Assembly: GCA_023898465.1 (NCBI GenBank) | Contig: CP060223.1 | Span: forward strand, 1,018,587 to 1,082,586 | Reading direction: 5' to 3' | Source: Candidatus Nomurabacteria bacterium | GTDB lineage: Bacteria > Patescibacteriota > Patescibacteriia > HK-STAS-PATE-3 | Length of the DNA: 64,000 bases | In this document: piece after piece, positions 1-64,000 of the stretch | Numbering within the stretch: position 1 is the stretch's first letter | How the letters are laid out: each line of letters opens with the position of its first letter | Notes under the pieces: model-generated | What the model saw: only the letters and a program-made list of their open reading frames with translations | Told to the model about the DNA's origin: nothing | Database searches by the model: none | Made by a program: the position numbers and the translations under genes

Positions 1-188
1 AAAGATGCCATCAGGTCGAGAACGTGTGCGCTCCCATCAAATTCGAGTAAGCCAAATGCTCCAACTAAAATCCCAGCAACCAAGTAGGCCACTAAGGTAG
101 GTTGACGTAGCACTCGGGCAACGAGTCCGAGAATTGCAGCGAGAACGATGACAAGGGTTACGTCGGCAAATGCAGCAGGCATATACAT
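1..188 (-). CDS. Partial CDS (N-terminus, runs off window): CPA2/Kef-type cation:proton antiporter-like membrane protein
   Basis: Reverse-strand frame starting ATG 186-188 reads MYMPAAFADVTLVIVLAAILGLVARVLRQPTLVAYLVAGILVGAFGLLEFDGS..., a typical N-terminus of monovalent cation/H+ antiporters. The supplied ORF track (37..240) is in a different frame and not protein-like. Confidence 0.5.
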   Translation of the reverse strand, partial: MYMPAAFADVTLVIVLAAILGLVARVLRQPTLVAYLVAGILVGAFGLLEFDGSAHVLDLMAS

Positions 189-196
189 AGTATAAA

Positions 197-238
197 GTGA
201 CAAGTAATAAGTGACAAGTAATAAGTGACAATAGATAC
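197..238. repeat. Tandem 14-nt direct repeat (gtgacaagtaataa x2 plus a degenerate third copy) in the promoter region upstream of the PPIase gene
   Basis: Direct reading: gtgacaagtaataa gtgacaagtaataa gtgacaatagatac. Confidence 0.7.
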
Positions 239-299
239 AAAGCAATTTCTCTTTGTTTACTTGTGAGAAAGGCAAGTTACTTGCTATACTTTTGCTGTT

Positions 300-944
300 A
301 TGTTCACACGTAAAACATTCATTCTTAGCATAAGCGCGCTTGGTCTGCTTGGTTTGATTTTCGCCTTCACTCGTTCCGGGGGAAATGTGAGTGAATCAAA
401 TACCAATACAAGTCGCGTTGAAGGAGTAGCCACTATGTCTAGTCAGCAGGAGAAGCTTGCCCAGTCGCCGACAGCTGTTGTAGAAACAAATTTCGGGACA
501 ATGAAGATTCGCTTTTATGCAGATGATGCGCCAGAGCTAACAAAAAACTTTATTGAGCTAGCCAAGAGCGGGTATTACGATGGATTAACTTTTCATCGGA
601 TTGTCCCGGGTTTTGTTATTCAGGGTGGTGACCCAAATGGTACAGGTACAGGCGGGCATAGCTATAAAGGTGAGGGTCAGGGCTTAGCCGATGAGCCAGG
701 TGCTTTAGCGCTTACGCATGAAGTTGGTGCGGTGGCCTGGGCAAAATCAAGCCTACCGAATTCTATTGGTAGTCAATTCTATATCGCTTTGCAGGAGTTA
801 CCAATGCTTGATGGTGGTTACTCAGTTTTTGGTCAGGTTGTTGAAGGTATGGATGTAGTGCAAAAAGTTGCTGCAGTGCAAACTGATGCCAGTGACATGC
901 CAGTGGATCCGGTGACCATTACAAAAGTAAGCTTGTTAGAATAA
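300..944 (+). CDS. ppiB: Peptidyl-prolyl cis-trans isomerase, cyclophilin type, with N-terminal membrane anchor or signal
   Basis: FHRIVPGFVIQGGDPNGTGTGG cyclophilin signature; hydrophobic N-terminus. Confidence 0.9.
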   Translation: MFTRKTFILSISALGLLGLIFAFTRSGGNVSESNTNTSRVEGVATMSSQQEKLAQSPTAVVETNFGTMKIRFYADDAPELTKNFIELAKSGYYDGLTFHRIVPGFVIQGGDPNGTGTGGHSYKGEGQGLADEPGALALTHEVGAVAWAKSSLPNSIGSQFYIALQELPMLDGGYSVFGQVVEGMDVVQKVAAVQTDASDMPVDPVTITKVSLLE

Positions 945-954
945 CTTAGCAAAA

Positions 955-990
955 AAATAAAAATCAGCTCGTAAAAAGCTGATTTTTATT
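955..990. terminator. Bidirectional intrinsic terminator between the convergent PPIase and efp genes
   Basis: aaaatcagc-tcgtaaaa-gctgatttt hairpin flanked by an A-run and a T-run. Confidence 0.7.
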
Positions 991-1041
991 TAGTCAAATT
1001 TATGCGCGCTCGACCTCTCAACTTGCTCGAAGTCTCGCTCG

Positions 1042-1614
1042 CTACGCTCTCTCGACGTATTCGCCGGTTTCAGTGTTGACGCGGATGACGTCGCCGTTTT
1101 TCACAAATGCCGGGACGCGGATAGTCGCACCAGTTTCCACTTTTGCTTCTTTTAAAACAGCACCTTGGGCAGTATCACCACGGACAGCGTCTGTGGTTTC
1201 TGTTACCGTCAGAGTTAGCTTCATTGGCAATTCAATAGTAACTGGCTTGCCGTTGTAGTTCATGATATCGACATCGAGTCCCTCAGTCATGAATTGCACT
1301 TCGTGTTCGAGTTGTGTTAGGGGGAGGGAGAATTGGTCGTAGCTTTCCGAGTCCATAAACACGCACTGATCGCCCTCGACATAGAGGAAACTTGCTTTGC
1401 CACGGCTAAGATCAGCCCGCTCTACTCGGTCGCCTGACTTAAAGGTCTGCTCGATAACCCGGCCATCCAACAAGTTTTTCAACTTCGTACGCATGTTCGG
1501 CTTACCCTGCGATTTGCGCATGAAGGATGCTTCCACAATCTTATATGGTGCACCACTCCAGTTAATCACCACGCCGAGTTTTAGGTCGGTGAGGTTTTGT
1601 AGAATGTCAGCCAT
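1042..1614 (-). CDS. efp: Elongation factor P
   Basis: Full-length similarity to EF-P (KOW/OB domains; ...KNGDVIRVNTETGEYVERA). Confidence 0.95.
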   Translation of the reverse strand: MADILQNLTDLKLGVVINWSGAPYKIVEASFMRKSQGKPNMRTKLKNLLDGRVIEQTFKSGDRVERADLSRGKASFLYVEGDQCVFMDSESYDQFSLPLTQLEHEVQFMTEGLDVDIMNYNGKPVTIELPMKLTLTVTETTDAVRGDTAQGAVLKEAKVETGATIRVPAFVKNGDVIRVNTETGEYVERA

Positions 1615-1617
1615 ATA

Positions 1618-1842
1618 CTATTGAACCACAAATGGGATAAGCGCCATGAAGCGAGCACGCTTGATTGCTTCGGCCAGGCGTCGCTGGTGCTTCATGCAGA
1701 CACCTGATCGGCGCCGCGGCACAATCTTCCCATATGAAGAAGTGAAACGCTGCAAGAGGCGAGTATCTTTGTAATCAATGTCTTCGATTGCGTTGACGCA
1801 AAAGTGACATGAGTGAGGTTGGATTTTTTGAGTGTTGTTCAT
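1618..1842 (-). CDS. rpsR: 30S ribosomal protein S18
   Basis: CHFC...IDYKD...[27 protein letters not shown]; conserved rpsF-ssb-rpsR cluster. Confidence 0.95.
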
Positions 1843-1843
1843 A

Positions 1844-2284
1844 CTAGAAAGGAATTTCTTCTACATTAATTTCGCCGTCATCAGCTGGGGCCGATTGAGG
1901 AGCACTTGCACCAGCACTGTCCTGTGACGGTGCGCTAGACATCGGGCTTTGGCCAGGTCGGTCAAGCATAATCATATTCTCAGCTACGATTTCTGTTCGG
2001 TTTCGCTTATTGCCTGATGGGTCTTCCCAGTTACGGGTTTGCATGCGACCTTCGATGAAGACGCGGCTACCCTTTTTGAGATATTGACTGCAGGTTTGTG
2101 CTAAACCAGACCAGGCGACAACATTATGGAACTCAGCAGCTTGCTTTCGTTCTCCGCTGTCTCGGTCTTTCCAAGTGCGGTTTGTAGCGACGCCGAATGA
2201 GCAGACTGATTGTCCGTTTGGAGTGTTACGGAGCTCAGGGTCTCGAGTGACGTTGCCGATAATTTGTGCGCGATTGAAATCCAT
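1844..2284 (-). CDS. ssb: Single-stranded DNA-binding protein
   Basis: OB-fold N-terminus; Gly/Ser/Ala-rich linker; acidic C-terminal tail [12 protein letters not shown]. Confidence 0.9.
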
Positions 2285-2296
2285 AGGTGTGTTTGC

Positions 2297-2794
2297 TTAT
2301 TTGATGAGATCTTGTTCAAGGAGCTCGTCGATTTTTTCGTCTAAGTTTTCGAGAGAAGCGCGATCGTCTTCTTTTTCCACCTTGCGAGAAGAGGTGTTTT
2401 CCTCTTTTTCATCGCGTGACTCTTCAGCCTCGCTTTGCGCTTCTGCGCGTCGCTTGGCTTGAATGCGTTCTTGCAATTCCCGCTGGGCTGCTTCCATTTC
2501 TGGAGTGCGGACTGGCAAACGGATAATCTGATGACGTACTAAGTCTTGCTCGAGTCGAAAAATGCGATCGAGCTCAGCTAACTTTGTGCCGTCGATATCA
2601 AGCTCAAGAAGGACATAGAAGCCCTGCTTTAAGTGATTAATCTCATAGGCTAAGCGGCGCTTGCCCATGTTTTCGATTTTGGTGATTTGTCCACCAATAT
2701 CGCTGATGTGCTTTTGCAACGTAGAAGCGTATTGTTCAGCTTCTTCGTCAGTAAAGCGGGGGTTGATGAGGAGGAGTAATTCGTAGTGTTGCAT
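2297..2794 (-). CDS. rpsF: 30S ribosomal protein S6 with a long acidic C-terminal extension
   Basis: MQHYELLLLINPRFTDEEAE...GKRRLAYEI matches S6. True start is the internal Met (cat at 2792-2794); the upstream 40 codons of the track ORF look non-coding. Confidence 0.9.
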   Translation of the reverse strand: MQHYELLLLINPRFTDEEAEQYASTLQKHISDIGGQITKIENMGKRRLAYEINHLKQGFYVLLELDIDGTKLAELDRIFRLEQDLVRHQIIRLPVRTPEMEAAQRELQERIQAKRRAEAQSEAEESRDEKEENTSSRKVEKEDDRASLENLDEKIDELLEQDLIK

Positions 2795-3102
2795 ATGCTG
2801 AATTAAGAATATCGCACGGATGGCGGACCCGGGCGATGTAGACTTAGCTATATCGTGCGGGGGCCCTTGAGGGGTAATCCTTACTTCGCATAGAGCTCGA
2901 AGGACTGTCCGCAATCTCGTTGTAAAAGCACCCTAACACAGGGTTATTTTTTTGGCAAGGGTAGAGAAAGTAAAGCACGAAACTCCAAATACAAGGCTCT
3001 AAACAAATTCTAAATCCAAAACATTTACTAAATAGACTGAATTTAGGTCATTGAAATTTCTTATTTGTTTGGATATTCGATATTAGTATTTAGAATTTAT
3101 CT

Positions 3103-4335
3103 ATGAGACTGTGCTACACTTCTCCTATGCCCCAGTATTACTTTATTCTTGGTAAAAACCCGAAGCTCTCTTTAGCAGAGCTAGACCAAGCCCTGCAGAC
3201 TCGTGCCATTACCAGCGAAGTGGTGGCTCGTGCTTCTGACTACTGTATTTTGGAGACCAAAGAAGAGTTAAATCTGGTGGAGTTATTGCAGCACTTGGGA
3301 GGTACACTGAAGGCAGGGCAAATACTTGAAGGGCTTTCTTCACGAGATGAAGTACAAAGTATCTGCGCAAATGTAGATTGGGCAGAGAAAAAACTACCGC
3401 TCACAAAACATCGGGCAGAATTTGGTATAAGCGTCTACGGGACAAAAAAGTCTGGACCCTTAAGTAAGCGCTATGGTCTAGGTTTAAAAAAAGCATTGCA
3501 GTCAATTGGACATTCTGTGCGGATGATTTTTGATCCAAGCGGCCAACTCAGCAGTGTTACCGTAGCAAAGAATGGATTACTGAGTAAGGGTTTTGAGCTT
3601 TGCGTGTTAGAAAGTGCCACTCAACATTGGCTTGGACTTAGTCAGGCAGTGCAATCATTCCGCAAGTTTAGTGAGCGGGATTATGGCCGACCTGACCGTG
3701 ATGCGCGCAATGGCATGCTTCCGCCAAAGTTGGCACTCATGATGCTTAATATTGCGGGCGCAAAAAGCGGAAGCGTCGTGCTCGATCCTTTTTGTGGATC
3801 AGGTACTGTACTGCAAGAAGCACTTTTGCTGGGATGCAAAAAAGTTTATGGTTCGGATATTAGCGAGAAGGCGGTAAAAGATTCGCAAAATAATGTACAG
3901 TGGCTTAGTACGCAGGAGAAGTCGATTGGCACTGTGCAGATACGTAAAGTTGACGCTCGTCAGCTGCGTCCTACCTATGTCGCAGAGTCGGTTGATGTGA
4001 TTGTGACCGAGCCAGACCTTGGTCCGCCGCGACCGGCGCGTAACGAGGAGCAAATAGAAGAACGACGACAAGAAGCCATTGCTTTGTATCGATCTTTCTT
4101 ATCATCAGCGACCAAGGTGTTGAAGGCAAACGGTCGGGTGGTTATGGCTTGGCCCGTTTGGTCTCTGCAGGATACTCGTTATCACTTGCATCCAAAGAAA
4201 ATACTACCAGACGGCTGGACACTACTTTGGCCCTATGGTGATCTAGTATCGCAGGATGGTGAAAAGACCTTGCTCTATGAGCGACCAGGTCAGTTTGTAG
4301 CTCGTGAGATTGTGATACTCTCCCCAAATAAATAG
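3103..4335 (+). CDS. Putative SAM-dependent methyltransferase (UPF0020/Trm11/RlmL-like amino-methyltransferase fold), substrate unknown
   Basis: Motif I VLDPFCGSGTVLQEA; acidic D/E ...SDISEKA; motif IV-like VTEPDLGPP. Confidence 0.6.
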   Translation: MRLCYTSPMPQYYFILGKNPKLSLAELDQALQTRAITSEVVARASDYCILETKEELNLVELLQHLGGTLKAGQILEGLSSRDEVQSICANVDWAEKKLPLTKHRAEFGISVYGTKKSGPLSKRYGLGLKKALQSIGHSVRMIFDPSGQLSSVTVAKNGLLSKGFELCVLESATQHWLGLSQAVQSFRKFSERDYGRPDRDARNGMLPPKLALMMLNIAGAKSGSVVLDPFCGSGTVLQEALLLGCKKVYGSDISEKAVKDSQNNVQWLSTQEKSIGTVQIRKVDARQLRPTYVAESVDVIVTEPDLGPPRPARNEEQIEERRQEAIALYRSFLSSATKVLKANGRVVMAWPVWSLQDTRYHLHPKKILPDGWTLLWPYGDLVSQDGEKTLLYERPGQFVAREIVILSPNK

Positions 4336-4405
4336 CCTTGACATTGATGTCGGCATTACTTATGTTGGCAGTGTTTGTTGCACCTTAAAGAGGAGGGAAG
4401 AGTCG

Positions 4406-4594
4406 ATGGGAGATTGTGAGGGTGAACACGAGGGCGTTAGGACTGGACTTACGGAAGTCTACTGGGATCCCAAATCAGGGAAGTTTCTATATAGAGGCCG
4501 TACGCGTCCGGGTGTGCCCAGTGAAAGGTCCATCAAGTCGAAGCTCGGGGAGAAGTCGAAATCTCGAAAGAAAAGGAGTGGCAAGAAGAAATGA
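4406..4594 (+). CDS. Small (62 aa) basic hypothetical protein with a K/R/S-rich tail; GC-rich standalone gene
   Basis: Own promoter TTGACA-17-TATGTT (4338-4366), RBS AGGAGGG 7 nt upstream, intrinsic terminator directly downstream. Confidence 0.45.
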   Translation: MGDCEGEHEGVRTGLTEVYWDPKSGKFLYRGRTRPGVPSERSIKSKLGEKSKSRKKRSGKKK

Positions 4595-4604
4595 GGCGGC
4601 GTAT

Positions 4605-4640
4605 GGCGACACATCAGGACGATGGTCGCCTTTTTCTTAT
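4605..4640 (+). terminator. Intrinsic terminator
   Basis: ggcgac-(14 nt loop)-gtcgcc followed by tttttctt. Confidence 0.6.
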
Positions 4641-4689
4641 AAAAAGCAAAAAGCTGAGATAGTGACTAGTTTCAAAAAATGAACGAAAA

Positions 4690-4975
4690 AGAGACTGACA
4701 CAGAGGCCAGTCTCTTTGGAATTCAATCAGATCGCGTTATCGAACACGAGTCCCCATCATTTGTTGACGGGGCCGCGGAATGACGCGGGGAGGTGGCGAG
4801 GGTCGAGTGGTGCGTCTGCTTTGGATGAGCAGGCGGGCCGCCATTCGTACAGCAAATCGTCCGTCAACACAAGGGCGAAGTCCGTATTTGAAATTCGCCC
4901 ACAGGGTTCTCCTGTTCGTGGCGATCATGCCAGTCCTTTCGTTGCAGTGTGGAAAGTGCATTCCCTCCACTAACA
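4690..4975 (-). other. Minus-strand transcription unit (promoter TTGCAG-16-TATACT at about 4985-5012; terminator hairpin agagactg..cagtctct+T5 at 4686-4720). Encodes either a 74-aa Arg-rich ORF or a ncRNA
   Basis: Promoter, internal RBS GGAGGG-5-ATG (MHFPHC...) and a rho-independent terminator are all on the minus strand. Neither translation looks like a known protein. Confidence 0.35.
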
Positions 4976-5030
4976 TAGCTAGTATAGCGCGTTCCTATAC
5001 GACTGCAAGTGGATAGCGTACAATGCACAT

Positions 5031-5717
5031 ATGTCAGAACGATTACAGAAATTTATTGCCCGTTCGAGTCAGTATTCGCGACGCCGAGCTGAGGAGCTCA
5101 TGAAAAGCGGTGTGGTAAAAGTAAACGGCCAGGTTATTCGCCAACTCGGCACCAGTGTAAATCCAGAAGAAGACGTGGTGGAGGTGCTTGGTAAGAGGGT
5201 GAATCCAGAAACGCGGATCCGCTACATAGTTGTACATAAGCCGCGCGGGTATGTGTGTACACGGGCGCGTCATGCAAAAGAAAAAACAGTCTACGACCTT
5301 GTGCCAAATAGTCGAGACCTGGTGATTGCTGGGCGCTTGGACAAAGAGTCAGAGGGTCTCGTACTACTCACCAATGATGGCGCATTAGTGCAGCAGCTGA
5401 CCCATCCTAGTTACCAGCATGAGAAAGAATACGAAGTAGTAACTGCGCAGCGAATCACTGATGCTCATATTGCCAAACTGCTTCGTGGAGTGCCGCTTAA
5501 GGAAGGTTTGGCAAAAGCGGATAAAGTACAACGAATAAGTGAGAAGAAAATAAGACTAGTACTTCATCAAGGTTGGAAACGGCAAATTCGTCGTATGTGT
5601 GAAGTGATTGGCTTAAGCGTATTGCGATTGAAGCGAATTCGCATGGGGAGTCTGAAGCTTGATACACTTGAACTTGGCGCATCCCGCGGTGTGAAAAGGG
5701 ATGACTTTTTAAGTTAG
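5031..5717 (+). CDS. Pseudouridine synthase, RsuA/RluB family, with N-terminal S4 RNA-binding domain
   Basis: S4 domain (RLQKFIARSSQYSRRRAEELMKSGVVKVNG), VVHKPRGYVCT, AGRLDKESEGLVLLTNDG catalytic-Asp motif. Confidence 0.85.
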   Translation: MSERLQKFIARSSQYSRRRAEELMKSGVVKVNGQVIRQLGTSVNPEEDVVEVLGKRVNPETRIRYIVVHKPRGYVCTRARHAKEKTVYDLVPNSRDLVIAGRLDKESEGLVLLTNDGALVQQLTHPSYQHEKEYEVVTAQRITDAHIAKLLRGVPLKEGLAKADKVQRISEKKIRLVLHQGWKRQIRRMCEVIGLSVLRLKRIRMGSLKLDTLELGASRGVKRDDFLS

Positions 5718-5812
5718 ATATTGTTGAAGAAAAAGCATTGTAACAGCTGCTTGTCTATTTTTTTGCTATGTGTTAAAAAAGGGAATGGATCTTTTCAACC
5801 TGGAGGTGAGTT

Positions 5813-6037
5813 ATGGGTTGTCATGAGTCTAGTAATGGCCCCGATGCACATGACTGTGCCGACTGGGAAAGTTGGGTGGAGTTTTTGCAGGGACCTAAGC
5901 CAACTTCTCCGCTGTTGGATGTACCTCGAGAATCGAGCGGATTTTCTGGAATCGATGAAGGTCTGAGACAGGATTTCTGGGCTAGCCTTTTGCGTTTTTC
6001 GAAGATCCTGAATGAAGAGAAGCCTGAGTCGAGCTAA
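5813..6037 (+). CDS. Hypothetical small acidic protein (74 aa), GC-rich
   Basis: RBS GGAGGTG 5 nt upstream; first gene of a two-gene unit closed by a terminator at 6340-6370. Confidence 0.4.
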   Translation: MGCHESSNGPDAHDCADWESWVEFLQGPKPTSPLLDVPRESSGFSGIDEGLRQDFWASLLRFSKILNEEKPESS

Positions 6038-6048
6038 GGAGGGACAGT

Positions 6049-6306
6049 ATGGGAACCGGAGAATGTACTGGTGGAGAACGCATCCGGACTGGTGAGTCCT
6101 GGGAGGAGCATCAGGAAGGCTATCGCTATCTCGAGATGCAAGCGCGCTTGGACGCTATGTCAGATGCTCTTGGTCTGCCCTTGGCTGGTTCGAGTCGTCG
6201 AATGGAAGTGGTGCCGCCTGCTCAGGTGCCGAGGTGGTTGCGACCTGACGCATCAATGCAGCGGCCGAAGTATGCACCTTGGTATCGCCAGTCGCATGAA
6301 TGGTGA
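6049..6306 (+). CDS. Hypothetical small protein (85 aa), GC-rich
   Basis: RBS AAGGAGGG 6 nt upstream; terminator follows. Confidence 0.4.
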   Translation: MGTGECTGGERIRTGESWEEHQEGYRYLEMQARLDAMSDALGLPLAGSSRRMEVVPPAQVPRWLRPDASMQRPKYAPWYRQSHEW

Positions 6307-6339
6307 GTCGGCATGCACGACATCAACATCCAATAGAGA

Positions 6340-6370
6340 GGTCGTCCTATCAAGGAACGACCTTTTTCTT
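6340..6370 (+). terminator. Intrinsic terminator
   Basis: ggtcgt-cctatcaaggaa-acgacc followed by tttttctt. Confidence 0.65.
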
Positions 6371-6439
6371 ATAATAGTTTTTTGAAAAAAAATTTAGTTT
6401 GGAATAGTATAATAAAAGAAAGCATTAAACAAATAGCAT

Positions 6440-7057
6440 ATGCAATCAAAAATACTCACCGCAACACTTTCTGTAGCTATTATCATAATGGCGGGTGTAA
6501 TTATCTATTTATTAGGAACAAATAAGGAGAGTCAGACCACGGCGACAACAAATTCTTCATTAACGAACACTAGTGTCTTGGTTGATACGGTGACCGAAAA
6601 GAATTGTTTGGCTGATGATTGTCTCTTGGTTGATAACCTGGAATACCCAGCAGCCAATCTTCCTTCATATGTAATCACCGCGCTTGGCAAAGCAATTGAT
6701 GATGAGTATAAAGCGCGAGCGACTTACGAAGCGGTAATTGATCAATTTGGTTCCACTCGACCCTTCTCCATGATCATCCGGGCTGAGGAGCAGCACATTA
6801 GCTCACTTAAAGCTATATATGATAAGTATGGAGTAGATATCCCGGTTGATCCGTATGAGGTCGACGCTCTCGACATCCCCGATACAATTGCGGAAGCGTG
6901 TCAACTTGGAGTAGAGGCGGAAATTGCAAATGCTGCGTTATATCGAGATGAGTTATTACCAGAGGTGAGCGCATACGCCGACATAATCTCAGTGTTTGAA
7001 AGCTTAATGAATGCCTCACAAGAGAAGCATCTTCCGGCATTTCAAAAGTGTAGTTGA
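6440..7057 (+). CDS. Membrane-anchored ferritin-like protein of the DUF2202 family
   Basis: N-terminal TM helix; DDEYKARATYEAVIDQFGSTRPFSMIIRAEEQHISSLKAIYDKYG...ALYRDELLPEV pattern typical of the DUF2202 ferritin-like fold. Confidence 0.65.
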   Translation: MQSKILTATLSVAIIIMAGVIIYLLGTNKESQTTATTNSSLTNTSVLVDTVTEKNCLADDCLLVDNLEYPAANLPSYVITALGKAIDDEYKARATYEAVIDQFGSTRPFSMIIRAEEQHISSLKAIYDKYGVDIPVDPYEVDALDIPDTIAEACQLGVEAEIANAALYRDELLPEVSAYADIISVFESLMNASQEKHLPAFQKCS

Positions 7058-7107
7058 GTAATGAGAAAAACCGCGCAGCCTGTGAGAAGCGTGCGCGGCT
7101 GGTCGAG

Positions 7108-7620
7108 TCATTCGGGGTAGAGGGCGAGCGATGAGCGGTCAACATCTGGCACGTCAGCTAGGCAGAGTGCAGGGGTGAGCGTGGGATCGCGAATGAGCAG
7201 GCTGATGTGAAGTAGATCCTCATCACCGGTACGTTTTGACCGGAAGATGATGGGGTCGCGATACCAAGGCTTGATGATGAGCGTCCATCCCTCTCGCATA
7301 TGACCTGGATTTGCAAAAGTGATTGACTGATCGTGCACAGACGGACTCCAAGGAAAGGAGCTCGTATGTTTCCCTGCTGCGGTTGTGAGTGTAACTCGCG
7401 AGCCAAGGAAGGCGCGATTACAGTGATAGACTTGAATCGAGTCAGGTTCGATGTCCTCGAGTTCGGGGTCAAAGACGGCGATCCGTGGATAAGGAGTCAC
7501 TTGGACTCGCTTCGGACCATAGACATGATCATAGACCCAGGTCACCGAAGCAGGGAATACGCCGATGAGAAGCAGTAGTGAGACGATCACAAGGGAAATC
7601 CAGCCAAAAGCCTTTCGCAC
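7108..7620 (-). CDS. Hypothetical membrane-anchored protein (GTG start)
   Basis: RBS AGGAGG 6 nt before GTG; N-terminal TM segment ISLVIVSLLLLIGVF. Confidence 0.5.
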   Translation of the reverse strand: MRKAFGWISLVIVSLLLLIGVFPASVTWVYDHVYGPKRVQVTPYPRIAVFDPELEDIEPDSIQVYHCNRAFLGSRVTLTTAAGKHTSSFPWSPSVHDQSITFANPGHMREGWTLIIKPWYRDPIIFRSKRTGDEDLLHISLLIRDPTLTPALCLADVPDVDRSSLALYPE

Positions 7621-7794
7621 TACGCACCTCCTGTGCAGGTTTTCCTAAAGAGCAATTGCTATAGAGCACAGCTTAACTGGATTTTGTATTTTCGCCAAGT
7701 CTAAAGTAGCACTTGCAAATTTTTAGCTCCCTGTGGTAAAGCAAAGAAGCTCTTTATCCCGTGAACGCAAAACATTCAAGTAAAGGAGGTTGCG

Positions 7795-8067
7795 GTGTCA
7801 CCGGAACAGCGGAATAGGAAGCGTTTGCGCAAGAGTTGCGAAAAGCAACTTCAACGGAACGGAACCATGCCTCCTGGTCCGTGGAGGTGGGTGCATGGCG
7901 TGCTCTATGATCGCAATGATCAGGAGTTGACTCGCGAGCGTCCAGAAGCCCTTGGTCTCGAGGGCCTCCCAAAGCCGCTCGAACGGTCAGGATCTCGTTT
8001 CCCGAATCGACCGAGGGAGTATGGGCGGGACGGTTCGTCCACTCAGCAGAGGCCAAGCTGGTGGTGA
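7795..8067 (+). CDS. Hypothetical small basic protein (90 aa), GTG start, GC-rich
   Basis: RBS AAAGGAGG 5 nt upstream of GTG; low-complexity basic sequence. Confidence 0.35.
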   Translation: MSPEQRNRKRLRKSCEKQLQRNGTMPPGPWRWVHGVLYDRNDQELTRERPEALGLEGLPKPLERSGSRFPNRPREYGRDGSSTQQRPSWW

Positions 8068-8127
8068 GATGTCTGCAGGTGAGTTGCAATATACTCACCT
8101 GCCTTTTTATTAGTAAAGCCGCGCAAC

Positions 8128-8349
8128 TCAGAGTGAGTGCGCGGCTGAAGCCGGACAAGAATCTTCTTCGCAGTCGGTTTCGTGGTTTCCGGTGGAAACA
8201 TCGGGCTTCTGACGAGTCACGACGAGTACGACGACGAGGAAAATGGACAGTGCGCAGAGAAAGCACACCATAAGTATGGTGTAGTCGGGGTCCGGCGCAG
8301 GCTGAGGCGGATCGACTAGTCCAAAGATAGGGTCAAGGTAAAAGAGCAT
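8128..8349 (-). CDS. Hypothetical small single-TM membrane protein (about 73 aa; internal Met start)
   Basis: RBS GGAGG 6 nt before internal ATG (MLFYLDPIF...); Pro-rich segment then a TM helix; candidate promoter TTGACC-17-TACCAT upstream. Confidence 0.35.
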   Translation of the reverse strand: MLFYLDPIFGLVDPPQPAPDPDYTILMVCFLCALSIFLVVVLVVTRQKPDVSTGNHETDCEEDSCPASAAHSL

Positions 8350-8453
8350 GACTACCTCCGAGTTTGCAGCCATTTGCATGGTAGTTAGTTTTTACCTTTA
8401 GGTCAATAAAAACCTGCGAGTATATTCTTGACAAAGGGTCATGAATTGCTAAG

Positions 8454-8663
8454 GTGGTTTTGTTTACTAGGCTCTTTTTAGGCGAGGTGCACATGGCTGA
8501 GAAAATGCCCAAATCAGTAAAGGCCAAGAACGCTCAGTTTGAGCAATGTCCGATCTGCCGACAGGTAGATATCCGACCACTTGTAGATCATCTCACCCCG
8601 GACGGTAAGATGACCTGTCCTGGACCGCGGCTTCAGGTATGTGACGGTGAATCAAGCAACTGA
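8454..8663 (+). CDS. Hypothetical small Cys-containing (CPxC ... CPGP..C) protein, probably starting at the internal Met (MAEKMPK...)
   Basis: Promoter-like TTGACA-16-TAAGGT upstream; Cys pattern suggests a zinc ribbon. Confidence 0.3.
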   Translation: MVLFTRLFLGEVHMAEKMPKSVKAKNAQFEQCPICRQVDIRPLVDHLTPDGKMTCPGPRLQVCDGESSN

Positions 8664-8675
8664 GGAGGTGTTACC

Positions 8676-8891
8676 GTGGCGGATGGTGAATCGACTGGCG
8701 GATCGATCGAGTACTCGATCGGCACGCCTGAAGGGTGGGAAGAGCTCAAGCGAGCTCAACGAGACCTTCGAGATGCGCAAGCGGGTTCGAGCGGCTGTTT
8801 TCTCCGGCCTCATTGGCCAAAGAGAGAGGTGGTCAGAGCACTGAAAGAGCATGGACTCTTGAAGTCCAAGACTCGTGAGCGACCGTCCTAG
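8676..8891 (+). CDS. Hypothetical small protein (71 aa), GTG start, GC-rich
   Basis: RBS GAGGAGG upstream of GTG; intrinsic terminator 8879-8908 (gcgacc..ggtcgc+T5) overlaps the stop. Confidence 0.45.
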   Translation: MADGESTGGSIEYSIGTPEGWEELKRAQRDLRDAQAGSSGCFLRPHWPKREVVRALKEHGLLKSKTRERPS

Positions 8892-8935
8892 GATGGTCGC
8901 TTTTTCTTTATTGCAAAAACGCCTCGCTAAGAGAG

Positions 8936-9454
8936 TTAGTATGGGATCGAATCAATCAAAGAGTAGTTAGCATTTACAAAATCTTTATAGCTTGACCACG
9001 GCCAGTCCTCAGGTTTATTTACCAACCCATCCCTCACTGGATTATAATGAATATAGTTCACGTGATGATTTAGATCTTGTTGGTCACGGATGATGTGGTC
9101 GTAAAATGATTTTTGCCAAATAAATTTCGTAGATAGCCGAGGATGATCATCCTCGGCTATGAGGTGTGGATATATAATATTAATACTCCTTGAAATGTTT
9201 CTTTTTAGGCAATGCATAAGATCAGAAATATTACTTTCATAACGAGGCCGTAACAAAAAATGTGCATGATCATGCATTACAACATACGCGTATAGATAAT
9301 AAGGTTGGATATTTTTTGTTATTTGGAGTCGGGAGATAACAATATTCGCAAGATGAGAATCTTTGAAGAAGGGAATTCTATTGTGAGTTACAATTGTGAC
9401 AAAATATATTCCATCCGGAATATAGATTCGTTTAAGCTTACTAATAAACAACAT
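8936..9454 (-). mobile_element. IS200/IS605-family Y1 (REP-associated tyrosine transposase-like) transposase gene, very AT-rich
   Basis: HxH motif (MHDHAHFLL) and catalytic Tyr region (FYDHIIRDQQD...YIHYNPVRDGLVN...DWPWSSY) typical of the Y1_Tnp family; GC of about 32% against about 58% flanks. Confidence 0.8.
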
Positions 9455-9532
9455 GGCGTCTCCTTAAAGATCGCCACATTTCCAGCCTATACTGCTGTTC
9501 TGGAAAAGTAAAGCTGCGCGATACTGAGTCCC

Positions 9533-10582
9533 TTACTGACTGATATGGAAATGCACAACGTCTCCATCTTGGATGATGTACTCCTTGCCTTCCATGCGCA
9601 TGAGGCCTTTTGCTTTTGCGTTAGCTTCGCTCCCAGCCTCAAGTAAGGTTTTCCAGTTAATCACTTCAGCTCGAATGAAAGCCTTAATAAAGTCGGTATG
9701 AATCACTCCAGCAGCTTGCGGGGCGGGACTTCCTTGCTTCACAGTCCAAGCGCGGGTTTCCTTCGGACCCGTGGTCAACATGGTGATGAGGTTGAGCAAT
9801 TCGTAGGAAGCGCGAATGAGTCGATCAAGTCCACTCGATTTCCATCCCAATTCTTGCAGCATGGCTTTTGCGTCTTCGCTGGGGAGCTCGGCTAGTTCAG
9901 CTTCCATTTTTACGCATACTTTTAGCGGAGTGGTGGCCTCACTTACCTCATCTTCGCTCACGTTATAGAGAGTGAGGATAGGCTTCATAGTAAGTAGATT
10001 GAGGTAGCGAATCGCCTCCTTTTCCTCTTTACTGAGATCGACAGTATTGGCTGGCTTCCCTTCATTCAGAGCTGCATTTATTCGCTCTAATATACCCACC
10101 TGCAACTTGGCTTCTTTGTCACCTGATCGAGCTTTACCGTTTTGTGTATCTAAAGCTTTTGTCACCTGATCTAAATCAGCCATAGCCAGTTCATAGAGGA
10201 TAGTTTGTTCATCCTCATCTGGGTTGACTCGACCGGATACATGATGGACATTCGCATCTTCAAATCCACGTACGACGTGACAGATTGCATCAACCTCTCG
10301 GATGTTTGAGAGAAATTTATTACCTAAGCCTTCACCTTGCGAAGCACCTTTGACCAAACCGGCAATGTCGACAAACTCAATTGTCGTAGGAATAATTTCC
10401 TGCGATGCTGAGAGTTTTGCTAAAGGCTCCAATCGATCATCAGGCACGGCAACGACGCCCACATTTGGGTCAATGGTAGCAAAAGGATAGTTAGAGGTAT
10501 CAACCTGCTTTTTGGTTAGCGCTTGGAAAAGGGTTGATTTACCGACATTGGGTAGTCCGACAATTCCGACCTGCAGTGACAT
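9533..10582 (-). CDS. ychF: Ribosome-binding ATPase YchF (Obg-family GTPase)
   Basis: GIVGLPNVGKSTLFQALT G1 motif, TGS C-terminal domain. Confidence 0.95.
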   Translation of the reverse strand: MSLQVGIVGLPNVGKSTLFQALTKKQVDTSNYPFATIDPNVGVVAVPDDRLEPLAKLSASQEIIPTTIEFVDIAGLVKGASQGEGLGNKFLSNIREVDAICHVVRGFEDANVHHVSGRVNPDEDEQTILYELAMADLDQVTKALDTQNGKARSGDKEAKLQVGILERINAALNEGKPANTVDLSKEEKEAIRYLNLLTMKPILTLYNVSEDEVSEATTPLKVCVKMEAELAELPSEDAKAMLQELGWKSSGLDRLIRASYELLNLITMLTTGPKETRAWTVKQGSPAPQAAGVIHTDFIKAFIRAEVINWKTLLEAGSEANAKAKGLMRMEGKEYIIQDGDVVHFHISQ

Positions 10583-10600
10583 AGAGGAGTGGGTTACAAA

Positions 10601-10933
10601 TTATGAAACATTTTTCTTCCACTCGCGCTGCTGATTTTTTTCTTCTTTCGCGCGCAGTGCTTGAGGAAGGTCTATAGAAAGCTTATTCGCAATATCAGTC
10701 AGGTAAATTATGCAGTCGGCTATTTCCTCAGCTGCTTCTGACCGCTTGGTGTCATCGGCCATTGCTAGGCCTTCTGACTTTCGAATCGCCCTAGCGAGCT
10801 CGCCGATTTCTTCCATTAGGAGCACGAGCTTATCTTTGACTGACTCATCATCAAAACCCCGTTCAGTGAGTACTCGTTGAAAATACTCTTGGAGCTCGCT
10901 TAAGCTGGGATTATGTGATAGTTGCATAGACAT
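10601..10933 (-). CDS. MazG-like nucleotide pyrophosphohydrolase domain protein
   Basis: EEIGELARAI...EEIADCIIYLTDIA (EExxE / metal-binding helices of the MazG family). Confidence 0.7.
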   Translation of the reverse strand: MSMQLSHNPSLSELQEYFQRVLTERGFDDESVKDKLVLLMEEIGELARAIRKSEGLAMADDTKRSEAAEEIADCIIYLTDIANKLSIDLPQALRAKEEKNQQREWKKNVS

Positions 10934-10937
10934 AGCG

Positions 10938-11675
10938 CTACCCTTTTCCCTTACGCCAACGCACCGCGTTCAGTAGCGGCCCATAGAGATCATCACGTTT
11001 GTTGATATGCAAATTGCGAATCTCCTTTGGACTAGGATTTCGTTTTTGGAATTGCACGAAAGGGAGCTTGGTGATAAGAGCGAGTGGTGTTTGTTCAGTA
11101 CCCTCACCCATAACGGCAACTGCTGCAGCGGCTAAGGCATCACTGTGATTTGCCTGCGATAAGTACATGGGATGACCAAATAAATCCTTAGTCCCGCGAT
11201 AATCTTTCAGTGCCAAGAAGCCAGAGTGGGCAATCGCAACTCCAGTGGTTCCCCAGCGCAAAGGTCGAGTAGTGCTGTCACTGATGATAACGCCGATCTG
11301 CTGACGCCGGAAACGCTTTTGCAAATAGGTTCGAATCGCATTAGCACTTTTTTTAGGATGCTTTGGCAGCATCACGTGCGCGCCCGCCGCATTCGAGTGA
11401 TCAACTCCCGCTGCAGGGAATAAGTGCGAGTATTTAATTGTCAGCATGGTGTGATATTTACTGCGCTGTCGTGGTAAATACCATTCAGCCTCTCTTTGAA
11501 TCAAGGTGTCTTTATCTGTCCTACGGTCTATATGACCCTCACACAGTGCTACGATTTTTGACGTTACGACGAGGATGCTTTTTTCCGGAATGTTTTTTAC
11601 TGCGCGATCAAGAATACCGGTCAGTGGGCCGGATTCCTCAGTTATACGTGGAGTGCGGATCGCTTTGATATTCAT
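10938..11675 (-). CDS. F420-0:gamma-glutamyl ligase (CofE)-like family protein
   Basis: SILVVTSKIVALCEG ... AGVDHSNA ... matches the CofE/F420_ligase fold. Confidence 0.65.
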   Translation of the reverse strand: MNIKAIRTPRITEESGPLTGILDRAVKNIPEKSILVVTSKIVALCEGHIDRRTDKDTLIQREAEWYLPRQRSKYHTMLTIKYSHLFPAAGVDHSNAAGAHVMLPKHPKKSANAIRTYLQKRFRRQQIGVIISDSTTRPLRWGTTGVAIAHSGFLALKDYRGTKDLFGHPMYLSQANHSDALAAAAVAVMGEGTEQTPLALITKLPFVQFQKRNPSPKEIRNLHINKRDDLYGPLLNAVRWRKGKG

Positions 11676-12358
11676 CGAGGGTATTGTATACCGTATCGCA
11701 GGAAAAGTTCGCTGTCTAGCTCTTTTTGGCTGATAAGCTTCAGCTGAGGCAGGCGCTTTGGTTGGAACATGCTTCCTTCTAGCAAATGAAGACTATTACC
11801 TTTTTCACTGCCTAGCAACTTTGGCGTGAAAGTGAGGAATAGTTCATCGAGTAATTTTGCCTGTACAAAACTCTGTACTAATTGCGGGCCGCCCTCAACT
11901 AAGATGTGATGATAGCCATCCCGATAGAGTTTGGCGCTTAACTTTTTTGCAGAAAAGTTTTTATCCTTCACTTGCTGTATCGCCGTATAGGCAGGTGCAG
12001 ATCTGCGAAGGCCTTGCATAATCTGCGCTTGCCTACTGACTACGATATAGAGGAGCGGTCGGTGTTTGCCAAGCTGCTTTCGTCGCTTTTGAAAGTTCGG
12101 GTCAGTCAGGCGCTGCAGAGTGGGTGAGTTTAGTGCAGTATTGCGGCCATGAATAAGCACGTCAGCATGGGCCCGCAATTCAAGCAGCGTTGCAAAATCA
12201 CGCTGGCTGCCGAGAGGCCAGTATGCTCGGGGATGTTTCCTTGATTGCACTACACCGTCTACTGATTGAACAAAGTTCGTGTAGAAGTAAGGGCGCTTAG
12301 ACTTCAGCGGAAGCTTCAGCCGTCGGTAAAGTGCTTGGTTTGCTCGGTGTTTTGTCAT
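11672..12358 (-). CDS. RibD C-terminal domain (5-amino-6-(5-phosphoribosylamino)uracil reductase-like / DHFR-like) protein
   Basis: NFVQSVDGVV...HHILVEGGPQLVQSFVQAKLLDELFLTFTPKLLG. Confidence 0.7.
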   Translation of the reverse strand: MTKHRANQALYRRLKLPLKSKRPYFYTNFVQSVDGVVQSRKHPRAYWPLGSQRDFATLLELRAHADVLIHGRNTALNSPTLQRLTDPNFQKRRKQLGKHRPLLYIVVSRQAQIMQGLRRSAPAYTAIQQVKDKNFSAKKLSAKLYRDGYHHILVEGGPQLVQSFVQAKLLDELFLTFTPKLLGSEKGNSLHLLEGSMFQPKRLPQLKLISQKELDSELFLRYGIQYPR

Positions 12359-12998
12359 TGCGTAGCCAACGAACGCCTAGGTAAACAAATGGCGTTTCAA
12401 TAATAGACATAGCGCATTTGAGCAACCAGTATGGCAAGATGAGACTGAAGAGGAAGCTGGCGTTATTTCCCAAACCTTTATCAAATGCGTAGAAGGCCAA
12501 GGTCATGAATACAACTGTATCGACGAGTTGTGCCACGATATTAGAAAGGTTATTGCGTAACCACAAACCTTTGTCCTGCATTTTTTTTCGTAGGCGGGCA
12601 AAGACAGCTACATCAAGGAATTCAGCCAGAGCAAAAGCGATCAGACTAGCGGCGGAGATGCGAATTGATTGTACAAAGATAGTATCATAAGCTGCTTCGC
12701 TCCCAGAAAAACGAGTGGAGGGTGGCAAGCTGGTCGCCAGTGCAGTGAAGAGAAAAAGCAAGAAAATCATGAGTAGCCCAGCGCGGATAACGCTACGAGC
12801 TCGTTCGCTTCCGTACACCTCAACAATGACGTCGTTAATGGTGAAGAGGATTGGAATCACAAAAATTGCTACGCTGGCATTCAGGGTGTAGGAGCCGAGG
12901 TGCAGCAATGGAAAAGTCTTGGCGCCCAGCAGCTCAGAGCACATGATGCAGAAGATGTAGATGGCGACCAGTAGGTCAAATTTGCGGATGGAAAACAT
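12297..12998 (-). CDS. yhhQ: Queuosine-precursor transporter YhhQ/Vut family membrane protein
   Basis: Multi-TM; FTINDVIVEVYG motif of the DUF165/YhhQ family. Confidence 0.8.
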   Translation of the reverse strand: MFSIRKFDLLVAIYIFCIMCSELLGAKTFPLLHLGSYTLNASVAIFVIPILFTINDVIVEVYGSERARSVIRAGLLMIFLLFLFTALATSLPPSTRFSGSEAAYDTIFVQSIRISAASLIAFALAEFLDVAVFARLRKKMQDKGLWLRNNLSNIVAQLVDTVVFMTLAFYAFDKGLGNNASFLFSLILPYWLLKCAMSIIETPFVYLGVRWLRNDKTPSKPSTLPTAEASAEV

Positions 12999-13128
12999 CT
13001 CGCCAAGTTTATCAGTGAGCTCTCAGAAAAGCAAGTAATATTGACAAGCTGCAGTTGTGTTGTTAAATTGTCGTGTCGTTCATTAAGATTTCTTTTTTCC
13101 ACGTGCCCTGACTAGAGGAGGTAAGGCC

Positions 13129-13743
13129 GTGCATTGGAACTTTGGGCCCCGATTCGGCACCCCGGGGAAAACGTTTCAGAGGTATCAGGTGATTCTGACT
13201 GAAGAGCAGGAAGAGCGTCTGGCCGGTACCTGCTTCCGCCCTACTCACGCGGCATTGTCGGGACGGATCATGCGAGCTGGCTTTGCTTGTTTGCTTTTCT
13301 CTGAGGACTTGTGCGAACAGATCCTGGGAAAGATCGAGGAACAGATCCGGTTCTTGATTCCGGTACCGTGGCGTGGCTACACGTTTCGTCTTTCCGTGAG
13401 CAGTGTTGGGCCGATTGGTTGGACCTCAACCATTACCAAGGAGCACCTGCTCTGGCGCAGTTTGCAGCCGCGGTATATGGAGCTCTTTCAGATCAACAAG
13501 CATGCAAACGGGTATCGGGTACGACCGGCTTACCATGATCGTTTCCCGGCACCTCTGACGAGCGTGATCACCATGGCCACTACCATTCGCTGGAATCCGA
13601 TTGATGCGAGATGGAACGTGTATGTCGAGACGGTGTACCCGGGAGTTGACATTGGACCCCTGCGTGCTCCCAGTTGTAGCTCTCGGATGATCAGGGATGT
13701 GAAGTTTTGGGATTGGAATGCGCCCGGCCAGCCGCTTAGCTGA
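13129..13743 (+). CDS. Hypothetical protein (204 aa), GTG start, GC-rich
   Basis: Promoter TTGACA-17-TAAATT (about 13035-13063); RBS AGGAGG 7 nt before GTG; terminator 13762-13797. Confidence 0.5.
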   Translation: MHWNFGPRFGTPGKTFQRYQVILTEEQEERLAGTCFRPTHAALSGRIMRAGFACLLFSEDLCEQILGKIEEQIRFLIPVPWRGYTFRLSVSSVGPIGWTSTITKEHLLWRSLQPRYMELFQINKHANGYRVRPAYHDRFPAPLTSVITMATTIRWNPIDARWNVYVETVYPGVDIGPLRAPSCSSRMIRDVKFWDWNAPGQPLS

Positions 13744-13761
13744 GCGTGAAAGAATCGTAAC

Positions 13762-13797
13762 GAAGCCTTATCCTACTTGGATGAGGCTTCTTTCTCT
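13762..13797 (+). terminator. Intrinsic terminator
   Basis: gaagcct-(15 nt)-aggcttc followed by tttctct. Confidence 0.6.
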
Positions 13798-14302
13798 ATC
13801 TTAATATACGCCGAATTTTTGGTAGCGCCTCAAGCATATGCTTAAAAGCTATATTTTCAGGCGTATGATCAATCGGAATCCACTCATAGCCATCAACATC
13901 ATCAGATGGTTGAATGTTCTGATCAAGTAATTCGCAGTAGTAGTAGAGATTGAGTACTTTTGTTCCATCACTAACACTTGGATGCTGATAGGTATCAATG
14001 TAAGAGCCAAGGTAATCTCGAACCTCCACATCAACTTTGAGTTCCTCTTTGCACTCTCGCAGTATGCATGATTCGCCACTTTCACCGTTGTCGAGAAAAC
14101 CACCAGCAAAATCTAGACATCCTTTCCGTGGTTCACGAGCACGTCGGACGTAAAGCAGTTTTCCATTTTGATAAAAAATACCCACAGTGGCTGGAATGGG
14201 ATTATGAAACTGCATAGTATTGCATTGGCTGCAGCGGAGATGTTGTCCATCAAATTGTACGAGTCGTCCACCACAGTACATGCAAAATTGTCGTGTGCGC
14301 AT
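13796..14302 (-). CDS. NUDIX hydrolase with N-terminal zinc ribbon (NudC/NADH-pyrophosphatase-like)
   Basis: CMYCGG...CSQC zinc ribbon; NUDIX box GGFLDNGESGESCILRECKEELKV. Start is the internal Met (MRTRQF); the upstream part of the track ORF is probably non-coding. Confidence 0.8.
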   Translation of the reverse strand: MRTRQFCMYCGGRLVQFDGQHLRCSQCNTMQFHNPIPATVGIFYQNGKLLYVRRAREPRKGCLDFAGGFLDNGESGESCILRECKEELKVDVEVRDYLGSYIDTYQHPSVSDGTKVLNLYYYCELLDQNIQPSDDVDGYEWIPIDHTPENIAFKHMLEALPKIRRILR

Positions 14303-14424
14303 AGCCCTAGTGTACTGCGGAAATGGTTTTGCGAAAAGAGCAAGGATTGACAAAATTGCGATTTTGAGGTAATAAATGAAATAGATACAACACCATTGTC
14401 CTTTGACAGAAAAGGAGGCAGCCG

Positions 14425-14958
14425 ATGCGTAAATCGCTTGCTTTTTTGTTGTTTGTCTTGGCTCTCTGCCTGGCTCACTTGCCTGCTCGCGTTTACGCGG
14501 AAGGCTGCAACGGCCAGAAGTGGTGCGTCGAGACATCGGAGTTCGCTTTTCGATTGGGTGAATACCCGATCGAGATCGACCGCCTGCGTCACTTGGAAGA
14601 AAAGGGTGCGCCAGACATGGCGAGTACCATCCGGTACATTCTCCAGCATCCGAAAACCATCACGTATATCGGGTGGATTCGCCCGACTCCTGAGATGCAC
14701 TATCTCAGCCTACGGTGGAACGTCGGTCTCCAGCTCAAGAGCGGCGAAGTCATTTGGGCTCAGCAGTGGATCTACGAAGAGAATGGTCACATGGTTCAGA
14801 GTGATCCAGGAAACTTGCATTTCTCACCCATTTCTAGCGGTAGGAGTGGCGAGAACAATCAAGGAAAGTCCTACCTCGCTTTTGTGGTTTTCCCGGAGCG
14901 GAAGGCCGACGGAAAGGATTGGAAAGACAAGGAAGTCGCGGGATTGGTATTCGAGTAA
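14425..14958 (+). CDS. Secreted hypothetical protein (signal peptide), GC-rich
   Basis: Promoter TTGACA-17-TAATAA; RBS AAAGGAGG; signal peptide MRKSLAFLLFVLALCLAHLPARVYA. Confidence 0.5.
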   Translation: MRKSLAFLLFVLALCLAHLPARVYAEGCNGQKWCVETSEFAFRLGEYPIEIDRLRHLEEKGAPDMASTIRYILQHPKTITYIGWIRPTPEMHYLSLRWNVGLQLKSGEVIWAQQWIYEENGHMVQSDPGNLHFSPISSGRSGENNQGKSYLAFVVFPERKADGKDWKDKEVAGLVFE

Positions 14959-15045
14959 CCCCGGTTTCGTGGCGTCATCATGATAGACACATCGTGAGCC
15001 ACGGAAGAAACGCAGTCCGACGACTGCACAAGAAGGAGAGCGGAG

Positions 15046-15261
15046 ATGAAGAAGCTTTTGATCTCTCTGTCGGCGATTGCGCTCCTCGCCAGCCCGGCCG
15101 TGATCCCGAAGGTCGATGTGGCTGACAACGGAAGCGTCGAGATCAGTCAGAGCGGTGACGCTCAGGCCTGGAATCTCGTTCTCATCATGTGTAAGGAGTT
15201 GCACGTCGATGAGATGTGCGATCTCTACGACCACGGTGTGGACGAGGGCTGGTGGAACTAG
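15046..15261 (+). CDS. Small secreted acidic peptide (71-aa precursor, 2 Cys, ends GWWN)
   Basis: RBS AAGGAG; signal peptide MKKLLISLSAIALLASPAVIP; co-transcribed with 14425..14958; T-run terminator after the stop. Confidence 0.45.
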   Translation: MKKLLISLSAIALLASPAVIPKVDVADNGSVEISQSGDAQAWNLVLIMCKELHVDEMCDLYDHGVDEGWWN

Positions 15262-15298
15262 CCATCGACGGGCTACCGCGCCGTATTCTTCTCGCTTA

Positions 15299-16159
15299 CT
15301 AGCGAAGAGAGTGCGGCGCTTTTTCTTTTACTATAAACGCCTCTACCGTGCTCTGCAGCAACATTGCGACAGTTACAGGACCAACGCCACCAGGTACCGG
15401 ACTGCGCCAGGCAGCCACACCTTCAACACTCTCAGCATCAACATCTCCAGTCACGCTCCCATCAGGCATTTCGTTTATTCCTACGTCGATCAGTATGCTC
15501 TTGGGTTTAAGCATGTCACCCCGGAGGTATTTAGACTTCCCTGCAGCAATAATAACGACGTCGGCTTTTTTTACATCATCAACTTGCATTTCATCAGCTC
15601 GTTGCGCGCTCACTTGTAAGCCTACGCTTTCTAGTGCTTTACGCATGGGTAGGAAAAAGGTGTCAGAGTAAGCTAAAACCAGCGCCTCTTTGTTATTCAT
15701 TTGCTCATCGGTTTTTTGTAGAAGCGCCATAATGCTGCGAATCAGGCTGGGCGCTTGACCGCTCTGTCCAGTCAGGTAGCGCTCTACATTCATTGGATGA
15801 AAGCCATCCACATCTTTACGCCAGTCTATGGCCTGGGTGATACGATCTTCATTCAAGTGCGAAGGCAAAGGCAGCTGCACCACAATGCCGTGCACTTTTG
15901 CGTCACTATTCAACTCTTCGAGCTTTCGTAGTACATCAGCCTCATTTGCATCAGCTGGAAATCGATGGAGCGCAAAATGAATGCCGAGTTTTTCGCAGGC
16001 TCGCTCTTTTACTTTCACATATACCTCAGAAGCCGGATCATTGCCAACTAGGATAATAGCTAAACCAGGCGTGCCTGAGATTTTAGCAAGTTGCGCGGCA
16101 GTACGATCGGTAATTTCTTTGGCCAGTGCTCGGCCATCAATGAGTTGGGTTGTGAACAT
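15299..16159 (-). CDS. folD: Bifunctional methylene-THF dehydrogenase/methenyl-THF cyclohydrolase
   Basis: Full-length FolD similarity (DGRALAKEI..., VQLPLP, GGVGP). Confidence 0.95.
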   Translation of the reverse strand: MFTTQLIDGRALAKEITDRTAAQLAKISGTPGLAIILVGNDPASEVYVKVKERACEKLGIHFALHRFPADANEADVLRKLEELNSDAKVHGIVVQLPLPSHLNEDRITQAIDWRKDVDGFHPMNVERYLTGQSGQAPSLIRSIMALLQKTDEQMNNKEALVLAYSDTFFLPMRKALESVGLQVSAQRADEMQVDDVKKADVVIIAAGKSKYLRGDMLKPKSILIDVGINEMPDGSVTGDVDAESVEGVAAWRSPVPGGVGPVTVAMLLQSTVEAFIVKEKAPHSLR

Positions 16160-16161
16160 GA

Positions 16162-17391
16162 TTACAACTCAGGATAGAGTGGGAAGGCGGCAGTTAATTC
16201 CTCTACCATTTGTATTGTCTGCTTTTGCTGCTCCTCGCTCTTTGGATTCTTGAGCAGTGCGGCAATAGCCTGACCAATGCGAGTGAACTCAGCTTCTTTC
16301 ATGCCTCGGGTAGTCAGTGCAGGAGAGCCTAAACGGATTCCTGACGGATCCATAGGCTTGCGCGGATCATCCGGGATCATGTTTTTATTCAAAGTAATGT
16401 GAACGCTGTCGAGTAATTCCTGGGCTTCTTTACCGCCTAAACCAAGCGGAGTGACATCAGCCAGGATAAGGTGATTTTCCGTGCCACCAAACATTATGCG
16501 CATACCACCTTCTTGTAATGCATTGCAGAGTGCCTGTGCGTTCAACTTAATTTGCTTCGCGTAGTCTTTAAACTCAGGAGTAAGCGCTTCTCCAAAAGCA
16601 ACAGCTTTCGCCGCAATGTTATGTTCATGCGGACCGCCCTGCATACCAGGGAAGACTGCTTTATCAATTGCTTTGGCATGTTGCTCTTTGCACATAATCA
16701 TACCGCCGCGAGGTCCGCGTAGGGTTTTGTGCGTAGTGGTAGTAACGACATCAAAGAGCGGCACTGGATTCGCCATTTCTCCAGCAGCAATTAATCCGGC
16801 AATATGGGAAATATCGGCCATGGTCAGCGCGCCAACCTCATCAGCAATTTTTTTTACCCGCGCATATTCAATTTCTCGCGAATAAGCAGAGTAGCCAACC
16901 AGGATGAGTTTCGGATGATGCTCTTTTGCCAATCGCTCCATTTCTTCGTAATCGATCTGTCCCTCGGCGGTTGTTTTGTAGCGAATGAAGTTAAACAGTT
17001 TAGCCATCCAGGTCACCGGATGTCCGTGGGTGAGGTGACCGCCATGACTGAGGTCCATACCTAGCACTGTGTCGCCCGGTTCCAGCAAGGCAGAGTACAC
17101 CTCGATATTTGCTGGTGCGCCTGAGAGGGGTTGCACATTCACATGCTCGGCGCCAAAAAGCTGTTTAGCTCGGTCAATCGCCAACTGCTCAACCGTATCG
17201 ACATGTTCGGTACCGCCATAATAGCGTTTACCAGGATAGCCTTCGGAATATTTATTTGTGAGCACAGAGCCGAGTGCCTCAAGTACAGCCAAGGAAACAA
17301 AGTTCTCGGATGGAATCAATTCAAGGCCGTGGCGCTGGCGTTCCAGCTCAGCCTTGATGGCTTCTTGGATAATTGGGTCGTGGGTTTGCAT
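16162..17391 (-). CDS. glyA: Serine hydroxymethyltransferase
   Basis: [20 protein letters not shown]-Lys region ([14 protein letters not shown]). Confidence 0.97.
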
Positions 17392-18232
17392 CGGACTTGA
17401 GTGTAGAATGCTCTGGGCGGACTGGCAAGGGATAGCGTTTCTGGCTAATACGAATGAGCATCCAGAAACCGAGCAGGATAAAAAGTGCGCTCACAATGAG
17501 CGGCAGACGTATACCGATAATATGTGGCGTTGCATCAAAGCGAAAGAGCTCGGCTGCAAAACGGCCAACTCCATAGAGTAGGAAAAAGAGGGCGGTAACA
17601 ACCCCAATCGCTGTGTCATTTTGACGTTTTCGTTCCAGCCAAATAAAGCCAAGTAGTAGCACTACACCGAAAAGATCAATGAGCGATTCATAAAGGAAGA
17701 CCGGATGAAAGTAGCTGGCGTTGATATAGCTTTCTGGTCGAAGTGATTCAGCAATTGGAATGCCCCAAGGCAAGCTTGTTGGTCGTCCAAATAACTCTTG
17801 ATTAAAATAGTTTCCCCAACGCCCAATACTTAAGCCCAGGAGTACGCCAGGCGCCAGGAGGTCCGTCAGGCGAAGGAGGGGAAGTTGCAAGCGCCTTGCT
17901 CCATAATAGAGCACTAGTAATCCGACAAGTATGCCACCATGGATAGCCAGGCCGCCCTGCCAAATTTGGAATATGTCACCTGGGTGTTGCCAATAGTACA
18001 CGGGTTCGTTCAGCACGTGATAGAGCCGCGCGCCAATGAAGCCGAGAAAGGCAGTGAGCAGGAGGAGGTCGGTCAGTCGGCCGAGCGGGATATTTCGCTT
18101 ACGAGAAAGGAGGTAGGTAATAAAATACGCGCTCAGCATGCCCAGACTTAAGCAGAGTCCGTACCAGCTAATAGAGATATTTCCTAGCGTAAAAGCGACG
18201 GCATTGGGAAGTGTTTCGTGGAGGAAATCCAT
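17348..18232 (-). CDS. lgt: Prolipoprotein diacylglyceryl transferase
   Basis: Multi-TM Lgt pattern (ISWYGLC..., [25 protein letters not shown]). Confidence 0.9.
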
Positions 18233-18322
18233 AGCTCAAGTGTAGCACGCTTGCGAATCTCTGCACTTCGCGCTACCTTAGGGCATGTCTGCCTACGCGA
18301 AGCCGCTTTGGCAGACGGGCAC

Positions 18323-18408
18323 GCCGGAGTGGTGAAATGGCAGACACGCCAGGTTTAGGACCTGGTGGGAGCAATCCCGTGGAGGTTCAAGTCCTCTCTC
18401 CGGCACCA
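18323..18408 (+). tRNA. tRNA-Leu (anticodon TAG), long variable arm, CCA encoded
   Basis: Acceptor gccggag/ctccggc; anticodon stem ccagg/cctgg with loop ttTAGga; T-loop ttcaagt; 3' acca. Confidence 0.85.
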
Positions 18409-18415
18409 CGGCCCA

Positions 18416-18475
18416 TCGCGGGCTGCGGCTTCCGTAGATTCAAACAAGTTGAATCTACGGAAGCCTCCACCCGCG
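18416..18475 (+). other. Long near-perfect hairpin (17-bp perfect core ggcttccgtagattcaa / ttgaatctacggaagcc, extended by gcggg..cccgc) immediately 3' of tRNA-Leu
   Basis: Direct inspection; part of the tRNA-associated repeated element. Confidence 0.7.
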
Positions 18476-18584
18476 TGTGCCTCTTCGTCTCGCGCTTAAC
18501 CCTTCGGGCCCAAGTCTTGAATATACATACAAAACAAGGTCAGCGCGCTGCTGGCCTCTTTCTTTTTCCCGTAATGTGAGCGCA

Positions 18585-19310
18585 CTACGCTTTGGCGAGC
18601 GTATCGTCCTTCTTATCCTCACTCTCCTTTGTTGCTGTTTCTTTCATTTCAGCAAAGTGTGCATCTAGGAATCGATTCAGGGCAGTACGGAGAGCGTTGG
18701 CCTGCGGTTTTGCTTCAAAGATTTTTACAATATCCTCTTTTACCTCCGCCCAAAGTTCCTTACTTACCTGGGACTCATATCGCAAAATATCTGGCAACGC
18801 ATTTTTTTGCCAACTGATTAGAGCGCGACCGCTTCGATTTTTTTCACTTAACTCATCGCGCAATCGCATGAGCTCATTGCGTAATTCACTTCGATAATAG
18901 CGACGATGAATGCGTCGGTGGCGTTCGTCCTTCAGCACGCTGAAAAGGAAGAGAAGCAACCAACCTGCGCCAAGTAGCACCACGCCAAAGAGTAGTGCTT
19001 GGAGCCAGCCAGCGCCAACCATTTCCATGAGGGTGGTTGAGAAGAGGAAGGAAAATCCTGCCACAATCATAGCTAGGCCATTTCGGGTAGCCCGACGTTC
19101 CGCTAAAAGATTCACAGCCGCAAAGGGATTCTGGCCATAGAATCCGCGTGTCTCATCTTCAATCTGTTGAGGAGATTTTACCAAACTGAAACTGAGGAGA
19201 ATACCTCCGATAAACTGCATGCCAAGTCCGATAAGTTGCAGTGCTTCCATAACAATAGTATAGCGATTTTTTATTGAGAACCCAAATGCGCTATACTGCA
19301 AATGAGACAT
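18585..19310 (-). CDS. Hypothetical membrane protein (2-3 TM N-terminal, charged coiled C-terminal half)
   Basis: Hydrophobic segments followed by an RR/E-rich region; no recognisable family. Confidence 0.45.
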   Translation of the reverse strand: MSHLQYSAFGFSIKNRYTIVMEALQLIGLGMQFIGGILLSFSLVKSPQQIEDETRGFYGQNPFAAVNLLAERRATRNGLAMIVAGFSFLFSTTLMEMVGAGWLQALLFGVVLLGAGWLLLFLFSVLKDERHRRIHRRYYRSELRNELMRLRDELSEKNRSGRALISWQKNALPDILRYESQVSKELWAEVKEDIVKIFEAKPQANALRTALNRFLDAHFAEMKETATKESEDKKDDTLAKA

Positions 19311-19494
19311 TCCTTACCGAGCCATCGTGCTGGTTTCACAAAAAAACGTTCGATCGATTTCACGTCCTCCTCTTATCCGCTCCTTTTTTCTCGGCTCATG
19401 ATGTCTCATTTGACTGCGTAAGGTAGCCCACTGACCTTGCGTAGTTTTTTTATAGAAAAAGTCCCGCCTCATTGCGTGAAGCGGGACTCGTAGG

Positions 19495-20325
19495 TCAGGA
19501 CAGATGGAGACGTCGCATCAGCGATGGGATCGCCAGAGGAAGGTCATCGTCAGACAGTTTGGCAAGCTCAGGTAGAGCACCCTTAATCGCATGAAGTATG
19601 CGAGGCATCTTTTCAGAGGCGACACCGATTACCTTATCCTGCGTCGTTCCTTCATCAGGCTTGTCAGTGATGAGACAGACCGGGGTGACAGCCATGCCCA
19701 GTTCCCTGCCCAAGAATGCCTCGGGTAGAACAGTGAGCATGCCAGCAATCGTCACGCCGAGTGCGCGCATGCGTTTCACATCAGCGCGGGTTTCGAACTT
19801 TGGTCCGCGAATCACCTCAAGTGTTCCGAAATCACGCCACCCAATACCCTGCTGGGTGAGGTGATTGCTTACTTCGTGGTGCAGCATAACACTGAATGGA
19901 TTCGGCATGTCGCCGAAGAACTCGGGACCGTCGTCGGGTTCGGCGAAGCTCAGTCTGCCAAAGCATGGCGTAATACATTGGTTAGGTAAGACGACCTGAC
20001 CAATGTATGTCTTGTCTGCTACTCCTCCCACGAGACTCGTGCCGATGATCCGACGAACACCTATCTTCGCTAGAGCAGCGATGTAGATACGATGATCGAT
20101 GAACTGGGGGAGTATGTAATGTCCCGACTTGAGCGTTCGCCCGTACCCATGTCGGTTTACATGGGCAATCGGGATGTCGCCGACTCGGAAGACCTGAACG
20201 AACACGTTTCCACCTGTCGGAGGGTTCATCTCGTATTCTTGGTAGTCACCAAAGACGCTCTGCAGATCGTGCGCTCCAGTCCCTGTAGTAAGGGCAAAGC
20301 GGCAAAGAGGCGGTTGATGAGACAT
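19495..20325 (-). CDS. mtnP: Purine nucleoside / 5'-methylthioadenosine phosphorylase family (MTAP-like)
   Basis: IAHVNRHGYGRT...IAALAKIGVRRIIGTSLVGGV pattern of PNP/MTAP family. Start is the internal Met with a perfect RBS (ttaggaggagaatcATG); terminator hairpin at 19447-19485. Confidence 0.75.
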   Translation of the reverse strand: MSHQPPLCRFALTTGTGAHDLQSVFGDYQEYEMNPPTGGNVFVQVFRVGDIPIAHVNRHGYGRTLKSGHYILPQFIDHRIYIAALAKIGVRRIIGTSLVGGVADKTYIGQVVLPNQCITPCFGRLSFAEPDDGPEFFGDMPNPFSVMLHHEVSNHLTQQGIGWRDFGTLEVIRGPKFETRADVKRMRALGVTIAGMLTVLPEAFLGRELGMAVTPVCLITDKPDEGTTQDKVIGVASEKMPRILHAIKGALPELAKLSDDDLPLAIPSLMRRLHLS

Positions 20326-20451
20326 GATTCTCCTCCTAAGGTTTGCGCTTTCAAGGATCTTTCTTTCTCTTAGCATGGCGAAATAAGAGCTTACAAGTAC
20401 CATTGTCCACATTTTATTGACATGTACGCATAAAATATGGCGAAATACCCC

Positions 20452-20480
20452 TTGACAAGGCTTTTCGGCAGCAGTATACT
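20452..20480 (+). promoter_or_regulatory. Near-consensus sigma70 promoter TTGACA-17-TATACT heading the 23S-5S rRNA leader
   Basis: ttgacaaggcttttcggcagcagtatact. Confidence 0.6.
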
Positions 20481-20577
20481 GTCTGCGCATTATTCAATCG
20501 TAGCTTTTCACGATATGACTCAGTTACTTACTCCTAATACTACCGTCGGCTAATACCGAGCCTTTTTCGTTCGGTTG

Positions 20578-20601
20578 CGCCGCCGGAAGGCGGTTTTTTA
20601 G
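20578..20601 (+). terminator. Terminator-like hairpin (ccgcc-ggaa-ggcgg) plus T6 inside the rRNA leader, about 100 nt after the promoter
   Basis: gcgccgccggaaggcggtttttt. Confidence 0.45.
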
Positions 20602-21116
20602 TCCTCAGGCCCTTTCACAACTGGAATATCGAGATATAAAGCTGGTCGACAGCACGCTGTCCATCAACTTTGTACCTTGAATTGTCGAGAGGGAGTTAGC
20701 CAGCTGGCTATATGGGACGTGGTCCCTGACGCTTGAGCTGACCCGGTCTAATGCTGACCCCTTTCGCTGTTGCGCCAGACTATCGGATTTCGGCAGTGGA
20801 TCCATCCCCGGGAAAAACTCTGAAAACCTCTCTAGTCCGGCGTAACTCTTCGACTGCACTGCAACACCCCTCCTTATGTTGGCTGGTAGTTCCAAATCCC
20901 ATCCTTCCTAAAGACGTGTTGCAGTGCAGTCCCTTTTTCTCCCTTGAACTGATGCGGGAATGACTCGATCTCGATTGTGTCGTTCCCGTGTCTGCTCAAG
21001 GCATGAACCTTGAAAACTGAATGATGATGCGGATAACCCAAATATCTACACATGTTAGTTAGTAAGTTAGTTTAGTTAGTGTTTCGTAACGGAAGAATTC
21101 TTAATTCTAACGTTAC

Positions 21117-24203
<3,087 letters not shown>

Positions 24204-24451
24204 AACATTAGAGTTTGGAATAACGAATGCAACAAACATTGACATTCGAGTTATTCCGCGTCATCATTCTTTGCAGCTATGGAAAGACTTAAGCAATTTC
24301 GTGTCAGTCTGAGTCTGATTATCCTCGGATTGGTAGTAACGGCCTTTGTTGGAATCGTTTTAGCCGTCTCGCCAGCCACGTTAATTGGTCCACAATAGTC
24401 CTATTCATGAGGGGCCGGTGGGTAGTAATTCGTCCTAGGCGGATTACTAGC

Positions 24452-24568
24452 CTCCGGTGCTTCAAGCGATGAGGTCACACCCGATCCCATTCCGAACTCG
24501 GTCGTTAAGCTCATCAGCGCTGATGATACTACGGGGCATACCGTTGGGAAAGTAAGCCAGTGCCGGTT
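24452..24568 (+). rRNA. rrf: 5S ribosomal RNA
   Basis: ...cacccgatcccattccgaactcggtcgttaagctcatcagcgctgatgatactacgggg... with terminal helix ccggtgc/gtgccgg; T-rich terminator follows at 24575-24615. Confidence 0.85.
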
Positions 24569-24677
24569 TATCAAGAAACTCTTGGAGAAATTCAGGAGTT
24601 TTTTGTTTTTTTGCCCGTGTGCTAGGCTGTAAATAAGGATGTCGGGGATAGTTCTTTGGAAAAGGAGGACAGGACGC

Positions 24678-25403
24678 ATGCGACCTATCATGTTTGTTAT
24701 CTGGCTGCTGGTAGTCAGCAGTATTGGGCTTGGGATCGCCCAAGCCAACCCTCGCACGGATCGGCAGGACCTCCTGATCGAGGATCAGGTAGCTCCTCAC
24801 TTTGAGTTGAGGGAGGCACTGGGTAACGATGGCTACAACACCATCTTCGATGGCCAAGTCATCGAGGCTGACCAGCTGACTCAGCTCATTGCGGTTGTCG
24901 ATACGATGAGCGCCAACGACGTCGAGTACGTGGAGTTTGTCTGGCGACCCATCGGCGAGACCAACTGGAACCTGATCGATGCAGATCTGCATATCAAGGA
25001 CGGTGTCACTTGGGAACTCGGATCCTGGCAACCGGTGGATCTAGGCTATCCTATCATCGAGCTGGCTCCAGTCGGAGTTGACTACGTTGGAAATGTGGAT
25101 TGGAATCCGGAGACGCTGATCATCAGAACCTCGGCTTCAGCTCCATCGGCACCAGTGCGGCTGCGAGTCTACCGTGCTGGAGATGCTGGATATCAATTCC
25201 AGCTCATGTCACAGGGCGTACCTTCGGAGATTCAGATCTTCAATGTCGCCGGGCGTCGAGTCGCCCTACTGCCTGTACCGAGCAATGCGGAGCGCGTTAC
25301 TTGGTCAGGTCGTAGCATGAGCGGCGAGCAGGTCGCCAACGGCGTTTACTTCGCCCGAGTAGCTGACAGCGATCAGCAAGCTCGAGTCGTGGTTCTGCGC
25401 TAG
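24678..25403 (+). CDS. Secreted hypothetical protein with a C-terminal T9SS/Por-type sorting-domain-like (or FlgD-Ig-like) tail; GC-rich
   Basis: RBS AAGGAGG; signal peptide MRPIMFVIWLLVVSSIGLGIAQA; C-terminus IQIFNVAGRRVALLP...W.G....G..VANGVYFARV...ARVVVLR. Confidence 0.5.
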   Translation: MRPIMFVIWLLVVSSIGLGIAQANPRTDRQDLLIEDQVAPHFELREALGNDGYNTIFDGQVIEADQLTQLIAVVDTMSANDVEYVEFVWRPIGETNWNLIDADLHIKDGVTWELGSWQPVDLGYPIIELAPVGVDYVGNVDWNPETLIIRTSASAPSAPVRLRVYRAGDAGYQFQLMSQGVPSEIQIFNVAGRRVALLPVPSNAERVTWSGRSMSGEQVANGVYFARVADSDQQARVVVLR

Positions 25404-25513
25404 TCAGTCTTCAAAAGCCCCATCTGGAAACAGGTGGGGCTTCTTCTTGACACATTTTTCCATGCCTGACAAAGTATGTCTGGTCGTTCTTTTTTGAGTA
25501 GTGGAGGTGAACG

Positions 25514-25834
25514 ATGGACCGGCCTGAGTATACCTTTCAGAATGGAGATGCGGTGTTCCGATTCACGGGGCATCTTGGTCGAGGCGGCGAGCACAATGGC
25601 GGATGTCATTGCGGACAGGGAATGAGCGATCAGGCACACTATGTCCTGGCCACCCAGATTGACCCCGCCGGATCAGCCAGTGATCGGAATAACTGGCAGG
25701 TGGTTGCGGAGTTCTGTGATCCCTGGCGTGACTGTATGGCAGCCGAGCGTGGCAGCCGAGGTGATCGTACCTCAGCAGAACAGTGGGAGAAACCCGAACG
25801 AATTCAGGAGGCCTTGGAGCAGCTCCAGTCCTAG
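25514..25834 (+). CDS. Hypothetical protein (106 aa), GC-rich, Cys/His-containing (GGCHCGQG)
   Basis: RBS GGAGGTG; terminator 25843-25875 (aacgccg..cggcgtt+T). Confidence 0.45.
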   Translation: MDRPEYTFQNGDAVFRFTGHLGRGGEHNGGCHCGQGMSDQAHYVLATQIDPAGSASDRNNWQVVAEFCDPWRDCMAAERGSRGDRTSAEQWEKPERIQEALEQLQS

Positions 25835-25936
25835 GATACATAAACGCCGTCGAGCCTGTCTCCGCGGCGTTTTCATAGCTCGCTACCCTATTCAGTAAAG
25901 GCGTTTTTTGGTATACTCATACCACGCAGAAACGGT

Positions 25937-27685
25937 ATGACACCAACAACGCAAAGGAAAGCAAATACAGGACAACATCGACGACGTCGACGATCCCGCA
26001 ATCAAACAGCACCGGGACAGTCTTCTCCAAAGCTACGCCTGATACCCCTGGGTGGCATGGAAGAAGTTGGGCGAAATTCGATGATTTTAGAGTATGGGAA
26101 AGATATTCTCATTATTGATTTGGGCTTGCAGTTTCCTGAGGAGGATATGCCGGGCGTGGATTATAGTATCCCAAATATTTCCTACCTCAAGGGCAAGGAA
26201 AAAAATGTACGAGGAATTCTCATCACGCATGGTCATTATGACCACATTGGAGGCGTGCCACATTTAGTGCATAAGTTAGGTAACCCAACCATTTACGGAT
26301 CAGACCTTACTCTGGCGTTAATAAAGAAGAAGCAGGAAGATATCAACCCGCAGCACAAGCTGCGTTTAGTAACGGTAAAGAAAGATACGAAGTTAAAAAT
26401 TGGCCCTTTCCGTATTGAGTTTGTAGGCCTGTCTCATAATATCCCTGCTAGCTTTGGTATTATCATACATACCCCCCTCGGCCCAGTGATGCACACGGGT
26501 GATTTTAAGATTGACCATAAGGGTGGCTATCGCAACGAGACTGATATTCAAAAAATCGAGCGTTTGAAAAAAATGCGGATGTTGGCGCTCATGTGTGATT
26601 CAACCAATGCCCCACATCAAGGCCATCAACTTTCTGAGAGTGAAATTACTCAGAACCTAGAAGAAATGTTTAAGCGAGCAAAAGGACGCATAATTTTTGC
26701 TACTTTTGCATCTTTGCTTACTCGCATTCAGCAGATTGTGTGGCTGGCCGAGAAGCACAATCGTAAAGTGCAGGTTGAAGGCTTCAGCATGCGTACTAAT
26801 ATTGAGATTGCGAAACAGCTAGGCTATCTCAAGTCAAAAAAAAACACTTTTGTGAAAGATAAGGAAGCAGCGAAATTGCCCGACAGTCGCCGTGTGATTC
26901 TTTCCACCGGCGCGCAAGGTGAAGAGCGGGCAGTGTTGATGCGTATGGCAAACGGCGAACATAAGTATTTGAAAATCCAAAAAGGCGACCTAGTCGTATT
27001 TTCATCTTCCGTGGTGCCGGGGAATGAGCGGGCAGTGCAGCGCTTAAAGGATGGACTCTTCCGCGAAGGTGCAGATGTATATGACAACCAGATGCTCGAT
27101 ATTCACGCTGGCGGTCATGCCAAAAGCGAGGATCTTCGCTGGTTCATCCGCACGATTCGACCGCAGTACTTTATTCCTATTGAAGGCAATCACTCTTTCC
27201 TACGCATGAACGCACGCTACGCTATGGAGGAGGGCATGGCCGAGGATCACGTCTTAGTCGCTGATAACGGTCAGGTGATTGAATTTACGAAGCAAGGTGG
27301 CAAGTTGACCAAGGAATATGTCCCAACCGATCATGTTTTTGTGGATGGCTTAGGCGTGGGCGATGTTTCTCATGTGGTGCTCCGTGATCGTAAGCATTTA
27401 TCAGCCGACGGCATGGTGTTGATTGTAGCGACTGTCGATGGTCGGACTGGTCGGCCCCTTGGGAAGCCCGACATTATTACGCGAGGTTTTATTTTCCCAC
27501 AAAGCAATCAACAGTTGTTGAATGAAATTCGTAAGACGGTGCAGGGTGAGCTCAAAGACACCGAGCCAAAGACTCAGGCAAATGAAGCTGATTTGCGCAA
27601 TAAAATTCGTAAGGCATTAGAAAAGCTCATCTTCAAGCGCATTGAGCGCACGCCAATGATTTTGCCAGTAATCATAGTGACCTAG
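25937..27685 (+). CDS. rnj: Ribonuclease J (metallo-beta-lactamase/beta-CASP RNase)
   Basis: ITHGHYDHIGG zinc-binding motif, beta-CASP and C-terminal domains. Confidence 0.95.
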   Translation: MTPTTQRKANTGQHRRRRRSRNQTAPGQSSPKLRLIPLGGMEEVGRNSMILEYGKDILIIDLGLQFPEEDMPGVDYSIPNISYLKGKEKNVRGILITHGHYDHIGGVPHLVHKLGNPTIYGSDLTLALIKKKQEDINPQHKLRLVTVKKDTKLKIGPFRIEFVGLSHNIPASFGIIIHTPLGPVMHTGDFKIDHKGGYRNETDIQKIERLKKMRMLALMCDSTNAPHQGHQLSESEITQNLEEMFKRAKGRIIFATFASLLTRIQQIVWLAEKHNRKVQVEGFSMRTNIEIAKQLGYLKSKKNTFVKDKEAAKLPDSRRVILSTGAQGEERAVLMRMANGEHKYLKIQKGDLVVFSSSVVPGNERAVQRLKDGLFREGADVYDNQMLDIHAGGHAKSEDLRWFIRTIRPQYFIPIEGNHSFLRMNARYAMEEGMAEDHVLVADNGQVIEFTKQGGKLTKEYVPTDHVFVDGLGVGDVSHVVLRDRKHLSADGMVLIVATVDGRTGRPLGKPDIITRGFIFPQSNQQLLNEIRKTVQGELKDTEPKTQANEADLRNKIRKALEKLIFKRIERTPMILPVIIVT

Positions 27686-27686
27686 T

Positions 27687-28676
27687 ATGGCAAAAACCAC
27701 CCCTCGAGTTTTTTCAGGCATTCAGCCTTCCGGTACTCTTCACCTTGGTAATTACCTGGGTGCGTTAAAACAATGGGTGCCGCTGCAAGAGACCCATGAC
27801 TGTATTTTTAGCATTGTTGATCTGCACGCGATTACCGTTCCCTACGAGCCTAAAGATTTGCAGCAGCGTATCCTTGATGTCGCGCTAGATTATTTAGCAG
27901 CAGGTTTAGATCCAAAAAAGGCGACCTTATTTGTCCAATCGCATGTGCCTGAGCACGCTGAGTTGGCTTGGTCATTAAATACGATTACCCCTCTAGGGGA
28001 GCTTGAAAGAATGACGCAGTATAAAGAGAAGTCCTATCAGCACGCATCAACGAGTGCGGGTATTTTAACCTATCCCGTGCTCATGGCCGCAGATATTCTT
28101 CTTTATGGCACGCAGATTGTGCCAGTTGGTGAAGATCAGCAGCAGCATGTAGAGCTCACCCGTATTATCGCACGGAAGTTTAATAGTCGCTTTGGTCAAA
28201 CCTTCATCGAAGCAAAAACGCAATTAACTGAGGCAAAGCGTGTTATGTCGCTGGCTGATCCCTTAAAGAAAATGTCCAAATCGCTCGGGCCGAAGCATTA
28301 TATTGCACTGACTGATGATGAAAAAACGATTCGCGAAAAAGTTGCCAAAGCAGTGACGGCCAGCGGTGGGCAGACTACAGGTGAGATGGATCCTGGGGTG
28401 AAAAATTTACTCGTGCTTTTGAAGGAGTTTGGCACCTCAGCTCAGGTGAAGAAGTACGAAGCAGCCTATGCTGACGGTAGTATTCGTTATAGCGACCTGA
28501 AGCACGATTTAGCTGATGCTTTGGTAAAAGGTTTAGCACCGTTCCAAGAGCGCCGGGCCAAGCTGGCCAAAGATCCCAAAAAGGTTTGGAAGATCTTGCA
28601 CGATGGTGCGAAAAAAGCTCGACCGATTGCTCAGCAGACAATGCAAGACGTGAAGCAGGTAATGGGTTTAGCTTAG
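27687..28676 (+). CDS. trpS: Tryptophanyl-tRNA synthetase
   Basis: FSGIQPSG, HLGNY (HIGH), KMSKS. Confidence 0.95.
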   Translation: MAKTTPRVFSGIQPSGTLHLGNYLGALKQWVPLQETHDCIFSIVDLHAITVPYEPKDLQQRILDVALDYLAAGLDPKKATLFVQSHVPEHAELAWSLNTITPLGELERMTQYKEKSYQHASTSAGILTYPVLMAADILLYGTQIVPVGEDQQQHVELTRIIARKFNSRFGQTFIEAKTQLTEAKRVMSLADPLKKMSKSLGPKHYIALTDDEKTIREKVAKAVTASGGQTTGEMDPGVKNLLVLLKEFGTSAQVKKYEAAYADGSIRYSDLKHDLADALVKGLAPFQERRAKLAKDPKKVWKILHDGAKKARPIAQQTMQDVKQVMGLA

Positions 28677-29453
28677 ATTTACTTTTTCGAAGCGGACCGG
28701 ATGGCCCAGCCAGCGAGCAGCCATGTCATTTGCGTGCGGGGTGACATCAGTCAGCGTGAAAACCGCTTCACCGTTTTTTGCTAATTGCGCGTCCAAATCA
28801 GGATGCTCCTGCAGGTAATGCTTAATAGTAGCAGCTGTCTCTTCTGCTGGGTCAATAATAGCAACTCGCTTGCCAGCTTTCTGATGAATGATGTTCTTCA
28901 GCAAGGGGTAATGGGTGCAGGCGAGAATGAGGGTATCGATTTGCTGTCGCTTCAAAGGATAGAGATAGCTGCGTAGGACCATTTTTGTGGCTGGTTTATC
29001 CAACCAGTTTTCCTCCACTAACGGCACCAAGAGAGGACAAGCTTGCCCAAACACCTCAATCTTTTTTGCATTGGTTAACTCGCGCTCATAAATACCCGAG
29101 TTGATAGTTGCTCGCGTGCCAATCACTCCGACACGGCCCTTGCTTACATCATGGGCGTGTTTTACTGCTGGACCAATAACGTCAAAGATTGGAATCTCGG
29201 GATATTTTTCACGCAGGGCAGGGAGCGCAACACTCGAAGCTGAGTTGCAGGCAACTACCAGGATTTTCGCACCGTGCTTTACTAATTCCTCCGCGTCATC
29301 CAAGGCATACTGAATAATCGCCTCAGGGCTTTTGTTGCCATAGGGCATCCGGGCCGTATCGCCCAGATAACGAAAAGCATAACCAGGTAAGACCTTTTGC
29401 AATTCTTTAACGACAGTTAAGCCCCCGATGCCTGAGTCAAAAATGCCGATCAT
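28668..29453 (-). CDS. murI: Glutamate racemase
   Basis: IGIFDSGIGGLTV, VACNSAS, conserved catalytic Cys and Thr-His. Confidence 0.95.
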   Translation of the reverse strand: MIGIFDSGIGGLTVVKELQKVLPGYAFRYLGDTARMPYGNKSPEAIIQYALDDAEELVKHGAKILVVACNSASSVALPALREKYPEIPIFDVIGPAVKHAHDVSKGRVGVIGTRATINSGIYERELTNAKKIEVFGQACPLLVPLVEENWLDKPATKMVLRSYLYPLKRQQIDTLILACTHYPLLKNIIHQKAGKRVAIIDPAEETAATIKHYLQEHPDLDAQLAKNGEAVFTLTDVTPHANDMAARWLGHPVRFEKVNLS

Positions 29454-29456
29454 ATA

Positions 29457-30881
29457 TTATTCCAGCGCTTCTAAGTTTACATTAATCTTTGCCTTCCAGT
29501 CGATTTCTAGGAAGGTGTGCAATTTATCAGAGAGATATTTTCGCAGCTCGTCGTAACGTCCTTGGGCTGTTGCCTCGTATTTTACCGTGAGGTAGGGACC
29601 GTTTTGCGAATAACGCACCACAAACATCGCATCTGGTAATTCTAAACGCACGCCATCACCAGCTCGCTCGTCATCAATTACGTCCGCATCAGGGTAATCC
29701 TTTTTCAACTCAGCGCTAATTCTTTGGACCACATCAACTTTTTTTGTATCGTCGCAGTAGAGTTTAATTTCCGGACTGGAGATAAACTTTGGTAGTTGCT
29801 CAAGTGCTTGTGAAAGGGTTTGGCCGCTTCGTGAGAGATAGTGCAGTAGGCGCATGGTGGAGTAGAGGCCATCATCGTGGTTGTAAAAGTCAGCCGAAAA
29901 AAAGAAGTGGCCGGAAAGCTCTCCAATAAAAGCAGCTTTTACTTCCTGGTTTTTCTTTTTAAGGAATGAATGGCCGGTTCGCCACATGAATGGCTCGCCG
30001 CCGTGCTTTGTAATAGTTTCCGGCACGACTTTTGAGCAGAGGGTGTTAAACATTATTTTGGCGCCTGGATGATCCTCTAATACCTCAACCGCAAAAAGGG
30101 CAACCAGCACGTCGTTCCAAATAATGGTGCCTTTTTCATCCACTACGCCAATACGGTCTCCATCTGGATCATAGGTGAAGCCAATGTCAGCCTTAGCTTC
30201 TAATACCGCCTTACGAAGGTCTTCTGCTACATCATTTTCCGTTGGGTCGCAGGTCATAGGGAAGCTCGGATCGACCTCAGTTCGATATTCAATAACTTCG
30301 CAACCAGCCTGCCGGAGGAGCTCTGGAGCAATTGCGCCTGAGGTGGCATGACGAGCATTCACGACCACGCGGAATTTCTTTTCAAGCGGCAAACGCTTAA
30401 TGAGATCGGCATAATAAGCGGGTCGAATATCTTGCTGACGTATCTGACCTGCTTCCTCCCCTTGCTCATAATCCTCTTCTTCAACCATGCGCTGAATTTC
30501 CTGCATACCTTCAGTGACCAGTGTTTCAGAAAGGCCAATTGCGAATTTAAATCCGTTGTATTCAGCCGGGTTATGAGAAGCGGATACCATAGCGCCGCCC
30601 GGGCGATTAAGATAGTGCTGCGCCCAATAAAAAGTGCCAACTAAGTTCATGCCAATATCGACCACATCGATTCCTGCCCAGCTGTATCCTTTCATGAGCG
30701 CTTCACTATAGGCAGGACTGGATGCTCGAAAGTCGCGCGCCACCACTGCTTGGGTGATGCCATGTCGCTTCATATAGGTACCATGCGCCCGACCAAGATG
30801 TTCAGCGATTTCCGGGTTTAATTCTTTATCAACAAGGCCGCGGAGATCATAGGCACGGAACATCGTTGGGGTGATTTTCAT
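29457..30881 (-). CDS. Phosphoglucomutase/phosphomannomutase (alpha-D-phosphohexomutase)
   Basis: ASHNPAEYNGFK phosphoserine loop, GDGDR metal loop, sugar-binding GEMSGH-like (GELSGHFFF). Confidence 0.9.
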   Translation of the reverse strand: MKITPTMFRAYDLRGLVDKELNPEIAEHLGRAHGTYMKRHGITQAVVARDFRASSPAYSEALMKGYSWAGIDVVDIGMNLVGTFYWAQHYLNRPGGAMVSASHNPAEYNGFKFAIGLSETLVTEGMQEIQRMVEEEDYEQGEEAGQIRQQDIRPAYYADLIKRLPLEKKFRVVVNARHATSGAIAPELLRQAGCEVIEYRTEVDPSFPMTCDPTENDVAEDLRKAVLEAKADIGFTYDPDGDRIGVVDEKGTIIWNDVLVALFAVEVLEDHPGAKIMFNTLCSKVVPETITKHGGEPFMWRTGHSFLKKKNQEVKAAFIGELSGHFFFSADFYNHDDGLYSTMRLLHYLSRSGQTLSQALEQLPKFISSPEIKLYCDDTKKVDVVQRISAELKKDYPDADVIDDERAGDGVRLELPDAMFVVRYSQNGPYLTVKYEATAQGRYDELRKYLSDKLHTFLEIDWKAKINVNLEALE

Positions 30882-31012
30882 AGCGTGAATATTAGGATGA
30901 AAAGCTGGATAAGACTGCTTATCTGCTGCCTTTATCCTACGCTTTTTTTAGGCTTTTTTCAATAGGAAAAGGCGCATCCGGAATGTTCCAGATGCGCCCT
31001 GATGTCCCCCAG

Positions 31013-31309
31013 CTACCGACTGGCAGCGACGCCCTTCCAGCGGCCGTTGAAGTGGGTTTTGATGCCCCGCTTCTCGAGCCAGGTGGCGTTTGCAGCCGTG
31101 TCGGTGGTGACCGACGTGGCGTCCGCCCGGAGATGAGTAGCAAGTCGATGCATATCCCCGACTACCTGACCGTCCGAGAAGACAGTCATCTCTTCGTCAC
31201 CTTCAGGTCCGACCATGTAGTTGAGTCGACGACCATCATGCAAGGAGAGAGTGAGCGGAACGCGCTTGGGCTTACGAGCCCGTGTCGGTTTCCCAGTCTT
31301 TGCCGTCAT
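31013..31309 (-). CDS. Hypothetical protein (98 aa), GC-rich
   Basis: ORF with a strong downstream terminator hairpin (ggcgcatccgga..tccagatgcgcc + T-run on minus strand, about 30965-31000). Confidence 0.35.
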   Translation of the reverse strand: MTAKTGKPTRARKPKRVPLTLSLHDGRRLNYMVGPEGDEEMTVFSDGQVVGDMHRLATHLRADATSVTTDTAANATWLEKRGIKTHFNGRWKGVAASR

Positions 31310-31801
31310 ACTTGAGCCCTTCTTTCGAAGTGTGAATCTTCCTATGTCCCATCCATGGGACGCGAACGAAACGTAGAGCAGGCTCTACTAAAGGAATTTC
31401 AGTGTCATTCGACCTCCACAGCTAGCTCCCAATTCCCCCAGTTTCCTCGGATGAACACTCCTTCGATTGAAGGATGAAAAAGGCGAGGTGAGTCTCTACA
31501 TGTTCACTCGGACACAGATAGCAGAGTGTGCTGACGGGTGAGGGCTCAAGCTAACCCAGTCAGTCACAATGCTACCGTGCCGTTTCCTTAGAACAGTCTA
31601 CAGAGAGACTCACCTCAGATCGGTAGTTTGAGATTGCGAAAGAGCAATCGAACTGTACGCACAAAAATAGCCCCTATTTGGGCTTTTGTCAAGACTATAG
31701 CGATAGTAAAAAATTTCCTGGAGCGGGTAGCTCCCGCAATTCAGCGGGATAAAGTCCATCGAACCCGCACTGTATGTAAGTATTTCTCCTTACGTCCTCT
31801 G

Positions 31802-31872
31802 AGCGGGTGAGGGGAATCGAACCCCTGGCATCAGCTTGGAAAGCTGAGGTATTACCACTATACGACACCCGC
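31802..31872 (-). tRNA. tRNA-Gly (anticodon TCC), CCA not encoded
   Basis: Reverse complement gcgggtg tc gtat agtggtaat acc tcagc ttTCCaa gctga ... ggggttcgattcccc t cacccgc. Confidence 0.85.
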
Positions 31873-31938
31873 TCAGAAGAAATAAGACTTAGTAGAGCCT
31901 TTAGAGCAGAATTACCCTAGCAGCTTTTTTCTACCGTT

Positions 31939-32289
31939 TCAAGTCTTAGGCGGCTGCCAAAGATATTTTTTTAGATCCACGGTATACACGCCATTTTTGA
32001 TCTCTACTTGCACACCCTCTTTTTCCAAGAGTCGTTTCTGTGTGACCTGGGTATGAGTTTCGCAAGTCGTACTTATTTCTCCTCGGCTATTAATTACTCG
32101 ATGCCAGGGCAGAGCTTGATTATCCAGTTGATGAAGTGCCCAGCCAACCACGCGGGCTGCTCGGGGTGTACTGATGAGTGCGGCAAGTTGCCCATAGGTA
32201 GAAACTCGCCCATAGGGGATTTGTTCCATTAGCACATAGACAGCTTGGAAGAAATTTTTATTTTGCACTTTCTTTTTTTGTCTCACCAT
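31939..32289 (-). CDS. atl: Alkyltransferase-like (ATL) protein: MGMT DNA-binding domain with Trp replacing the catalytic Cys
   Basis: PYGRVSTYGQLA...RAARVVGWALHQ...LPWHRVINSRGEIS: PWHRV in place of the Ogt PCHRV active site. Confidence 0.8.
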   Translation of the reverse strand: MVRQKKKVQNKNFFQAVYVLMEQIPYGRVSTYGQLAALISTPRAARVVGWALHQLDNQALPWHRVINSRGEISTTCETHTQVTQKRLLEKEGVQVEIKNGVYTVDLKKYLWQPPKT

Positions 32290-32408
32290 AGGCCTACTCT
32301 AGAGCGCTTCTCTCCTATCGTCAATTGCTTGGGACCAAAGCATTACTATGGTATAATAATGCTTGAAGTATTTTCTTATTTCTAGTTATTTTTTAGGGGA
32401 CACGGGGG

Positions 32409-34550
32409 ATGGATCAACACAATTTTTCTTCGGCAGGGAATACGTCGGGTACACCACAACCCCTGGATGACTTTTCTGTACCATCGCATGCGCCGGTAGC
32501 TCCAACGCAGCCTTCATATACCCCTCGAGTCGCTTTTACACCACCATCCACCCAAGTGCAGACTCCAACTGACAAGCAAATGCCAAACTTAAATGCACAA
32601 CAAATGCCGCCAGTGATTCCGCCAAGTACTCCTGAGCCGCTTCATCAATCTCCAGCATATACCGGGCAGGGTCGGACGCCTCGTCGCAGTTCGTCAGCCC
32701 CTAAAATTCTCCTGGGGGTTTTATTTGGATTACTCTTGGTCGGAGGTACGGCCTGGGCTTCAATGACTGGTTATCTCCCTTTTGAAATTCCCTTCCTACC
32801 AAATAACAGTTCAGCAAAGCTGCTAGGTGAGGCATTTAGCAAGTTGAACAATGCGACTGAAGGACAAACAAAAATAGAAATCAGCGCAAAAGTAGAAACA
32901 AAAGGAGTTGATGTTCCTACACCACCAGAAGCTTTACATTCTACAAATACTAATAGTGAAAGCACGGTTCGTACTCTTCTTGCAGATTTTTCTGACGGTT
33001 CAGCAATGAATATTTCCATTGATGGATTTACAGTTAAGTCAGACAAAAGCGATTTATTGAATTCCGAAGGTCATATTACTGCTAACCCGGTAATCAATGG
33101 TCAAAGCTGGCCTACGGTCGTTAATCTGAAACTTGTAGATGGGGTTTATTATATCAACATTGAGAAGCTACCAGAGATACCATTCTTTCCTAGCGATACA
33201 ACAGCAATCGTTGGTAAGTGGATTAAAATTGACTTGGCAGAAATTGCCGGCTTGGCTGCAGGAGAAGATTTGCCAGTTAATATCCAAAAAACTCCGTCGG
33301 CAGATCAAGAAGAGCAATTGATGCTCATTGTGCAGTCAGCTTATGAGGATGGCGTGTTCACTGTTGATGAGTCAGTCGAGAGTGAGAATATAAATGGAAT
33401 CTCCACAAAGCGATTCAGCGTGCATTTTCAGGCAGCGGCTATTCCGGCTTGGTATAACAATATTACTCAGGATTTGATTGAGCGTTATCCCAGTACGGCA
33501 CTCTTACCTTATGATGCGAGTTTCTACAAAGAATTAATAGATGCAGATAACCAAGCTGCGATGCAGTACCTCTTTGACCTTTCAGAAGTAAATTTTTGGG
33601 TCCAGCCAACAAGTAAAGAAATAGTACAGTACAGTCTTGCTACTCGAATTCCTTTTTCTTCGCAGCTTGACGGCCAGTATGATAAACAACTTACTCTTTC
33701 ATTTACTCAAACCTTGACTGATCTCGATCCCGGTCAAAGCGTGACTGCGCCAACCGAAACGATGAGCGCCGAAGAAGCGCAGTTGGCACTCCTAGGAAGT
33801 GTTGAGAATGGCTTCAGTACAGACCCTGTTTCTGCCGAGATACAAAATCAATTTGTGAAGCTAGTAAACGTCTGGGGAGCGCTTGATGAATATTACGCTC
33901 AGAACGAGACCTACCCACTTGTCTTAAGTGATTTACTCACTGACTACCTTACCGAGGAAGATATACTCGATGTATTTACTGCTGCAGAATTTCCTTATAG
34001 CAGTGACGGGACTACCTATTCTTTAACATATCAAATGCTGAATGTATCAGTTTCTGTGAGGGATTATGTGGAGGGCGAAAACACTATGACACCAGACCTG
34101 CTTTCAGTTGAGGCGCAGACAGTGCAAACGAGCGCAAACGCGAATACAAATACCAGCACAGCAAACACGAATAACAATGTTCTGGATGATGACGTGGTAG
34201 TAAATCTAGATTCAGATAAGGATGGCTTGCCGGATTCACGAGAAAAGATTTATAAGACCGATCCCTATGATGCTGATACGGACGATGATGGGTATTTAGA
34301 TGGCGCAGAAGTTTCTAGCGGTTACGATCCACTTGGTCCAGGCTTGCTGGAAGACTCGATTATTTACAATTACAATACCAATACTTCTTCAAGTAATGGT
34401 CTAGCAGATTCCGATAGCGATGGACTAACTGATGATGAAGAAGCGCAATACGGCACTGATCCGAATAACCCTGACACTGATGGTGACGGATATGCTGACG
34501 GCGAGGAAGTGCAGAACGGCTACAATCCCAACGGGTCCGGGACACTTTAA
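32409..34550 (+). CDS. Large membrane-anchored surface protein with Pro-rich N-terminus and C-terminal thrombospondin-type-3-like Asp-rich Ca-binding repeats
   Basis: TM ILLGVLFGLLLVGG; repeats DSDKDGLPD...DADTDDDGYLDG...DSDSDGLTDDEE...DTDGDGYADGEE. Confidence 0.6.
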   Translation: MDQHNFSSAGNTSGTPQPLDDFSVPSHAPVAPTQPSYTPRVAFTPPSTQVQTPTDKQMPNLNAQQMPPVIPPSTPEPLHQSPAYTGQGRTPRRSSSAPKILLGVLFGLLLVGGTAWASMTGYLPFEIPFLPNNSSAKLLGEAFSKLNNATEGQTKIEISAKVETKGVDVPTPPEALHSTNTNSESTVRTLLADFSDGSAMNISIDGFTVKSDKSDLLNSEGHITANPVINGQSWPTVVNLKLVDGVYYINIEKLPEIPFFPSDTTAIVGKWIKIDLAEIAGLAAGEDLPVNIQKTPSADQEEQLMLIVQSAYEDGVFTVDESVESENINGISTKRFSVHFQAAAIPAWYNNITQDLIERYPSTALLPYDASFYKELIDADNQAAMQYLFDLSEVNFWVQPTSKEIVQYSLATRIPFSSQLDGQYDKQLTLSFTQTLTDLDPGQSVTAPTETMSAEEAQLALLGSVENGFSTDPVSAEIQNQFVKLVNVWGALDEYYAQNETYPLVLSDLLTDYLTEEDILDVFTAAEFPYSSDGTTYSLTYQMLNVSVSVRDYVEGENTMTPDLLSVEAQTVQTSANANTNTSTANTNNNVLDDDVVVNLDSDKDGLPDSREKIYKTDPYDADTDDDGYLDGAEVSSGYDPLGPGLLEDSIIYNYNTNTSSSNGLADSDSDGLTDDEEAQYGTDPNNPDTDGDGYADGEEVQNGYNPNGSGTL

Positions 34551-34553
34551 TCT

Positions 34554-34982
34554 TTAGCGAACTCCCAGCTCTTTACGCATCAGCGCTTCGATTTTGCTAA
34601 TGGTTTGACTCAGTTGCTCATCAAGCTGCGCGGCCTCTTCTTCACTAGTCTCATCCTTATTCATCCGTTCCTCAACTTCATCGACTTCATCCATATACGC
34701 ATGGATTGCTTCTTGGAGTTGTCGACCACCGAGGAGGAGAGACTCGCTGAAAAAAGAGTTCATTCGCATGCGTCGTTCGAGCCGGCCTAAGCCTCGCATA
34801 TCGTCCTCACTAAAGAAGTTGTTAATTCGGCCGATCACGTCTTTGTAGGCCCTGCGTCTAGCTTCAAAAAGCATCACCTGACTGTTTCGTGATTTATCAA
34901 GGAAGTGTTTGATAAGAATACCCAGGAAGGCGCCTAGGCCGAGGGTAGAGGCGAGTTGGGCGATGTCAGTGAGGAGTTCCAT
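34554..34982 (-). CDS. Hypothetical membrane-anchored protein
   Basis: N-terminal TM (LGLGAFLGILI) and charged helical remainder. Confidence 0.45.
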   Translation of the reverse strand: MELLTDIAQLASTLGLGAFLGILIKHFLDKSRNSQVMLFEARRRAYKDVIGRINNFFSEDDMRGLGRLERRMRMNSFFSESLLLGGRQLQEAIHAYMDEVDEVEERMNKDETSEEEAAQLDEQLSQTISKIEALMRKELGVR

Positions 34983-35112
34983 AGGCGCAGTATAGCACCA
35001 TATTTCGCTTTTCCAAGAGGCTTGATTTTCGGATAAGTCTTTGCTACACTCATTGACGCTAACCTCGTCTTGGCGTTGTTTTAAAGAAGGTATTGTTAGG
35101 CAAAGCGCTCAG

Positions 35113-35187
<75 letters not shown>

Positions 35188-35202
35188 GAAGTAAATTTAC
35201 AT

Positions 35203-35279
35203 GCGGGTGTAGTTCAGTTGGCTAGAACGTCTCCTTGCCAAGGAGAAGGTCGGCGGTTCGAATCCGCTCACCCGCTCCA
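35203..35279 (+). tRNA. tRNA-Gly (anticodon GCC), CCA encoded
   Basis: Acceptor gcgggtg/cacccgc; anticodon stem tctcc/ggaga with loop ttGCCaa; T-loop ggttcgaat. Confidence 0.85.
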
Positions 35280-35527
35280 CGGGCCATCACTTACTGCGGG
35301 CTCCGTGAAGACAAATACATTGTCCTCACTGCGCCCTTCGCAAGGATGTCCCTTTACGCCTCAGACTTAACCCTGCGGGCCCAAGTCTTCGGCGTTTGAG
35401 CAGAGAAAGAGCTTAATTTCATATCCTGTTGGCGGACCACTTCGACCCCTTGTGCATTGAAGAAACCTTTTTGTTTTTTTGATGTGCGTTTGTTATAGTA
35501 AAAAAGTCTCAATTAATATCAATGTAA

Positions 35528-36559
35528 ATGCATAATCAACGTGGTTTCTCGCTCATCCCTGCGCTCTTTGTACTGATTGCAGTTGGTTTAGGTATTAGCG
35601 TGGGATATGCCCTGTGGGCTAATTATCAAAATAGCAAAACAACCAATAGTGTGAAAGTAAATAACGTAGCCTGTACCGAGGAGGTCAAACTCTGCCCCGA
35701 CGGCTCCTACGTTGGTCGCACTGGGCCGGATTGTGAATTTGCGGAGTGTTCAGCAGCGAACACAAACATTAACAGTAGTGATGATTCCTCAGAAGATGAG
35801 TATCTTCAAATTACTGAATGGGGTGTTGAACTACCTATTACTGAAGGAGTTGAGTATACTTATGTAGCAGATTCAGGCCGCGCTTCTTTTTCAACAATTG
35901 GACTTGAGGACCATGATTACTGCGGGTCAAGTGATGATGGTATTGGAATAATTTCTCGATACACCTCGCCTATTCCCGAAGGCCCTCTTAGGTTTCAGGA
36001 CCCGATCCAAATTAATGATTGGTATTATTACTATACCAGGCCGCAATCAGCTTGTTCGCCTAATGCCACAATAGTTGAAATGCAAACCTTGGCCAGCACA
36101 GCACTTGAAGAGAGTTTTGCAGGATTACGTGAGAGTGTAGATGAATGGCAGACATATACGAATGCGGAGCTTGGAATAGAATTTGAAATTAGGGCTACCG
36201 ATAATACTTATTATTATAGTCAATCCGATGCCCACTATATTGATCTTTATCCTACTGGCGAGGATGATCACTACGCTTATGTTAGAATTGGTTCAATCGC
36301 AGACCAGGACGCAATAGTTAATGATGAAGTTGTATCAATTAACGGCCACGAACCGGTTTCTGAAGGTGTGCTAAGTGGACAACCAGCGAATATCTTTTTA
36401 TTTAGGCCAGCATGCGATGATGGTCCAGGCTGTGGGCCGTACAATATGGGATACGCATTAGTTCATAACGATACTATGTTTAGCCTTTGGTTTGTTGGTG
36501 ATGACCAGTTAAATGACGTAGAGAGGCACATCCTTTCTACATTTGAATTTACTGAATAA
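35528..36559 (+). CDS. Secreted/pilin-like hypothetical protein with a conserved Cys module (paralog 1)
   Basis: Prepilin-like N-terminus MHNQRGFSLIPALFVLIAVGLG; module NNVACTEEVKLCPDGSYVGRTGPDCEFAECS shared with the next gene. Confidence 0.55.
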   Translation: MHNQRGFSLIPALFVLIAVGLGISVGYALWANYQNSKTTNSVKVNNVACTEEVKLCPDGSYVGRTGPDCEFAECSAANTNINSSDDSSEDEYLQITEWGVELPITEGVEYTYVADSGRASFSTIGLEDHDYCGSSDDGIGIISRYTSPIPEGPLRFQDPIQINDWYYYYTRPQSACSPNATIVEMQTLASTALEESFAGLRESVDEWQTYTNAELGIEFEIRATDNTYYYSQSDAHYIDLYPTGEDDHYAYVRIGSIADQDAIVNDEVVSINGHEPVSEGVLSGQPANIFLFRPACDDGPGCGPYNMGYALVHNDTMFSLWFVGDDQLNDVERHILSTFEFTE

Positions 36560-36570
36560 ATAGCACAAAT

Positions 36571-38625
36571 ATGATAAATAAAGGCATCACTTGGCTTCCC
36601 ATCCTCTTCATCTTCGCCGCACTTGGTGTTGGTTCATTTATCGTGTACATTGGCTGGCAAGTTGCAACGCAGACGCAGGAAGTAGCTAATGTAAATAATG
36701 ACGTGGCCTGCACTTTAGAGGCCAAACTCTGCCCCGATGGTTCCTACGTAGGTCGCACCGGACTGAATTGTGAGTTTGCGGAGTGTTCTGAGGAGGTAAC
36801 TTGCGGTACTATCGCCGGTCTAGAGTGTCCAAGCGGATATAAATGTGAATATGATAATCCAGAAATTGCTGACGCTGCCGGGACGTGTGTTTTAGATACA
36901 GAAACCAGCACTGAAGAAGATTATTCCAATTGGTCTCGATCAATGAATTGGCGGGAATATAGCTATCGTTATACTACAAAAGAATTTATACATACTACAC
37001 AGGATGCTGGAGAAGAGATAATTACAACTCCATTTAATGCGTCTGAATACACCGGGACAGTTACCTGGAATGGTGCGCTTTTCTGGAGAACAGGTCCGAG
37101 TGCAACAACCTATATTCCTGATATCTCAAGCGACTTTGAATATGAGGCAGGCGTAGATCCAGATTTTTGGTTTTATGACTATGCGTCTGAACAGTTTATC
37201 CATCTTCCAAAAGTTGACTACCTAGATGGTACGGAACTATTTGAAAGTACGGTACAAGTTTTTCCATCTCTCAATGAACCTAAACTACTTCTTGAAGTAG
37301 GAAAATTTGATATACAAAGTGAAGAGTTTATTCCCGGTTTCAGCAGTCCCATGCCGGTATCAACACGGGGCTTGGTGTATAACTTTGCTAAGAATACTTT
37401 TGAAGACGCAGTCGATCCAATTGATAGCTTTAATCAAGTAATGAAGAGCAAGGGAACGGCATATACCAGCATTGTATGGAATAGTGAGAAAGAAATTATT
37501 ATTGCAGCTCCAGGCGGCGAGGGTTGTGGTAACTACAGTTACGTGAATCTTATTGATTATCAATCACTGAGTAAGGAAGTGGTAGGTGGAGAAGCTAGTT
37601 ATAACTATAGTGAAACTCCATGTAATCCAAAGAGTGGAATGAGTCCAGATGGAAAGTGGTTTGTGCTCTATGGAAGCACCACGGATGATACTTTTGTAGT
37701 ACGACTCTATGCAAGCGATGGAACGACTTCACCAGTAGCCACATTAATAGGTGACGTGTTGCCGCAATACAGCTCTTTGTCCGAGTGGGATGTGAGTAGA
37801 GAATATCCAGTACTTACTTTTAATGAGGGAAGTACAGCGAATTTTATTACCGCTGAATTTAAAGCAGTAATTCAAGAGGACAATGAAGGAGAAGTTCAAA
37901 AAAATTCCTATACTGATCAAATATTTGGTTTTACATTTAAATATCCAATTCGTTATCACGTAAATAGGGCGGCAAATAATAATGAAGATTTGGTTCTTCA
38001 AGTTTTCGAAAGCAGCGATGCTGATAATTCAGTATTTTCGCTGTATCATTCCGATGATACTGAAAAATATGAAGGAGAATATCGCTCCGATGGATTTGAA
38101 AACTTCGTATTAGTAAGCAATGATGCCCAAATAGGAGACGAAATAATCGAGTCATTTAATTTCGTCGACACATGGCGTACTTACCAAAATGAAACGTATA
38201 GCTATACTATTCGCTATCCCCAAACATATAGCATCGGAGGACCACCAGCTGATATGCCTCATGACGATTGGAAATCGATTAGGAGGAATGATATATCAGA
38301 ACAATATAATGTCGAGGTCAGAATTTTTGATCGTGATGAGTTTGTTGATGATAATATTTTTAATTGGGTAGTAAATGGTTTTCCTGGCGATGTCCCGGCG
38401 GAAGGCTATAACCCAGAAGGATATTTAAACAAGCGAACAGTTGATATTGATGGTAAAAAATTTACAGTATTTGATTATAGTTATGATGGCGTTGAGTTTT
38501 TTCAATACTTCTTTTATTGGGAAGAGCAAAAAAGAGTTATTCAGTTGTTTGATTCTCATCCGGTTGGAAGTGTTAGTAAAATAAATCAAGCGATTATCCA
38601 GTCACTCGACTTTACGGGTTTTTAG
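36571..38625 (+). CDS. Secreted hypothetical protein with the same Cys module (paralog 2), 684 aa
   Basis: N-terminal TM; NNDVACTLEAKLCPDGSYVGRTGLNCEFAECS; long Tyr/Asn-rich extracellular region. Confidence 0.55.
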   Translation: MINKGITWLPILFIFAALGVGSFIVYIGWQVATQTQEVANVNNDVACTLEAKLCPDGSYVGRTGLNCEFAECSEEVTCGTIAGLECPSGYKCEYDNPEIADAAGTCVLDTETSTEEDYSNWSRSMNWREYSYRYTTKEFIHTTQDAGEEIITTPFNASEYTGTVTWNGALFWRTGPSATTYIPDISSDFEYEAGVDPDFWFYDYASEQFIHLPKVDYLDGTELFESTVQVFPSLNEPKLLLEVGKFDIQSEEFIPGFSSPMPVSTRGLVYNFAKNTFEDAVDPIDSFNQVMKSKGTAYTSIVWNSEKEIIIAAPGGEGCGNYSYVNLIDYQSLSKEVVGGEASYNYSETPCNPKSGMSPDGKWFVLYGSTTDDTFVVRLYASDGTTSPVATLIGDVLPQYSSLSEWDVSREYPVLTFNEGSTANFITAEFKAVIQEDNEGEVQKNSYTDQIFGFTFKYPIRYHVNRAANNNEDLVLQVFESSDADNSVFSLYHSDDTEKYEGEYRSDGFENFVLVSNDAQIGDEIIESFNFVDTWRTYQNETYSYTIRYPQTYSIGGPPADMPHDDWKSIRRNDISEQYNVEVRIFDRDEFVDDNIFNWVVNGFPGDVPAEGYNPEGYLNKRTVDIDGKKFTVFDYSYDGVEFFQYFFYWEEQKRVIQLFDSHPVGSVSKINQAIIQSLDFTGF

Positions 38626-38630
38626 AGTAA

Positions 38631-39323
38631 CTATATAAGTACGTTTGAATTGAGGTCTTTCGGTATCCCCGCGCTCAAGTCCCGCGCACCAGTCGCAGTA
38701 ATTTCATACATATCCTCGATACGGATGCCGATCTTGTCTTTGATATAAATGCCAGGCTCGATAGTCACCACGTCCCCAACGGCCAGTAAGCGATTTCCGC
38801 GACGCGAAGGAGTGAGATACGGCGGCTCGTGAATTGCTCGGCCGACGCCATGGCCCGTGGAGTGAATAAAGAATTTGCCAAAACCGGCTTTGGCAATCAC
38901 TCCACGACATATATCATCAATATCCCGGGCAGGTATACCTGGACGAAGTTTTTGGGCGGCACGCTCCTGTGCGCGAAGGACTAAGGTGTAGAGTGCTTTC
39001 TGTTCTGCGCTTGGCTTGCCCAGGAAGACAGTGCGGGTGATATCAGTTTTCCAGCTTTCGTAGGTAACGCCAAAATCTATTTTAATACTATCACCAGCTT
39101 GGAGCACGCGACCATTTGGAACATGATGAGGCTCCGCTGCCTGTTCACTGGCTGCGACAATAAATGGAAAAGCACGCCGGTCAAGTCCTTCGCTCAGAAG
39201 CAGACGGCGTAATAATCGGCTCACTTGGCGCTCGCTTAATCCAAGCTTTACTTGTTGTAAAAACAAGGGCCAAACTTTTGCAGTCTTTTTTATCGCAGTT
39301 TCTTGAGCAAGTATTTTAATCAT
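38631..39323 (-). CDS. M24-family metallopeptidase (methionine aminopeptidase / Xaa-Pro peptidase-like catalytic domain)
   Basis: HSTGHGVGRAIHEPP, IEPGIY, metal ligand pattern of the pita-bread fold. Confidence 0.8.
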   Translation of the reverse strand: MIKILAQETAIKKTAKVWPLFLQQVKLGLSERQVSRLLRRLLLSEGLDRRAFPFIVAASEQAAEPHHVPNGRVLQAGDSIKIDFGVTYESWKTDITRTVFLGKPSAEQKALYTLVLRAQERAAQKLRPGIPARDIDDICRGVIAKAGFGKFFIHSTGHGVGRAIHEPPYLTPSRRGNRLLAVGDVVTIEPGIYIKDKIGIRIEDMYEITATGARDLSAGIPKDLNSNVLI

Positions 39324-39715
39324 TTTAGCTTAAGTTGATGGCGGGCAGTGCGGAGGTCCTTCGCGATTTGCTTTTGCAGTGCCTCAACCGTGGTATAGGG
39401 AATAAGGGCTCGAATCCAATCAACCAGGTGTACTTCCACGCGAGTGCCAGCGCGTACTTTCACCGTACCAAGGATGTGGACCTCCACCTTGCCGTGTTTC
39501 CGCTTCTTTCGTTGATAGGGCACACCGATGATCAGGGTGGCAGGGTAGCGCTTACCGTGGAGGCTAGCCCAACAGGACCAGAGGCCCCTTTTAGGCAAGG
39601 TGCCTTGTAGTGTGCGTCGGTCAAGATTAAGAGTGGGGTAGCCAGTTGTTGTCGTAGCAATACCTTCACCTCGCATAGTGCGGCCAGAGAAGTGCTGAGC
39701 GTTATGTTTCAACAT
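39320..39715 (-). CDS. Riboflavin kinase (monofunctional RFK domain)
   Basis: GYPTLNLD ... LPKRGLW ... GKRYPATLIIGVPY ... VEVHLVDW (flavokinase domain pattern). Confidence 0.7.
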   Translation of the reverse strand: MLKHNAQHFSGRTMRGEGIATTTTGYPTLNLDRRTLQGTLPKRGLWSCWASLHGKRYPATLIIGVPYQRKKRKHGKVEVHILGTVKVRAGTRVEVHLVDWIRALIPYTTVEALQKQIAKDLRTARHQLKLK

Positions 39716-40070
39716 CGAGGCTTAAGTGAGGATAATGTTGAAGTGCGTTATTGATGGGATTAACCGCAACTAAATCACATTGATAAAGCATTTTTTGATA
39801 TTGAGGGTGCGTATTGCGATAGTCTTCGATCGCTGCTGCTAAGCGTTGTTGCTTAGATTGGCTCATGGATTGTAGCACGTCACCAAATGCGCTTGTTTTC
39901 CGAGCTCGTACTTCAATAAAAATAAGCGTATCGTTCTTTCGTGCAATAATATCAATTTCCCCAAAGCGACAGGTGTAGTGCTGGTCGAGGATTTCGTAGT
40001 GCTGTTGTTGCAGCCATTGTGCCACAAAATCCTCCGCAAGTTTTCCACGCTGTTGGGTTGGGGATGGCAT
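39702..40070 (-). CDS. yraN: UPF0102 protein YraN (predicted endonuclease)
   Basis: GKLAEDFVAQWL...YEIL..H...FGEIDIIA...L.FIEVRAR. Confidence 0.8.
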   Translation of the reverse strand: MPSPTQQRGKLAEDFVAQWLQQQHYEILDQHYTCRFGEIDIIARKNDTLIFIEVRARKTSAFGDVLQSMSQSKQQRLAAAIEDYRNTHPQYQKMLYQCDLVAVNPINNALQHYPHLSLDVET

Positions 40071-40073
40071 GTG

Positions 40074-40646
40074 TTAGCTGCTTGGTGCTCGACCGACTTT
40101 CTCTATAACCATTCCGTAGTGATAGAGTCCGGCATCAAAAAATTCAAGCTCTCGGGCACCTAGCTTTTCAAGATAGGAACGGATTTGATCGGCCGGGACC
40201 AGCTCTTTCTCTGTTGGTCCAATAGTTGCTCGGCCAGTATTCCACTCAATCACTAAGGCCCGACCTCCACCCTTCAGAGTACGAAAAACTTCCTTGAGTA
40301 CTGCTTCAGGGTGAGAGCTTTGATAGAGAGCGTTGGCCACAATGCCAAAATCAACCGAGCCATCGTGGATCGCCTTCGCGGCTCCGAAGCGTTCTAGGTT
40401 AGACCAAACCGGGATGACATTCGTGTAGCCAGCCAGACGAACACGAGCCATAAGGGCTGAGAGCGAGGACTTTAAAATATCCACTGCATAGACCTTACCT
40501 TGATTCCCGGCAATTTTCGCAGCCTCCATAGTGAAGGGTCCTGTTCCGCCGCAGCCAAAATCAGCCACAGCCATACCAAACTCGAGTCCAGTGCTGCGAA
40601 GGATAAGTCCAGGTTTAAGTATTCCGGCTTCGGAACTCTGATCCAT
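40074..40646 (-). CDS. Class I SAM-dependent methyltransferase
   Basis: Motif I VADFGCGGTGPF; motif post-I AVDI. Confidence 0.7.
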   Translation of the reverse strand: MDQSSEAGILKPGLILRSTGLEFGMAVADFGCGGTGPFTMEAAKIAGNQGKVYAVDILKSSLSALMARVRLAGYTNVIPVWSNLERFGAAKAIHDGSVDFGIVANALYQSSHPEAVLKEVFRTLKGGGRALVIEWNTGRATIGPTEKELVPADQIRSYLEKLGARELEFFDAGLYHYGMVIEKVGRAPSS

Positions 40647-40704
40647 GAGAGAAATACTAGTAACAAGCTGTATTAGTATACCACAAAGTTCCCTCTAGCA
40701 GTAC

Positions 40705-41313
40705 TTAGGACTCGATATGAATGAAGCTTTTTCGATGAAATGGCGCGACACCGTGCTTTTGTATGGCATCGATATGTGCTGCGGTGCCATATCCTTTATG
40801 TTGGGCAAATCCATATACTGGCCATTTTTTGTCAGCCTGGCACAGGAGGTTGTCGCGATATACTTTGGCAATTATCGAAGCCGCAGCAATACTAAACACC
40901 TTGGCATCACCGTCGATAATTGCTTGATAGGGAATATCTACCTGCTGCACAGGGAAGGCGTCAGAAAGAATGTAATCAGGCTGCAGGCTTAAGCCTTGTA
41001 AGGCGAGGACAAAGGCTTGGCGGTTAGCATAGGCAATTCCTCGTTGATCAATGGCCCTATGACTCACCACCCCAACACTCCAGGCCTTTGCCTGGCTGGT
41101 AATCTCCTCATAGCGTTCCGCTCTGGCTTTTGGGCTGAGCACTTTTGAATCGTGAATTCCCTCAATATGTGTCCCGGGATGAAATATTACAGCCCCAGCC
41201 ACAATCGGGCCGGCCAGTGCTCCCCGGCCTGCTTCATCTAGTCCAACAATGGCTTGGTAACCTTGCTGCCAAAGCTTTTGCTCATGATCGCTTCGGAGGT
41301 ATTGTCTAGCCAT
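40705..41313 (-). CDS. rnhB: Ribonuclease HII
   Basis: GLDEAGRGALAGPIVAGAV, DSK, conserved catalytic DEDD. Confidence 0.95.
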   Translation of the reverse strand: MARQYLRSDHEQKLWQQGYQAIVGLDEAGRGALAGPIVAGAVIFHPGTHIEGIHDSKVLSPKARAERYEEITSQAKAWSVGVVSHRAIDQRGIAYANRQAFVLALQGLSLQPDYILSDAFPVQQVDIPYQAIIDGDAKVFSIAAASIIAKVYRDNLLCQADKKWPVYGFAQHKGYGTAAHIDAIQKHGVAPFHRKSFIHIES

Positions 41314-41743
41314 GGATGCCTAGAGTACGACGAGCTACCATAATGCAGGAACCATCAGCTACTCCGTCAAGATGCAGTTGCGTTATTTTTTGACGAATGC
41401 GTTCATCCTCAGCTCCGGGTTGGAACCAGACTTTGTCGATACCGAGCTCCTCTATCTCATCAAGTACCCGAAGTCCATCATCAGCCTTAATAACAAAAAC
41501 TACTACGTCAATCTTCCCTGGTATTTCCCGAAGTGAGGAGTAAATAGAGATGCCTTCTACTTCGCCTGCCTGAGGGTGTATGCCAAAAACCCGCAGACCA
41601 GCACTCTGGAGATCGAGTAAAACTTTGTGTCCGTACTTTTCCGGATTATATACTGAGCCTATGACTGCGTAGCGGAAATTTTTTTGCAGAAATCGAGAGA
41701 GATCCATGTCAATAGAGTAGCACCGTACGCAAGAAGCGCTCAA
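41306..41743 (-). CDS. CoA-binding domain protein (YccU-like)
   Basis: YAVIGSVYNPEKYGHKV...GL.V.GI.P...I.G...Y.SL.E.P..IDVVVFV. Confidence 0.7.
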   Translation of the reverse strand: MSASCVRCYSIDMDLSRFLQKNFRYAVIGSVYNPEKYGHKVLLDLQSAGLRVFGIHPQAGEVEGISIYSSLREIPGKIDVVVFVIKADDGLRVLDEIEELGIDKVWFQPGAEDERIRQKITQLHLDGVADGSCIMVARRTLGIHG

Positions 41744-41866
41744 CTGGTAAGCGCTTCAGTGCAGAACACGACAAGCATGAAGTGTTGATGACAGTGTAGT
41801 AAATTTTTAGTGCCCCGTCAAGCAAGTTTTTACTTTTTCCCGCTTCACCGACTATCTTTCTAGCAC

Positions 41867-43141
41867 TTAAGCGCCTTTGGCTTGGATTGCTTTTGCTACG
41901 CGCTCTACTGCAACCACATATGCACCAGTGCGTAGGTCTGTGGTATGTTTCTCTGCTGCATTCCACATTGAAGCAAAGGCCTCACGCATCTTATTATCAA
42001 GTTTTTGTAGCACTTCCTTGTCAGACCAGAGTACTCCCTGACGATTTTGCACCCATTCGAGATGGGATCCAGCCACTCCACCTGCATTGGCTAGGAAGTC
42101 GGGGATAACCGGTATCTTGCGCTTGAAAAAGTACTCATCAGCCTCGGGGGTAAGTGGCCCATTAGCCATTTCGAGTATTGCTTTGGCCTTCACCTTACGC
42201 ATATTTTCCTTGGTGATAGCATTTTCTAACGCTGCAGGGACGAGGAGGTCAACTGGAAGCTGGAGAAGTTTTTCATTTGTAATTGCAGTGTAATTTTCGC
42301 AGTCGCAAACTGAACCTACGCAGTAGCATCCGTGGATCATGCCGCGTTCTTTTTTCGATTTCATTACATTGCGAGGGTCCATTGACTTTCCGTTCTTCGC
42401 AAGAATACCACCCTGAGAGTCTGATAAGGCGATAACCTTGAACCCAGCATCATGAAGCATTTCTGCAATGAAATAGCCGACGTTGCCGAAGCCTTGCACG
42501 GCTACGGTTGTTTTGGCTGGTTTTAACTTCATTTTTTTCACCAGCTCCTCTACAACGATAAGGCCTCCTCGGGCAGTAGAGTATTCTCGGACTGGTATAC
42601 CACCTAACTCAACCGGCTTGCCAGTAAAGGTGGCTGGCTGCCAGGAGCCTACCATGCGGCTATATTCATCTACCATCCATCCCATAATCATGGGGTTGGT
42701 ACTGACGTCAGGCGCTGGGACGTCAATATCCGGTCCAATATTGCGATACATTTCACGCACCCATCCTCGGCTCAATCGTTCAAGCTCACCTTTTGATAGT
42801 TTTTTAGGATCAACAATCACGCCACCTTTACCACCGCCAAAAGGGATGTCTACAATGGCGCACTTCCAGGTCATCCAAGCAGCAAGCGCTTTTACCTCAT
42901 GGAGGTTTGTCTTTGGATGATAGCGAATACCACCCTTAAATGGTCCACGAGCATCATTATATTGCACGCGATAGCCAGTAAAGACTTGTCGTGATCCGTC
43001 ATCCATAAGTACCGGAATGGTGAATTCATGAATGTGACGAGGTTTTTTAAGTTCAGCAACAATGTGTGGAGCTAGCTGAAGCAAGCCTAGTGCTTTTTCG
43101 AGTTGCGATAAGGCGGACTGGAATGGATTAGCAGTAGCCAT
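41867..43141 (-). CDS. gdhA: NAD(P)-specific glutamate dehydrogenase
   Basis: GGIRYHP, IPFGGGKGG, GFGNVG Rossmann motif. Confidence 0.95.
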   Translation of the reverse strand: MATANPFQSALSQLEKALGLLQLAPHIVAELKKPRHIHEFTIPVLMDDGSRQVFTGYRVQYNDARGPFKGGIRYHPKTNLHEVKALAAWMTWKCAIVDIPFGGGKGGVIVDPKKLSKGELERLSRGWVREMYRNIGPDIDVPAPDVSTNPMIMGWMVDEYSRMVGSWQPATFTGKPVELGGIPVREYSTARGGLIVVEELVKKMKLKPAKTTVAVQGFGNVGYFIAEMLHDAGFKVIALSDSQGGILAKNGKSMDPRNVMKSKKERGMIHGCYCVGSVCDCENYTAITNEKLLQLPVDLLVPAALENAITKENMRKVKAKAILEMANGPLTPEADEYFFKRKIPVIPDFLANAGGVAGSHLEWVQNRQGVLWSDKEVLQKLDNKMREAFASMWNAAEKHTTDLRTGAYVVAVERVAKAIQAKGA

Positions 43142-43164
43142 AAATGTAGTATGAAGTTGTGTGT

Positions 43165-43491
43165 CTAACTAAGGGCGCTTTGCAGCTCTTCAGCCAGCTT
43201 TTCCTTACTTTGGACACCTACACCCTGCCAGACAATCTGGCCATTCTTGTAGAGTGCAACAGTAGGAATACTGAGTACATTGTACTTTTGCGCAGACATA
43301 GGGTTTTCATCAACCTCTAGTTTGCCAACCTTTACTTTGCCTTCAAACTCCTTGGCAATTTCCTCAATGATTGGACCTTGGATTCGGCATGGGCCACACC
43401 ATGGTGCCCAGAAGTCAACTAAAACTGGCATAGAGCTCTCTTGCTCTACTTCAGTTGCAAAATTTGCGTCGCTAAATGTGTGTTCGGCCAT
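43165..43491 (-). CDS. trxA: Thioredoxin
   Basis: VDFWAPWCGPCR active site. Confidence 0.95.
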   Translation of the reverse strand: MAEHTFSDANFATEVEQESSMPVLVDFWAPWCGPCRIQGPIIEEIAKEFEGKVKVGKLEVDENPMSAQKYNVLSIPTVALYKNGQIVWQGVGVQSKEKLAEELQSALS

Positions 43492-43627
43492 ACGTGTATT
43501 CTGTTAAGTATCTCGTGCTGGGTAAGTGTAACTGAAGCCACCGAGCTTGTCCAGCTATGCCAAGATAATCTAAGCAACATGGCGACAAGTAGTAATTACG
43601 CCGTACTCGATGATTGCTTCTTGCTGG

Positions 43628-44935
43628 CTATTTTCCCTGCTCGCCCTCGGATTTGTCACTTGCTCGCTCTTTCAATAGGGCGAAGACCTTCTGGTTGCGG
43701 AGGTGGTTTTTGAGAGAGTCCTTATATTCAGGAGTAGCGAGCTCTTGCTTCAAGATTCCTTGAGCCGAAGCTTGCTGGACGTGTTCTTCCAGCTCTTTTT
43801 GTAACTCCTCATCACTTATAGCGAGGTTTTCAACATCAGCGATGTGGCGCAGCAGGAGGGCGCTCTTAATGCGCTTCTCAGCTTGTGGGGCCATTTCTTT
43901 TCGCAGCTCTTCTTCACTCTGCTTAATATGTTGCAGGTAGTCTTCCCATTTGAGGCCGCGTCCTTCAATATCAGTTTTCATTTCGCGGATGATGCGATTG
44001 AGTTCTACGCCTCGGAGGATTTCAGGAATGGGGTCAAAGCTTGCTTTTTCAATCAGCTCTTCCATAAGTGCCACTTCAAATTCGTGCTCAATCTCACGCT
44101 TTTTTTCTTCGTGGAGATTTTCTTCAATCTTCTTTTTCACATCATCCATGTGAGCAAAGGCCCCAAGGGATTTTGCAAACTCATCATTCAATTCAGGTAA
44201 TTCAATTTGGAAGACCTGGTTTACCTTTGCTTGCACTTCAACGGTTTTTCCGGCAAAGCGTTTTTCTGAACTGTCTTTAGGGAAGGTGAGCGTAAATTCT
44301 TTTTCCTCATTTGCTTTCATGCCCACCAAATTGTCTTCAAAACCTGGGATTAAGGTTGACTCACCAAGCTTCACTGGGAAGTTTTGCGATTGGCCATTAT
44401 CAACCGGTACCTTATCCATAAAAATCTTGTAGTTGATAACGACGCGGTCACCCTTGGCAGCTGGTCGATCTACTGCACTTTCCTTTGCGCGCATTTCACG
44501 GAGACGCTCAATCGTTTTTTCAACCTCTTCTGGTTTTACTTCGAGCTTTTCTGGCCGTGCTTTCAAAGTTCCGTACTCCACCTTTGTTACCTTTGGCAAG
44601 AGTCCGACTTTGGCGGTATAGATGACATCATTATCTGGAGCGAGCTTCTCAATATTTACTTCAGGTGGTCCAACAGTAATAAGCTTGTGTTCATTGACCG
44701 CTTGAGTGAAGGTTTCTTGCACGATTTCCTCAGCCGCTTCTTCTAAAATAGCCCCATCACCGAGGCGCTGACGTAAAACAGCATACGGTGCCTTGCCTAC
44801 GCGAAAACCCTCAACTTTTACTTTTTGAGAAATGCGTTGGCTAGCTTTTTCGAGATAAGGTGGGAGGGCGAGGGCAGGAACAGTGACCTGGAGAGTTACG
44901 GTACCTTCCTCGTTGGAGACGATTTTGCTTTGCAT
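43628..44935 (-). CDS. tig: Trigger factor
   Basis: N-terminal ribosome-binding domain, FKBP-type PPIase middle domain, C-terminal arm; probable start MQSKIV. Confidence 0.9.
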   Translation of the reverse strand: MQSKIVSNEEGTVTLQVTVPALALPPYLEKASQRISQKVKVEGFRVGKAPYAVLRQRLGDGAILEEAAEEIVQETFTQAVNEHKLITVGPPEVNIEKLAPDNDVIYTAKVGLLPKVTKVEYGTLKARPEKLEVKPEEVEKTIERLREMRAKESAVDRPAAKGDRVVINYKIFMDKVPVDNGQSQNFPVKLGESTLIPGFEDNLVGMKANEEKEFTLTFPKDSSEKRFAGKTVEVQAKVNQVFQIELPELNDEFAKSLGAFAHMDDVKKKIEENLHEEKKREIEHEFEVALMEELIEKASFDPIPEILRGVELNRIIREMKTDIEGRGLKWEDYLQHIKQSEEELRKEMAPQAEKRIKSALLLRHIADVENLAISDEELQKELEEHVQQASAQGILKQELATPEYKDSLKNHLRNQKVFALLKERASDKSEGEQGK

Positions 44936-45202
44936 AATAGACGAAAATAACAAAAATTTGACTGCTTGAGCGGGGCTATAGTATCATGCTTCTTGCCCTT
45001 TTACAAGTGGCTAGTATCACGAAGTAGCACGAGTTCGGTGGAACGTTTGAGTGCTCGCCAACCACCCGTTTTAGGCGGGAACGGTGGTTACCACAGCTCT
45101 GTCATCTCAAGACAGGGAACGATGCGCGCGTGTTGTTTCCCTGGCTTGTCCAGGGATTTTTGTTTGGCCCATGACGCGTGCAAACGCATGGAGGTAGTGG
45201 AG

Positions 45203-45586
45203 ATGGCTATTCCATGTCCGCAGCGAGATGCGATTGAGTCTGCTCTTCATCAAGCAGGGTGGACTGGCGAGGAAGCGGCTGAGTTCGTTGTGCAGTCGGA
45301 GATCAGAACCGAAAGTGGCCCAGCATTCTTCCTTGGGGTGAGTGAAGGAACCGGAATGCGCGGTCGCTGGCGTGAAACCAATGTGGCTGTCTACGAGCTG
45401 AAGAAAGGGGCGCGCAAGACGGACCCGCTCAAAGGACAGCGGCATTGGATTGGCCGGAAGGTACATGCACCGGTCTTGATTCTGCATGGTGAGTCCAATG
45501 CCTGTCAGGCACTTCTGCTGACTCCTCCCGAGGAAGGTGTGACCTTCACCACCGCCTCGGAAGCTGACTACGCTGCTATCGCCTGA
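45203..45586 (+). CDS. Hypothetical protein (about 128 aa), GC-rich
   Basis: RBS GGAGG 8 nt upstream of ATG (MAIPCPQ...); terminator 45600-45640. The upstream part of the track ORF (44966-45202) more likely forms a structured leader or sRNA. Confidence 0.4.
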   Translation: MAIPCPQRDAIESALHQAGWTGEEAAEFVVQSEIRTESGPAFFLGVSEGTGMRGRWRETNVAVYELKKGARKTDPLKGQRHWIGRKVHAPVLILHGESNACQALLLTPPEEGVTFTTASEADYAAIA

Positions 45587-45692
45587 TCTGAGATGATCAC
45601 ACAGCAGCCTTGTTCTACGGAATGAGGCTGCTTTTCTTTAAACCCCTCCCAGCCTCCCCTTAGACTAGGGGAGGAGCTAGGCTTTGTCCTGC

Positions 45693-47156
45693 TTACTCCT
45701 TCGGTCGGTTATCGAGTATTCTTTTTTCCTTGAGCTCGGTTTCCATGCCGAGGCGCTGCAAGAGGTCGGTCAGCGGCACAATATCAGTTTGTACGGTGAG
45801 CATCATTTTATCGTGTAGCATTCGTTGAGTTTCGGCTTGGACAGTGTGAGCATCCATACCCGTCTTAGGAGTGAGGTGGACGATAATTTCATCCAGGCCA
45901 TGTGGGTCATCATTCTTTTTACGGAGTTCAACTTGCCATTCCTCAATGCCAGGATGGGCAGAGAGAAGCGGATAGAATTCATTCAAGTTAATCAGTTCAC
46001 CCTTCAACTTCGCCATATGAAATTCGCGCATTTCCGTGACACGCTGAATGTCAGGATAAATGAGCGGTACCGTCTTCCCGCAGTGTGGGCAGGGTTCATT
46101 GGTCATCCCGCGAACCATATCGCCGGTTCGGTAGCGAACGACCATGGAGCCGCGCCAGTTCAAAGCCGTGTAGACAAGCTCGCCAGCCTCACCCTCTTTG
46201 ACGCGCTGCCCCTCAGGGTCAACCACTTCGAAGAATTCGAGATCCGGGTAGGTGTGATAGCCGCTATGTTCATCACACTGAATCCAAGCGGTTTTTCCCT
46301 CGGTCATAGCATAGGTAACGAGCAGCTTCACGTTCTCTGACTTAAGCTCTTTGAGGAGCGCCTTTACCTTCGTACGGAATCCATCATTCACCCGGTCACC
46401 GCCGAAGATAATATGCTGCAGGTTTGAAAAGTCACGCTGCTGCTTCACTGCTTCGCGCAAGAGATGATAAGCATAGCCAGGAATAAAGGCAGCTAATCCA
46501 GCCTTCATTCTTTCCAGAGCGTCAATAATTTTTTGCGTGCCCATAATCTTGCCACCGCCGGTCTGCAGGCTGGTCATACCAATGGTAGTCATGGCGTGAT
46601 AGGTGAGCCAGAAAGCCAAGTGCGGGGAATAAGGAAAGCCGTTGATGCCCACCACACTAGGATCAACTCCAGTTACTTCCAGGAGTCGCTTCCCGGTTTC
46701 TTTTAACATCTGCATGTCGCGGGCAGAATAACCAAAAGCAGTTGGTAAGGCTGAGCGACCGGTGGTGAAATGGAGATGAATCGGTTTATATTCCCACTCA
46801 AGCAGTGGCTTCGGATCTTTACGCTGCAACTTCATAGAGGCTAATTTGAGCAACGTGCTCTTAGAAGCATATTTCTTTAAGAGTTCTTCATCCGGCTGCA
46901 GCATGAAGGTTTTTGGTTTGCCTGGTTCTGCTTCAGTAGGGGCGACGTCTGATTTCGCGATAAAGGGAATCTTCACCAAATCATCTGTAGTGCGGAAGTC
47001 GCTGAAGCTTAAATTACGGTCAGCAAAAAGCTTCCGATAGTGCGGACTATAAGGGAGCTGATGTCGGACCATTGCCTGAAAAAGACGGTTTTGCATGTCT
47101 GCCCGCTCCTCCGGCGAGAGATGTGCAACCCGTTGCCAATCATGGGTGAGTTGCAT
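45693..47156 (-). CDS. Phenylacetate-CoA ligase (PaaK)/coenzyme-F390-synthetase-like adenylate-forming enzyme
   Basis: N-terminal H...LPYS..Y...F.....DL.KIPF..K.DV; C-terminal GELVYTALNWRGSMVVRYRTGD (PaaK-type RYRTxD). Confidence 0.7.
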   Translation of the reverse strand: MQLTHDWQRVAHLSPEERADMQNRLFQAMVRHQLPYSPHYRKLFADRNLSFSDFRTTDDLVKIPFIAKSDVAPTEAEPGKPKTFMLQPDEELLKKYASKSTLLKLASMKLQRKDPKPLLEWEYKPIHLHFTTGRSALPTAFGYSARDMQMLKETGKRLLEVTGVDPSVVGINGFPYSPHLAFWLTYHAMTTIGMTSLQTGGGKIMGTQKIIDALERMKAGLAAFIPGYAYHLLREAVKQQRDFSNLQHIIFGGDRVNDGFRTKVKALLKELKSENVKLLVTYAMTEGKTAWIQCDEHSGYHTYPDLEFFEVVDPEGQRVKEGEAGELVYTALNWRGSMVVRYRTGDMVRGMTNEPCPHCGKTVPLIYPDIQRVTEMREFHMAKLKGELINLNEFYPLLSAHPGIEEWQVELRKKNDDPHGLDEIIVHLTPKTGMDAHTVQAETQRMLHDKMMLTVQTDIVPLTDLLQRLGMETELKEKRILDNRPKE

Positions 47157-47772
47157 AGTCTGGTATTTCCTTATTACTGAGCTGAGCTAAGCGCTCCATC
47201 AGCGCTCGGGTGTGCTTCTGAAGTATAGCATAGCTTATTTCTTCATCCTTCATTGTGGGAATCCGCAGAGGCTCCCCGATATGCACCTCAGTATTTCGAA
47301 GAATAGATGGGAGCTGCCAGAGGGCAGAGACGAAACTGGCATGAGATTTGCCTCGGATGCCCATGGGGAGGACAGGCAATCCTGTTCGCATGGCCATGCG
47401 CACGCAGCCGGTTTTTCCAGGCAACAAGCGTGGCGAGGGATTTCTTTTTCCCTCAGGGAAAAATCCAATCACCCCGTTTTGCGTTAAGTGTTTTTCCGCT
47501 TCATGCATGGCGCCGTTTCGATTCTCAGGATCAATGGGGATAGTATAGGAGCCAAGCATTTGATATGACTTCACTCGAGCAACATAGCGGATGGGCACAT
47601 AAGGAATTTTTTTATCAAGTGCGACTAAAAGCATGATACCGTCCAGCCAGTCGATGTGATTTGCGGCTACGATGAAAGGTTGCTGCAGCGGCACGTGCTC
47701 AAGTCCCTCAACATGAGTAAGTCGCTTGGTGCAGTAAGCTTCAAATGGCGACCAAAATCGACGACGCATCAT
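47140..47772 (-). CDS. Lysophospholipid/1-acylglycerol-3-phosphate acyltransferase family (PlsC-like), paralog 3
   Basis: AANHIDWLDG (HX4D), FFPEGKRN. Confidence 0.8.
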   Translation of the reverse strand: MMRRRFWSPFEAYCTKRLTHVEGLEHVPLQQPFIVAANHIDWLDGIMLLVALDKKIPYVPIRYVARVKSYQMLGSYTIPIDPENRNGAMHEAEKHLTQNGVIGFFPEGKRNPSPRLLPGKTGCVRMAMRTGLPVLPMGIRGKSHASFVSALWQLPSILRNTEVHIGEPLRIPTMKDEEISYAILQKHTRALMERLAQLSNKEIPDYATHP

Positions 47773-48401
47773 TGACGTTGATATTCCTTGGCACTTAAGG
47801 CGGCGATTGCCCGCATGCATTCATCAGTCAGACGATGCAACTCTTCACGAGTAATGTTTTCCATCGAGGCAGTGAAGTGTATAGGCGCACCCAAGCGAAT
47901 ACGCAGAGGTGTTTTTTGTAGCACTTCCTTGAGCGCATCAGTAGCTCCACCTGGCCCGGCAAAAATACCAGCCGGCACGATAGGCGCACCGCTGCTCAAG
48001 GCCAGACGTGCTGCGCCAGTTTTCCCAGTTCGCAACTGCACTTCAGCATTTCGTTTACCCTCGGGGAAAATGCCAATAACACCACCCTGTTTCAATTGTT
48101 GCACGCAGGCTTCCAATACTGCGCCAGGTTTATCATCGAGCACAGGCAGCATGCCTAGGCTTTGGGCGCCGCGGGCACCGAGCATTTTCTTATACCGCTT
48201 CCATACCCAGGAGGTAGTTGGGAAGAGCGGTGTTTGTCCGGTGTGTTTTTGCACGACATAGGATAGGATGGGCGCGTCTAAGAAACCCTGGTGGTTTCCT
48301 GCGATGATGAAAGGCCCATGCGTGGGCAGCAACTCGATATTTTCGATGACGAGCTGCTTTTTCAGAGCTGCCCTGAGTAAGAAAGTGACAGGATTAGCCA
48401 T
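47769..48401 (-). CDS. PlsC-like acyltransferase, paralog 2
   Basis: AGNHQGFLDAPIL (HX4D), IFPEGKRN. Confidence 0.8.
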   Translation of the reverse strand: MANPVTFLLRAALKKQLVIENIELLPTHGPFIIAGNHQGFLDAPILSYVVQKHTGQTPLFPTTSWVWKRYKKMLGARGAQSLGMLPVLDDKPGAVLEACVQQLKQGGVIGIFPEGKRNAEVQLRTGKTGAARLALSSGAPIVPAGIFAGPGGATDALKEVLQKTPLRIRLGAPIHFTASMENITREELHRLTDECMRAIAALSAKEYQRQ

Positions 48402-49023
48402 AGTGTTGTTCGGGAGGATAAGGAATACCAGAGAGTCGACTGAGCTCCTCCATAATAGCATCTGCTTGGGCTGGGTAGGAACGTGGGTCTGTTTCCCTCG
48501 GAATAAGGATAGGCTTACCAATACGCAAGCGGACGCTCTCTGAGCCAATGAAGGCGTGCGCAAGCGGATGCATGCGACGAATGCCAATGGGGAGGATGGG
48601 CACCCCAGTATCCTGAGCTATGCGTAGGAGGCCAAGCTTGGGCTGTAGGAGATGTTGTGCATGAGAAACCTCTCCTTCAGGGAATATACCGATGCAGTCA
48701 CCGCGCTGGAGATAGGACTCAACATGTCGGAACCATGCATCATGATCATCCTCCCGAGTGGGTGTGGGTATTGCGTGCGTCCACCATTGCGAATAGCGAC
48801 CAAAGTAGCGCCAATATTTTTTATGTGGATCTACCAGGAAACGTATGAGACGTCCACTTGCCTCCACGATCGGTGCGCCGACAAAGAGTGGATCAAGTAA
48901 GCCCACATGGTTGGCGGCTACCAGGAAGGGCTGATCTTTTGGTACAAACTCAATACCCTCAACCGACTTGATGCCAAGCCGGATGAGGGGAAAGAGAGTT
49001 TTTCGAGCGACTGGGTAATGCAT
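48394..49023 (-). CDS. PlsC-like acyltransferase, paralog 1
   Basis: AANHVGLLDPLFV (HX4D), IFPEGEVS. Confidence 0.8.
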   Translation of the reverse strand: MHYPVARKTLFPLIRLGIKSVEGIEFVPKDQPFLVAANHVGLLDPLFVGAPIVEASGRLIRFLVDPHKKYWRYFGRYSQWWTHAIPTPTREDDHDAWFRHVESYLQRGDCIGIFPEGEVSHAQHLLQPKLGLLRIAQDTGVPILPIGIRRMHPLAHAFIGSESVRLRIGKPILIPRETDPRSYPAQADAIMEELSRLSGIPYPPEQHYG

Positions 49024-49041
49024 AGTCCCAGCCGATACTAT

Positions 49042-51126
49042 TTAGATGAAGAGTGGAGCCAAGACCAAGGTCAGGGTTGCCAACAACTTGATCAAGACGT
49101 GCAGTGATGGACCAGCGGTATCCTTTAATGGATCACCAACGGTATCACCAATAACGGTAGCTGCGTGTACCTGACTTCCTTTGGCTTGAATGTTGCCATT
49201 GGAATCTTTGAACTTACCTGATTCAATGAATTTCTTTGCGTTGTCCCAGGCGCCACCACCATTGTTCATCACGATAGCGAGCAAGACACCGACAATGGTG
49301 CCGATCATTAACATTCCGGCAACCGCTTCTGCTCGGAAGATAAGACCGACTAAGATTGGGACAGTGACGGCAATGATACCTGGCAAAACCATTTGGCGCA
49401 GGGCGCTCTTGGTAGCAATATCAACTGCTTGGCCGTAGTCAGGCTTTTCTGTGCCGTTCATGATGCCTGGCTTTTCGCGGAATTGACGACGCACTTCGTT
49501 GATAATCGCATAGGCAGATTTACCAACTGCTCGGATGGCCAATGAAGAGAAAAGGAAGATTAACATGGCACCAAGCATAGCACCGATGAAGACCGGTACC
49601 TTTGATAGGTCAACTGCAGTAATGAGATCAGGTGAGAGGTTATTTACTTCCTCAATATACGCAGAGAAGAGGAGGAAGGCAGCCAGGGCGGCAGAACCAA
49701 CCGCGTATCCCTTGGTAAGAGCCTTGGTGGTGTTTCCTACTGCATCCAAGGTGTCTGTCAGCTTACGGGTTTCTTCTGGGCGACCGGAGTTTTCGACAAT
49801 ACCACCAGCGTTGTCAGTGATCGGACCAAAGGTGTCCATAGCCAAGATATAAGTAGCTGTGACGAGCATACCCATAGTGGCCAGCGCAGTACCATAGAGA
49901 CCACCTTGCTCAACACCACTTGCATCACCGAGCAGGTAGGAGCCAAACAGTGTGGCTGCAATGGCAATGATTGGGAAGGCAGTGTTTTCAAACGCTACTG
50001 CCAAACCAGTAATGATGTTGGTTGCCGGACCAGTTTCTGAAGCCTCGGCAATTGAACGGACTGGACGATATTTATGTTCAGTGTAGTACTGCGTCAGGAG
50101 CATGAAGACAATACTCATGATGATACCGACTAAGCCAGCCAGGAAGAACCAGGTGGCTGCTCCACCAAACATTTCGCGAGTAACAAAGAAGAAGGCGATA
50201 GCGGACAAAAGGCTGGTGACATAGTAACCGCGGTTCAGGGCCTTCATAGGGTCTTCATTTGCTCGTGTGCGGACAACCAAAATACCGATAATAGAAGCGA
50301 TCAAACCAAAAGCCATGATGACGAGCGGGAAGAGGACACCCTTAATTCCAAAAGTTGGGAAAAGGGCCACACCGAGAATCATTGCACCGATATTTTCAGC
50401 TGCAGTTGATTCAAAAATGTCAGCTCCACGACCAGCGCAGTCACCTACATTATCGCCGACCAAGTCAGCAATCACGGCTGGGTTACGTGGGTCGTCTTCT
50501 GGGATGCCGGCTTCTACTTTACCCACGAGGTCAGCTCCAACGTCAGCTGCTTTGGTGTAAATACCACCACCGAGCTGAGCAAAGAGGGCGACAAAAGAAG
50601 CGCCGAATCCAAATCCGACAATCAAGCCAGGGATAGAGCGCTCTTCAAAGCCGAGCCAAGAGTAGACAAGGAAAAGGGATGATAAGCCAAAGAGTGCCAA
50701 GGCAACAACCATGATACCTTCCACGGCTCCACCGCGGAGGGCGATTTGGACGGCCTTGTTAAGATCCTGCTTATCAGCGGCGGCGGCAGTTTTTAAGTTC
50801 GCACGAACTGAAACGGCCATACCGGTGTAACCCGCAATACCAGAGCAGAGTGCTCCAAAGAGGAAGGCAAGTCCGGTCTGTGTGCCGACATCTAACTTAC
50901 CAAGGATGGCATAGACGCCAAAGATGAGTAAGGCGAGTGCAATCGACAGTAAAGCGATAGTGCGGTACTGGCGACGAAGGAAGGCTTTTGCTCCTTGGCG
51001 GATAGCATTTGCCACCTCTTGCATTTCTGAGGTGCCGTTATCTTGGCGATTTACCAATCGACCAAAGAATAGGGCGATAATGAGACCAGCTAAACTGACA
51101 AAGAAAGCGAGATAGATAAATTCCAT
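49042..51126 (-). CDS. hppA: Membrane-bound proton/sodium-translocating pyrophosphatase
   Basis: GDNVGDCAGRGADIFES, DVGADLVGK, about 16 TM segments. Confidence 0.95.
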   Translation of the reverse strand: MEFIYLAFFVSLAGLIIALFFGRLVNRQDNGTSEMQEVANAIRQGAKAFLRRQYRTIALLSIALALLIFGVYAILGKLDVGTQTGLAFLFGALCSGIAGYTGMAVSVRANLKTAAAADKQDLNKAVQIALRGGAVEGIMVVALALFGLSSLFLVYSWLGFEERSIPGLIVGFGFGASFVALFAQLGGGIYTKAADVGADLVGKVEAGIPEDDPRNPAVIADLVGDNVGDCAGRGADIFESTAAENIGAMILGVALFPTFGIKGVLFPLVIMAFGLIASIIGILVVRTRANEDPMKALNRGYYVTSLLSAIAFFFVTREMFGGAATWFFLAGLVGIIMSIVFMLLTQYYTEHKYRPVRSIAEASETGPATNIITGLAVAFENTAFPIIAIAATLFGSYLLGDASGVEQGGLYGTALATMGMLVTATYILAMDTFGPITDNAGGIVENSGRPEETRKLTDTLDAVGNTTKALTKGYAVGSAALAAFLLFSAYIEEVNNLSPDLITAVDLSKVPVFIGAMLGAMLIFLFSSLAIRAVGKSAYAIINEVRRQFREKPGIMNGTEKPDYGQAVDIATKSALRQMVLPGIIAVTVPILVGLIFRAEAVAGMLMIGTIVGVLLAIVMNNGGGAWDNAKKFIESGKFKDSNGNIQAKGSQVHAATVIGDTVGDPLKDTAGPSLHVLIKLLATLTLVLAPLFI

Positions 51127-51153
51127 ATCAGTGCGGATAAAAGGTAAATAATC

Positions 51154-52596
51154 TTATGAAGACTTTGACGCTGCTTCCTCCTCCACTGGAGCCTCGTCAT
51201 TTTTCTCTACTACTTCACCCTCGGTCGCTGGATTTGCTTCCTCAGGTGCGGCTTCCTCGGCTTTTTCTTCTTCAGCCGGTGCGGCCTCTGTTTCACTAGG
51301 TGTTTCGTCATCAGGTGATGCGCTTGCTTCGACCGGAGCGGCTTCACCCTCTTCACCTTCTTTTGCTTCACGTTGGGCCTGACGATCGGCTACATCTTGA
51401 CCTTCGCCGACAATGTCAATTTTCCAGCCAGTGAGTTTGGCGGCTAAGCGTACGTTTTGTCCGCTCTTGCCAATAGCCAGAGAGAGTTGATCTTCTTTCA
51501 CTTCTGCCACGGCAGCTTTTTCCTCTTCATTCAACTTGATGCTGAGGATTTTGGCCGGGGACAGGGCGTTGGAAATGAATTTCACTGCGTCATTTGACCA
51601 CTCGATAATATCAATCTTCTCACCGCTTAATTCAGCAATGATGGTTTGAACGCGAGTACCGCGCTGACCCACGCAGGAACCGACCGGGTCAATATTTTTC
51701 TGATCAGTGAAGACTGCAACCTTGGTGCGAGAACCAGCTTCGCGGGCAATCGCTTTGATTTCCACGGCACCACTTTGCACTTCAGGGACTTCAACCGTGA
51801 AGAAGCGTCGTACCATTTCAGGATGCGAGCGGGAAACAATGATCTCAGGGCCTTTTGGCGTAGTGTTTACCGAAACCACATAGAATTTCATGCGCAAGCC
51901 AGGTGCGTATTGCTCACGGTCTACTTGTTCTTGTGGTGGCATCAGGGCAGTGGCGTGACCGAGGTCAACCAGCACCATGCGTCCTTCCAGACGCTGTACC
52001 ACACCGGCGATAATTTCGCCTTCCTTATCTTTAAACTCTTGGTAAATAGTTTCACGTTCAGCTTCACGGAGTCGCTGCACAATAACCTGCTTGGCAGTTT
52101 GGGCAGCCATGCGTCCGTAGGCGGCTGGTGGGAAAAGCTCAGTCCAGATTTCTTCACCAAGCTCAGCATCTTCTTTCAGCGCTTTTGCTTCACTCAAACC
52201 AATCATGGTTTTAGGATCCCAGCGTTCTTCCTCTTCTTCATTCTCTGCTGCTTGTTCCTCTGCTTCCGCCTTAGCTTTTTCAGCTTCGGCATGCTTGGCA
52301 GCAGCTTCTGGACCCTGCTCAGCTGCTTCTGCAGCCGCGCGCTCGCGCTCTTCTCGTTCGGCTTCGTACTGGGCTTTTAACTCATCAGTACCGACTATTT
52401 TGACGTCAAAAACCCGGGCGGTGCCGGTTTCCACGTCAAACTTTGCTTTGATGTTTTGATTCTTTTCACCAAAGTCTTTGCGGTAGGCAACTGCCAAGGC
52501 CGCTTCGATAGTTGCAATGACCGAATCATAGGGAATGTTTTTTTCCGCACAGATTTGCTCGATTGCTTGCTTTATTGCTGACTCTTCTTTTGCCAT
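51154..52596 (-). CDS. nusA: Transcription termination/antitermination factor NusA with a Glu/Ala-rich insertion and acidic C-terminal tail
   Basis: NusA NTD, S1 and KH1/KH2 similarity (GKSGQNVRLAAKLTGWKIDI). Low-complexity E/A insert at about aa 80-150 and an E/A/P-rich tail. Probable start MAKEES. Confidence 0.9.
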   Translation of the reverse strand: MAKEESAIKQAIEQICAEKNIPYDSVIATIEAALAVAYRKDFGEKNQNIKAKFDVETGTARVFDVKIVGTDELKAQYEAEREERERAAAEAAEQGPEAAAKHAEAEKAKAEAEEQAAENEEEEERWDPKTMIGLSEAKALKEDAELGEEIWTELFPPAAYGRMAAQTAKQVIVQRLREAERETIYQEFKDKEGEIIAGVVQRLEGRMVLVDLGHATALMPPQEQVDREQYAPGLRMKFYVVSVNTTPKGPEIIVSRSHPEMVRRFFTVEVPEVQSGAVEIKAIAREAGSRTKVAVFTDQKNIDPVGSCVGQRGTRVQTIIAELSGEKIDIIEWSNDAVKFISNALSPAKILSIKLNEEEKAAVAEVKEDQLSLAIGKSGQNVRLAAKLTGWKIDIVGEGQDVADRQAQREAKEGEEGEAAPVEASASPDDETPSETEAAPAEEEKAEEAAPEEANPATEGEVVEKNDEAPVEEEAASKSS

Positions 52597-52940
52597 ATAG
52601 TGTTGTTCTCCATACAAAATGAACTAGCCTTCTAATGTGCTAGTCTGTAAACGAGTATAGCAGAAAATAGGAACACGTCAAGTGGAAAGAAAAGCTCCAC
52701 GCGGAGAGGGGTGCGTGGAGAGATAGTTATCGACCTTGGCCGGTCTGCTTCCAGTCCCTTTGAGGGGAGGTTGGCAATTTGGCTAGTATCCGCCAGATTC
52801 GATTATCCTCTCCGAACCTGGATGCCCACCTTAGCGCCTCCATTATGACCTGTCAAACAGTATTGCGTTGACGGTCTGGGCTGCCTGGCGTAGTCTGCTA
52901 GTGTTCTCAGGACAAAGATGCCGCAATGGGGGATAGGTGC

Positions 52941-53384
52941 ATGGAGGAATTGTTTCGGAACAAGGCTCTTTTCGCTGCGATTATCGCAGCCTGCTCAGCT
53001 CAGGTGCTCAAGTTTCTCTTGTCCATCTGGACAGAGCGTCGCTGTGATTGGTCGCGACTCTGTGAAACAGGAGGGATGCCCTCCGCGCATACTGCTGGAG
53101 TTGTTGCACTGGCGATAAGCGTGGGACGTCTGCAAGGTTGGGCGAGCGTGGCCTTTGCCATCACTGCCGTGTTTGCCTACATCGTGATCTACGATGCCAC
53201 CAATGTACGGCGGGCAGCTGGGCAGCACGCGCATCTCCTCAATCAACTCGTCGTGGAATTGGAGGAACTCTTCAGCGGCGATTTCCAGCCCGAACAACTG
53301 AAGACTTTGTTGGGGCATAGTTACCCGCAAGTTTTCTTTGGAGGTGTGGTCGGGGCAGTCATTTCTCTCTGCTTACTCCACTGA
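52941..53384 (+). CDS. Divergent PAP2 family (DUF212/YuiD-like) membrane protein
   Basis: GGMPSAHTAGVVALA ... IYDATNVRRAAGQHAHLLNQL. Promoter TTGACG-17-TAGTCT upstream. Confidence 0.75.
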   Translation: MEELFRNKALFAAIIAACSAQVLKFLLSIWTERRCDWSRLCETGGMPSAHTAGVVALAISVGRLQGWASVAFAITAVFAYIVIYDATNVRRAAGQHAHLLNQLVVELEELFSGDFQPEQLKTLLGHSYPQVFFGGVVGAVISLCLLH

Positions 53385-53468
53385 ACATAGTCGCCTTGTC
53401 TCTGACAGGGCGACTTTTGACGTCACCAGCATGATTCGTTACCTTAGAGAGAGAAAGGGGGTGGAGGA

Positions 53469-53543
53469 ATGTACGACGGCGATACATGCCCAAACTGCGG
53501 CGCTGAAAAGCAAGATGGCGTTTGCCCATCCTGCGGTCAGTAG
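53469..53543 (+). CDS. Tiny (24 aa) double CPxCG zinc-ribbon peptide MYDGDTCPNCGAEKQDGVCPSCGQ
   Basis: G-rich SD (gggggtggagga) upstream; terminator hairpin 53554-53595 (aaggcttgtc..gacaggcctt + T-run). Confidence 0.3.
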   Translation: MYDGDTCPNCGAEKQDGVCPSCGQ

Positions 53544-53646
53544 CTTCGGGTAAAAGGCTTGTCAGCACTTCAGGACAGGCCTTTTGCTTTTGTTTGATGT
53601 CTGAGCGTTAGTGAATGAGCAATTTAGGGGAGCGAGCGTAGCCTAA

Positions 53647-53844
53647 CTATTTCTTTAGAACGTAACCCTGTTGGAGACAATATTCGGTTGCGTATTGATC
53701 CGCTTCTTCTTGAGTGTCGAATTCTTTGTCCCAAAAGTCCTTCCTCTCATTTAGAGTAGGCCCATTTATAACAATACGCTGATAGAGCGGTACCCATTTC
53801 CCACTCTCAATCTGATAAGAAGCGGGTCTAAAGTAAATAGTCAT
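53647..53844 (-). CDS. Hypothetical small protein (65 aa)
   Basis: ORF only. Confidence 0.25.
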   Translation of the reverse strand: MTIYFRPASYQIESGKWVPLYQRIVINGPTLNERKDFWDKEFDTQEEADQYATEYCLQQGYVLKK

Positions 53845-53922
53845 GGTGATTAACTTAGCGAGCGAACCGGCTAGCCCGTGTTAGGCGCCGTATACCAAAA
53901 ATTGTTAAGCTTGGTTATTATC

Positions 53923-54129
53923 CTATTTTCGCCTGTTCTTTCTTTTTTCAACCATTTCTCGCACGAGAGCTATAACAGCCATTATCAAGGCAATGAAACC
54001 GATAGTGCCAACGGCAGACGCATAAATGGACTCGCCTCCAAGAAACCAGGACAGGATATATCCGATAGCTGCTACAATGAACAGGTGCCAAGCGCGTAAC
54101 GCCTTTCTTTTTTGATTGGTATTGTTCAT
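53923..54129 (-). CDS. Hypothetical small membrane protein (68 aa, 2 TM)
   Basis: Hydrophobic helices LFIVAAIGYILSWFL and IGFIALIMAVIAL flanked by K/R. Confidence 0.35.
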   Translation of the reverse strand: MNNTNQKRKALRAWHLFIVAAIGYILSWFLGGESIYASAVGTIGFIALIMAVIALVREMVEKRKNRRK

Positions 54130-54273
54130 AGTTCTCGGGTTAAAAATTGATAATTGTGAACATCTTGAGAGGTATATGGCGCCTAACGTTTGCGTCTATG
54201 CGATGTGGCGTCAGCCATATGGGTGGAGCAACCGGAGGGAGCGGAACCGGATAGACGCTGTTATGTGAAGTGG

Positions 54274-54792
54274 CTAGCTTATTACAATCGTGTATCTCTT
54301 AAATATTTTGTTTAGGTTTTTGTATATTGAAGTAGCCAATCCGAAGCTCCCAACGCTCTTTTCACTACCCTTTGGTTCGTCCGGAAAAAGAAATTCAGAG
54401 AAGTAACGGCACGAATGAAAAAAAAGATCGTCGGGATGTTGGGTTTCTTCGCCGATTCTCGCCTCGTAATTTTGTTGTACTGCATATACTGCGTCGCTTG
54501 TCTGTTTAATTTTATCATCGCTCCATCCTAACGACCGCCCACTCTTTTTTATAGAGTCATATGTAAGTACAAAAGTTTTTCCAACGTCAAAGACATTTTT
54601 TGAATTGACTGTTAAATACAGCGAGAGAAGGTGAAGTCTGAAAACTAGTATATATTCTTTCAGCTTACCGATATCCTGGTCGGTAAAGAACTTCGTATTT
54701 GAAAAATCAACCTTATTTTCAGACTTCAATATTTCATCTACAAGCGACTGAATAAACTCTTCGGCGGTTATCTTTTTACGGAATAGTGACAT
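54274..54792 (-). CDS. Hypothetical protein (172 aa), AT-rich relative to neighbours
   Basis: ORF with no recognisable motifs; compositional outlier. Confidence 0.4.
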   Translation of the reverse strand: MSLFRKKITAEEFIQSLVDEILKSENKVDFSNTKFFTDQDIGKLKEYILVFRLHLLSLYLTVNSKNVFDVGKTFVLTYDSIKKSGRSLGWSDDKIKQTSDAVYAVQQNYEARIGEETQHPDDLFFHSCRYFSEFLFPDEPKGSEKSVGSFGLATSIYKNLNKIFKRYTIVIS

Positions 54793-54931
54793 AAGTTGGT
54801 CTATTTAGATAAATTAGCCATTTCACACAACTCGTTCTTATGCGAATACCCCCATTCTCCTCCATTATACTGAAGCTGGCAAATATCTTTATTGACCCCA
54901 TACAAAAGCCCAATTACGCTATACTATATAT

Positions 54932-56680
54932 ATGACAACTTCTTTAGCTAAACAGCTTCGCGATATTCCTAAGCAACCCGGCGTGTATCTCTATTATGAT
55001 CGCCAGGGCGTGGTTATCTATGTGGGGAAGGCAAAGAATCTCGCCAAACGGGTGAAGTCGTATTTCCAACGCACCAAAGACCTCACGGCCGAGAAGCAAA
55101 TCCTAGTCCGGTCAATTCATCGTATCGAGACTATTGTGACCAGCTCGGAGATTGAGGCCTTGTTGCTGGAAGCAACCCTGATTAAGCGTCATCAACCCAA
55201 GCATAATATTGTGCTGCGGGATGATAAATATTTTCTCTATGTACGCATACCACTGGACGATCCCTATCCGCCGGTCGTGTTAGTTCGCAGCCTGAAGCGT
55301 GATCGCGCTCGCTACTTTGGTCCCTATACCTCGGCGTATAAGCTACGCAGCACTTTAAAGTTGTTGCGTAAAATTTTCCCATACCGTATTTGTCCAAACC
55401 CACCGGAGACGCCTTGCTTTGACGCGCAGCTAGGACGTTGCGCCGGGCATGATTTAGGGCCAGACAGTCGAGCGCACTATCAAGAGATTATTCAGGGCGT
55501 CATGCGTTTCTTGTCTGGTCACAGCACCGAGCTATTGAAGCAGCTAAAAAAAGAAATGCAGCTTGCTTCGCGCTCACATGATTTTGAGCGGGCGGCCGAG
55601 TTTCGTGATCGTCTGCAAGCAGCTGAAACAGTCGTAGCTGAGCAAAAGGTGGTTTCAGCGGCACGTGAAAATGAAGACTATGTAGGTTTCGCGCGATCAG
55701 GCTCACTGGTGCTGGTGAATCTTTTCCGAGTGCGCCAAGGTAAGTTGATAGGCAGCGAGCAGTTTCGTTTAAGTCACGCGGCCCAAGCATCAGAGGGTGA
55801 AACGCTGGCGGCTTTCCTAGAGCAATACTATGCCCAGAGCGCTGATCATCCCAGGCAGGTACTCTTACCTCTTTTACCCGACGGCATCCAGGAAATAACA
55901 AACGCTTTGCAATTGCCTTTTGTCATGCCGCAGCGAGGTAAGAAGAAAAAGCTACTTCAACTAGCTGCAGAGAATGCCAAGCTGCATTTGGATCAAGACG
56001 CAAAAACGGAATTGAAAGAGCGCGATCGTCGCACGAAGGCCTTAAAAGATTTAGCCCAGGCTTTGGGTTTGGCTAACGCTCCACGTCGCATTGAGGCGTA
56101 TGACATTTCCAACATCCAGGGTCGCAATCCAGTAGCCTCCATGGTTGTGGTAGAAGAAGGTGTGCCTAAGAAGAGCGAGTATCGTAAATTTATTATCCGT
56201 CATGTGAAGGGACCGGATGACTTTCATATGTTGGCCGAGACATTAGGGCGTCGCTTGCAACATCCTGATTGGACGAAGCCTGATCTCATAGTATTGGATG
56301 GCGGTAAGGGGCAACTCTCAGTTGTTCGCGCCCTGGTGCCTACCAAAATTCCCATGGTTGCTTTAGCCAAACGCGAAGAGGAAATTTTTTTACCCGAGAC
56401 AAGCAAGCCCGTCATGTTGCCGCGCGATTCAGAAGCGCTCTATCTCATGCAGCGCATTCGTGATGAGGCACATCGTTTCGCCATTGGCTTCCATCGACAG
56501 CGCCGTGGCAAAGAAGCGCTGCGTTCTCGCCTGGATGATGTCGAAGGTATTGGGCCAAAGACTAAGAAGTTGTTGAAAGAGCGCTATGGTACGGTCGCTG
56601 CTATTCGCTCAGCCAATTTCGACGACCTCGTGCGCTTGGTTGGCAAGGCCAAAGCAAGCCTGTTGCGCGAGATGCTGTGA
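54932..56680 (+). CDS. uvrC: Excinuclease ABC subunit C
   Basis: GIY-YIG N-terminus (GVYLYYDRQGVVIYVGKAKNLAKR), UvrBC domain, RNaseH-like and HhH C-terminus. Confidence 0.95.
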   Translation: MTTSLAKQLRDIPKQPGVYLYYDRQGVVIYVGKAKNLAKRVKSYFQRTKDLTAEKQILVRSIHRIETIVTSSEIEALLLEATLIKRHQPKHNIVLRDDKYFLYVRIPLDDPYPPVVLVRSLKRDRARYFGPYTSAYKLRSTLKLLRKIFPYRICPNPPETPCFDAQLGRCAGHDLGPDSRAHYQEIIQGVMRFLSGHSTELLKQLKKEMQLASRSHDFERAAEFRDRLQAAETVVAEQKVVSAARENEDYVGFARSGSLVLVNLFRVRQGKLIGSEQFRLSHAAQASEGETLAAFLEQYYAQSADHPRQVLLPLLPDGIQEITNALQLPFVMPQRGKKKKLLQLAAENAKLHLDQDAKTELKERDRRTKALKDLAQALGLANAPRRIEAYDISNIQGRNPVASMVVVEEGVPKKSEYRKFIIRHVKGPDDFHMLAETLGRRLQHPDWTKPDLIVLDGGKGQLSVVRALVPTKIPMVALAKREEEIFLPETSKPVMLPRDSEALYLMQRIRDEAHRFAIGFHRQRRGKEALRSRLDDVEGIGPKTKKLLKERYGTVAAIRSANFDDLVRLVGKAKASLLREML

Positions 56681-56728
56681 ATCCGCCCAGGATCAATTCC
56701 TGGGTTACGAGGTACAATATTGACATCG

Positions 56729-56754
56729 CCGCCCAAGCTCAATGCTTGGGCTAC
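56729..56754. repeat. REP-like palindromic element (ccgcccaagc-tcaat-gcttgggctac), copy 1, 3' of the RAYT gene
   Basis: 8-bp stem / 5-nt loop hairpin; identical 26-mer to copy 2. Confidence 0.8.
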
Positions 56755-56785
56755 TAGCGTAGGCGAAGTATTACTCTTTGCTGTG

Positions 56786-57265
56786 TCAAAGGAAATCAGG
56801 ATTATCTAAATGAATCGGTTCATTGAGACTAAGATATCGAGCCTTAGCTGAAGACCAAGGATAGTCTGTTGCTTCATTCACCAATCCTGATTGAACAGGG
56901 TTGTGATGAATATAAGCCGCTTTATTATTGTAGTCATTTTGATCCCGTATAATATGATCATGAAAACCATGCTGAATAAGTTGTCCGGATTTATTTTTTC
57001 TAATATTCCATTCCCGCGAAAATCTTCCATTGAGATGTCGTAGGGTGTTGCTAATCGAGCCATCTTTTGATGGACAAATAATGAGATGGTAATGATCAGG
57101 CATGAGCACGAATTCGTATATGCGAATCCCGTAGCGGACACGCAGTTGTATGAGAATGTTCAAAAAAATATTACAAGCAGTTTCGGAAAGGAATATATTG
57201 CGCCGCTTGTGCATGACCACAGTTACAAAGAAAGGGAGATAATAGATGTCTAGGCGCTTTTTCAT
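56786..57265 (-). mobile_element. IS200/IS605-family Y1 transposase (REP-associated tyrosine transposase, RAYT-like)
   Basis: HxH (MPDHYHLII) and Tyr region (FHDHIIRDQNDYNNKAAYIHHNPVQSGLVN..DYPWSS); flanked both sides by identical REP hairpins. Confidence 0.8.
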
Positions 57266-57273
57266 ATCAAACT

Positions 57274-57343
57274 CCGCCCAAGCTCAATGCTTGGGCTACG
57301 TAAAAATGTAATTCTCTGCGCAGGCGAAGAATTGATCTTCGCC
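57274..57343. repeat. REP-like palindromic element, copy 2 (identical 26-mer), plus a second hairpin ggcgaaga-attga-tcttcgcc, 5' of the RAYT gene
   Basis: ccgcccaagctcaatgcttgggctac at 57274-57299; ggcgaagaattgatcttcgcc at 57323-57343. Confidence 0.8.
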
Positions 57344-57523
57344 GTGCCGATTCAATGGAATACACAACATGACAACCTTTTTGATCGCCACTTCTTTACC
57401 CTATTCGCTTCTGTTTATTTGGTCAAGTTGGGTTGAAATATGAAAACTACCCAAACTTGAATAGTGCTGCTAGGATGAGGGTAAATCAGTACCTGGGTTT
57501 TTGGATGATGTAAGGAGGGCGAT

Positions 57524-58645
57524 ATGTCCGGTGTCCGGATACTTGGTTACGGCGCATACGTGCCCCAGTGGATCGTTGACAATGACGAGATGACACGACT
57601 CATCAACGAAGCTGTTCGGGCTGGACTTGCCAGTGGCGAGATCAGTGGAGACCTCGACGGACTTCTGTGCAATGAGGGTTTCATCGAAGCGCGAACAGGG
57701 ATTTGTGAGCGTCGCTTCGTGGTGCCGGGTCAAGCGAGTAGCGATTTGGCGGTGGGCGCGCTACAGTCCTGTGAACGCACGACTGGTTCAATCGAAGGAG
57801 ATGGGAGCTTCTTACGCATTGCAACGGTGACTCCGGATTATCCGGCCTCACCTCCTACGGCAGCTGTTGTTCAAGAAGCTATGGGGTGGCCCTGCGCTCA
57901 TCCCGATGGTCGCTTGATCGATCGGCTGGTGGGAGATGGTTCGGCTGCCTGCACTAGCTTCGTCACCGAGCTGGCCCTAGCTGAAGCGTTGCTGAGGTCA
58001 GGGAATCGACGGGCCGGATATGTCGTTGGCGCGGATGTGATGTCGACCTTGCCTGATCCTTGCGACCGGGCAGTACGCATCATTCTCGGCGATGGAGCCT
58101 TTGCGCTCCAACTTGGTGTCGGTGAAGAAGATGAGGACTGCTTCCTGCCTGGCGGAAAGAGCTTCTTCTTCGGATCTGACGGCAGCATGGCTGATTTGAT
58201 CAAGGTGCCGGCTGGTGGATCACGTCGCCCGGTTGGCTTGGATGATCTGCGTGGCGCGGTGCCGCGTTTGGCGTATCTGCACATGCAGGGCAACGAAGTG
58301 TTCAAGAAGATTGTCCGTCGCGTGACTGATGAAATCGTCTTGCAGGCATTGGCGAAAGTCGGGCTGCAGGTCTCGGACATTGACTTGTTCGTGTTTCATC
58401 AGGCCAATCTGCGTATGATCGATGCGGTGACGAAGCGCCTCGAGATTGAAGCCAGGACTTTCAACAACATTGATCGTTTCGGCAACACGACCAGTGCATC
58501 GATCGGCCTGTGTCTGGCCGAGGCGCACGCCAAAGACAGGCTCAAGGCAGGTATGCGCGTCATGTTGGTGGGCTTTGGCGGAGGCTTCACCTGGGGGACC
58601 TGCATTCTCCGTTGGCCCGACCTACCTGTCTGTTCTTTTCTCTAG
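57524..58645 (+). CDS. 3-oxoacyl-ACP synthase III (FabH/KAS III)-like condensing enzyme, GC-rich
   Basis: Thiolase fold; FHQANLRM (His), GNTTSASI (Asn), candidate nucleophile in GSAACTSF. Confidence 0.75.
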   Translation: MSGVRILGYGAYVPQWIVDNDEMTRLINEAVRAGLASGEISGDLDGLLCNEGFIEARTGICERRFVVPGQASSDLAVGALQSCERTTGSIEGDGSFLRIATVTPDYPASPPTAAVVQEAMGWPCAHPDGRLIDRLVGDGSAACTSFVTELALAEALLRSGNRRAGYVVGADVMSTLPDPCDRAVRIILGDGAFALQLGVGEEDEDCFLPGGKSFFFGSDGSMADLIKVPAGGSRRPVGLDDLRGAVPRLAYLHMQGNEVFKKIVRRVTDEIVLQALAKVGLQVSDIDLFVFHQANLRMIDAVTKRLEIEARTFNNIDRFGNTTSASIGLCLAEAHAKDRLKAGMRVMLVGFGGGFTWGTCILRWPDLPVCSFL

Positions 58646-58849
58646 TGCTTCCACGCCAGCCTATACTTCACGAGTCTAGGCTGGTTTTTCCTTTATCTAA
58701 TATATATAGCATCCCTCGACTTCTCGACTTAGCTCGAAGCTCGGGATGATTTTGCTATTTTTTTGTGTTGGGAAAATCAAAACCGCCCGATGGGACGGGC
58801 AGCGTTCTACTGAGTGTGGGAGCAGTGCGAAACGTGCTCCCAGAGTGGG

Positions 58850-59013
58850 TTAGTGTATCGTTGTGAGGTGTGCTCCGCAGGCCAGAGCAACAGCCATGAT
58901 CATCGGATCGGCCAGAACCAGAACCACCAGGACCTTGACCCAACCAGGCGTCTCGCGCCAAACCTGAATCATCTGCTTTCCAACAGCGATGCATTCCTTG
59001 CACCAGTGCAGCA
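58850..59013 (-). CDS. Hypothetical small membrane protein (54 aa) with N-terminal CxxC: MLHWCKECIAVGKQMIQVWRETPGWVKVLVVLVLADPMIMAVALACGAHLTTIH
   Basis: Purine-rich aaagggga 6 nt upstream of ATG; two downstream hairpins, the second followed by a T-run (about 58780-58815). Not in the ORF track (<60 aa); competing + ORF 58814..59041 lacks an RBS. Confidence 0.3.
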
Positions 59014-59149
59014 TGTGAGATCCCCTTTCCGAAACATGTGAACGAACGACCCAAACTCTGAGCGCAGTGTACTCTTTTCTTTCACCAATACAAGGGTAGG
59101 CAAAAAGCTAACCCTTGACTTTCTCAATGGATGTGCTGAGGTCTATTTT

Positions 59150-60403
59150 TTAGCGAGGCCTGATTTGACCAGCTCCTTCAATAATCCACTTATAGGTGGT
59201 GAGTTCGCGCAGCGCCATCGGGCCACGGGCATGTAATTTCTGCGTGCTGATGCCAATTTCTGCACCTAGGCCAAACTCAAAGCCATCGGTAAAGCTAGTT
59301 GCCGTGTTTACATATACGGCCGCAGCATCAACTTGTTGCTCAAATGCTTGGGCTGCTTTGGTATTCCGCGTCACAATTGCTTCTGAGTGTCCGGAAGTAT
59401 GCGATTGCACAAAAGCGATTCCTTCTTTCCAATCCCTCACCGTCTTTACTGAAGCCTGGAGGGAGAGAAACTCCTTACCATAATCAGAAGACTTCGCATG
59501 TTTAAGTAACGTTGCTGGATAGTAGGATTTGAGAGCGGCGTAACTTTTTGCATCAGCATAGAGCACCACTTCCTCTTTCATGAGCTCAGCAGCCAGTTTT
59601 TTCATGAATGATTTCACTACGCTTTTATCAACGACGATAGTGTCGAGAGCGTTACAGACGCTGGGACGGCGAGTCTTTGCGTTTACTACAATACGAGTTG
59701 CCCAATCCAAGCGGGCAGATTTTTCTACGTAGGTATGACAGACTCCAGCGCCAGTTTCAATCACTGGCACAGTAGCGTTTTGACGTACAAAGCGGATAAG
59801 GCGGTCGCTGCCCCGGGGGATCAGTACATCGACATAGCCATCAGCTTGCATGAGTGCTTTTGTTTGACTCGGATCAAGCAGGGAAATTGCTGCCGGATTC
59901 AGCTTATGCTTTTTTAACACCTCATGGGCGATTTGCACAAATGCTTTATTGGAAAAGTCGGCATCACTTCCGCCCTTGAGGACAACGGCGTTGCCTGTTT
60001 TAAGCGTGATACTAGCGACCTCGACCGTCACGTTTGGCCTGGCTTCATAGATAACCCCCAATACGCCAATCGGTACAAGTACGCGACGAAGGTGCAACTT
60101 ATTTTTTAGACGACGTTGCTCAAGCACTTCACCGATTGGATCAGGCAGACCTTTCACCGCACTGACACTCTTGGCAATTCCTCGGATGCGCTCTTTTGTG
60201 AGCAGTAAACGATCAGCCAGAGGATAGTCTTTCGGGAGTTTGGCAAAGTCTCGGTGATTCGCTTGAAGAATTTTTTTTTCATGACGCAGTAAGGCAGCAG
60301 CAAAGTCCGCTAGCAGCTTATTTTTTTGTGCAGTACTTAAAAGAGCCAGTGCATTTGCGGCTTGACGAGCTTGGGTAAGTTGTCGTTCTAGTGCGTGCTG
60401 CAT
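59150..60403 (-). CDS. proA: Gamma-glutamyl phosphate reductase
   Basis: ALDH-fold ProA similarity (VIYEARPNVTVE, catalytic Cys region GAGVCHTYV). Confidence 0.95.
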   Translation of the reverse strand: MQHALERQLTQARQAANALALLSTAQKNKLLADFAAALLRHEKKILQANHRDFAKLPKDYPLADRLLLTKERIRGIAKSVSAVKGLPDPIGEVLEQRRLKNKLHLRRVLVPIGVLGVIYEARPNVTVEVASITLKTGNAVVLKGGSDADFSNKAFVQIAHEVLKKHKLNPAAISLLDPSQTKALMQADGYVDVLIPRGSDRLIRFVRQNATVPVIETGAGVCHTYVEKSARLDWATRIVVNAKTRRPSVCNALDTIVVDKSVVKSFMKKLAAELMKEEVVLYADAKSYAALKSYYPATLLKHAKSSDYGKEFLSLQASVKTVRDWKEGIAFVQSHTSGHSEAIVTRNTKAAQAFEQQVDAAAVYVNTATSFTDGFEFGLGAEIGISTQKLHARGPMALRELTTYKWIIEGAGQIRPR

Positions 60404-60503
60404 ACGATAGATACTAGCATAGCTTTAGTTGCCAAGCTATAGATGTAGAGAGAAAAGTGCCGCTGCTATTTTTTTGCAACGGCACTTGAGTGGGTTCCTC
60501 CTA

Positions 60504-61871
60504 TCAGATTACCTGAGTCTCTCCATGAGAGAACTCACGGCAAGGGTCGAAGTGTGAAATGTCGACCAGGTGTTCGTCGAAGGGAGCGGGCAGGCGAACG
60601 GTGTGCGGTTTTCCGTTCACATAAGTATCGCCGCTCAGTAGACGTCCAACCAGGAAAGCGGTGTATGGGGCGTGCATGAGTCCGTGTCCCGAGAATCCAA
60701 CCGCGTGGACCAGATTCCCAAGCTGGGCATCCAATCCAATGATGGGGTTGTGATCCGGGGTGGTCCCATAGTAGCCGCTGGTTACCCTAGTGACTCGGCC
60801 GGGGTCGACCAAGTCAGGGGCAAAGTGGGCAAGCTCCAGATGGAGACGCTCTGCATATTCCCCTGTGCATCCGAACTGAGGCGGCACGTGATCCTGATCC
60901 TCATCAGTGAAGTGAGGTTCAGAGTCAGCCCGGTGCGCCCAGCCCATCATGAGCAAAGCTCCATCTGGACGAGAGTAGGATCCGCGAGCACTGCACATCC
61001 CGTAGATGATCATCGGTAGCTGTCGCCAAGCCTCCTCGGTCATCAGGTTTTCTTTACGCTGACGATCCAGGAAGTAAAGGAATCGCTTCAGTGGCTCAAC
61101 CGGCAACTCCATGCCGCCGATTTTTCCACTCAGACGATTCGCCCAGGCGTTGGTCGCGTTGATCACCCAATCGCAAGGGATTTCACCTTGCGTAGTCTGC
61201 AGAGCCACGATATGGCTTCGCTCCAGTCGCGCACCGACGACCTCGGTGTTTTGGAGAATCGTCACACCAAGTTCGCGAGCCCGCTCGAAGCCGTGCTGGT
61301 AGATCAGATCATGACGCAAGAAGCCATCCGTCGGACACCAGGTGGCGCCGATGATGTTTCCTTGATCAATGAAAGGCCAGCGCTCACGCACCTGCGCAGC
61401 ATTGAGGAGCTCGACCGGTAGGTCATAGCTCTGCTGCATACGCACGCGCTCCGGGGCGTCTTGCCAGCTCATCGCCGCATCTGCTGGATCAGGGCAGTCA
61501 CTGCTCGAGGGATCTTCGTACATGAAGAGATAGCCGTTTTGAACGAATACCCTTCCCGTACCATTTTCACTCGTCTGCAGTTTCGTGGCGAAGTTGACAT
61601 ACCAGTCCTCTGCGTAGCGCATACCGATAACGGTTTCCGGTGTGCCAAACTGTGCGCGGGCACAGGCGGCAGAACGACTGGAAGATCCATTACCGATCGA
61701 CGCTTTTTCACAGACAGTGACCTGGTATCCGGCCTCAGCCAGATTGACGGCAATCAGTGCGCCGGTGGCGCCTCCGCCGATGATGACTACCTTGTCTCCC
61801 GTTGTTGTTGACCGCCGCGGCGGCGGGCCATCAGTTCCGTTCATAACCGTACTCCTTGTGCAGCTCAGCAC
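60504..61871 (-). CDS. FAD-dependent oxidoreductase (DAO/glycine-oxidase-like), GC-rich
   Basis: VVIIGGGATGALIAVNLAEAGYQVTVCEK dinucleotide-binding motif; terminator after the stop (60455-60490). Confidence 0.75.
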   Translation of the reverse strand: MLSCTRSTVMNGTDGPPPRRSTTTGDKVVIIGGGATGALIAVNLAEAGYQVTVCEKASIGNGSSSRSAACARAQFGTPETVIGMRYAEDWYVNFATKLQTSENGTGRVFVQNGYLFMYEDPSSSDCPDPADAAMSWQDAPERVRMQQSYDLPVELLNAAQVRERWPFIDQGNIIGATWCPTDGFLRHDLIYQHGFERARELGVTILQNTEVVGARLERSHIVALQTTQGEIPCDWVINATNAWANRLSGKIGGMELPVEPLKRFLYFLDRQRKENLMTEEAWRQLPMIIYGMCSARGSYSRPDGALLMMGWAHRADSEPHFTDEDQDHVPPQFGCTGEYAERLHLELAHFAPDLVDPGRVTRVTSGYYGTTPDHNPIIGLDAQLGNLVHAVGFSGHGLMHAPYTAFLVGRLLSGDTYVNGKPHTVRLPAPFDEHLVDISHFDPCREFSHGETQVI

Positions 61872-63613
61872 GAGGTTGGAATAGAGCTTAGTAGCTGCAG
61901 TACTTCTTCACAGGTGAATTCCTGTTGTTCACCTGTGTGCCGAAGACGTAGTTCCACCTTCCCTTCTGCTGCCAATCTTCCGACGGTGATTCGTCTCGGG
62001 CAGCCGATAAGGTCCGCATCAGCGAATTTCACACCAGCTGATTCACCTCGATCATCATAGAGCACATCGATTCCGCGTGCGCTCAGTTGCTCGTAGAGTC
62101 TATCAGCCAGCTCTCGCTGAACATCAGCTTCATGGTTCGCGGTGAGGATGTGTGCTTGATAGGGCGCCACAGCTTCAGGCCAACAAATGCCTTGTCCATC
62201 GCGGTTTTGCTCCACGATGGCTTGCATGAGTCGAGTGGTCCCGATGCCATAGCAGCCCATCCAAGGCACCTGCGCTTCGCCCGATTGATCCAGGAAGCTC
62301 ACATCCAAAGCCCTTGCATAGCCCTGCTGTAGCATGAAGATGTGTCCCACCTCAATGCCTCGACTGATACCCAGTCGACCTTCATCGCAGTTGGGGCATC
62401 CGTGTCCCTCAGCAGCATTATGCAGGTCGTAGTAGTGCTCCGGTTCCGGAAGTTCGCCGCCAAAGTTGACGTCGAGCGCATGGTGGTCCGTGGTGTTGTA
62501 GCCGCACAAGAAGTTGGACATGCCGCACACTGATTGATCAAACAGAATGCGTACATTCCGTTGACCAATCGGTCCAGCAAAGCCTACCTCCGCACCAGTC
62601 ACTTCACGTACCACAGGGTCTAGGGCGGGGACCACCTCGTCAGCACCCAGTGCATTCCGTACCTTCACGAGATTGATGCCCAAATCGCCTCTAATGCAGA
62701 CAGCGATGTCGTAGGGATCATTCCCCTTGGGGTTGACCGTGCAGATGATAGTCTTCACCATGTGCTGGGCAGTGATTCCTTGGTCTGCGAAATGCCGTTC
62801 CAGCTCTTCAACCGTCCGGATACCCGGAGTGGGTACCCATCTGATTGTGCGTCGTTCATCAGAGTAGCTCGGTCGCGTATAGCGACTCGCCGCCCTTTCC
62901 ATGTTTGCGCCGTAGTCGCAGTGATCGCAGGTGAGCAATTCATCCTCACCAACGTCACAGACGGCCATGAATTCCGAAGAGCCTTGTCCGCCGATCGCTC
63001 CGCTGTCCGCTTGGACGGCGATGCAGCTTCGGAGACCCACGGCTTCGAAAATGCGCCGATAGATTCCTCGGTACATATCGAAGGACGCTCGCATGCCATC
63101 TTCATCCGGATCGAATGAATAGGCATCTGACATGGAGAACTCGCGACCGCGGAGCAGTCCCATCCGGGGGCGTAGCTCATCACGGAATTTGGGTCCGATC
63201 TGATGGAGATGCAGCGGTAGCTCACGCCAACCACTCAGCTCAGCCGCTACCAGAGCAGTAACCACTTCTTCAGCAGTCGGTGCCAAACCATAGGGTTGGC
63301 GACTTTGCTGTTCCGTAGTCACGAACATGGTACCGGACTGCACATACTTAGCCCAGCGCCCGCTTTGTTGCCAGAGCGACTCCGGCTGGAGGATAGGGAG
63401 CTGGACATTTTGCACGCCGCCCCTTTCCATTTCAGCGAAGATGATCTGACAAATCCGCTGATGCACGCGCCATCCCAGAGGGAGAAGTGCGTATACACCA
63501 GCTGCTACCTGTCGGATGAAGCCAGCTCTTTCGAGTAAGGCGTGCGAAGGAATGAGACCTTCGCGCACCTCGCGCCGTGTTCTGGGGAAGTGAGCAGTCA
63601 TGCGCACACTCAC
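61865..63613 (-). CDS. proS: Prolyl-tRNA synthetase (bacterial type with editing insertion), GC-rich
   Basis: N-terminus FPRTRREV...LLERAGFIRQVAAGVYALLPLG; class II motifs; INS editing domain. Confidence 0.95.
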   Translation of the reverse strand: MSVRMTAHFPRTRREVREGLIPSHALLERAGFIRQVAAGVYALLPLGWRVHQRICQIIFAEMERGGVQNVQLPILQPESLWQQSGRWAKYVQSGTMFVTTEQQSRQPYGLAPTAEEVVTALVAAELSGWRELPLHLHQIGPKFRDELRPRMGLLRGREFSMSDAYSFDPDEDGMRASFDMYRGIYRRIFEAVGLRSCIAVQADSGAIGGQGSSEFMAVCDVGEDELLTCDHCDYGANMERAASRYTRPSYSDERRTIRWVPTPGIRTVEELERHFADQGITAQHMVKTIICTVNPKGNDPYDIAVCIRGDLGINLVKVRNALGADEVVPALDPVVREVTGAEVGFAGPIGQRNVRILFDQSVCGMSNFLCGYNTTDHHALDVNFGGELPEPEHYYDLHNAAEGHGCPNCDEGRLGISRGIEVGHIFMLQQGYARALDVSFLDQSGEAQVPWMGCYGIGTTRLMQAIVEQNRDGQGICWPEAVAPYQAHILTANHEADVQRELADRLYEQLSARGIDVLYDDRGESAGVKFADADLIGCPRRITVGRLAAEGKVELRLRHTGEQQEFTCEEVLQLLSSIPTSC

Positions 63614-63802
63614 AAAAACCTCCCTTGCTTTGTTGTTCTTCGCACGTGTACCAAAACGCCGCAGGGTGACTTACATCACACTTCGTTGTTAAGGTCCTAC
63701 TAAATTGTTGGGTACTGTACGTGGCTATGCGCGACCTGTCAAGGAAAACAAAAATGAAGCGCATACTTCATCATACATGAGATAAAATCTTGATTAATTT
63801 TT

Positions 63803-64000
63803 TTCTAAGGACTCGGCGATTTCCTGCGCTCTTTTAAATGCAGCCTGCAGTGCCTTGGTCCAGGCAGCAGTGCTCTTTGCGCGCTGCATTATCTTAAGCG
63901 CTTCCTCAGTTGTTCCTTTTTTCGAAGCAACCTTTTGGACCAGTGCGAGAGGTTCGTCGCTGGCATCTTGATAAAGAGCAGCAGCACCGAGCAGCGTTTC
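63803..64000 (-). CDS. Partial CDS (C-terminal end; upstream part beyond window), unknown function
   Basis: Open minus-strand frame ...ALKIMQRAKSTAAWTKALQAAFKRAQEIAESLEKN* ending at 63803; not in the track because the start is outside the window. Confidence 0.25.

Follow-up and report, generated by a model that had tools for sequence, protein, structure and literature searches.

Organization of the locus

The window (the whole 64,000-nucleotide stretch analyzed) is part of the chromosome of a CPR/Patescibacteria member, a tiny-genome bacterium. Its nearest relatives are Kerfeldbacteria-like, whereas the metagenome-assembled genome carries the NCBI label 'Ca. Nomurabacteria'. The 16S rRNA gene lies outside the window. 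The core genes within and around positions 4336–15300 are listed below with their predicted leaderless starts. The IS200/Y1-type transposase listed with them is a low-GC outlier outside the cassette set.

3103–4335, + strand: UPF0020-type RNA methyltransferase; predicted leaderless, TAGAAT 6 nt before ATG; conserved in the relatives L082, L084, L086, L087, and L089
5031–5717, + strand: RluB-type pseudouridine synthase; predicted leaderless, TACAAT 6 nt before ATG
8936–9454, − strand: IS200/Y1-type transposase (RAYT-like), 34% GC
9533–12998, − strand: ychF, then MazG-like/F420-ligase-like/RibD_C/Vut_1 operon; no Shine-Dalgarno (SD) site; predicted leaderless signals at 11675 and 12998
13796–14302, − strand: NUDIX hydrolase; predicted own leaderless promoter in the window, TACACT 6 nt before ATG
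15299–17391, − strand: SHMT–FolD operon; predicted leaderless at 17391, TTGCCA ... TACACT, 8 nt before ATG

A TANNNT box ∼10 nt upstream of the start was read as a leaderless signal, in accordance with Zheng et al. 2011 (PMC3160421). Core mRNAs are predicted to be leaderless because a −10 box (TAnnnT) lies 5–9 nt ahead of the ATG in 17 of the 30 core genes that come first in their unit, compared with 6.5% of all ATGs (p = 3e-13); the signal is found in none of 17 cassettes. In core operons, each downstream gene adjoins the one before it or overlaps with it, a hint of translational coupling.

Nine cassettes with 12 small ORFs (56–204 aa) lie within 4336–15300. Their promoters and terminators, like the leaderless starts above, are predictions from the sequence.

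Cassette 1, 4338–4640, + strand: promoter TTGACA (4338–4343)-17-TATGTT (4361–4366); SD GAGGAGGG (4390–4397); orf62 (4406–4594; 62 aa, pI 10.2, Lys-rich tail); terminator hairpin 4605–4630 + TTTTTCTTAT
Cassette 2, 4680–5008, − strand, divergent from rluB: promoter TTGCAG (5008–5003)-16-TATACT (4986–4981); 5′UTR ∼50 nt; orf63 (4737–4928; 63 aa, pI 12, Arg-rich); terminator hairpin 4690–4716 + T-tail
Cassette 3, 5802–6372, + strand: SD GGAGG (5802–5806); orf74 (5813–6037); SD AAGGAGGG (6036–6043); orf85 (6049–6306); terminator 6339–6363 + TTTTCTTATA
Cassette 4, 7060–7632, − strand: SD AGGAGG (7632–7627); GTG start; orf170 (7108–7620; N-terminal membrane anchor by inspection); terminator 7071–7102 + T-tail
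Cassette 5, 7783–8111, + strand: SD AAGGAGG (7783–7789); GTG start; orf90 (7795–8067; 90 aa, pI 10.8, core motif PPGPWRWVHGVLYDR, C-terminal SWW); terminator 8075–8102 + CTTTTTATTA
Cassette 6, 8128–8406, − strand: promoter TTGACC-17-TACCAT (8406–8378); SD GGAGG; orf73 (8128–8349; one transmembrane segment, 4 Cys); T-tailed terminator not found
Cassette 7, 8428–8911, + strand: promoter TTGACA (8428)-16-TAAGGT; orf56 (8493–8663; two CxxC-like pairs); SD GAGGAGG; GTG start; orf71a (8676–8891); terminator 8877–8902 + TTTTTCTTTAT
Cassette 8, 13041–13799, + strand: promoter TTGACA-17-TAAATT (13041–13069, TG-extended); SD AGAGGAGG (13114–13121); GTG start; orf204 (13129–13743); terminator 13762–13790 + TTTCTCTAT
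Cassette 9, 14347–15331, + strand: −35 box TTGACA (14347–14352), weak −10 box (TAATAA); SD AAAGGAGG; orf177 (14425–14958; signal peptide by inspection); SD AAGGAG; orf71b (15046–15261; signal peptide by inspection, GC3 0.79); terminator 15278–15321 + TTTTTCTTTT, overlapping the 3′ end of folD

Two of these genes, orf63 on the minus strand and orf90, had been overlooked in the original prediction. The same gene class recurs elsewhere, giving ∼17 units in the whole window:

19459–20341, − strand: PNP/MTAP-family phosphorylase (19495–20325); SD AGGAGG; GC3 0.57; strong predicted terminator 19459–19489
24664–25834, + strand: orf241 (24678–25403) and orf106 (25514–25834); SD on each; predicted terminator after orf241
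31013–31309, − strand: orf98, same compositional class; 60% GC; weak SD; strong predicted terminator (−25.8 kcal/mol)
45190–45645, + strand: orf127 (45203–45586); SD GGAGG; predicted terminator + TTTCTTTAA
57514–58700, + strand: FabH-like KAS III (57524–58645); SD AAGGAGGG; GC3 0.61; predicted terminator
60450–63628, − strand: ProRS–DAO operon, GC3 0.57–0.62; ProRS (61865–63613), GTG start, SD GGGAGG; DAO-family oxidoreductase (60504–61844), SD AGGAG; predicted terminator after DAO

Architecture and products of the cassettes

Cassettes carry a 5′UTR of 30–60 nt with an AGGAGG-type SD, followed by one or two small ORFs with ATG or GTG starts. In line with the original prediction, AGGAGG or GGAGG lies 5–9 nt upstream of the start of most small ORFs, and several genes start with GTG (orf170, orf90, orf71a, orf204, and ProRS). 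The near-consensus promoter expected for each unit is present in only about half; perfect TTGACA −35 boxes are located at 4338, 8428, 13041, and 14347 and also upstream of 25514 and 63613, and promoter-like matches over the window are not clearly above shuffles (29 versus 21.8 ± 4.1). Cassette 3 lacks an evident own promoter; read-through from rluB is possible, and orf74–orf85 may be co-transcribed with it. The expected hairpin with a common T-tract was recovered: a strong hairpin (−15 to −31 kcal/mol) with a TTTTTCTT(T)AT-type tail marks 14 of 17 cassette ends, compared with hairpins plus T-tails, mostly weak, at 7 of 31 core unit ends (p = 1.5e-4).

The ORFs also proved to be without recognizable families, as had been proposed. 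Ten scanned ORFs, and likewise orf63 and orf90, gave no Pfam match, and the only hit of all 12 to Pfam, NCBIfam, phage, or plasmid families is a marginal PHROG match of orf71a (E = 0.008). For orf62 we found no Pfam, PHROG, or NCBIfam match and no homologue in six syntenic relatives, and for orf74 and orf85, which public pipelines also called, no family match and no homologue in relatives. orf63 has no PDB or Pfam relative. A search of 5.8e9 protein clusters with orf90, the only deep protein search, returned orf90 itself and the L084 protein only; a donor homologue was found for no orphan ORF. Outside 4336–15300, orf241 has a signal peptide by inspection and weak, below-cutoff FlgD-Ig/Por_Secre_tail-like C-terminal matches. 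BLASTP between cassette members gave no alignment. The cassette ORFs are therefore not a homologous family; what holds of the proposed family of accessory mini-genes is that they are separately signalled genes and not random ORFs.

Two gene classes differ in composition and codon usage

The window has an overall GC content of 48.8%, and no 400-nt tile exceeds 58.5%. Ten blocks had been described as 57–63% GC; they actually reach 50.4, 50.2, 52.3, 52.9, 53.2, 55.4, 57.7, 55.4, 55.2, and 56.6%, so that the claimed figures were 5–7 points too high. The five blocks within 4336–15300 stay within ∼1 S.D. of the window mean (compared with windows of equal size). The contrast is clear only gene by gene. 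The estimate of 45–48% GC for core genes was about right (RNase J 46%, TrpS 47%, YchF 47%, and EF-P 50%).

At the gene level, the mosaic separates well. The core class (∼42 genes without an SD) has a median GC of 47.7% and a GC3 of 45%, the SD-led class (∼20 genes with AGGAGG-type SD) 55.8% and 57%, respectively (Mann-Whitney p ∼2e-6). With a cut-off of GC ≥52%, 15 SD-led genes lie above and 5 below, compared with 3 and 39 genes lacking an SD (Fisher p = 1e-7). Codon usage and GC3 are thus not uniform, and the mosaic stands, although its block contrast had been overstated. Small and large members of the SD-led class correlate in relative synonymous codon usage (r = 0.76), whereas either correlates with the core at only 0.36–0.42; core subsets correlate with the remaining core at 0.83. 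A sharper contrast, overlooked originally, is that between an apparently leaderless, SD-less core and SD-led, terminator-insulated island genes.

Conservation in relatives

Three of the 12 ORFs (orf63, orf90, and orf170) are conserved at matching positions in relatives whose RluB identity is only 57–63%, which makes them clade-level genes rather than strain accessories; for the remaining nine, none of the syntenic relatives examined has a homologue. Accessory status, as originally proposed, thus applies to most units but not to these three. Homologues of orf63 lie upstream of rluB in L082, L084, L087, and L089, and have a weaker purine-rich motif; differences in the first 19 codons are mostly third-position (6–7 synonymous codon changes). 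orf90 has homologues in L084 and L089, in both cases downstream of rluB and with an SD of the AAGGAGG type; of the codon changes between window and L084, 23 are synonymous and 20 non-synonymous, and 10 codons are identical. In L087, a homologue of orf170 (39.5% over 124 aa, E = 3e-20) is located between rluB and ychF and also has GAGAGGAGG just upstream. On these comparative grounds, we regard orf63 and orf90 as proven coding sequences because of their synonymous substitutions, and orf170 because of its homologue. L082 holds a non-homologous cassette in the same slot, with the same style of promoter, SD, and terminator.

The order EFP-S18-SSB-S6-MTase-RluB...YchF...NUDIX-FolD-SHMT-LGT is kept in L082, L086, and L087. 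In all three, NUDIX and FolD abut or overlap, which identifies cassette 9 as an insertion splitting that gene run. L086 also keeps the ychF-to-Vut_1 gene order, and its Vut_1 and NUDIX genes lie 30 nt apart with no orf204 between. Two cassettes (three ORFs) hence interrupt a Vut_1–NUDIX–FolD run that is contiguous in every relative carrying those genes. Of the 12 cassette ORFs, the L082 block has 1; of the 18 other features, it has 12 (Fisher p = 0.002).

Origin of the cassettes

Several explanations might account for this layout. It is improbable that many small ORFs are not genes and that the islands represent spacer DNA, decayed pseudogenes, or non-coding RNAs. Nine of 12 ORFs lack a homologue anywhere tested, orf62, orf74, and orf71a have low per-codon coding scores, and the AF2 models of orf177 (pLDDT 44) and orf204 (pLDDT 32, unusable) are unstructured; some of the shortest of the nine unconserved ORFs could be mis-called. 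However, each of them is preceded by a correctly spaced SD (GGAGG with a start and an ORF of ≥50 aa behind it occurs 26 times, compared with 9 for the reverse-complement control motif, an ∼3-fold excess), terminators directly follow stop codons, three ORFs are conserved as proteins, and the codon signature matches that of large, unquestionably real enzymes. Window–L084 nucleotide conservation in 4690–5015 looked RNA-like at first sight; a conserved RNA is improbable there, as changes fall mainly on third codon positions and the orf63 region has no Rfam match at E ≤ 1. Very high expression with the same origin is a very improbable cause of the GC-rich codon usage. Near-consensus expression signals and the GC3 of ribosomal-protein and EF-P genes (0.49–0.56, above the core median) would fit translational selection, but cassettes prefer CAG, AAG, GAG, CCG, and TCG (A3 0.15), opposite to the ribosomal-protein, EF-P, and trigger-factor set (CAA, GAA, CCA, ACT, GGT, and CGC; A3 0.29). 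An assembly chimera or contamination with GC-rich pieces of another organism, conceivable for a metagenome-assembled genome, is exceedingly improbable: an independent Illumina short-read contig (SRR12358676, 20 kb) has the same interleaved cassette/core order, the islands measure 0.3–3 kb with core genes on both flanks, the cassette 9 terminator overlaps folD, and the same slots in relatives hold cassettes of the same design.

Possible, but rather unlikely, is a native origin of every cassette gene by vertical inheritance, with high GC3 and odd codon usage as intrinsic properties of the class. Such properties might stem from GC-biased gene conversion in inter-operon slots prone to recombination, from selection acting differently on leadered mRNAs, or from an R/G/P-rich composition combined with weak codon selection. 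The syntenic orf63, orf90, and orf170 have class-typical GC3 in the window (0.55–0.59, core 0.45), so that recent transfer is no explanation for these three. GC3 of the orthologues tends to equal or exceed the local core (L089, 0.70–0.82 versus 0.67; L084, 0.61–0.68 versus 0.63; L087, 0.73 versus ∼0.70), GC2 is raised too (0.46 versus 0.38, p = 0.001), the promoter, SD, and terminator style is common to the clade, and mobility genes, tRNA targets, and flanking repeats are absent from the cassette borders. Against purely vertical descent, one to three relatives clearly lack two of the cassettes, the flanking core genes abutting there; nine ORFs are without a homologue in all syntenic relatives, and SD-flagged genes of other SD-poor CPR loci show no GC3 excess. 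Moreover, the best matches of large enzymes that share this codon signature are non-CPR: ProRS is 53% identical to a protein on a 66%-GC contig, the next named matches (Thermaerobacter, Oscillospiraceae, and Gloeobacter) reach 44–45%, and its best relatives are not ABY1/Kerfeldbacteria-type.

We favor, with moderate confidence, the reading that clade-native, independently expressed accessory cassettes, mostly lineage-specific, lie beside leaderless core operons. Housekeeping operons (∼47% GC) would start from a −10 box 5–9 nt before the ATG, yielding leaderless mRNAs with no SD, and intrinsic terminators would be rare in them. The cassettes between operons would each combine a promoter of the sigma70 type (clear in about half of them), an SD, small ORF(s), and a hairpin with a TTTTTCTT-type T-tract; these signals suggest that cassettes do not depend on their neighbors for transcription, for translation (by SD-dependent initiation), or for termination. 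The signals, the composition, the conservation, and the absence at syntenic sites are observed directly; where transcripts end, whether the genes are expressed, what the proteins do, and which donor was involved are inferred. The products appear to be unrelated orphan proteins, basic, Cys-bearing, membrane-anchored, or secreted, and may serve nucleic-acid-binding and cell-envelope or host-contact roles. Most cassettes would be lineage-specific gains at operon junctions, one of which probably split the NUDIX–FolD pair contiguous in three relatives. The common GC3-rich, G-ending codon usage is most likely a trace of transfer or recombination from GC-richer genomes, with related CPR as putative donors of the small genes and other sources for enzymes such as ProRS. 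Points that weigh against this reading are the raised GC3 of the three vertically inherited genes, cassette borders bare of mobility features, the missing donor homologues, and the lack of a GC3 excess in SD-flagged genes at other SD-poor CPR loci.

Taken together, the mosaic is real, a two-tier genome layout built from ordinary parts. The cassette design itself appears to be native to the clade, as orthologues of orf90 and orf170 keep a strong SD and L082 possesses a cassette built alike.

Organization of the cassettes and their proteins

The region 4336–15300 contains nine cassettes with twelve small ORFs, which we named by their length in amino acids. A cassette comprises a promoter, a Shine–Dalgarno (SD) motif, one or two small ORFs, and a terminator; ∼17 such units are found across the window. 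Genes were called by a simple score (codon usage, SD motif, and start codon), and the list was then corrected by hand. The cassettes of the region are placed among conserved housekeeping (core) genes as follows:

between the methyltransferase gene and rluB: orf62 and orf63, facing each other
downstream of rluB: orf74–orf85, with no clear promoter of its own
7060–8911, filled together by: orf170 (minus), orf90 (plus), orf73 (minus), and orf56–orf71a (plus)
13041–13799, plus: orf204 (cassette 8), between the Vut_1 operon and the NUDIX gene
14347–15331, plus: orf177–orf71b (cassette 9), between the NUDIX gene and folD

Basic proteins are encoded by orf62 (pI 10.2), orf63 (pI 12.0), and orf90 (pI 10.8), whereas by inspection orf170 and orf73 are membrane-anchored and orf177 and orf71b possess signal peptides; orf56 and orf73 carry four cysteines each. 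As originally predicted, these proteins fall into no recognizable family. No Pfam match was obtained for the ten ORFs scanned, NCBIfam gave none for the cassette ORFs, and PHROGs none save a marginal one for orf71a (E = 0.008). An IMG/VR search with three ORFs and a tblastn search with 11 pooled ORFs against phage and plasmid collections returned no match either. A phage or plasmid origin was rejected, because nothing beyond the marginal PHROG match was found. The prediction that the mini-genes themselves form a “family” did not hold, as there is no homology between members. BLASTP of orf85 with orf71a and of orf62 with orf85 gave no alignment at E ≤ 100, and a paralogous “MG..C” N-terminal family was rejected for lack of any such alignment between members; the sole similarity signal of the all-against-all comparison (E = 0.005) required composition correction to be switched off. 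Single-sequence AF2 models of orf177 (pLDDT 44) and orf204 (pLDDT 32) were unusable.

Small SD-led genes with GTG starts seem to be under-called in this genome. The NCBI annotation of orf204 (13129–13743) covers the C-terminal 88 amino acids alone (USN53507.1); in other pipelines the call extends over all 204 amino acids, starting at an SD-preceded GTG. Moreover, orf62, orf56, and orf71a as defined here are absent from the protein collection.

Start signals and terminators

A TAnnnT hexamer ending 5–9 nt before the ATG precedes 17 of the 30 first-in-unit core genes, compared with 6.5% of all ATGs (p = 3e-13), and none of the 17 cassettes shows the hexamer at this leaderless spacing. A TTGnnn box often lies ∼17 nt further upstream of the hexamer. 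TAnnnT ∼10 nt before the start of a first-in-operon gene is the leaderless (TA-led) signature of Zheng et al. 2011 (PMC3160421), and by this sequence criterion the core genes concerned are predicted to be leaderless. All of these starts are ATG. Within core operons, each downstream gene directly adjoins or overlaps the one before it and carries no SD motif, and the NUDIX gene possesses its own predicted leaderless promoter.

The cassettes are organized differently. The predicted AGGAGG-type ribosome-binding sites are present 5–9 nt before small-ORF starts, and the several GTG starts were also confirmed, GTG being used by five SD-led genes. By our gene labeling, a strong GGAGG-type motif is located 4–11 nt upstream of the start in 10 of the 12 small ORFs of 4336–15300; the motifs of orf63 (AAAGGA) and orf56 (GAGG) are weaker. 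A near-consensus promoter, predicted for each unit, is evident in only about half of them, and promoter-like matches in the window as a whole are not clearly above shuffled sequence.

The expectation that units end in a hairpin and T-tract was borne out, with TTTTTCTT(T)AT-type tails behind hairpins that follow stop codons. Strong terminators of this kind (−15 to −31 kcal/mol) close 14 of 17 cassette ends, whereas terminators, mostly weak, are found at only 7 of 31 core unit ends (p = 1.5e-4). REP elements were rejected as the origin of the hairpins, since the cassette hairpins all differ in sequence and are followed by T-tracts, which identifies them as terminators. REP-like repeats (CCGCCCAAGCTCAATGCTTGGGCTAC) are limited to the surroundings of the second transposase gene (56683–57299). 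There, three copies of this 26-nt palindrome (two identical, one 81%) flank a Y1/IS200-type transposase gene (56786–57265) in a REP/RAYT-like arrangement. The transposase at 8936–9454 is paralogous to this one (37% identity), and both are low-GC outliers (34–39%).

Two gene classes differ in composition and codon usage

The window has a GC content of 48.8%. Ten blocks had been predicted at 57–63% GC, but measured 50.2–57.7%, and no 400-nt tile of the window exceeds 58.5%. Taken as blocks, the five inside 4336–15300 reach only 50–53%, since an AT-rich promoter and terminator form part of each; the ORFs within them are at 49–59%.

The predicted heterogeneity of codon usage and GC3 became apparent gene by gene. 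Genes with a strong SD motif (n = 20) have a median GC of 55.8% and GC3 of 57%, whereas those without (n = 42) have 47.7 and 45% (p ∼ 2e-6). Fifteen of the former reach at least 52% GC and 5 do not, as against 3 and 39 of the latter (p = 1e-7). The SD-led class also includes larger enzymes (ProRS and DAO-family, FabH-like, and PNP-family proteins), and each of the seven SD-led genes that are 200 amino acids or longer shows a GC3 of at least 0.55; the maximum among the long genes without SD (n = 28) is 0.53, below every one of them. Relative synonymous codon usage (RSCU) of the small orphan ORFs correlates with that of the large enzymes of the class at r = 0.76, whereas either set correlates with the core at 0.36–0.42, and core subsets with the rest of the core at 0.83. 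The class prefers G-ending codons (CAG, AAG, CCG, and TCG) and avoids A-ending ones, TTA, and ATA. Ribosomal-protein, EF-P, and trigger-factor genes prefer CAA, GAA, CCA, ACT, GGT, and CGC, and selection for high expression is therefore unlikely as the cause of the SD-led codon usage. The SD-led class shows the atypical base composition and codon usage by which genomic islands are recognized.

A full-length DUF212 (divergent PAP2) membrane-protein gene (52926–53384; 152 amino acids, 55% GC, GC3 0.60) in a GC-rich stretch has no evident SD or leaderless signal and fits cleanly into neither class.

Coding status of the small ORFs

Conservation across genomes marks orf63, orf90, and orf170 as certain genes. 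The segment 4690–5015 is conserved at the nucleotide level with the short contig L084. A noncoding RNA was rejected at this position: Rfam gave no match (E ≤ 1), and substitutions are codon-periodic in one minus-strand frame. Compared with L084 and with L082 (GCA_964637345.1), orf63 differs mainly at third codon positions, with 6–7 synonymous changes in the first 19 codons. We interpret the segment as orf63, encoding a 63-residue arginine-rich protein, with its promoter and 5′-UTR. Four relatives carry a homologue upstream of rluB (five genomes in total), and no relative was found in PDB or Pfam.

In the 5′-UTR of orf63, which is likewise conserved between the window (4929–4980, minus) and L084 (∼1319–1370), a hairpin reads GUGGA...UCCAC in the window and GCGG...CCGC in L084, apparently with one compensatory change from U-A to C-G in an alignment read by eye. 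With a GGAGGG stretch inside it, this hairpin could be a translational control element.

Not listed in the original prediction, orf90 occurs in three genomes, with homologues located downstream of rluB in L084 and in the short contig L089. Window and L084 copies differ by 23 synonymous and 20 nonsynonymous codon changes around an invariant PPGPWRWVHGVLYDR core, and among 5.8 billion protein clusters the only matches to orf90 were its own protein and that of L084. On the JGI contig L087, the corresponding slot holds an equally oriented homologue of orf170 (E = 3e-20), giving two genomes in total. No homologue was found for the other nine small ORFs, which are singletons; their candidacy as genes rests on their signals and on the codon signature common to the undoubted enzymes of the class.

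Comparison with syntenic relatives

The closest relatives of the window are distant. The RluB-type protein (5031–5717) finds its best matches at 52–63% identity in Kerfeldbacteria-like and unclassified Patescibacteria, and no closer relative exists among ∼15 billion proteins. Exact-protein look-ups of RluB homologues provided the syntenic relatives L082, L086 (GCA_043800725.1), and L087 as well as the short contigs L084, L088, and L089; these relatives are at 57–63% RluB identity. Eighty GTDB loci around rluB were too distant for synteny and gave no information on presence or absence. An independent short-read contig (run SRR12358676) shows the first 14.5 kb of the window in identical gene order. 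A look at strain-level variation, intended as a test of selection, revealed a single amino acid difference.

The conserved backbone runs EFP-S18-SSB-S6-methyltransferase-RluB ... YchF ... NUDIX-FolD-SHMT-LGT. NUDIX and FolD genes abut or overlap in L082, L086, and L087, at the junction that cassette 9 occupies in the window, where its terminator overlaps the folD 3′ end. Similarly, only 30 nt separate Vut_1 from NUDIX in L086, the junction occupied by cassette 8. Absence at the syntenic site is seen for cassettes 8 and 9, in relatives at 57–63% RluB identity, and the simplest reading is that both were inserted in the lineage of the window. In the L082 block, a counterpart exists for 1 of the 12 cassette ORFs, compared with 12 of 18 other features (p = 0.002). 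Judged by absence of homologues, the predicted accessory status would apply to the 9 ORFs without a homologue in the syntenic relatives and not to the conserved orf63, orf90, and orf170.

The rluB–ychF gap of L082 holds an uncalled small gene (4310–4830, minus), missed by public gene calling, for an unrelated cysteine-rich protein of ∼128 amino acids in which a CxxCxGxG motif (DnaJ-type zinc-finger-like) is repeated six times. Its signals are a TTGACT-17-TAGTAT promoter, a GAGGAGGG SD motif, and a cassette-style terminator, of the TTTTTCTTTT type and located upstream. Orthologues of orf90 and orf170 keep a strong SD motif; those of orf63 have a weaker purine-rich one. The SD-keeping orthologues and the unrelated but similarly built gene in the same slot argue that the cassette design is native to the clade, whereas the content turns over.

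Origin of the raised GC3

The GC content of the relatives spans 43–59%, and cassette codon usage is closer to the L082 core (r = 0.51–0.57) than to the core of the window itself. For the ProRS of the SD-led class, the best match (53%) comes from a 66%-GC contig (L085) that is not CPR-like, and the next named matches, in Thermaerobacter, Oscillospiraceae, and Gloeobacter, are at 44–45%, whereas core genes match Patescibacteria. This is suggestive of nearest ProRS homologues outside the lineage of the core genes, and together with the L082-like codon usage it favors transfer. Against transfer as the full account, the vertically inherited orf63, orf90, and orf170 also have a GC3 of 0.55–0.59, compared with 0.45 for the core, and their orthologues tend to be at or above the local core GC3. 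No flanking repeats or target-site duplications were found around the cassettes, nor any integrase or tRNA target at them, and the sole nearby transposase gene, of the low-GC Y1 type, is tied to no cassette. SD-flagged genes at other SD-poor CPR loci show no GC3 excess. Because of the three inherited genes, the missing mobility hallmarks, and the missing excess elsewhere, we do not settle on one cause: recent acquisition most likely explains the higher GC3 of the lineage-specific units, and an intrinsic or recombination-linked bias may contribute.

In L085, ProRS and its upstream neighbor (9000–12500) form a patch of lower GC (57–61%, compared with 65–73% around it) near a T4SS coupling protein, a resolvase, and an rve integrase, and this ProRS may itself be a mobile or transferred copy.

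Other features of the window

The 23S and 5S rRNA genes are found at 21117–24568, and no 16S rRNA gene is present anywhere in the 64-kb window, so that the rRNA operon is split or unlinked. The 23S gene may carry an insertion (3087 nt matched to a 2925-position model, ∼160 nt extra). Of the four tRNA genes, tRNA-Leu (18323–18475 region) adjoins lgt (∼17438–18232, minus), which our gene calling had missed; a 27-nt inverted repeat comes after the tRNA gene. In L082 (10065–14255), the same tRNA-Leu precedes a low-GC (30–42%) element with a serine recombinase at its start, an apparently integrated mobile element that is absent from the window.

Two adjacent low-GC genes (43 and 40%) at 35528–38625 share a hydrophobic N-terminal segment resembling type IV pilin (51% identity over 71 amino acids) and a 92-nt repeat (35660–35751 and 36697–36788; 83% identity), and seem to be tandem paralogues encoding surface or pilin-like proteins. 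Three further tandem paralogues (47140–49023; 184, 210, and 209 amino acids; 28–32% identity, E = 1e-14 to 1e-22) adjoin the gene of an AMP-binding enzyme (45693–47096) and of a 694-residue membrane protein and are taken for putative acyltransferase-like proteins.

Proposed mode of expression

In the working model, promoters of core operons would be placed such that the mRNA begins at the start codon, whereas cassettes would be transcribed from their own σ70-type promoters and translated by SD-dependent initiation. Intrinsic terminators would close the cassettes off and shield neighboring operons from read-through. Conceivably, the two initiation modes allow separate regulation of the accessory set. 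A broader reading, which we consider rather unlikely, is that the clade maintains two expression systems: a leaderless one for ancestral housekeeping genes and an SD-dependent one for rapidly turning-over small-protein cassettes, insulated by terminators at operon junctions and with GC3-rich codons of their own even if vertically inherited. If true, this would imply an active process, for instance frequent recombination with GC-biased conversion across the cassette pool of the clade, or alternatively a translational partition by which the cell can turn the whole accessory set on or off at once.

Should the split hold genome-wide, ancestral and lineage-specific genes of this CPR group could be told apart solely by the distance from promoter to start and the presence of an SD motif. 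These criteria would also improve gene calling, as NCBI and other callers mis-called or missed several ORFs, and would single out those small proteins (secreted, membrane, and basic) that most likely act in symbiont–host contact. Such a genome would also be a natural setting in which to ask whether a minimal cell regulates leaderless translation independently of SD-dependent translation.

Comparison with known systems

Genomes that mix leaderless and SD-led genes are known, as are short islands with atypical composition and small orphan proteins of CPR. A leaderless, SD-free core beside SD-led, terminator-bounded cassettes with their own codon usage was not found described for Patescibacteria in the searchable literature; none of its components is new in kind.

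CPR genomes encode CPR-specific families of small hypothetical, membrane, and secreted proteins. The cassette proteins resemble these in having no assignable family, in being often membrane-anchored or secreted, and in belonging to a reduced symbiont-type genome, but their distribution is far narrower (orf63 in five genomes, orf90 in three, orf170 in two, and the rest singletons). With REP/BIME elements and RAYTs, the window has in common a pair of Y1-type transposase genes and the presence of GC-rich hairpins where genes end; however, the cassette hairpins are nonidentical and T-tract-tailed.

Horizontally acquired genomic islets stand out by atypical GC and codon usage in the classical amelioration picture. 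Like them, the cassettes show atypical GC3 and codon usage, are patchy at syntenic sites between or within conserved operons, and encode mostly orphan proteins. In contrast to them, the cassettes are very small (0.3–1 kb), have no integrase, tRNA target, or flanking repeats, share a uniform, clade-native style of promoter, SD motif, and terminator, and include three old genes of vertical descent.

The “group C” genomes of GeneMarkS-2, e.g. Mycobacterium and Deinococcus, reportedly mix leaderless and SD-led genes. As in bacterial genomes with TA-led genes (Zheng et al. 2011, PMC3160421), TAnnnT is found ∼10 nt before first-in-operon starts beside SD-led genes. Here, however, the SD-led set is not one of operon-internal genes, which in the core have no SD motif; its members are small stand-alone genes, mostly orphan and bounded by terminators, with a codon usage of their own.

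Follow-up and report, generated by a model that had tools for sequence, protein, structure and literature searches.

In Escherichia coli, tRNA 3' external transcribed spacers give rise to RNAs such as 3'ETS-leuZ and the RtT RNA from the tyrT trailer (Rfam RF00391). The genomes of Patescibacteria measure about 1 Mb and contain very little non-coding DNA, and to our knowledge almost nothing has been reported about RNA processing in these bacteria. In the archaeon Methanopyrus kandleri, about half of the tRNA genes are followed, at a distance of approximately 10 bp, by the palindrome CGTTA(N)9TAACG, and the authors of that study speculated that it serves as a 3'-maturation signal (PMC5217627). 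Here we describe a family of two-hairpin elements located at tRNA ends in some Patescibacteria with tiny genomes. The family is absent from Rfam and was undescribed, and full-text searches of the literature returned no description of such an element in Patescibacteria.

The window, i.e., the whole stretch of DNA that we analysed, is 64,000 nucleotides long. Lgt is encoded beside its tRNA-Leu(TAG) gene; this Lgt is 100% identical to a protein of a MAG labelled Candidatus Nomurabacteria bacterium, and all its relatives belong to Patescibacteria (CPR). ARAGORN called four tRNA genes in the window (Table 1). Two copies of a module of approximately 115 nt were found, both beginning at the first base past the encoded CCA, copy A after tRNA-Leu(TAG) and copy B after tRNA-Gly(GCC). 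No module follows tRNA-Gly(TCC), a gene without an encoded CCA, or tRNA-Cys(GCA), after which tRNA-Gly(GCC) comes 15 nt later; copy B stands after the last tRNA of the pair. The ORFs that flank the copies code for Lgt, SHMT, a phosphorylase and proteins without a Pfam match. Searched with Rfam 15 at gathering thresholds, the window yielded only rRNA and tRNA, including a 23S-5S pair without a 16S gene upstream.

Table 1. Positions in the window of the tRNA genes, of the parts of module copies A and B and of the neighbouring terminator-like hairpin.
Feature	Position	Strand	Remarks
tRNA-Leu(TAG)	18323-18408	+	encoded CCA; ARAGORN; Rfam tRNA 55.9 bits
Copy A, 5' lead-in CGGCCCAT	18409-18416	+	directly after tRNA-Leu(TAG)
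Copy A, hairpin H1	18417-18475	+	inverted repeat, folds, consensus pairs
Copy A, pyrimidine-rich single-stranded linker UGUGCCUCUUC	18476-18486	+	alignments
Copy A, hairpin H2	18487-18524	+	contains the 24-mer, 18495-18518
Terminator-like hairpin and CTTTCTTTTT	18537-18567	+	just past copy A
tRNA-Gly(TCC)	31801-31872	-	ARAGORN
tRNA-Cys(GCA)	35113-35187	+	ARAGORN, Rfam
tRNA-Gly(GCC)	35203-35279	+	encoded CCA; ARAGORN, Rfam
Copy B, 5' lead-in CGGGCCATCACTTAC	35280-35294	+	directly after tRNA-Gly(GCC)
Copy B, hairpin H1	35295-35342	+	GGGC/GCCC, GTGA/TCAC, GACAA/TTGTC, loop ATACA; folds, consensus pairs
Copy B, pyrimidine-rich linker AGGAUGUCCCUUU	35343-35355	+	alignments
Copy B, hairpin H2, complete	35356-35395	+	contains the 24-mer, 35366-35389

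The initial annotation had described the element from a 5' block and a 3' 24-mer common to the two loci. The 24-mer, CTTAACCCT(T/G)CGGGCCCAAGTCTT, was indeed present at both positions, starting approximately 87 nt past the encoded CCA in each copy, with a chance expectation of 0. The window contains no third match with up to three mismatches allowed, and 0 were obtained in 100 shuffles. The T/G difference between the two 24-mers falls in an apical loop. Copies A and B are 63% identical. The CCA-proximal half of the 5' block also stood, with CCA followed by CGGCCCATC versus CGGGCCATC and CGG(C/G)CCATC in common. Its second half, gcgggct(g/c)cg, occurs in both copies, at CCA+10 nt in copy A versus CCA+18 nt in copy B; as it belongs to different helix segments of the structural alignment, it cannot be considered a positionally homologous block. 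We also recovered the annotated 17-bp perfect hairpin of copy A (GGCTTCCGTAGATTCAA/TTGAATCTACGGAAGCC), within 27-nt arms at 18417-18443 and 18449-18475. A gactt/aagtc stem enclosing ccc-NNN-ggg had been proposed for both copies. It holds for copy B, but copy A forms no more than the ctt/aag part of this outer stem, and the lower stem of copy A H2 is thus degenerate. The heptamer gcccaag, thought to connect the element with a hairpin at 56.7 kb, is at chance level in the window, where it occurs 15 times for an expectation of 9.4, and a count of 15 was reached in 5 of 100 shuffles. The 56.7-kb hairpin itself was rejected as a relative of the module, being the terminal hairpin of a separate IS200-like unit.

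Four parts make up the module, namely a 5' lead-in, a first hairpin (H1), a pyrimidine-rich linker and a second hairpin (H2). The lead-in, of approximately 10 nt, varies between lineages; that of copy A is identical in L019 (see below) and 80% identical in copy B. H1 is a hairpin of approximately 20 bp broken by regularly spaced single mismatches, whose outer stem covaries, e.g., CGCGGG/CCCGCG versus CCGTG/CACGG, and whose apical loop reads ACAAG in four of the copies and has another sequence in the remaining ones. In copy A, H1 consists of the outer stem CGCGGG/CCCGCG, the internal loop CU-G-C/U-C-CA, the 17-bp apical stem and the loop ACAAG. The linker is single stranded and 12 to 16 nt long, with the consensus UGYCCCUUU..CUC.

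The core of H2, CUUA(R)-YCC...GGR-CCCAAG, is near-invariant, while its lower and outer stems covary freely. From bottom to top, H2 comprises a covarying outer stem of 4 to 5 bp (CGCC/GGCG, CAAC/GTTG, CGTC/GACG, AACC/GGTT), a UC/UC mismatch in five copies, a lower stem ending in an invariant CUU/AAG, an asymmetric loop with A(R) opposite CC(C), a covarying top stem of 3 to 4 bp (CCC/GGG, TCC/GGA, TCT/AGA, CCCC/GGGG) and an apical loop of 3 to 35 nt. Copy B has all these parts (ACGCC-UC-AGACUU-AA-CCC-UGC-GGG-CCC-AAGUCU-UC-GGCGU), whereas in copy A the core (CTTAACCC-TTC-GGGCCCAAG) is intact and both the lower and the outer stems are degenerate. A pseudoknot between GG at CCA+2/+3 and CCC of the H2 core is possible in six of the nine copies analysed below. 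Around tRNA-Leu, no convincing pairing for a leader-trailer processing stem was seen by eye.

We scanned metagenome contigs for TTAACCCNNNGGGCCCAAGT and obtained 12 loci, nine of them within coding or unrelated sequence and three (L004, L012 and L014) beside tRNA genes. Look-ups of Lgt homologues brought in L019 and L016 to L018. Nine independent copies were thus available, i.e., copies A and B, two each in L004 and L014, and one each in L012, L019 and L016. All nine are located at a tRNA end, and eight follow the CCA directly in the orientation of the tRNA. The seven copies outside the window are associated with tRNA-Met (twice), tRNA-Thr, tRNA-Glu, tRNA-Leu, a 3' remnant of tRNA-Leu and, in inverted orientation, tRNA-Tyr. 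In L004 a module follows each of two tandem tRNA-Met genes, so that the first (L004_1) sits between two co-oriented tRNA-Met genes, and the second (L004_2) carries a 35-nt hairpin inside the H2 loop. The copy of L012 comes after tRNA-Glu(CTC). L014_1 follows tRNA-Thr(GGT), and L014_2, which is inverted, abuts G1 of tRNA-Tyr exactly; as an inverted pair they fill exactly the gap between the two tRNA genes, while all other copies are single. In L019, whose Lgt is 98% identical to that of the window, the module comes after another allele of tRNA-Leu(TAG). In L016, L017 and L018 (Lgt 52% identical), it is preceded by the remnant ...GCACCA and the intact tRNA-Leu gene is found 2.9 kb upstream, the interval being occupied by a DGR cassette with 143-nt inverted repeats at its two ends. 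With 39 to 58% G+C, the copies form G+C-rich islands in hosts of 33 to 44% G+C; the fetched DNA of the hosts spans 33 to 49%.

A covariance model of the module (R1) gave the nine copies scores of 69 to 116 bits, whereas the next-best match in the window, with filters off, had 12.6 bits. In about 476 kb, comprising the window and the loci, no other full-length match exceeded about 19 bits. Matches near 29 bits in L002 and L003 correspond to truncated contig-end copies of H2 of copy A. In L003 the sequence to the left of the 24-mer differs; this locus, most likely a low-coverage assembly join through a repeat or else a third copy, was left out as evidence. An 11-bit match in L050 follows a protein gene and looks by eye like a rearranged relative, with the lead-in CGGGTCATCGCG, CU-rich linkers and different hairpins. 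No module was found at any tRNA gene, including those for tRNA-Trp and tRNA-Tyr, in 200 kb of other CPR loci, and no further copy near rpmG and lgt in 20 and 12 loci of other CPR lineages. A motif scan of a collection with one genome per species, to which the source genome does not belong, returned only a site in Poribacteria with an R1 score of 13 bits, which we took as a chance match. Two pattern scans of viral contigs and blastn searches of phage and plasmid records returned nothing, and no homologues were found for the protein encoded next to the L004 copies.

One option of the initial annotation was an RNA family associated with tRNA 3' ends, and the recurrence of the motif beside tRNA genes in unrelated contigs of other Patescibacteria, together with a covarying two-hairpin structure, supports a family with this association, which may act as RNA. 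With seven more independent copies in other CPR contigs, the similarity is not confined to two loci, as it would be after a local duplication. The family is real, far beyond chance, and extends well outside the source genome. It matches no Rfam family: in E-value mode, with cutoffs of 10 for positions 18300-18600 and of 5 for L004, L012 and L019, only chance-level matches to miRNA, isrD and YrlA, of at most 20 bits and well short of the thresholds, fell over the module.

The consensus structure was obtained by aligning eight copies with MAFFT and folding the alignment with RNAalifold. This yielded the two hairpins, with 27 of 32 pairs kept through changes on both sides. When the alignment was guided by R1, 86.4% of cells were paired compared with 64.4% after shuffling (none of 500 shuffles reached the observed value) and 28 to 46% when the partner was slid, and double changes were present in 28 of the 32 pairs. 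Compensatory evolution and invariant loop bases across hosts of 33 to 49% G+C point to evolutionary constraint on the family.

We weighed four readings of the module, which we rank, from the most to the least probable, as a trailer RNA on the tRNA strand, a functional complementary strand, selfish repeated DNA, and an att-type site or scar. The first, which we favour tentatively, is that the tRNA is transcribed together with a structured 3' trailer, that this trailer is freed as a stable RNA, and that duplication and recombination have carried it from one tRNA locus to another. The tRNA promoter would drive the module as a 3' external transcribed spacer, which would be cut from the tRNA within the short single-stranded lead-in in the course of 3' maturation. 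The module RNA may then persist as a stable by-product, with its hairpins capping both ends against the 5' exonuclease RNase J and against 3' exonucleases. Such protection is expected since the released RNA would have hairpins near both ends and the organism encodes RNase J (25937-27685 in the window); it rests on the known properties of that enzyme. The invariant core of H2 and the linker could be contact sites for a conserved partner, protein or RNA. Over evolutionary time, the module would have been copied between tRNA loci and its segments reshuffled by recombination.

Several observations support the trailer RNA, besides the covariation and the G+C content given above. Eight of the nine copies run in the tRNA orientation from CCA+1, L004_1 is located between co-oriented tRNA-Met genes, and copy A is followed on the tRNA strand, 12 nt from the end of H2 (18524), by a terminator-like hairpin and T-run (18537). 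That hairpin also has a T-rich run on the minus strand and may serve the convergent gene too. With regard to H2 itself as an intrinsic terminator, a T-run follows H2 in L019 (GGTTTTTG) and in L014_2 (TTTTTGTTTTTT), and none does in copy B, L004_2, L012 and L016. No promoter-like sequence was seen directly upstream of tRNA-Tyr in L014, and the tRNA-Thr transcript therefore probably runs through both copies of that locus. Other observations argue against a trailer. L014_2 has the inverted orientation and directly adjoins the tRNA-Tyr gene on the 5' side. The module is dispensable: L025, L049 and L050 have none at the orthologous tRNA-Leu(TAG) locus, and neither do the other CPR tRNA genes surveyed (200 kb). 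In addition, most of it was exchanged between strains with 98% Lgt identity, and the lower stem of H2 is broken in copy A.

The folding of the complementary strand also argues against a trailer, and raises the possibility, less probable in our view than a trailer but a serious rival to it, that this strand is the functional molecule, either as an RNA transcribed towards the tRNA gene or as single-stranded DNA. In the RNA version, the 3' end would be set at the adjoining cloverleaf, which is that of an antisense tRNA or, in L014, of the sense tRNA-Tyr. The reverse complement is predicted to be more stable in all nine copies, with fold-energy sums of -498.7 versus -400.3 kcal/mol, and, with H1 and H2 compared separately, it wins 17 times out of 18. 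The consensus energy amounts to -40.3 kcal/mol for the reverse strand compared with -26.5 kcal/mol for the tRNA strand, and the z-scores of H2 are about -4.3 and about -2.7, respectively. On the reverse strand the 'internal loop' of H2 closes, through an invariant G.U (8/8), a second position occupied by G.U, G-C or C-G, and one bulged G, and a tandem GA/GA takes the place of the UC/UC mismatch seen on the tRNA strand. Unpaired bases are usually purine rich in structured RNAs. Purines account for 78% of them on the reverse strand (A 149, G 121, C 39, U 39) and pyrimidines for 76% on the tRNA strand (C 138, U 130, A 60, G 23), the latter being unusual for a structured RNA. As modelled, folding and base composition look more like those of a typical structured RNA on the strand opposite the tRNA. 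The inverted copy in L014 places the reverse strand directly upstream of tRNA-Tyr in the same transcript direction, and a promoter-like TTGATA-16-TACTAT faces copy B on the minus strand (35522-35495).

However, there is no promoter-like site for the reverse strand beside H2 of copy A, none was seen by eye in the A+T-rich L014 and L012 loci, and the terminator-like hairpin lies between copy A and the convergent gene. Transcription of the reverse strand would have to run head-on into a tRNA gene for eight of the nine copies, and in L004 the unit is repeated between co-oriented tRNA genes. Counts of G.U versus A.C in the aligned helices (12 versus 18 cells) were not decisive. We regard as unlikely the more specific proposal of an undescribed structured element that marks tRNA gene boundaries and acts on the opposite strand, be it an RNA whose 3' end is set by RNase P at the neighbouring antisense or sense tRNA cloverleaf or a mobile single-stranded DNA element homing precisely to tRNA ends; we know of no bacterial precedent for either version. 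A small ORF on the reverse strand, with an SD-like AAAGGGG 5 nt before a GUG, was rejected, since the GUG belongs to the covarying outer stem of H1, GCG replaces it in copy A and L019, and the peptides of 5 to 19 aa are not conserved.

The module also shows a rapid turnover. At the lgt/tRNA-Leu(TAG) locus, it is present in the window and in L019, and in L016 the DGR cassette is inserted exactly between the CCA and the module. In L025, where the module is absent, an island with a large serine recombinase gene overlaps the tRNA 3' end. The module is missing from L049 and L050 as well, where the 3' ends of two tRNA-Leu alleles persist as tandem remnants. Comparison of the window with L019 shows a conserved lead-in and linker start, an H1 of only 45% identity and compensatory changes in H2. 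Segments are mosaic, H1 of copy A being 72% identical to that of L004_1 and H1 of L004_2 89% identical to that of L016, and lead-ins and lower H2 stems are common to copies of one genome. Such a pattern speaks for modules having been copied and recombined between tRNA loci, and it provides the strongest argument for the view that the module is selfish repeated DNA, similar to REP/BIME or MITE, that occupies tRNA boundaries as safe sites, has no host role and retains its hairpins because they are recognised by a transposase or recombinase.

The variable presence at the orthologous tRNA-Leu locus, the extensive replacement between close strains, the exact filling of a gap between two tRNA genes by the L014 pair, the degenerate relative after a protein gene in L050 and the presence of two IS200-type Y1 transposase genes in the window all agree with a selfish element. 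Yet neither terminal inverted repeats, target-site duplications nor near-identical copies were found, as illustrated by the 63% identity of copies A and B, the hairpins flanking the Y1 gene differ in sequence from the module, and R1 finds nothing near either of the two Y1 genes. Moreover, copy number is tied to tRNA genes rather than dispersed, and compensatory evolution with invariant loop bases across hosts indicates long-term constraint. We know of no bacterial mechanism for targeting the exact tRNA boundary, which we also count against this reading. We consider selfish DNA an improbable account of the family. The degenerate REP/MITE family put forward in the initial annotation is not supported on the defining features of REP and MITE.

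That the module is an att-type recombination site, or the leftover arm of integrative elements entering at tRNA 3' ends, is very improbable: the tRNA-Leu(TAG) 3' end is an integration hot spot in relatives, as seen from the DGR cassette of L016, the serine recombinase gene of L025, the tRNA-Leu remnants of L049 and L050 and the replaced tRNA allele of L019, and the lower H2 stem of copy A looks chimeric, but neither H1 nor H2 is interrupted by the DGR cassette, insertions of 25 to 35 nt in its loop are tolerated by the H2 core and would not be accepted by a recombinase core site, the 115-nt unit of L004 stands between adjacent tRNA genes without cargo, and in the window, where the initial annotation had envisaged an att site, the scanned ORFs beside the copies include no integrase or recombinase and neither tRNA 3' end is found again as a direct repeat (the tRNA-Leu 3'-end 16-mer is unique in the window, and that of tRNA-Gly(GCC) has no repeat downstream).

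The significance of the family depends on its nature. If the module is an RNA, as we favour, it would represent either a lineage-specific step of tRNA 3' maturation or a small RNA that makes use of tRNA promoters; a module of mobile DNA would be the first known bacterial element to target tRNA gene boundaries with single-base precision. Its kinship would be with tRNA-trailer RNAs or with extragenic palindromic repeats. The covariance model can be used at once to survey CPR genomes for the module and to map metatranscriptome reads.

We compared the module with known systems, several of which could be set aside. For a ribozyme cutting after the CCA, HDV-like, hatchet or other, the helix order does not fit and there is no Rfam match. 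An antiterminator of the rrn boxB/boxA type was rejected because the boxA-like AACCTTGAAAACTGAA upstream of the 23S gene (21007-21022) is unlike the linkers of the window, UGUGCCUCUUC and AUGUCCCUUUACG. GOLLD and ROOL RNAs also lie near tRNA genes; they are several-fold larger than the module and unrelated to it. Like integron attC sites, the module is an imperfect hairpin at the 3' end of array units, with conserved unpaired or bulged bases and a very variable terminal loop. Unlike those of integrons, its units are tRNA genes and not promoterless cassettes, and no integron integrase was seen. An attC site was rejected for lack of RYYYAAC/GTTRRRY cores: the 5' arm has (A/G)CTTAAC in six of the nine copies, the 3' arm has CCCAAGT, and AAC faces CCC unpaired.

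With REP/BIME sequences the module has in common that they are extragenic imperfect palindromes with conserved mismatches and a species-specific sequence, at the 3' ends of transcription units; REP/BIME sequences are sometimes arranged as inverted pairs, and the module showed one such pair, in L014. In contrast to REP/BIME sequences, the module consists of two parts, is considerably longer, lacks a conserved tetranucleotide of the GTAG type and was encountered at tRNA ends only. A REP/BIME system with its RAYT was rejected, since the Y1_Tnp gene at 56786-57265 is flanked by a different sequence, CCGCCCAAGCTCAATGCTTGGGCTAC (56729-56754 and 57274-57299), and so was REP/BIME dispersal, given two copies in the 64-kb window, both after tRNA genes. 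A MITE was likewise rejected, as the ends of the module, the lead-in and H2, are unrelated and flanking duplications are not visible.

Similar to the E. coli trailers, the module is directly downstream of the tRNA, putatively in one transcription unit with it, and we propose its release by 3' processing as a separate small RNA. The E. coli RtT unit is repeated, as is the module. In contrast to those single-locus trailers, one structured family follows at least five types of tRNA (Leu, Gly, Met, Thr and Glu) in several lineages, and no match in sequence or structure was found between the module and RtT (cmscan, E-value of at most 10). Like the module, the palindrome of M. kandleri is lineage restricted and follows many tRNA genes, though not every one, at a short and constant distance (PMC5217627). 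It differs from the module in being archaeal and a single short palindrome of approximately 19 nt, whereas the module has 115 nt, two hairpins, a linker, covarying stems and an asymmetric invariant core. The M. kandleri palindrome is the nearest published parallel that we found and a partial precedent for the module.

The 3′ ends of tRNA genes in loci L050 (3100-3282), L049 (3240-3333), L025 (8408-9928) and L032 (2360-4090), taken from other Patescibacteria or close strains, are integration hot spots. Remnants of the 3′ ends of both tRNA-Leu alleles were found in tandem in L049 and L050, and a large serine recombinase gene overlaps the 3′ end of tRNA-Leu in L025 and that of tRNA-Trp in L032.

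At the tRNA-Leu(TAG) locus of another such contig, L016 (1254-4405), a diversity-generating retroelement lies exactly between the CCA of the tRNA gene and the two-hairpin module, with GCACCA present in both junction regions. The components of this retroelement are listed in the table. In L019 (185-345, minus strand), tRNA-Leu(TAG) is a different allele, with the acceptor sequence GGGCGAG in place of GCCGGAG, and the Lgt protein of that strain is 98% identical. A 5′ fragment of the window-type tRNA-Leu, split by a 26-nt hairpin, has been left just upstream of this tRNA gene. Beyond the H2 hairpin of the module come a second, incomplete linker and an H2-like unit, which runs off the contig.

Coordinates of features in the window and in L016
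Feature	Location	Coordinates	Strand or orientation	Remarks
RT	L016	2192-2878		diversity-generating retroelement
bAvd	L016	2887-3237		diversity-generating retroelement
132-nt template/variable repeats	L016	3280-3411 and 3844-3975		diversity-generating retroelement
143-nt inverted repeats	L016	1347-1489 and 4120-4262		bounding the diversity-generating retroelement
Y1_Tnp gene, second	window	8936-9454	minus	36% identity to Y1_Tnp gene 56786-57265
boxA-like AACCTTGAAAACTGAA	window	21007-21022		noted alongside the 23S leader
Hydrophobic ORF, 39 aa	window	24279-24398		23S-5S spacer
26-nt hairpin CCGCCCAAGCTCAATGCTTGGGCTAC, two identical copies	window	56729-56754 and 57274-57299	direct	either side of Y1_Tnp gene 56786-57265
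Y1 transposase gene, IS200-type	window	56786-57265	minus	Pfam Y1_Tnp

On the low-coverage contig L003 (895-924, minus-strand reading), the sequence to the right of the 24-mer shared by the two window copies of the module is identical to that of the window. To its left, the sequence (..GCAGCGGGGCCCCCTAGAAGAC) differs and would restore the lower stem of H2. L003 is either a strain variant or a third copy of the module joined by the assembler. The trailers of tRNA-Tyr and tRNA-Thr(TGT) in L014 (5017-5095 and 5735-5790), which were not detected by the covariance model of the module, may be divergent or decayed copies. They contain family-like sequence pieces, GGGCCAAGC and ATACATTGTCCT; the latter also occurs in hairpin H1 of the copy that follows tRNA-Gly(GCC) (copy B).

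Within 31719-31872 of the window, the minus-strand tRNA-Gly(TCC) gene has no encoded CCA. Approximately 35 nt downstream, on the same strand, is a tRNA-like remnant, gcgggttcgat...gcgggagctacccgctcca. It has two parts, a segment like a T arm and a mini-helix with a terminal TCCA, similar to the 3′ end of tRNA-Gly.

The 23S and 5S rRNA genes (21117-24568) have no 16S gene upstream, an arrangement of unlinked rRNA genes. As the 23S match, at 3087 nt, exceeds the 2925-position model, the gene contains inserted sequence. Its leader (20852-20943) harbors a perfect long-range stem of 15 bp, GACTGCACTGCAACA (20852-20866) pairing with TGTTGCAGTGCAGTC (20917-20931). After the stem comes GTCCCTTTTTCTCCC, a sequence similar to copy B's pyrimidine linker (GTCCCTTTACGCCTC).

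Two Y1 transposase genes are present in the window. No matching flanking hairpins were seen for the second gene. What the initial annotation called a REP hairpin at 56.7 kb is the 26-nt hairpin that flanks the IS200-type gene. Together, this gene and its two flanking hairpins (56729-57299) look like a minimal IS200-like unit.

Follow-up and report, generated by a model that had tools for sequence, protein, structure and literature searches.

A compact unit, consisting of a promoter, a mini-ORF, a small hairpin and an intrinsic terminator, precedes 23S in the leader of all ten patescibacterial 23S loci scored here, and its architecture and geometry are conserved while the leader outside it is unalignable between loci. 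From the sequence and the predicted RNA folds, we favor on balance the reading that the first ~113 nt of the 23S-5S transcript form a ribosome-mediated transcription attenuator and that the promoter at 20452-20480 is the operon promoter. More tentatively, we propose that a Patescibacteria clade controls its 23S-5S operon by such a ribosome-availability attenuator, in which a translated 12-codon ORF would abort rRNA synthesis and an untranslated one would permit it, a generalization that we hold to be plausible without counting it as probable.

A 23S-5S operon apart from 16S

The operon lies in a 64-kb window, the whole stretch of DNA analysed, and comprises the following features downstream of its leader unit.

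21019..21037, + strand: 5′ strand of the 23S processing stem, pairing over a long range with 24250-24269 in cofolding
21117..24203, + strand: 23S rRNA, 3087 nt (Rfam LSU_rRNA_bacteria, 2546 bits, model positions 1-2925)
21352-21409, 21457-21602 and 23668-23715, + strand: 23S expansion segments, from alignment to E. coli rrlH
24250..24269, + strand: 3′ strand of the 23S processing stem, within the 249-nt 23S-5S spacer, from cofolding
24453..24568, + strand: 5S rRNA (Rfam match, 85 bits)
24572..24612, + strand: operon-end terminator-like hairpin with T-run

An earlier, sequence-only reading of this DNA had described a 23S-5S operon without 16S, which is borne out: Rfam detected LSU and 5S rRNA and no SSU rRNA across the whole 64-kb window, nor was SSU rRNA detected in any relative's 23S locus retrieved. 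A degraded 16S gene or spacer upstream of 23S was rejected, with no SSU or tRNA signal in 20326-21116. The same reading had called the 23S long and free of an intron ORF, and both points hold, as the locus encodes a complete bacterial LSU rRNA of 3087 nt versus a 2925-position Rfam model, and reference alignment resolved the excess into short expansions. Measured against E. coli 23S, these are +58 nt after position 232, +81 and +54 nt around positions 279-290 and +48 nt after position 2401, partly cancelled by small deletions; they are also present in relatives and are too short to leave room for an intron ORF. Patescibacteria are already known to separate 16S from 23S and to have a long 23S with insertions (bioRxiv 10.1101/705046), and the window locus agrees in having 23S-5S apart from 16S and an insertion-lengthened 23S. 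The leader and its regulation are not described in that work, in which the word "leader" occurs 0 times and "promoter" once (bioRxiv 10.1101/705046).

A promoter, mini-ORF and terminator unit fixed upstream of 23S

Upstream of 23S, the leader and its promoter region contain the following features.

20406-20422, + strand: upstream conserved motif TCCACAT-N3-ATTGACA, kept in the window locus (W) and the related loci L001 and L008
20430-20438, + strand: A-rich tract adjoining the upstream motif (whole upstream region 20406..20438)
20452..20480, + strand: promoter with -35 box TTGACA at 20452-20457, a 17-bp spacer and -10 box TATACT at 20475-20480
20515..20553, + strand: leader mini-ORF of 12 codons (the ATG and 11 more) with a TAA stop, encoding MTQLLTPNTTVG
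20543..20550, + strand: predicted antiterminator 5′ strand "A", CCGTCGGC, covering parts of the last three sense codons and pairing with 20579-20586
20555..20575, + strand: inner hairpin ACCGAGC / GUUCGGU, predicted by RNAfold and enclosed by the antiterminator helix
20579..20599, + strand: intrinsic terminator with stem GCCGCC/GGCGGT and loop GGAA at 20579-20594 and T-run at 20594-20599
20600..21009, + strand: variable leader part, conserved in neither sequence nor length
20852-20867 / 20917-20932, + strand: 16-bp perfect hairpin in the variable leader part
21010..21023, + strand: boxA-like motif TTGAAAACTGAATG, directly before the 23S processing stem

Relatives' 23S loci were retrieved via 23S or a neighboring gene and never via the leader, six through a 23-nt 23S pattern, three through prs synteny and one through a PNP neighbor, the PNP protein of W having no exact match on record and a homologue search returning a single relative. 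Pattern scans of genome contigs with the 23S 5′ pattern and with the element pattern gave no match, and neither did a 23S pattern scan of viral contigs. The scored set comprised W and nine other Patescibacteria, all with enough upstream sequence; L007, whose sequence begins only 600 nt before 23S, was left out of the element count, as were the prs homologue loci L011, L014 and L015, which have no nearby 23S.

The complete unit was found in 10/10 loci, always on the same strand as 23S and directly 5′ of it, with 63-73 nt from the -35 box to the ATG and 148-161 nt from the -35 box to the end of the T-run. Full-length 23S identity among four loci is 75-86%, the variable leader part compared with that of L001 shows near-random identity, and 154 to 917 nt separate the terminator from 23S, depending on the locus. 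The upstream neighbors also vary (PNP; an NAD-binding protein with purD; prs with tRNA; an Ig-domain protein), and since the flanking genes differ between loci, the unit travels with 23S. A scan for the architecture over 461 kb, both strands counted, of the window, the full set of loci and E. coli rrnH returned the 10 leader elements and two weak unrelated matches. Rfam assigned the element to no family at E-values up to 10 in W and up to 5 in six relatives, nor at gathering thresholds in L010, L012 and L013; known leaders, riboswitches, T-box, SRP, 6S and tmRNA went undetected in W and the six relatives.

The TTGACA-17-TATACT promoter reported from the sequence is present and agrees with consensus at 11/12 positions, being the sole + strand match of at least 9/12 between the upstream gene and 23S. 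Transcription would start near 20487, ~7 nt after the -10 box, and counted from this position the hairpin lies ~92 nt into a ~630-nt leader, close to the original description. The hairpin followed by six T residues is likewise present, the first T closing the stem, although its limits of 20579-20599 differ by 1-2 nt from the 20578-20601 given before. A hairpin terminating a minus-strand gene was rejected, as read on the minus strand it leads into GCAACCGAACG, without a T-run, and no converging gene is present.

Shuffling the region yields 4.4 promoter-like and 5.2 terminator-like sites, meaning that single sites in W are not above chance; the evidence for a real promoter and terminator in W is their conservation in the nine other loci. 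The homologous promoter is the best leader match in 7/7 script-scanned loci, matching 9-12 of 12 positions, and L010, L012 and L013 carry TTGACA with TATACT or TATAAT. In W, L006 and L004, a consensus scan, which does not recognize non-consensus promoter types, found no other match of at least 9/12 before 23S, whereas other loci contain weak matches between the terminator and 23S, mostly overlapping boxA. A promoter-like match at 24239-24267 in the 23S-5S spacer is false, being the 3′ strand of the processing stem. The upstream motif is kept among W, L001 and L008 though the neighboring DNA has diverged, and A-rich tracts precede the -35 box in most loci; judging from this conservation, 20406-20438 may hold an UP-like element or a second promoter.

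Start, length and stop of the mini-ORF are conserved

An ATG-initiated ORF ends at the same place in 10/10 loci, with 12 codons in nine of them and 13 in L005, and without indels among the 12-codon loci. For a 12-13-codon ATG ORF ending at that stop, shuffling gave P = 0.006-0.017 per lineage, with a product over five lineages of 2e-10, to be read with the reservation that the lineages are not fully independent. The encoded peptides differ (MTQLLTPNTTVG, MVKSLNIRKKGG, MNKNTLFTNKLPS, MGTQVGKEISVG and others), and substitutions in subfamily B fall on the three codon positions as 41/36/33, without third-position bias. With a variable peptide and no such bias, support for translation comes from the conserved start, frame, length and stop, and the mini-ORF is probably translated; in principle, ATG and stop could be conserved as RNA sequence instead. 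No Shine-Dalgarno motif precedes the mini-ORF in W, which is normal here, as only 4/43 long ORFs of the window have one. No residue enrichment is common to the leader peptides of the loci compared, and amino-acid sensing was rejected because no codon enrichment is common to the loci.

The end of the mini-ORF can pair with the terminator

In 10/10 loci, the terminator stem is a 6-7-bp GC helix that lies 25-30 nt past the stop of the mini-ORF. Alone, the W hairpin has a predicted energy of -11.1 kcal/mol, and the terminator hairpins of the 10 loci range from -9.6 to -11.1 kcal/mol, each followed by T4-T6. RNAfold pairs the antiterminator strand of W, 20543-20550, with the terminator 5′ arm, 20579-20586, forming a duplex of -12.7 kcal/mol versus a shuffled mean of -5.3 (P=0.0065). 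Such complementarity between the ORF end and the terminator 5′ arm occurs in 10/10 loci, with energies of -7.2 to -15.0 kcal/mol and shuffle P values of 0.001-0.017 in each locus, the duplex of L006 being the weak one at -7.2 kcal/mol. The pairs include CCGUCGGC:GCCGCCGG in W, CUUCCAAGC:GCUUGGAAG in L005, GGCGG:CCGCC in L003 and AGCGGG:CCCGCU in L013, and the register in L004 is shifted by 3 nt. An inner hairpin is predicted at the equivalent place in 10/10 loci from unrelated sequences, weakest in L008.

Because MAFFT alignment does not bring the terminator arms and the antiterminator of the subfamilies into a common register, no covariance model was built, and per-sequence energies, shuffle tests and one column count were used. 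In the aligned antiterminator, 70% of cells pair versus 28-53% with the partner slid by 1-3 columns. Covariation is modest, with three pairs changed on both sides, a number that 130/500 shuffles also reach, and the helix core consists of three nearly invariant G-C pairs.

For a transcript ending before the terminator 3′ arm, RNAfold predicts the antiterminator fold in 10/10 loci. At full length, the antiterminator and terminator folds lie within ~0-3 kcal/mol of each other in the seven loci computed, and the minimum-free-energy structure is the terminator form in L001, L008, L005, L004, L006 and L010, where read-through would hinge on co-transcriptional kinetics. The two predicted folds are mutually exclusive.

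A model for ribosome-mediated attenuation

In the attenuator model, the nascent ORF end (20543-20550) would pair with the terminator 5′ arm (20579-20586), enclosing the inner hairpin, and because this antiterminator is able to form before the terminator 3′ arm exists, an untranslated leader would permit elongation. The polymerase would next cross the boxA-like motif, where it would be expected to load the Nus antitermination complex, and would then proceed through 23S and 5S. A ribosome at the last codons or the stop of the mini-ORF would mask the antiterminator strand and, as the stop codon stands 25-30 nt before the terminator stem, leave the terminator uncovered. The terminator would then fold, and transcription would stop at the U-tract, freeing a ~113-nt RNA. 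As an attenuator also releases a short RNA, a stable product of this kind would fit attenuation as well.

Under this scheme, rRNA output would be lower with fast ribosome loading on the nascent RNA and higher when translation capacity is short, amounting to direct feedback inhibition of rRNA synthesis by ribosomes; we infer this direction of the switch, and its physiological meaning, from the modeled folds and their geometry. Because the ribosome must initiate and translate 12 codons while the polymerase makes ~90 nt, a pause is needed, and we postulate a polymerase pause in the leader, with the inner hairpin as a candidate RNA polymerase pause hairpin.

The boxA-like motif lies downstream of the terminator

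A boxA search of the leader, as the sequence-only reading had advised, located a boxA-like motif at 21010-21023, ~410 nt 3′ of the hairpin. A motif resembling TT[GA]A[CA]AAYTGAATA stands 71-224 nt before 23S in eight loci and is also present in L010, L012 and L013, giving 11/11 loci; in L006 it reads CCTTAACAATTTATCAG, which we take to be near the E. coli rrn boxA. Both boxA and the processing stem stand 3′ of the terminator, boxA beginning at 21010 and the terminator ending at 20599 in W, and boxA follows the terminator in every locus. As boxA is transcribed after the hairpin, boxA-type antitermination cannot explain read-through there. The three explanations put forward before for a terminator-like hairpin in an rRNA leader were a short sRNA, antitermination or attenuation at the hairpin, and an rRNA promoter further downstream. 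Of these, attenuation is favored, in a form that the sequence-only reading had not noticed, with a conserved 12-codon ORF whose end is complementary to the terminator 5′ arm. BoxA antitermination acting at the hairpin falls away, and a downstream rRNA promoter finds no support, W, L006 and L004 having no match of at least 9/12 from the terminator to 23S.

Alternative explanations

The promoter-to-terminator unit could be an independent small gene, encoding a ~113-nt sRNA or a 12-residue micropeptide, with 23S expressed from an unrecognized promoter or by leakage. Such a gene would account for a transcription unit that is complete, from its strong promoter to its canonical terminator, and constant in length, for the higher conservation of the ORF region than of the 5′ UTR in the W, L001 and L008 group, and for the weak promoter-like matches between terminator and 23S in some loci. 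We nevertheless regard it as unlikely, since the unit is fixed 5′ of 23S on the same strand in 10/10 loci despite varied flanking genes, and just two weak unrelated matches occur elsewhere in 461 kb. In addition, W, L006 and L004 lack a second promoter match of at least 9/12, while several weak matches elsewhere overlap boxA; the peptide and the RNA outside the stems vary between subfamilies, which is unusual for a trans-acting product; and the very terminator that such a gene needs is in competition with the conserved pairing of its arm with the ORF end.

In a different kind of RNA switch, the choice of fold would fall to a small molecule, to polymerase pausing that depends on nucleotides, or to a protein such as a Nus factor or ribosomal protein, and the ORF would be incidental. 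Two exclusive, near-isoenergetic folds, an ORF without a Shine-Dalgarno motif and substitutions without codon-position bias all suit this explanation, yet stems and geometry alone are kept across subfamilies, with no conserved loop or bulge as a pocket for a ligand or protein, and Rfam gave no riboswitch or leader match in W and six relatives at permissive thresholds. It also leaves unexplained an ATG exactly 12 (once 13) codons before an in-frame stop in 10/10 loci and the 25-30 nt distance from stop to terminator, and we therefore consider it rather unlikely. The hairpin and T-run could also be devoid of regulatory function, whether as a leaky terminator that is always active or as a hairpin for processing or structure, with read-through aided by rrn antitermination. 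This explanation draws on the boxA-like motif in every leader and on the short 6-7-bp stem. It appears very unlikely to us, given that boxA lies 3′ of the hairpin in all loci and that the stem with T-run, the ORF and the competing helix are kept while the leaders are otherwise randomized, which argues for selection on a switch.

Implications

rRNA synthesis is the chief cost and control point of bacterial growth and is promoter-regulated in model organisms, and leader-peptide attenuation is textbook knowledge for amino-acid operons and some resistance genes. To our knowledge, ribosome-feedback control of rRNA is known solely via promoter-level signals such as ppGpp and initiating NTP, and full-text literature searching found no report of leader-peptide attenuation in front of an rRNA operon. 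On our best reading, the leader unit applies a known mechanism to a target without a precedent that we could find. If this is true, the nascent leader would be where the ribosomes of these reduced-genome bacteria sense how much of their capacity is unused, and rRNA output would be adjusted to it. Ribosome feedback on rRNA synthesis would then act physically and in cis, and the model would explain the regulation of unlinked 23S-5S operons. It would also allow the ribosome-feedback idea to be tested on a DNA element of ~150 bp and provide a compact "translation-capacity sensor" part. Should the attenuator model be wrong, the unit would still be an undescribed small RNA always preceding 23S in the clade.

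Comparison with known systems

The 23S leader resembles the trpL, hisL, thrL, leuL, pheL and ilvL attenuators in combining a short leader ORF with an intrinsic terminator some tens of nucleotides past its stop codon, and shares with amino-acid operon attenuators an alternative helix that would sequester the terminator 5′ arm. In the trp model, a ribosome at the stop codon masks the antiterminator strand, whereupon the terminator forms, and the 1:2 hairpin is a pause site; the hairpin after the W mini-ORF could serve likewise. By contrast, amino-acid operon attenuators carry a run of cognate codons, of which there is none in the 23S-leader ORFs, and contain three competing helices, whereas the 23S leader has two and lacks a "region 1", so that an untranslated leader should read through rather than super-attenuate. 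They also control biosynthetic enzymes, where the downstream genes here are 23S and 5S rRNA, and no curated Rfam leader family matches the element in W or the six relatives scanned at permissive thresholds.

In canonical rrn leaders and spacers, boxA is followed by the processing stem, and the 23S leader is similar to rrn antitermination systems (boxA, NusB/NusE, NusA, NusG) in carrying boxA directly before the 5′ strand of the 23S processing stem. Here, however, boxA follows the hairpin, and the element would be a decision point upstream of complex loading.

Leaders of the erm, cat and ABCF type, some of which work through transcription termination, are alike in having a very short, non-conserved ORF whose occupancy chooses the RNA fold. 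They differ in standing before resistance genes and in requiring a drug-stalled ribosome at a defined codon, and no stalling motif of this type is recognizable in the 23S-leader ORF. The general principle of such leaders is reportedly treated in two articles (PMC5314783, PMC12121999).

The proposed switch follows the same logic as the Nomura ribosome-feedback model, in which spare translating capacity lowers rRNA transcription. Attenuation in the early part of an rrn leader has reportedly been considered before, and pausing or attenuation in the rrnB leader in vitro is said to have been reported in 1981. In E. coli, rRNA is controlled at the promoter through ppGpp and the initiating NTP, without a leader ORF; whereas feedback there acts at the promoter level, the sensor proposed here would be the physical ribosome on the nascent leader.

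The rRNA operon and its surroundings

Rfam places a complete bacterial 23S rRNA, a 5S rRNA and four tRNAs in the 64-kb window and no 16S rRNA within the whole 64 kb, which bears out the sequence-only reading of a 23S-5S operon without 16S.

19495-20325, reverse strand: PNP_UDP_1-family phosphorylase gene (PNP), upstream of the rRNA genes
21117-24203, forward strand: 23S rRNA
21352-21409, 21457-21602 and 23668-23715: 23S expansion segments, from alignment to E. coli
24453-24568, forward strand: 5S rRNA

The PNP protein is identical to deposited H6760_05170 ("hypothetical protein", Candidatus Nomurabacteria bacterium). Since AGGAGG precedes the ATG at 20325, we took this as the PNP start and rejected that at 20490 in a mechanical ORF list (19495-20490, crossing the rRNA promoter), and the intergenic region is therefore 20326-21116. 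Directly after the 5S terminator, the protein encoded at 24639-25403 on the forward strand has a C-terminal FlgD_ig-like domain (23.9 bits against a Pfam cut-off of 27), resembling a secretion sorting domain and unexpected for a CPR genome.

The 23S, described earlier as about 3.09 kb and longer than typical, measures 3087 nt, and alignment to E. coli rrlH places its extra length at +58 nt after position 232, +81 and +54 nt around positions 279-290, and +48 nt after position 2401, partly offset by small deletions. The domain-I expansion sites are common to three loci from relatives (L001, L003 and L004) and the +48 site also occurs in L001, while further inserts lie after 1168 in L001 and after 646 in L004 (E. 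coli positions). The long 23S and the unlinked arrangement are real, but already known, as rRNA insertions and unlinked rRNA genes have been described for Patescibacteria (bioRxiv 10.1101/705046).

A conserved unit in the 23S leader

Scans of the window's own locus (W) recovered the proposed promoter, matching 11 of 12 positions, and the proposed hairpin with its T-run, and found no second forward-strand promoter-like site of at least 9/12 within 20326-21116.

20452-20480, forward strand: promoter TTGACA-17-TATACT
20515-20553, forward strand: leader mini-ORF
20579-20594, T's to 20599, forward strand: terminator GCCGCC-GGAA-GGCGGT

Shuffled sequence yields promoter- and terminator-like matches at least as often as W alone does, and the argument therefore depends on what other genomes show. 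L001 was found through its PNP neighbour, the sole homologue (54% identity), and has the same gene order as W (PNP, leader, 23S, 5S); a 23-nt string internal to the 23S, scanned against metagenomes, brought in six 23S loci (L003-L008), and three more (L010, L012 and L013) came from homologues of prs adjoining one of these six. Two pattern scans of a genome-contig collection gave no match. No relative locus was chosen by its leader, and none has a 16S in its sequence stretch. Compared over the full length of the 23S, W, L001, L003 and L004 are 75-86% identical, so the set is deep. Architecture was scored in the 10 loci with enough upstream DNA, which are not fully independent, W, L001 and L008 forming one subfamily and L003, L006, L010, L012 and L013 another.

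The leaders of W and L001 are unalignable except for one block, from promoter to T-run, and the same promoter-ORF-hairpin-terminator architecture recurs in all 10 loci. Among the seven loci with a score, the promoter agrees with the consensus at 9-12 of 12 positions; in L010, L012 and L013 it reads TTGACA with TATACT or TATAAT. An ATG lies 63-73 nt from the start of the -35 box and opens an ORF of 12 codons (13 in L005), followed by a small hairpin and, starting 25-30 nt past the stop codon, a GC-rich hairpin of 6-7 bp with T4-T6. The unit spans 148-161 nt from -35 box to T-run end, after which, depending on the locus, another 154 to 917 nt precede the 23S. Upstream neighbours differ among loci (PNP; NAD-binding protein with purD; prs with tRNA; Ig-domain protein), indicating that the unit belongs to the 23S.

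Several further features surround the unit. Ahead of the -35 box, at a distance of 15-45 nt (window 20406-20438), W, L001 and L008 keep a motif, TCCACAT-N3-4-(A)TTGAC, together with an A-rich tract; candidate roles are those of an UP-like element, a second promoter or a divergent promoter of the upstream gene. In subfamily-B loci, purD (GARS) and prs lie near the 23S operon (L003 595-2775; L010 5473-6756; L011 3602-4900; L006 6886-7875), a class-II-length tRNA adjoins prs in every prs-bearing locus (L006, L010-L013), and in W a tRNA-Leu lies 2 kb upstream of the unit; the tRNA and 23S neighbourhood may be ancestral.

Leader peptides of the 10 loci
W: MTQLLTPNTTVG
L001: MTTLLTINNTDG
L008: MTVLLTINNTDG
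L004: MGTQVGKEISVG
L003: MVKSLNIRKKGG
L012: MRKSLSLTKKGG
L006: MRKKLVLTIKSG
L013: MQKSLSVTIKSG
L010: MQKILNLLNKSG
L005: MNKNTLFTNKLPS

When the region from the inferred transcription start to the stop codon was shuffled, a 12-13-codon ATG ORF at that stop arose with P 0.006-0.017 per lineage; multiplied over five lineages this gives 2e-10, an upper estimate of significance, since the lineages share ancestry. The leader ORFs have no excess of third-position substitutions. Selection appears to act on frame and length and not on the peptide, which is the expectation for a regulatory leader ORF. The mini-ORF has no Shine-Dalgarno motif, which is no objection because only 4 of 43 long ORFs in the window carry one before their first ATG (the PNP gene, with its AGGAGG, is an exception to this scarcity). 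Many window ATGs directly follow -10-like boxes (TATACT, TACAAT, TAGTAT; e.g. 54895+, 3576-, 4982+), which suggests that leaderless or very-short-leader mRNAs are widespread in this genome.

Codon 3 of the leader ORF is AAA in 6/10 loci, Leu occupies codon 4 or 5 in 8/10, and the last sense codon encodes Gly in 9/10 and co-varies with the terminator arm (GGC:GCC, GGG:CCC, AGC:GCU). These preferences could reflect start-site efficiency or termination kinetics.

Two mutually exclusive helices

RNAfold pairs the ORF end of W (20543-20550, CCGUCGGC) with the terminator 5' arm (20579-20586, GCCGCCGG), an antiterminator helix that encloses an inner hairpin at 20555-20575. For transcripts truncated before the terminator 3' arm, the minimum free energy (MFE) fold is the antiterminator in all 10 loci; at full length the two forms lie 0-3 kcal/mol apart (seven loci, terminator fold enforced), the antiterminator being the MFE form in 4 loci and the terminator in 6. 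The duplex, at -7.2 to -15.0 kcal/mol, beats shuffles in each locus (P 0.001-0.017). Its sequence differs by locus, as in L003 (GGCGG:CCGCC), L013 (AGCGGG:CCCGCU), L005 (9 bp, CUUCCAAGC:GCUUGGAAG) and L004 (a perfect 7-bp helix, register offset by 3 nt). Measured on a MAFFT alignment, pairing in the W register holds for 70% of the helix cells and drops to 28-53% if the partner strand is displaced by 1-3 columns; double-sided changes occur at three pairs, and three central G-C pairs are nearly constant.

A script looked for a terminator preceded, at a distance of 18-39 nt, by the end of an 8-20-codon ATG ORF, together with a duplex at least as stable as -7 kcal/mol. Over 461 kb (both strands counted, E. 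coli rrnH region included), it picked up the 10 leader elements plus two weak matches unrelated to them. Rfam matched the element neither in W and six relatives at permissive thresholds nor in L010, L012 and L013 at gathering thresholds only. What the comparison shows is a set of conserved parts with their spacing, and two helices that exclude each other.

The leader downstream of the terminator

21010-21023, forward strand: boxA-like motif, TTGAAAACTGAATG
21019-21037, forward strand: 5' strand of the 23S processing stem

A boxA-like motif (CCTTAACAATTTATCAG in L006) lies 71-224 nt ahead of the 23S in eight loci and is visible too in L010, L012 and L013. Directly after it in W comes 21019-21037, which pairs over a long stretch with 24250-24269 inside the 249-nt 23S-5S spacer, as is usual for the processing stem of a 23S; a promoter-like TTGACA-17-CATCAT at 24239-24267 was dismissed because it is the 3' strand of this stem. 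A search of the leader for boxA thus succeeded, but in every locus the terminator comes before boxA, which therefore cannot explain how polymerase passes the terminator.

The suggestion of an rRNA promoter further downstream found no support: the unit's promoter outscores every other site in all seven leaders scanned, no match of at least 9/12 lies between terminator and 23S in W, L006 or L004, and weak matches there in other loci mostly overlap boxA. The variable leader of W also contains a perfect 16-bp hairpin at 20852-20932 (GACTGCACTGCAACAC ... GTGTTGCAGTGCAGTC), whose loop begins with the anti-Shine-Dalgarno-like string CCCCTCCTT; in L001 a stem of other sequence surrounds the same string.

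A possible attenuator of rRNA synthesis

Judged from sequence, the anatomy of the element is that of a ribosome-mediated attenuator. In the trp-type model, a ribosome at a stop codon covers roughly 12-15 nt downstream. A ribosome at the mini-ORF stop would hide the antiterminator strand together with some of the inner hairpin and leave the terminator, 25-30 nt off, uncovered, so that a translated leader should terminate; the antiterminator could form before the terminator 3' arm exists, so that an untranslated leader should read through. The mini-ORF would be translated, the inner hairpin may pause polymerase and let the ribosome catch up, and, as output, translating capacity would feed back negatively on rRNA synthesis.

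That the element is some terminator/antiterminator switch in the 23S leader we consider probable, and a ribosome-dependent attenuator is the reading we lean towards. Attenuation, one of the alternatives in the sequence-only reading, thus gains from the competing folds and the ORF in 10 loci, while its companion, antitermination at the hairpin, is contradicted as far as boxA is concerned; a constitutive leaky terminator overridden by a boxA system, at odds with the element order, is the least probable explanation. The unit is a complete transcription unit, as an independent sRNA or micropeptide gene next to the 23S would be, but its position before the 23S is fixed, no convincing second promoter serves the 23S, the sequence is not conserved between subfamilies, and a conserved helix competes with the gene's own terminator, making such a gene unlikely, if the foremost of the alternatives. 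Two folds would also suit a switch governed by a protein, a ligand or polymerase kinetics, but such a switch gives no account of why start, frame, length and stop are conserved, nor is there any conserved pocket-like sequence, and we regard it as improbable too.

Comparison with known systems

No leader ORF or attenuator before a bacterial rRNA operon came to light in a full-text search, whose incomplete coverage makes this absence of evidence only; the mechanism would be a known one, with a target and logic for which that search found no precedent. The ribosome-dependent attenuator would work like the trp/his/thr/leu leader-peptide attenuators, but it departs from them in two defining features, having no run of cognate codons and no biosynthetic genes after it, and it has two competing helices where they have three. 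It shares a short, non-conserved ORF with drug-sensing leader peptides, and it sits upstream of the canonical module of boxA and processing stem.

Follow-up and report, generated by a model that had tools for sequence, protein, structure and literature searches.

A long hairpin with a U-tract ahead of a small basic ORFan gene in Candidatus Nomurabacteria: a candidate leader recurring in three lineages

The described systems closest to the locus reported here are the attenuation leaders (riboswitch platforms, T-box, pyr/trp), which present the same order of promoter, hairpin with U-tract, SD and ORF. The likeness extends to a monocistronic unit with its own terminator and to a U-rich tail that can pair with the SD. 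The present unit differs from these leaders, however, in its stem-loop, which measures 132-141 nt, contains about 46-52 pairs and exceeds a normal terminator some tenfold. Also, no antiterminator, aptamer or specifier was found in it, the gene that it would regulate is an ORFan, and no Rfam leader matched at E ≤ 10.

In phage lambda, the N leader runs from pL through the nutL boxB hairpin and a large RNase III-sensitive stem to the small basic N protein. The resemblance, which serves as a lead only, consists of a small hairpin followed by a large one, a long leader, and a basic, fast-evolving protein of ~100 aa. The present unit, in contrast, is chromosomal and syntenic with a phosphomannomutase (PMM) gene, and it shows no phage context, no PHROG or viral hit and no similarity to N. 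With 6S RNA it would share a largely rod-like RNA of ~180-190 nt (as inferred here), but its internal loop is one-sided, with 13-15 nt on the 5' strand vs 2-4 nt on the other, and its 5' and 3' ends are unpaired, the RNA being expected to end at the U-tract. A 6S RNA was rejected on the one-sided loop, the free 5' nucleotides and the lack of any Rfam 6S match at E ≤ 10. A T-box or glycine leader was likewise discarded (no Rfam T-box match, an ORFan as the downstream gene, and a related locus, L171, whose unit stands without a tRNA), as was a retron msr/msd, no RT domain being present among the neighbours (PMM, MGMT-like, TSP3-repeat protein, racemase).

Because Candidate Phyla Radiation (CPR) bacteria are uncultured and quick to diverge in their intergenic DNA, their regulatory RNAs are, to our knowledge, almost unknown. 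The locus belongs to a 64-kb stretch of DNA (hereafter the window) from a 1.08-Mb contig of a Candidatus Nomurabacteria (CPR) MAG. A sequence-only reading had proposed that the protein-free region between a 98-aa ORF and a tRNA-Gly gene was one structured ncRNA of about 480 nt. This is contradicted by our analysis, in which the region splits for the most part into ~100 nt of tRNA trailer or relic, a promoter and a ~345-nt 5' leader (5' UTR) of a monocistronic minus-strand unit. All the genes flanking the region lie on the minus strand. That it holds no ORF of at least 60 aa was nearly correct, the exception being one mechanical 60-aa ORF with a TTG start (31628-31810, plus strand), which runs into the tRNA. 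The features of the locus, along the minus strand, are as follows (labels such as L165 denote related loci).

31939-32289, minus strand: MGMT-like gene
31801..31872, minus strand: tRNA-Gly(TCC), found by ARAGORN and scoring 65.7 bits with the Rfam tRNA model; context, outside the leader unit
31708..31768, minus strand: relic of a tRNA-Gly 3' half, from its sequence and an equivalent in L084
31664..31692, minus strand: sigma-70-type promoter-like site, 10/12 matches in the scan
31655..31660, minus strand: conserved (G)CGTAC, 4 nt past the -10 element, CGTAC being invariant in all three lineages
31634..31647, minus strand: short 5' hairpin UUGC-UCUUUC-GCAA, with a conserved 3' strand YGCAA
31485..31616, minus strand: long rod-like hairpin of 132 nt, from the inverted repeat, folds and counterparts in L165 and L171
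31477..31484, minus strand: GCC and a UUUUU tract immediately 3' of the long hairpin, terminator-tail-like
31310..31476, minus strand: remaining 5' leader of ~170 nt, with the blocks CUGGGRG..UGG.UAG..ACUGA (alignments)
AUG 31408, stop at 31388, minus strand: 6-codon mini-ORF with its own GGAGG (31417->31413)
31324->31317, minus strand: SD, AAGAAGGG
31013..31309, minus strand: 98-aa basic ORF (pI 10.4), the gene downstream of the leader
31000->30969, minus strand: terminator of the small-ORF unit (scan: 14-bp stem, then TTTTCC)
29457-30881, minus strand: phosphomannomutase (PMM)

The absence of a known RNA family, which had been judged by eye, was borne out by Infernal against Rfam, with no match at gathering scores or at E ≤ 10. 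At gathering thresholds, the 64-kb window returned its rRNA and tRNAs and nothing else; at E ≤ 10 (Rfam 15), the leaders of the window, L165 and L171 had no family in common and gave sub-threshold chance matches only. A search of the literature found no relevant report.

The minus-strand unit and its relatives

The window PMM is one of two paralogues and is thus a poor search anchor; searches anchored on MGMT gave closer relatives. The locus L165 (GCA_043827125.1, MGMT 80% identical) is fully syntenic, with TSP3, MGMT, a 1251-nt gap without a called gene, PMM, racemase, tRNA synthetase and RNase J in this order. The best PMM match (78% identical) was found in L171 and L172, where a DEAD helicase is followed by a 530-nt gap, a 113-aa ORF, two PMM genes and a racemase. 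L172 equals L171 over the 1081 nt compared (L171 1480-2560), which leaves three independent sequences of the unit, those of the window, L165 and L171; the plus strand of L165 and of L171 corresponds to the minus strand of the window. In all three, the order is promoter-like site, CGTAC, 5' hairpin, long hairpin, U5-6, leader, SD, ORF and terminator. The principal counterparts are listed below.

L165, 6748-6776: promoter-like site TTGACA-17-TAATTT
L171, 1640-1668: promoter-like site TTGACA-17-TATGCT
L165, 6825-6964: counterpart of the long hairpin (z -7.0, 0/200 shuffles as good)
L171, 1724-1856: counterpart of the long hairpin (z -5.1, 0/200 shuffles as good)

Among the loci searched, the leader unit was never found without the small ORF. 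It is absent upstream of PMM in L174, L176, L178 and L179, where a DUF8173 gene stands instead, and in L085 (MGMT 73% identical) MGMT and tRNA-Gly are followed at once by other genes. A PMM-anchored GTDB scan of 80 loci at 63-71% identity gave no synteny, DNA similarity or small ORF. As judged from these sequence searches, the distribution found so far is narrow and comprises three lineages. Two side observations concern the gene neighbourhood. Both PMM paralogues stand in tandem in L171 (450 and 479 aa; 2547-5440), the window has the 474-aa type only (29457-30881) and L165 the 452-aa type only (7579-8937), the two types being 32% identical, a pattern suggestive of differential loss at a single syntenic position. 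In L169 (2270-4354) and L170 (1077-3161), whose MGMT is 58% identical, DDE and rve transposases and a BrnT/CopG toxin-antitoxin pair lie downstream of MGMT, a site which appears prone to rearrangement.

The promoter-like site of the window is composed of TTGACA (31692->31687), a 17-nt spacer and TATTTT (31669->31664). In L165, the -10 element TAATTT falls below the threshold of the promoter scan, and the site was located by pattern and alignment. The scan of the window and L171 detected no other promoter-like site upstream of the ORF on the strand of the unit. From the position of the CGTAC block, we infer that it is the transcription start region, which would place the start near 31658. The short 5' hairpin, TTGCTCTTTSGCAA in the window and L165 and TTCATTGGCAA in L171, folds alone without significance (z -1.3 to -2.3).

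A tract of U5-6 follows the long stem in all three loci, on this strand only and 2-3 nt from the stem end (AG and U6 in L165, GCC and U6 in L171). The terminator scan calls the long hairpin in none of the three, the stem exceeding the length of the scan model. In the MFE folds of the leaders, the region of the U-tract pairs with the SD in the window and L171; no antiterminator or conserved alternative pairing was seen when the full leaders of the loci were folded (MFE, n = 3), and no ligand pocket or sensor domain was identified in the leader. The SD block CGAAAG(A)AGGG is conserved in the three loci. The mini-ORF encodes MTLKFL* in the window and MNLKLP* in L165, and L171 has only UUG and 2 codons; we do not rely on it because it is not kept in L171. 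Homologous hairpin terminators also follow the small ORF in L165 (7474-7510; TATTGAAAAA also common to it) and in L171 (2466-2498), and after the terminator of the unit the scan gave a new promoter-like site for PMM in the three loci.

The structure had been read on the plus strand. We assign the unit to the minus strand because the conserved promoter-like site, U-tract, SD, small ORF and terminator all lie there. A plus-strand terminator had also been proposed at 31668-31690. The AGCCC/GGGCT hairpin does exist, at 31669-31684, but its plus-strand tail, TTTTG, fails the scan, and the consensus scan accepts the hairpin on the minus strand only, with the tail ATTTTTGTG. As the end of an ncRNA it is unsupported: it sits in the 17-nt spacer of the promoter, and neither L165 nor L171 has it. 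Synteny alone sufficed here to re-assign a structure whose strand had been misread and which had been linked to the closest tRNA.

The long hairpin

The 13-bp long-range helix of the sequence-only reading was confirmed. It is a perfect inverted repeat, GAGGTGAGTCTCT / AGAGACTCACCTC, at 31485-31497 and 31604-31616, whose arms are separated by 106 nt; the second arm had been placed correctly and the first one base off. Such a repeat is by itself unremarkable in 64 kb: the number of 13-bp perfect inverted repeats expected within 300 nt per 64 kb is ~0.3 (an estimate), and several others were listed in the window. Those with a spacing of 256-280 nt are mutually unrelated, and all of those checked against the ORF list (3/3) are coding DNA.

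The repeat forms the base helix (P1, 13 perfect bp and an extension) of a nearly continuous hairpin, which has a GC-rich apical stem and an asymmetric internal loop on the 5' strand. This loop holds UUCU..G..AAC in all three loci. Compared with dinucleotide shuffles, the hairpin stretch (143 nt) gave z -4.69 on the plus strand and z -5.34 on the minus strand, with 0/200 shuffles as good, and the flanks at 31340-31484 and 31655-31800 are without significant structure (z -0.5 to -1.6). The hairpin occupies the same place in each locus and measures 132 nt in the window, 140-141 nt in L165 and ~133 nt in L171. The stability of the stem favours the sense strand in the window and L165 and the antisense strand in L171 (-65 vs -59 kcal/mol); the G-U counts are uninformative on strand. 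Within the 64 kb of the window the hairpin occurs once, and the 179 loci yielded no additional copy; over this coverage, the single copy speaks against a MITE or other dispersed repeat.

The covariation check gave evidence of a maintained helix. The blastn searches detected no similarity of the leader unit among the loci, which are therefore well diverged. Since the MAFFT alignments of the hairpin were out of register by 1-2 nt, P1 was aligned by hand from three independent folds, so that the following counts concern three sequences and one helix. In the outer 10 pairs of P1, standard pairs occupy 29/30 cells, with four compensatory changes (U-A to C-G, G-C to A-U, A-U to G-C, and U-A to C-G), and at positions 3-10 no change disrupts pairing. 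When the partners were slid by 1-3 columns, 33-42% of the cells were paired, without double changes, and 7/500 shuffles reached the observed values. Taken together, these comparisons argue for a stem that is real and evolutionarily maintained across the three lineages, a signal that is real but thin.

When filters were off, a covariance model built from the window sequence alone placed L165 at the right coordinates, but with no more than 13.1 bits (E 0.13), a score that an unrelated terminator equalled. With filters off it did not recover L171, and with default filters it gave no match. The divergence among the three copies is too great for a model made from a single sequence.

The small basic ORF, the proposed mechanism and its rivals

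The 98-aa ORF corresponds to NCBI H6760_05215, the sole member of its protein cluster, and both codon-position GC and codon log-likelihood favour its frame. The ORFs of the three loci encode 98 aa in the window, 109 aa in L165 and 113 aa in L171, with pI values of 9.4-10.4. By BLASTP, the window ORF matched that of L165 with E 9e-5 and that of L171 with E 0.015, and the matches are collinear. For the 98-aa ORF, a word search of 5.8 billion proteins returned only itself, and phmmer against 1.84 billion representatives returned itself and a spurious 7-repeat surface protein of Bacteroidota. It matched nothing in Pfam, PHROGs, PADLOC, PDB sequences or viral contigs. As far as these comparisons reach, the small protein has no detectable family and is an ORFan.

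An AlphaFold model predicted from the window sequence alone had a pLDDT of 60.8, and its Foldseek list was rich in Hfq, every hit having E about 1. An alignment of the 98-aa ORF with E. coli Hfq was not obtained by BLASTP, and neither phmmer nor a profile against PDB retrieved Hfq. We consequently set aside an Hfq or Sm-like identity as unsupported, given the lack of a Pfam hit, of Hfq by sequence and of any Foldseek hit better than E about 1.

We hypothesize, with middling confidence, that the long hairpin and its U-tract constitute a cis-acting leader or attenuator controlling the small ORF. A minus-strand RNA would start near 31658 from the sigma-70-type promoter (31692->31664), would fold into the short 5' hairpin and then into the 132-nt rod (31616->31485), and would continue with GCC-UUUUU. 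The SD and start codon of the small protein (31309->31013) would come ~170 nt past the U-tract, and the unit would end at 31000->30969. Hairpin and U-tract would then act as a leaky or conditional stop in cis, either by premature termination or as an RNase processing site, and the U-rich tail might in addition mask the SD, so that expression of the small protein would be limited. A possible agent for relieving the block is the small protein itself. If termination were premature, an RNA of ~180 nt would be set free, and this mechanism would be hard to separate from that of a stand-alone sRNA.

Such a stand-alone sRNA, of ~180 nt, on the minus strand and ending at the U-tract, would act in trans or with a protein partner, and the ORF would be expressed via read-through. 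Its 3' end would resemble that of Rho-independent sRNAs in its hairpin and U tail, and the stretch between the putative start region and the U-tract has much the same length in the three lineages (about 183, 190 and 186 nt). We consider it unlikely all the same, as the interval from U-tract to ORF contains no second promoter-like site in any of the three loci, conserved blocks are also found downstream of the U-tract, and the unit always came with its ORF. It is a little harder still to credit a feature of the DNA or a relic, in which the palindrome of a decayed integrated element would be retained for its structure as DNA, be it a hairpin or a cruciform; single-strand origins and recombination sites would be examples. 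Both strands do fold about equally well, the unit has tRNA relics or a tRNA-like minihelix beside it in each of the three loci, the window ORF has 60% GC vs 49% for the window, and transposases lie downstream of MGMT in another relative. Against this quite improbable origin, no integrase, Rep or transposase was detected in the window, L165 or L171 loci, phage and plasmid DNA similarity searches matched the tRNA and nothing else, and the ORF has no viral relatives. Also, the single copy in the window and 179 loci, and the conservation of promoter, U-tract and SD on one strand, argue against it, as does a unit GC close to that of the surroundings in L165 and L171.

The palindrome might also be fortuitous, without function in fast-evolving spacer DNA, as its very narrow distribution would allow (it is missing from L174, L176, L178, L179 and the 80 GTDB loci), together with the weak hold-out score of the window-only covariance model. 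This is very improbable in our view: in a setting too diverged for blastn, the three sequences keep a stem of the same size in the same place, with the four compensatory changes and with positions 3-10 undisrupted. There is, finally, the plus-strand reading, a structured ncRNA with a length of up to 480 nt, the 13-bp helix as its closing stem, a 3' end at 31668-31690 and a functional tie to tRNA-Gly. The plus strand of 31310-31800 folds significantly (z -4.76) and the AGCCC/GGGCT hairpin is genuine. Nevertheless, no conserved plus-strand promoter was found, the tail TTTTG fails the scan, L165 and L171 have no AGCCC/GGGCT, the L171 unit lacks a tRNA and Rfam gives no match, so that this reading is scarcely tenable.

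The cis-acting leader may be extended, more speculatively, to a self-contained and fast-evolving two-part module confined to a small CPR clade, in which a ~180-nt rod RNA with a U tail would be paired with a cognate small basic RNA-binding protein. The protein would bind or autoregulate via the hairpin, would possibly be a small beta-barrel of the Sm/Hfq type, and the pair would move or be replaced beside tRNA-like sequences. We regard this extension as a long shot; if true, it would represent an RNA-protein pair without a described family. More generally, the unit probably represents a family of leaders or sRNAs that is new and narrowly distributed. It offers a testable object, with a promoter, an unusually long hairpin and U-tract, an ORFan basic protein, and a stem kept by compensatory changes in three lineages. 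If confirmed, it would provide a new leader or sRNA family and a regulatory context for an ORFan protein, with a wider impact limited by the narrow distribution found so far.

tRNA-Gly and tRNA-like neighbours

A functional link with tRNA-Gly had been suggested from proximity. This was not sustained: L171 carries the whole unit with no tRNA within 9.4 kb, so that the tRNA-Gly neighbour is incidental, and L085 has MGMT and tRNA-Gly without the unit. The two tandem gcggg/cccgc hairpins beside the tRNA are present, but at 31723-31737 and 31744-31768 and not at 31733-31790, and the T-loop-like GCGGGTTCGATGG does occur on the minus strand (31768->31756). Neither belongs to the leader; they make up a feature of their own, the degenerate 3' half of a tRNA-Gly, which has a counterpart in L084.

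This relic consists, from 31768->31719, of GCGGGTTCGAT, a 22-nt insert and GGGAGCTACCCGCTCCA, after which comes a run of T6 (31713->31708), and it holds alternative GCGGG/CCCGC hairpins. The region is probably a tRNA trailer or terminator. In the window alone, its similarity to the tRNA is at chance (best local score 20; shuffled mean 16.7, 95th percentile 21), so that the relic is credible only through L084. There, the relic (2017->1955) has the same layout, and its first part is identical to the 3' half of its own tRNA-Gly at 22/23 nt. The relic end (window 31719-31739, minus strand; L084 1955-1975), ...CCCGCTCCA, has an encoded CCA, and the end of the functional tRNA-Gly gene, ...CCCGCTCAG, is without an encoded CCA.

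Scars of integration at tRNA genes are comparable for 31708-31768 only, in that a degenerate 3'-half copy lies just downstream of the intact tRNA-Gly and that related loci carry 5' or 3' half copies. They differ by the absence here of an integrase or island between the copies, which are 30-90 nt apart, and by the ~22-nt T-loop insertion and encoded CCA of the relic. A tRNA-targeted integrated element at 31708-31768 was discarded on the mere ~30 nt that separate tRNA and relic and the lack of an integrase nearby, even though partial copies recur in relatives.

The motif TCCCGC/GCGGGA adjoins tRNA-Gly in L164, L165 and L167. In these three loci, 5'-half copies of tRNA-Gly end in ...CTTC and then TCCCGC, and are followed by an AT-rich spacer, the palindrome GCGGGATCCCGC and an intact tRNA-Gly. 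This 5'-half layout upstream of the intact gene occupies 6540-6655 (minus strand) in L165 and 1979-2050 in L167, with a spacer of ~22 nt. In L164 (1358-1628; MGMT 87% identical), a tRNA-Gly(TCC) of the window type is interrupted in the anticodon, precisely at the junction of nucleotides 34 and 35, by an insert of ~165 nt that is bounded by TCCCGC...GCGGGA and contains a second complete tRNA-Gly(TCC) (1488-1560). A further 29-nt insert in the D-loop holds a CCGC-UUCG-GCGG hairpin, and the joined pieces restore the window tRNA. Either nested insertions or an arrangement like that of an intron could account for this.

The tRNA-Gly gene has the orientation of MGMT in the window, L085 and L164, and the reverse orientation in L084 and L165. 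Upstream of tRNA-Gly or its 5' half, three loci have the conserved motif TAGGGTAATTYTGCT (window 31873-31925, minus strand; L164 1304-1333; L165 6650-6673); it resembles TAnnTTTG and may be the tRNA promoter. In L171, a tRNA-like minihelix reduced to acceptor stem and T arm lies between the small-ORF stop and the terminator (2405-2447), and scores 23.3 bits (E 0.007) with the Rfam tRNA model, under the gathering score.

Elsewhere in the window, 5S follows 23S, and the rRNA genes appear unlinked because no 16S occurs anywhere within the 64 kb. The 23S rRNA match at 21117-24568 spans 3087 nt vs a model of 2925 positions, and this gene probably carries an insertion. Directly 3' of tRNA-Leu (18323-18408) lies another hairpin (18417-18475), with 27-nt arms that are 89% complementary and a 5-nt loop.
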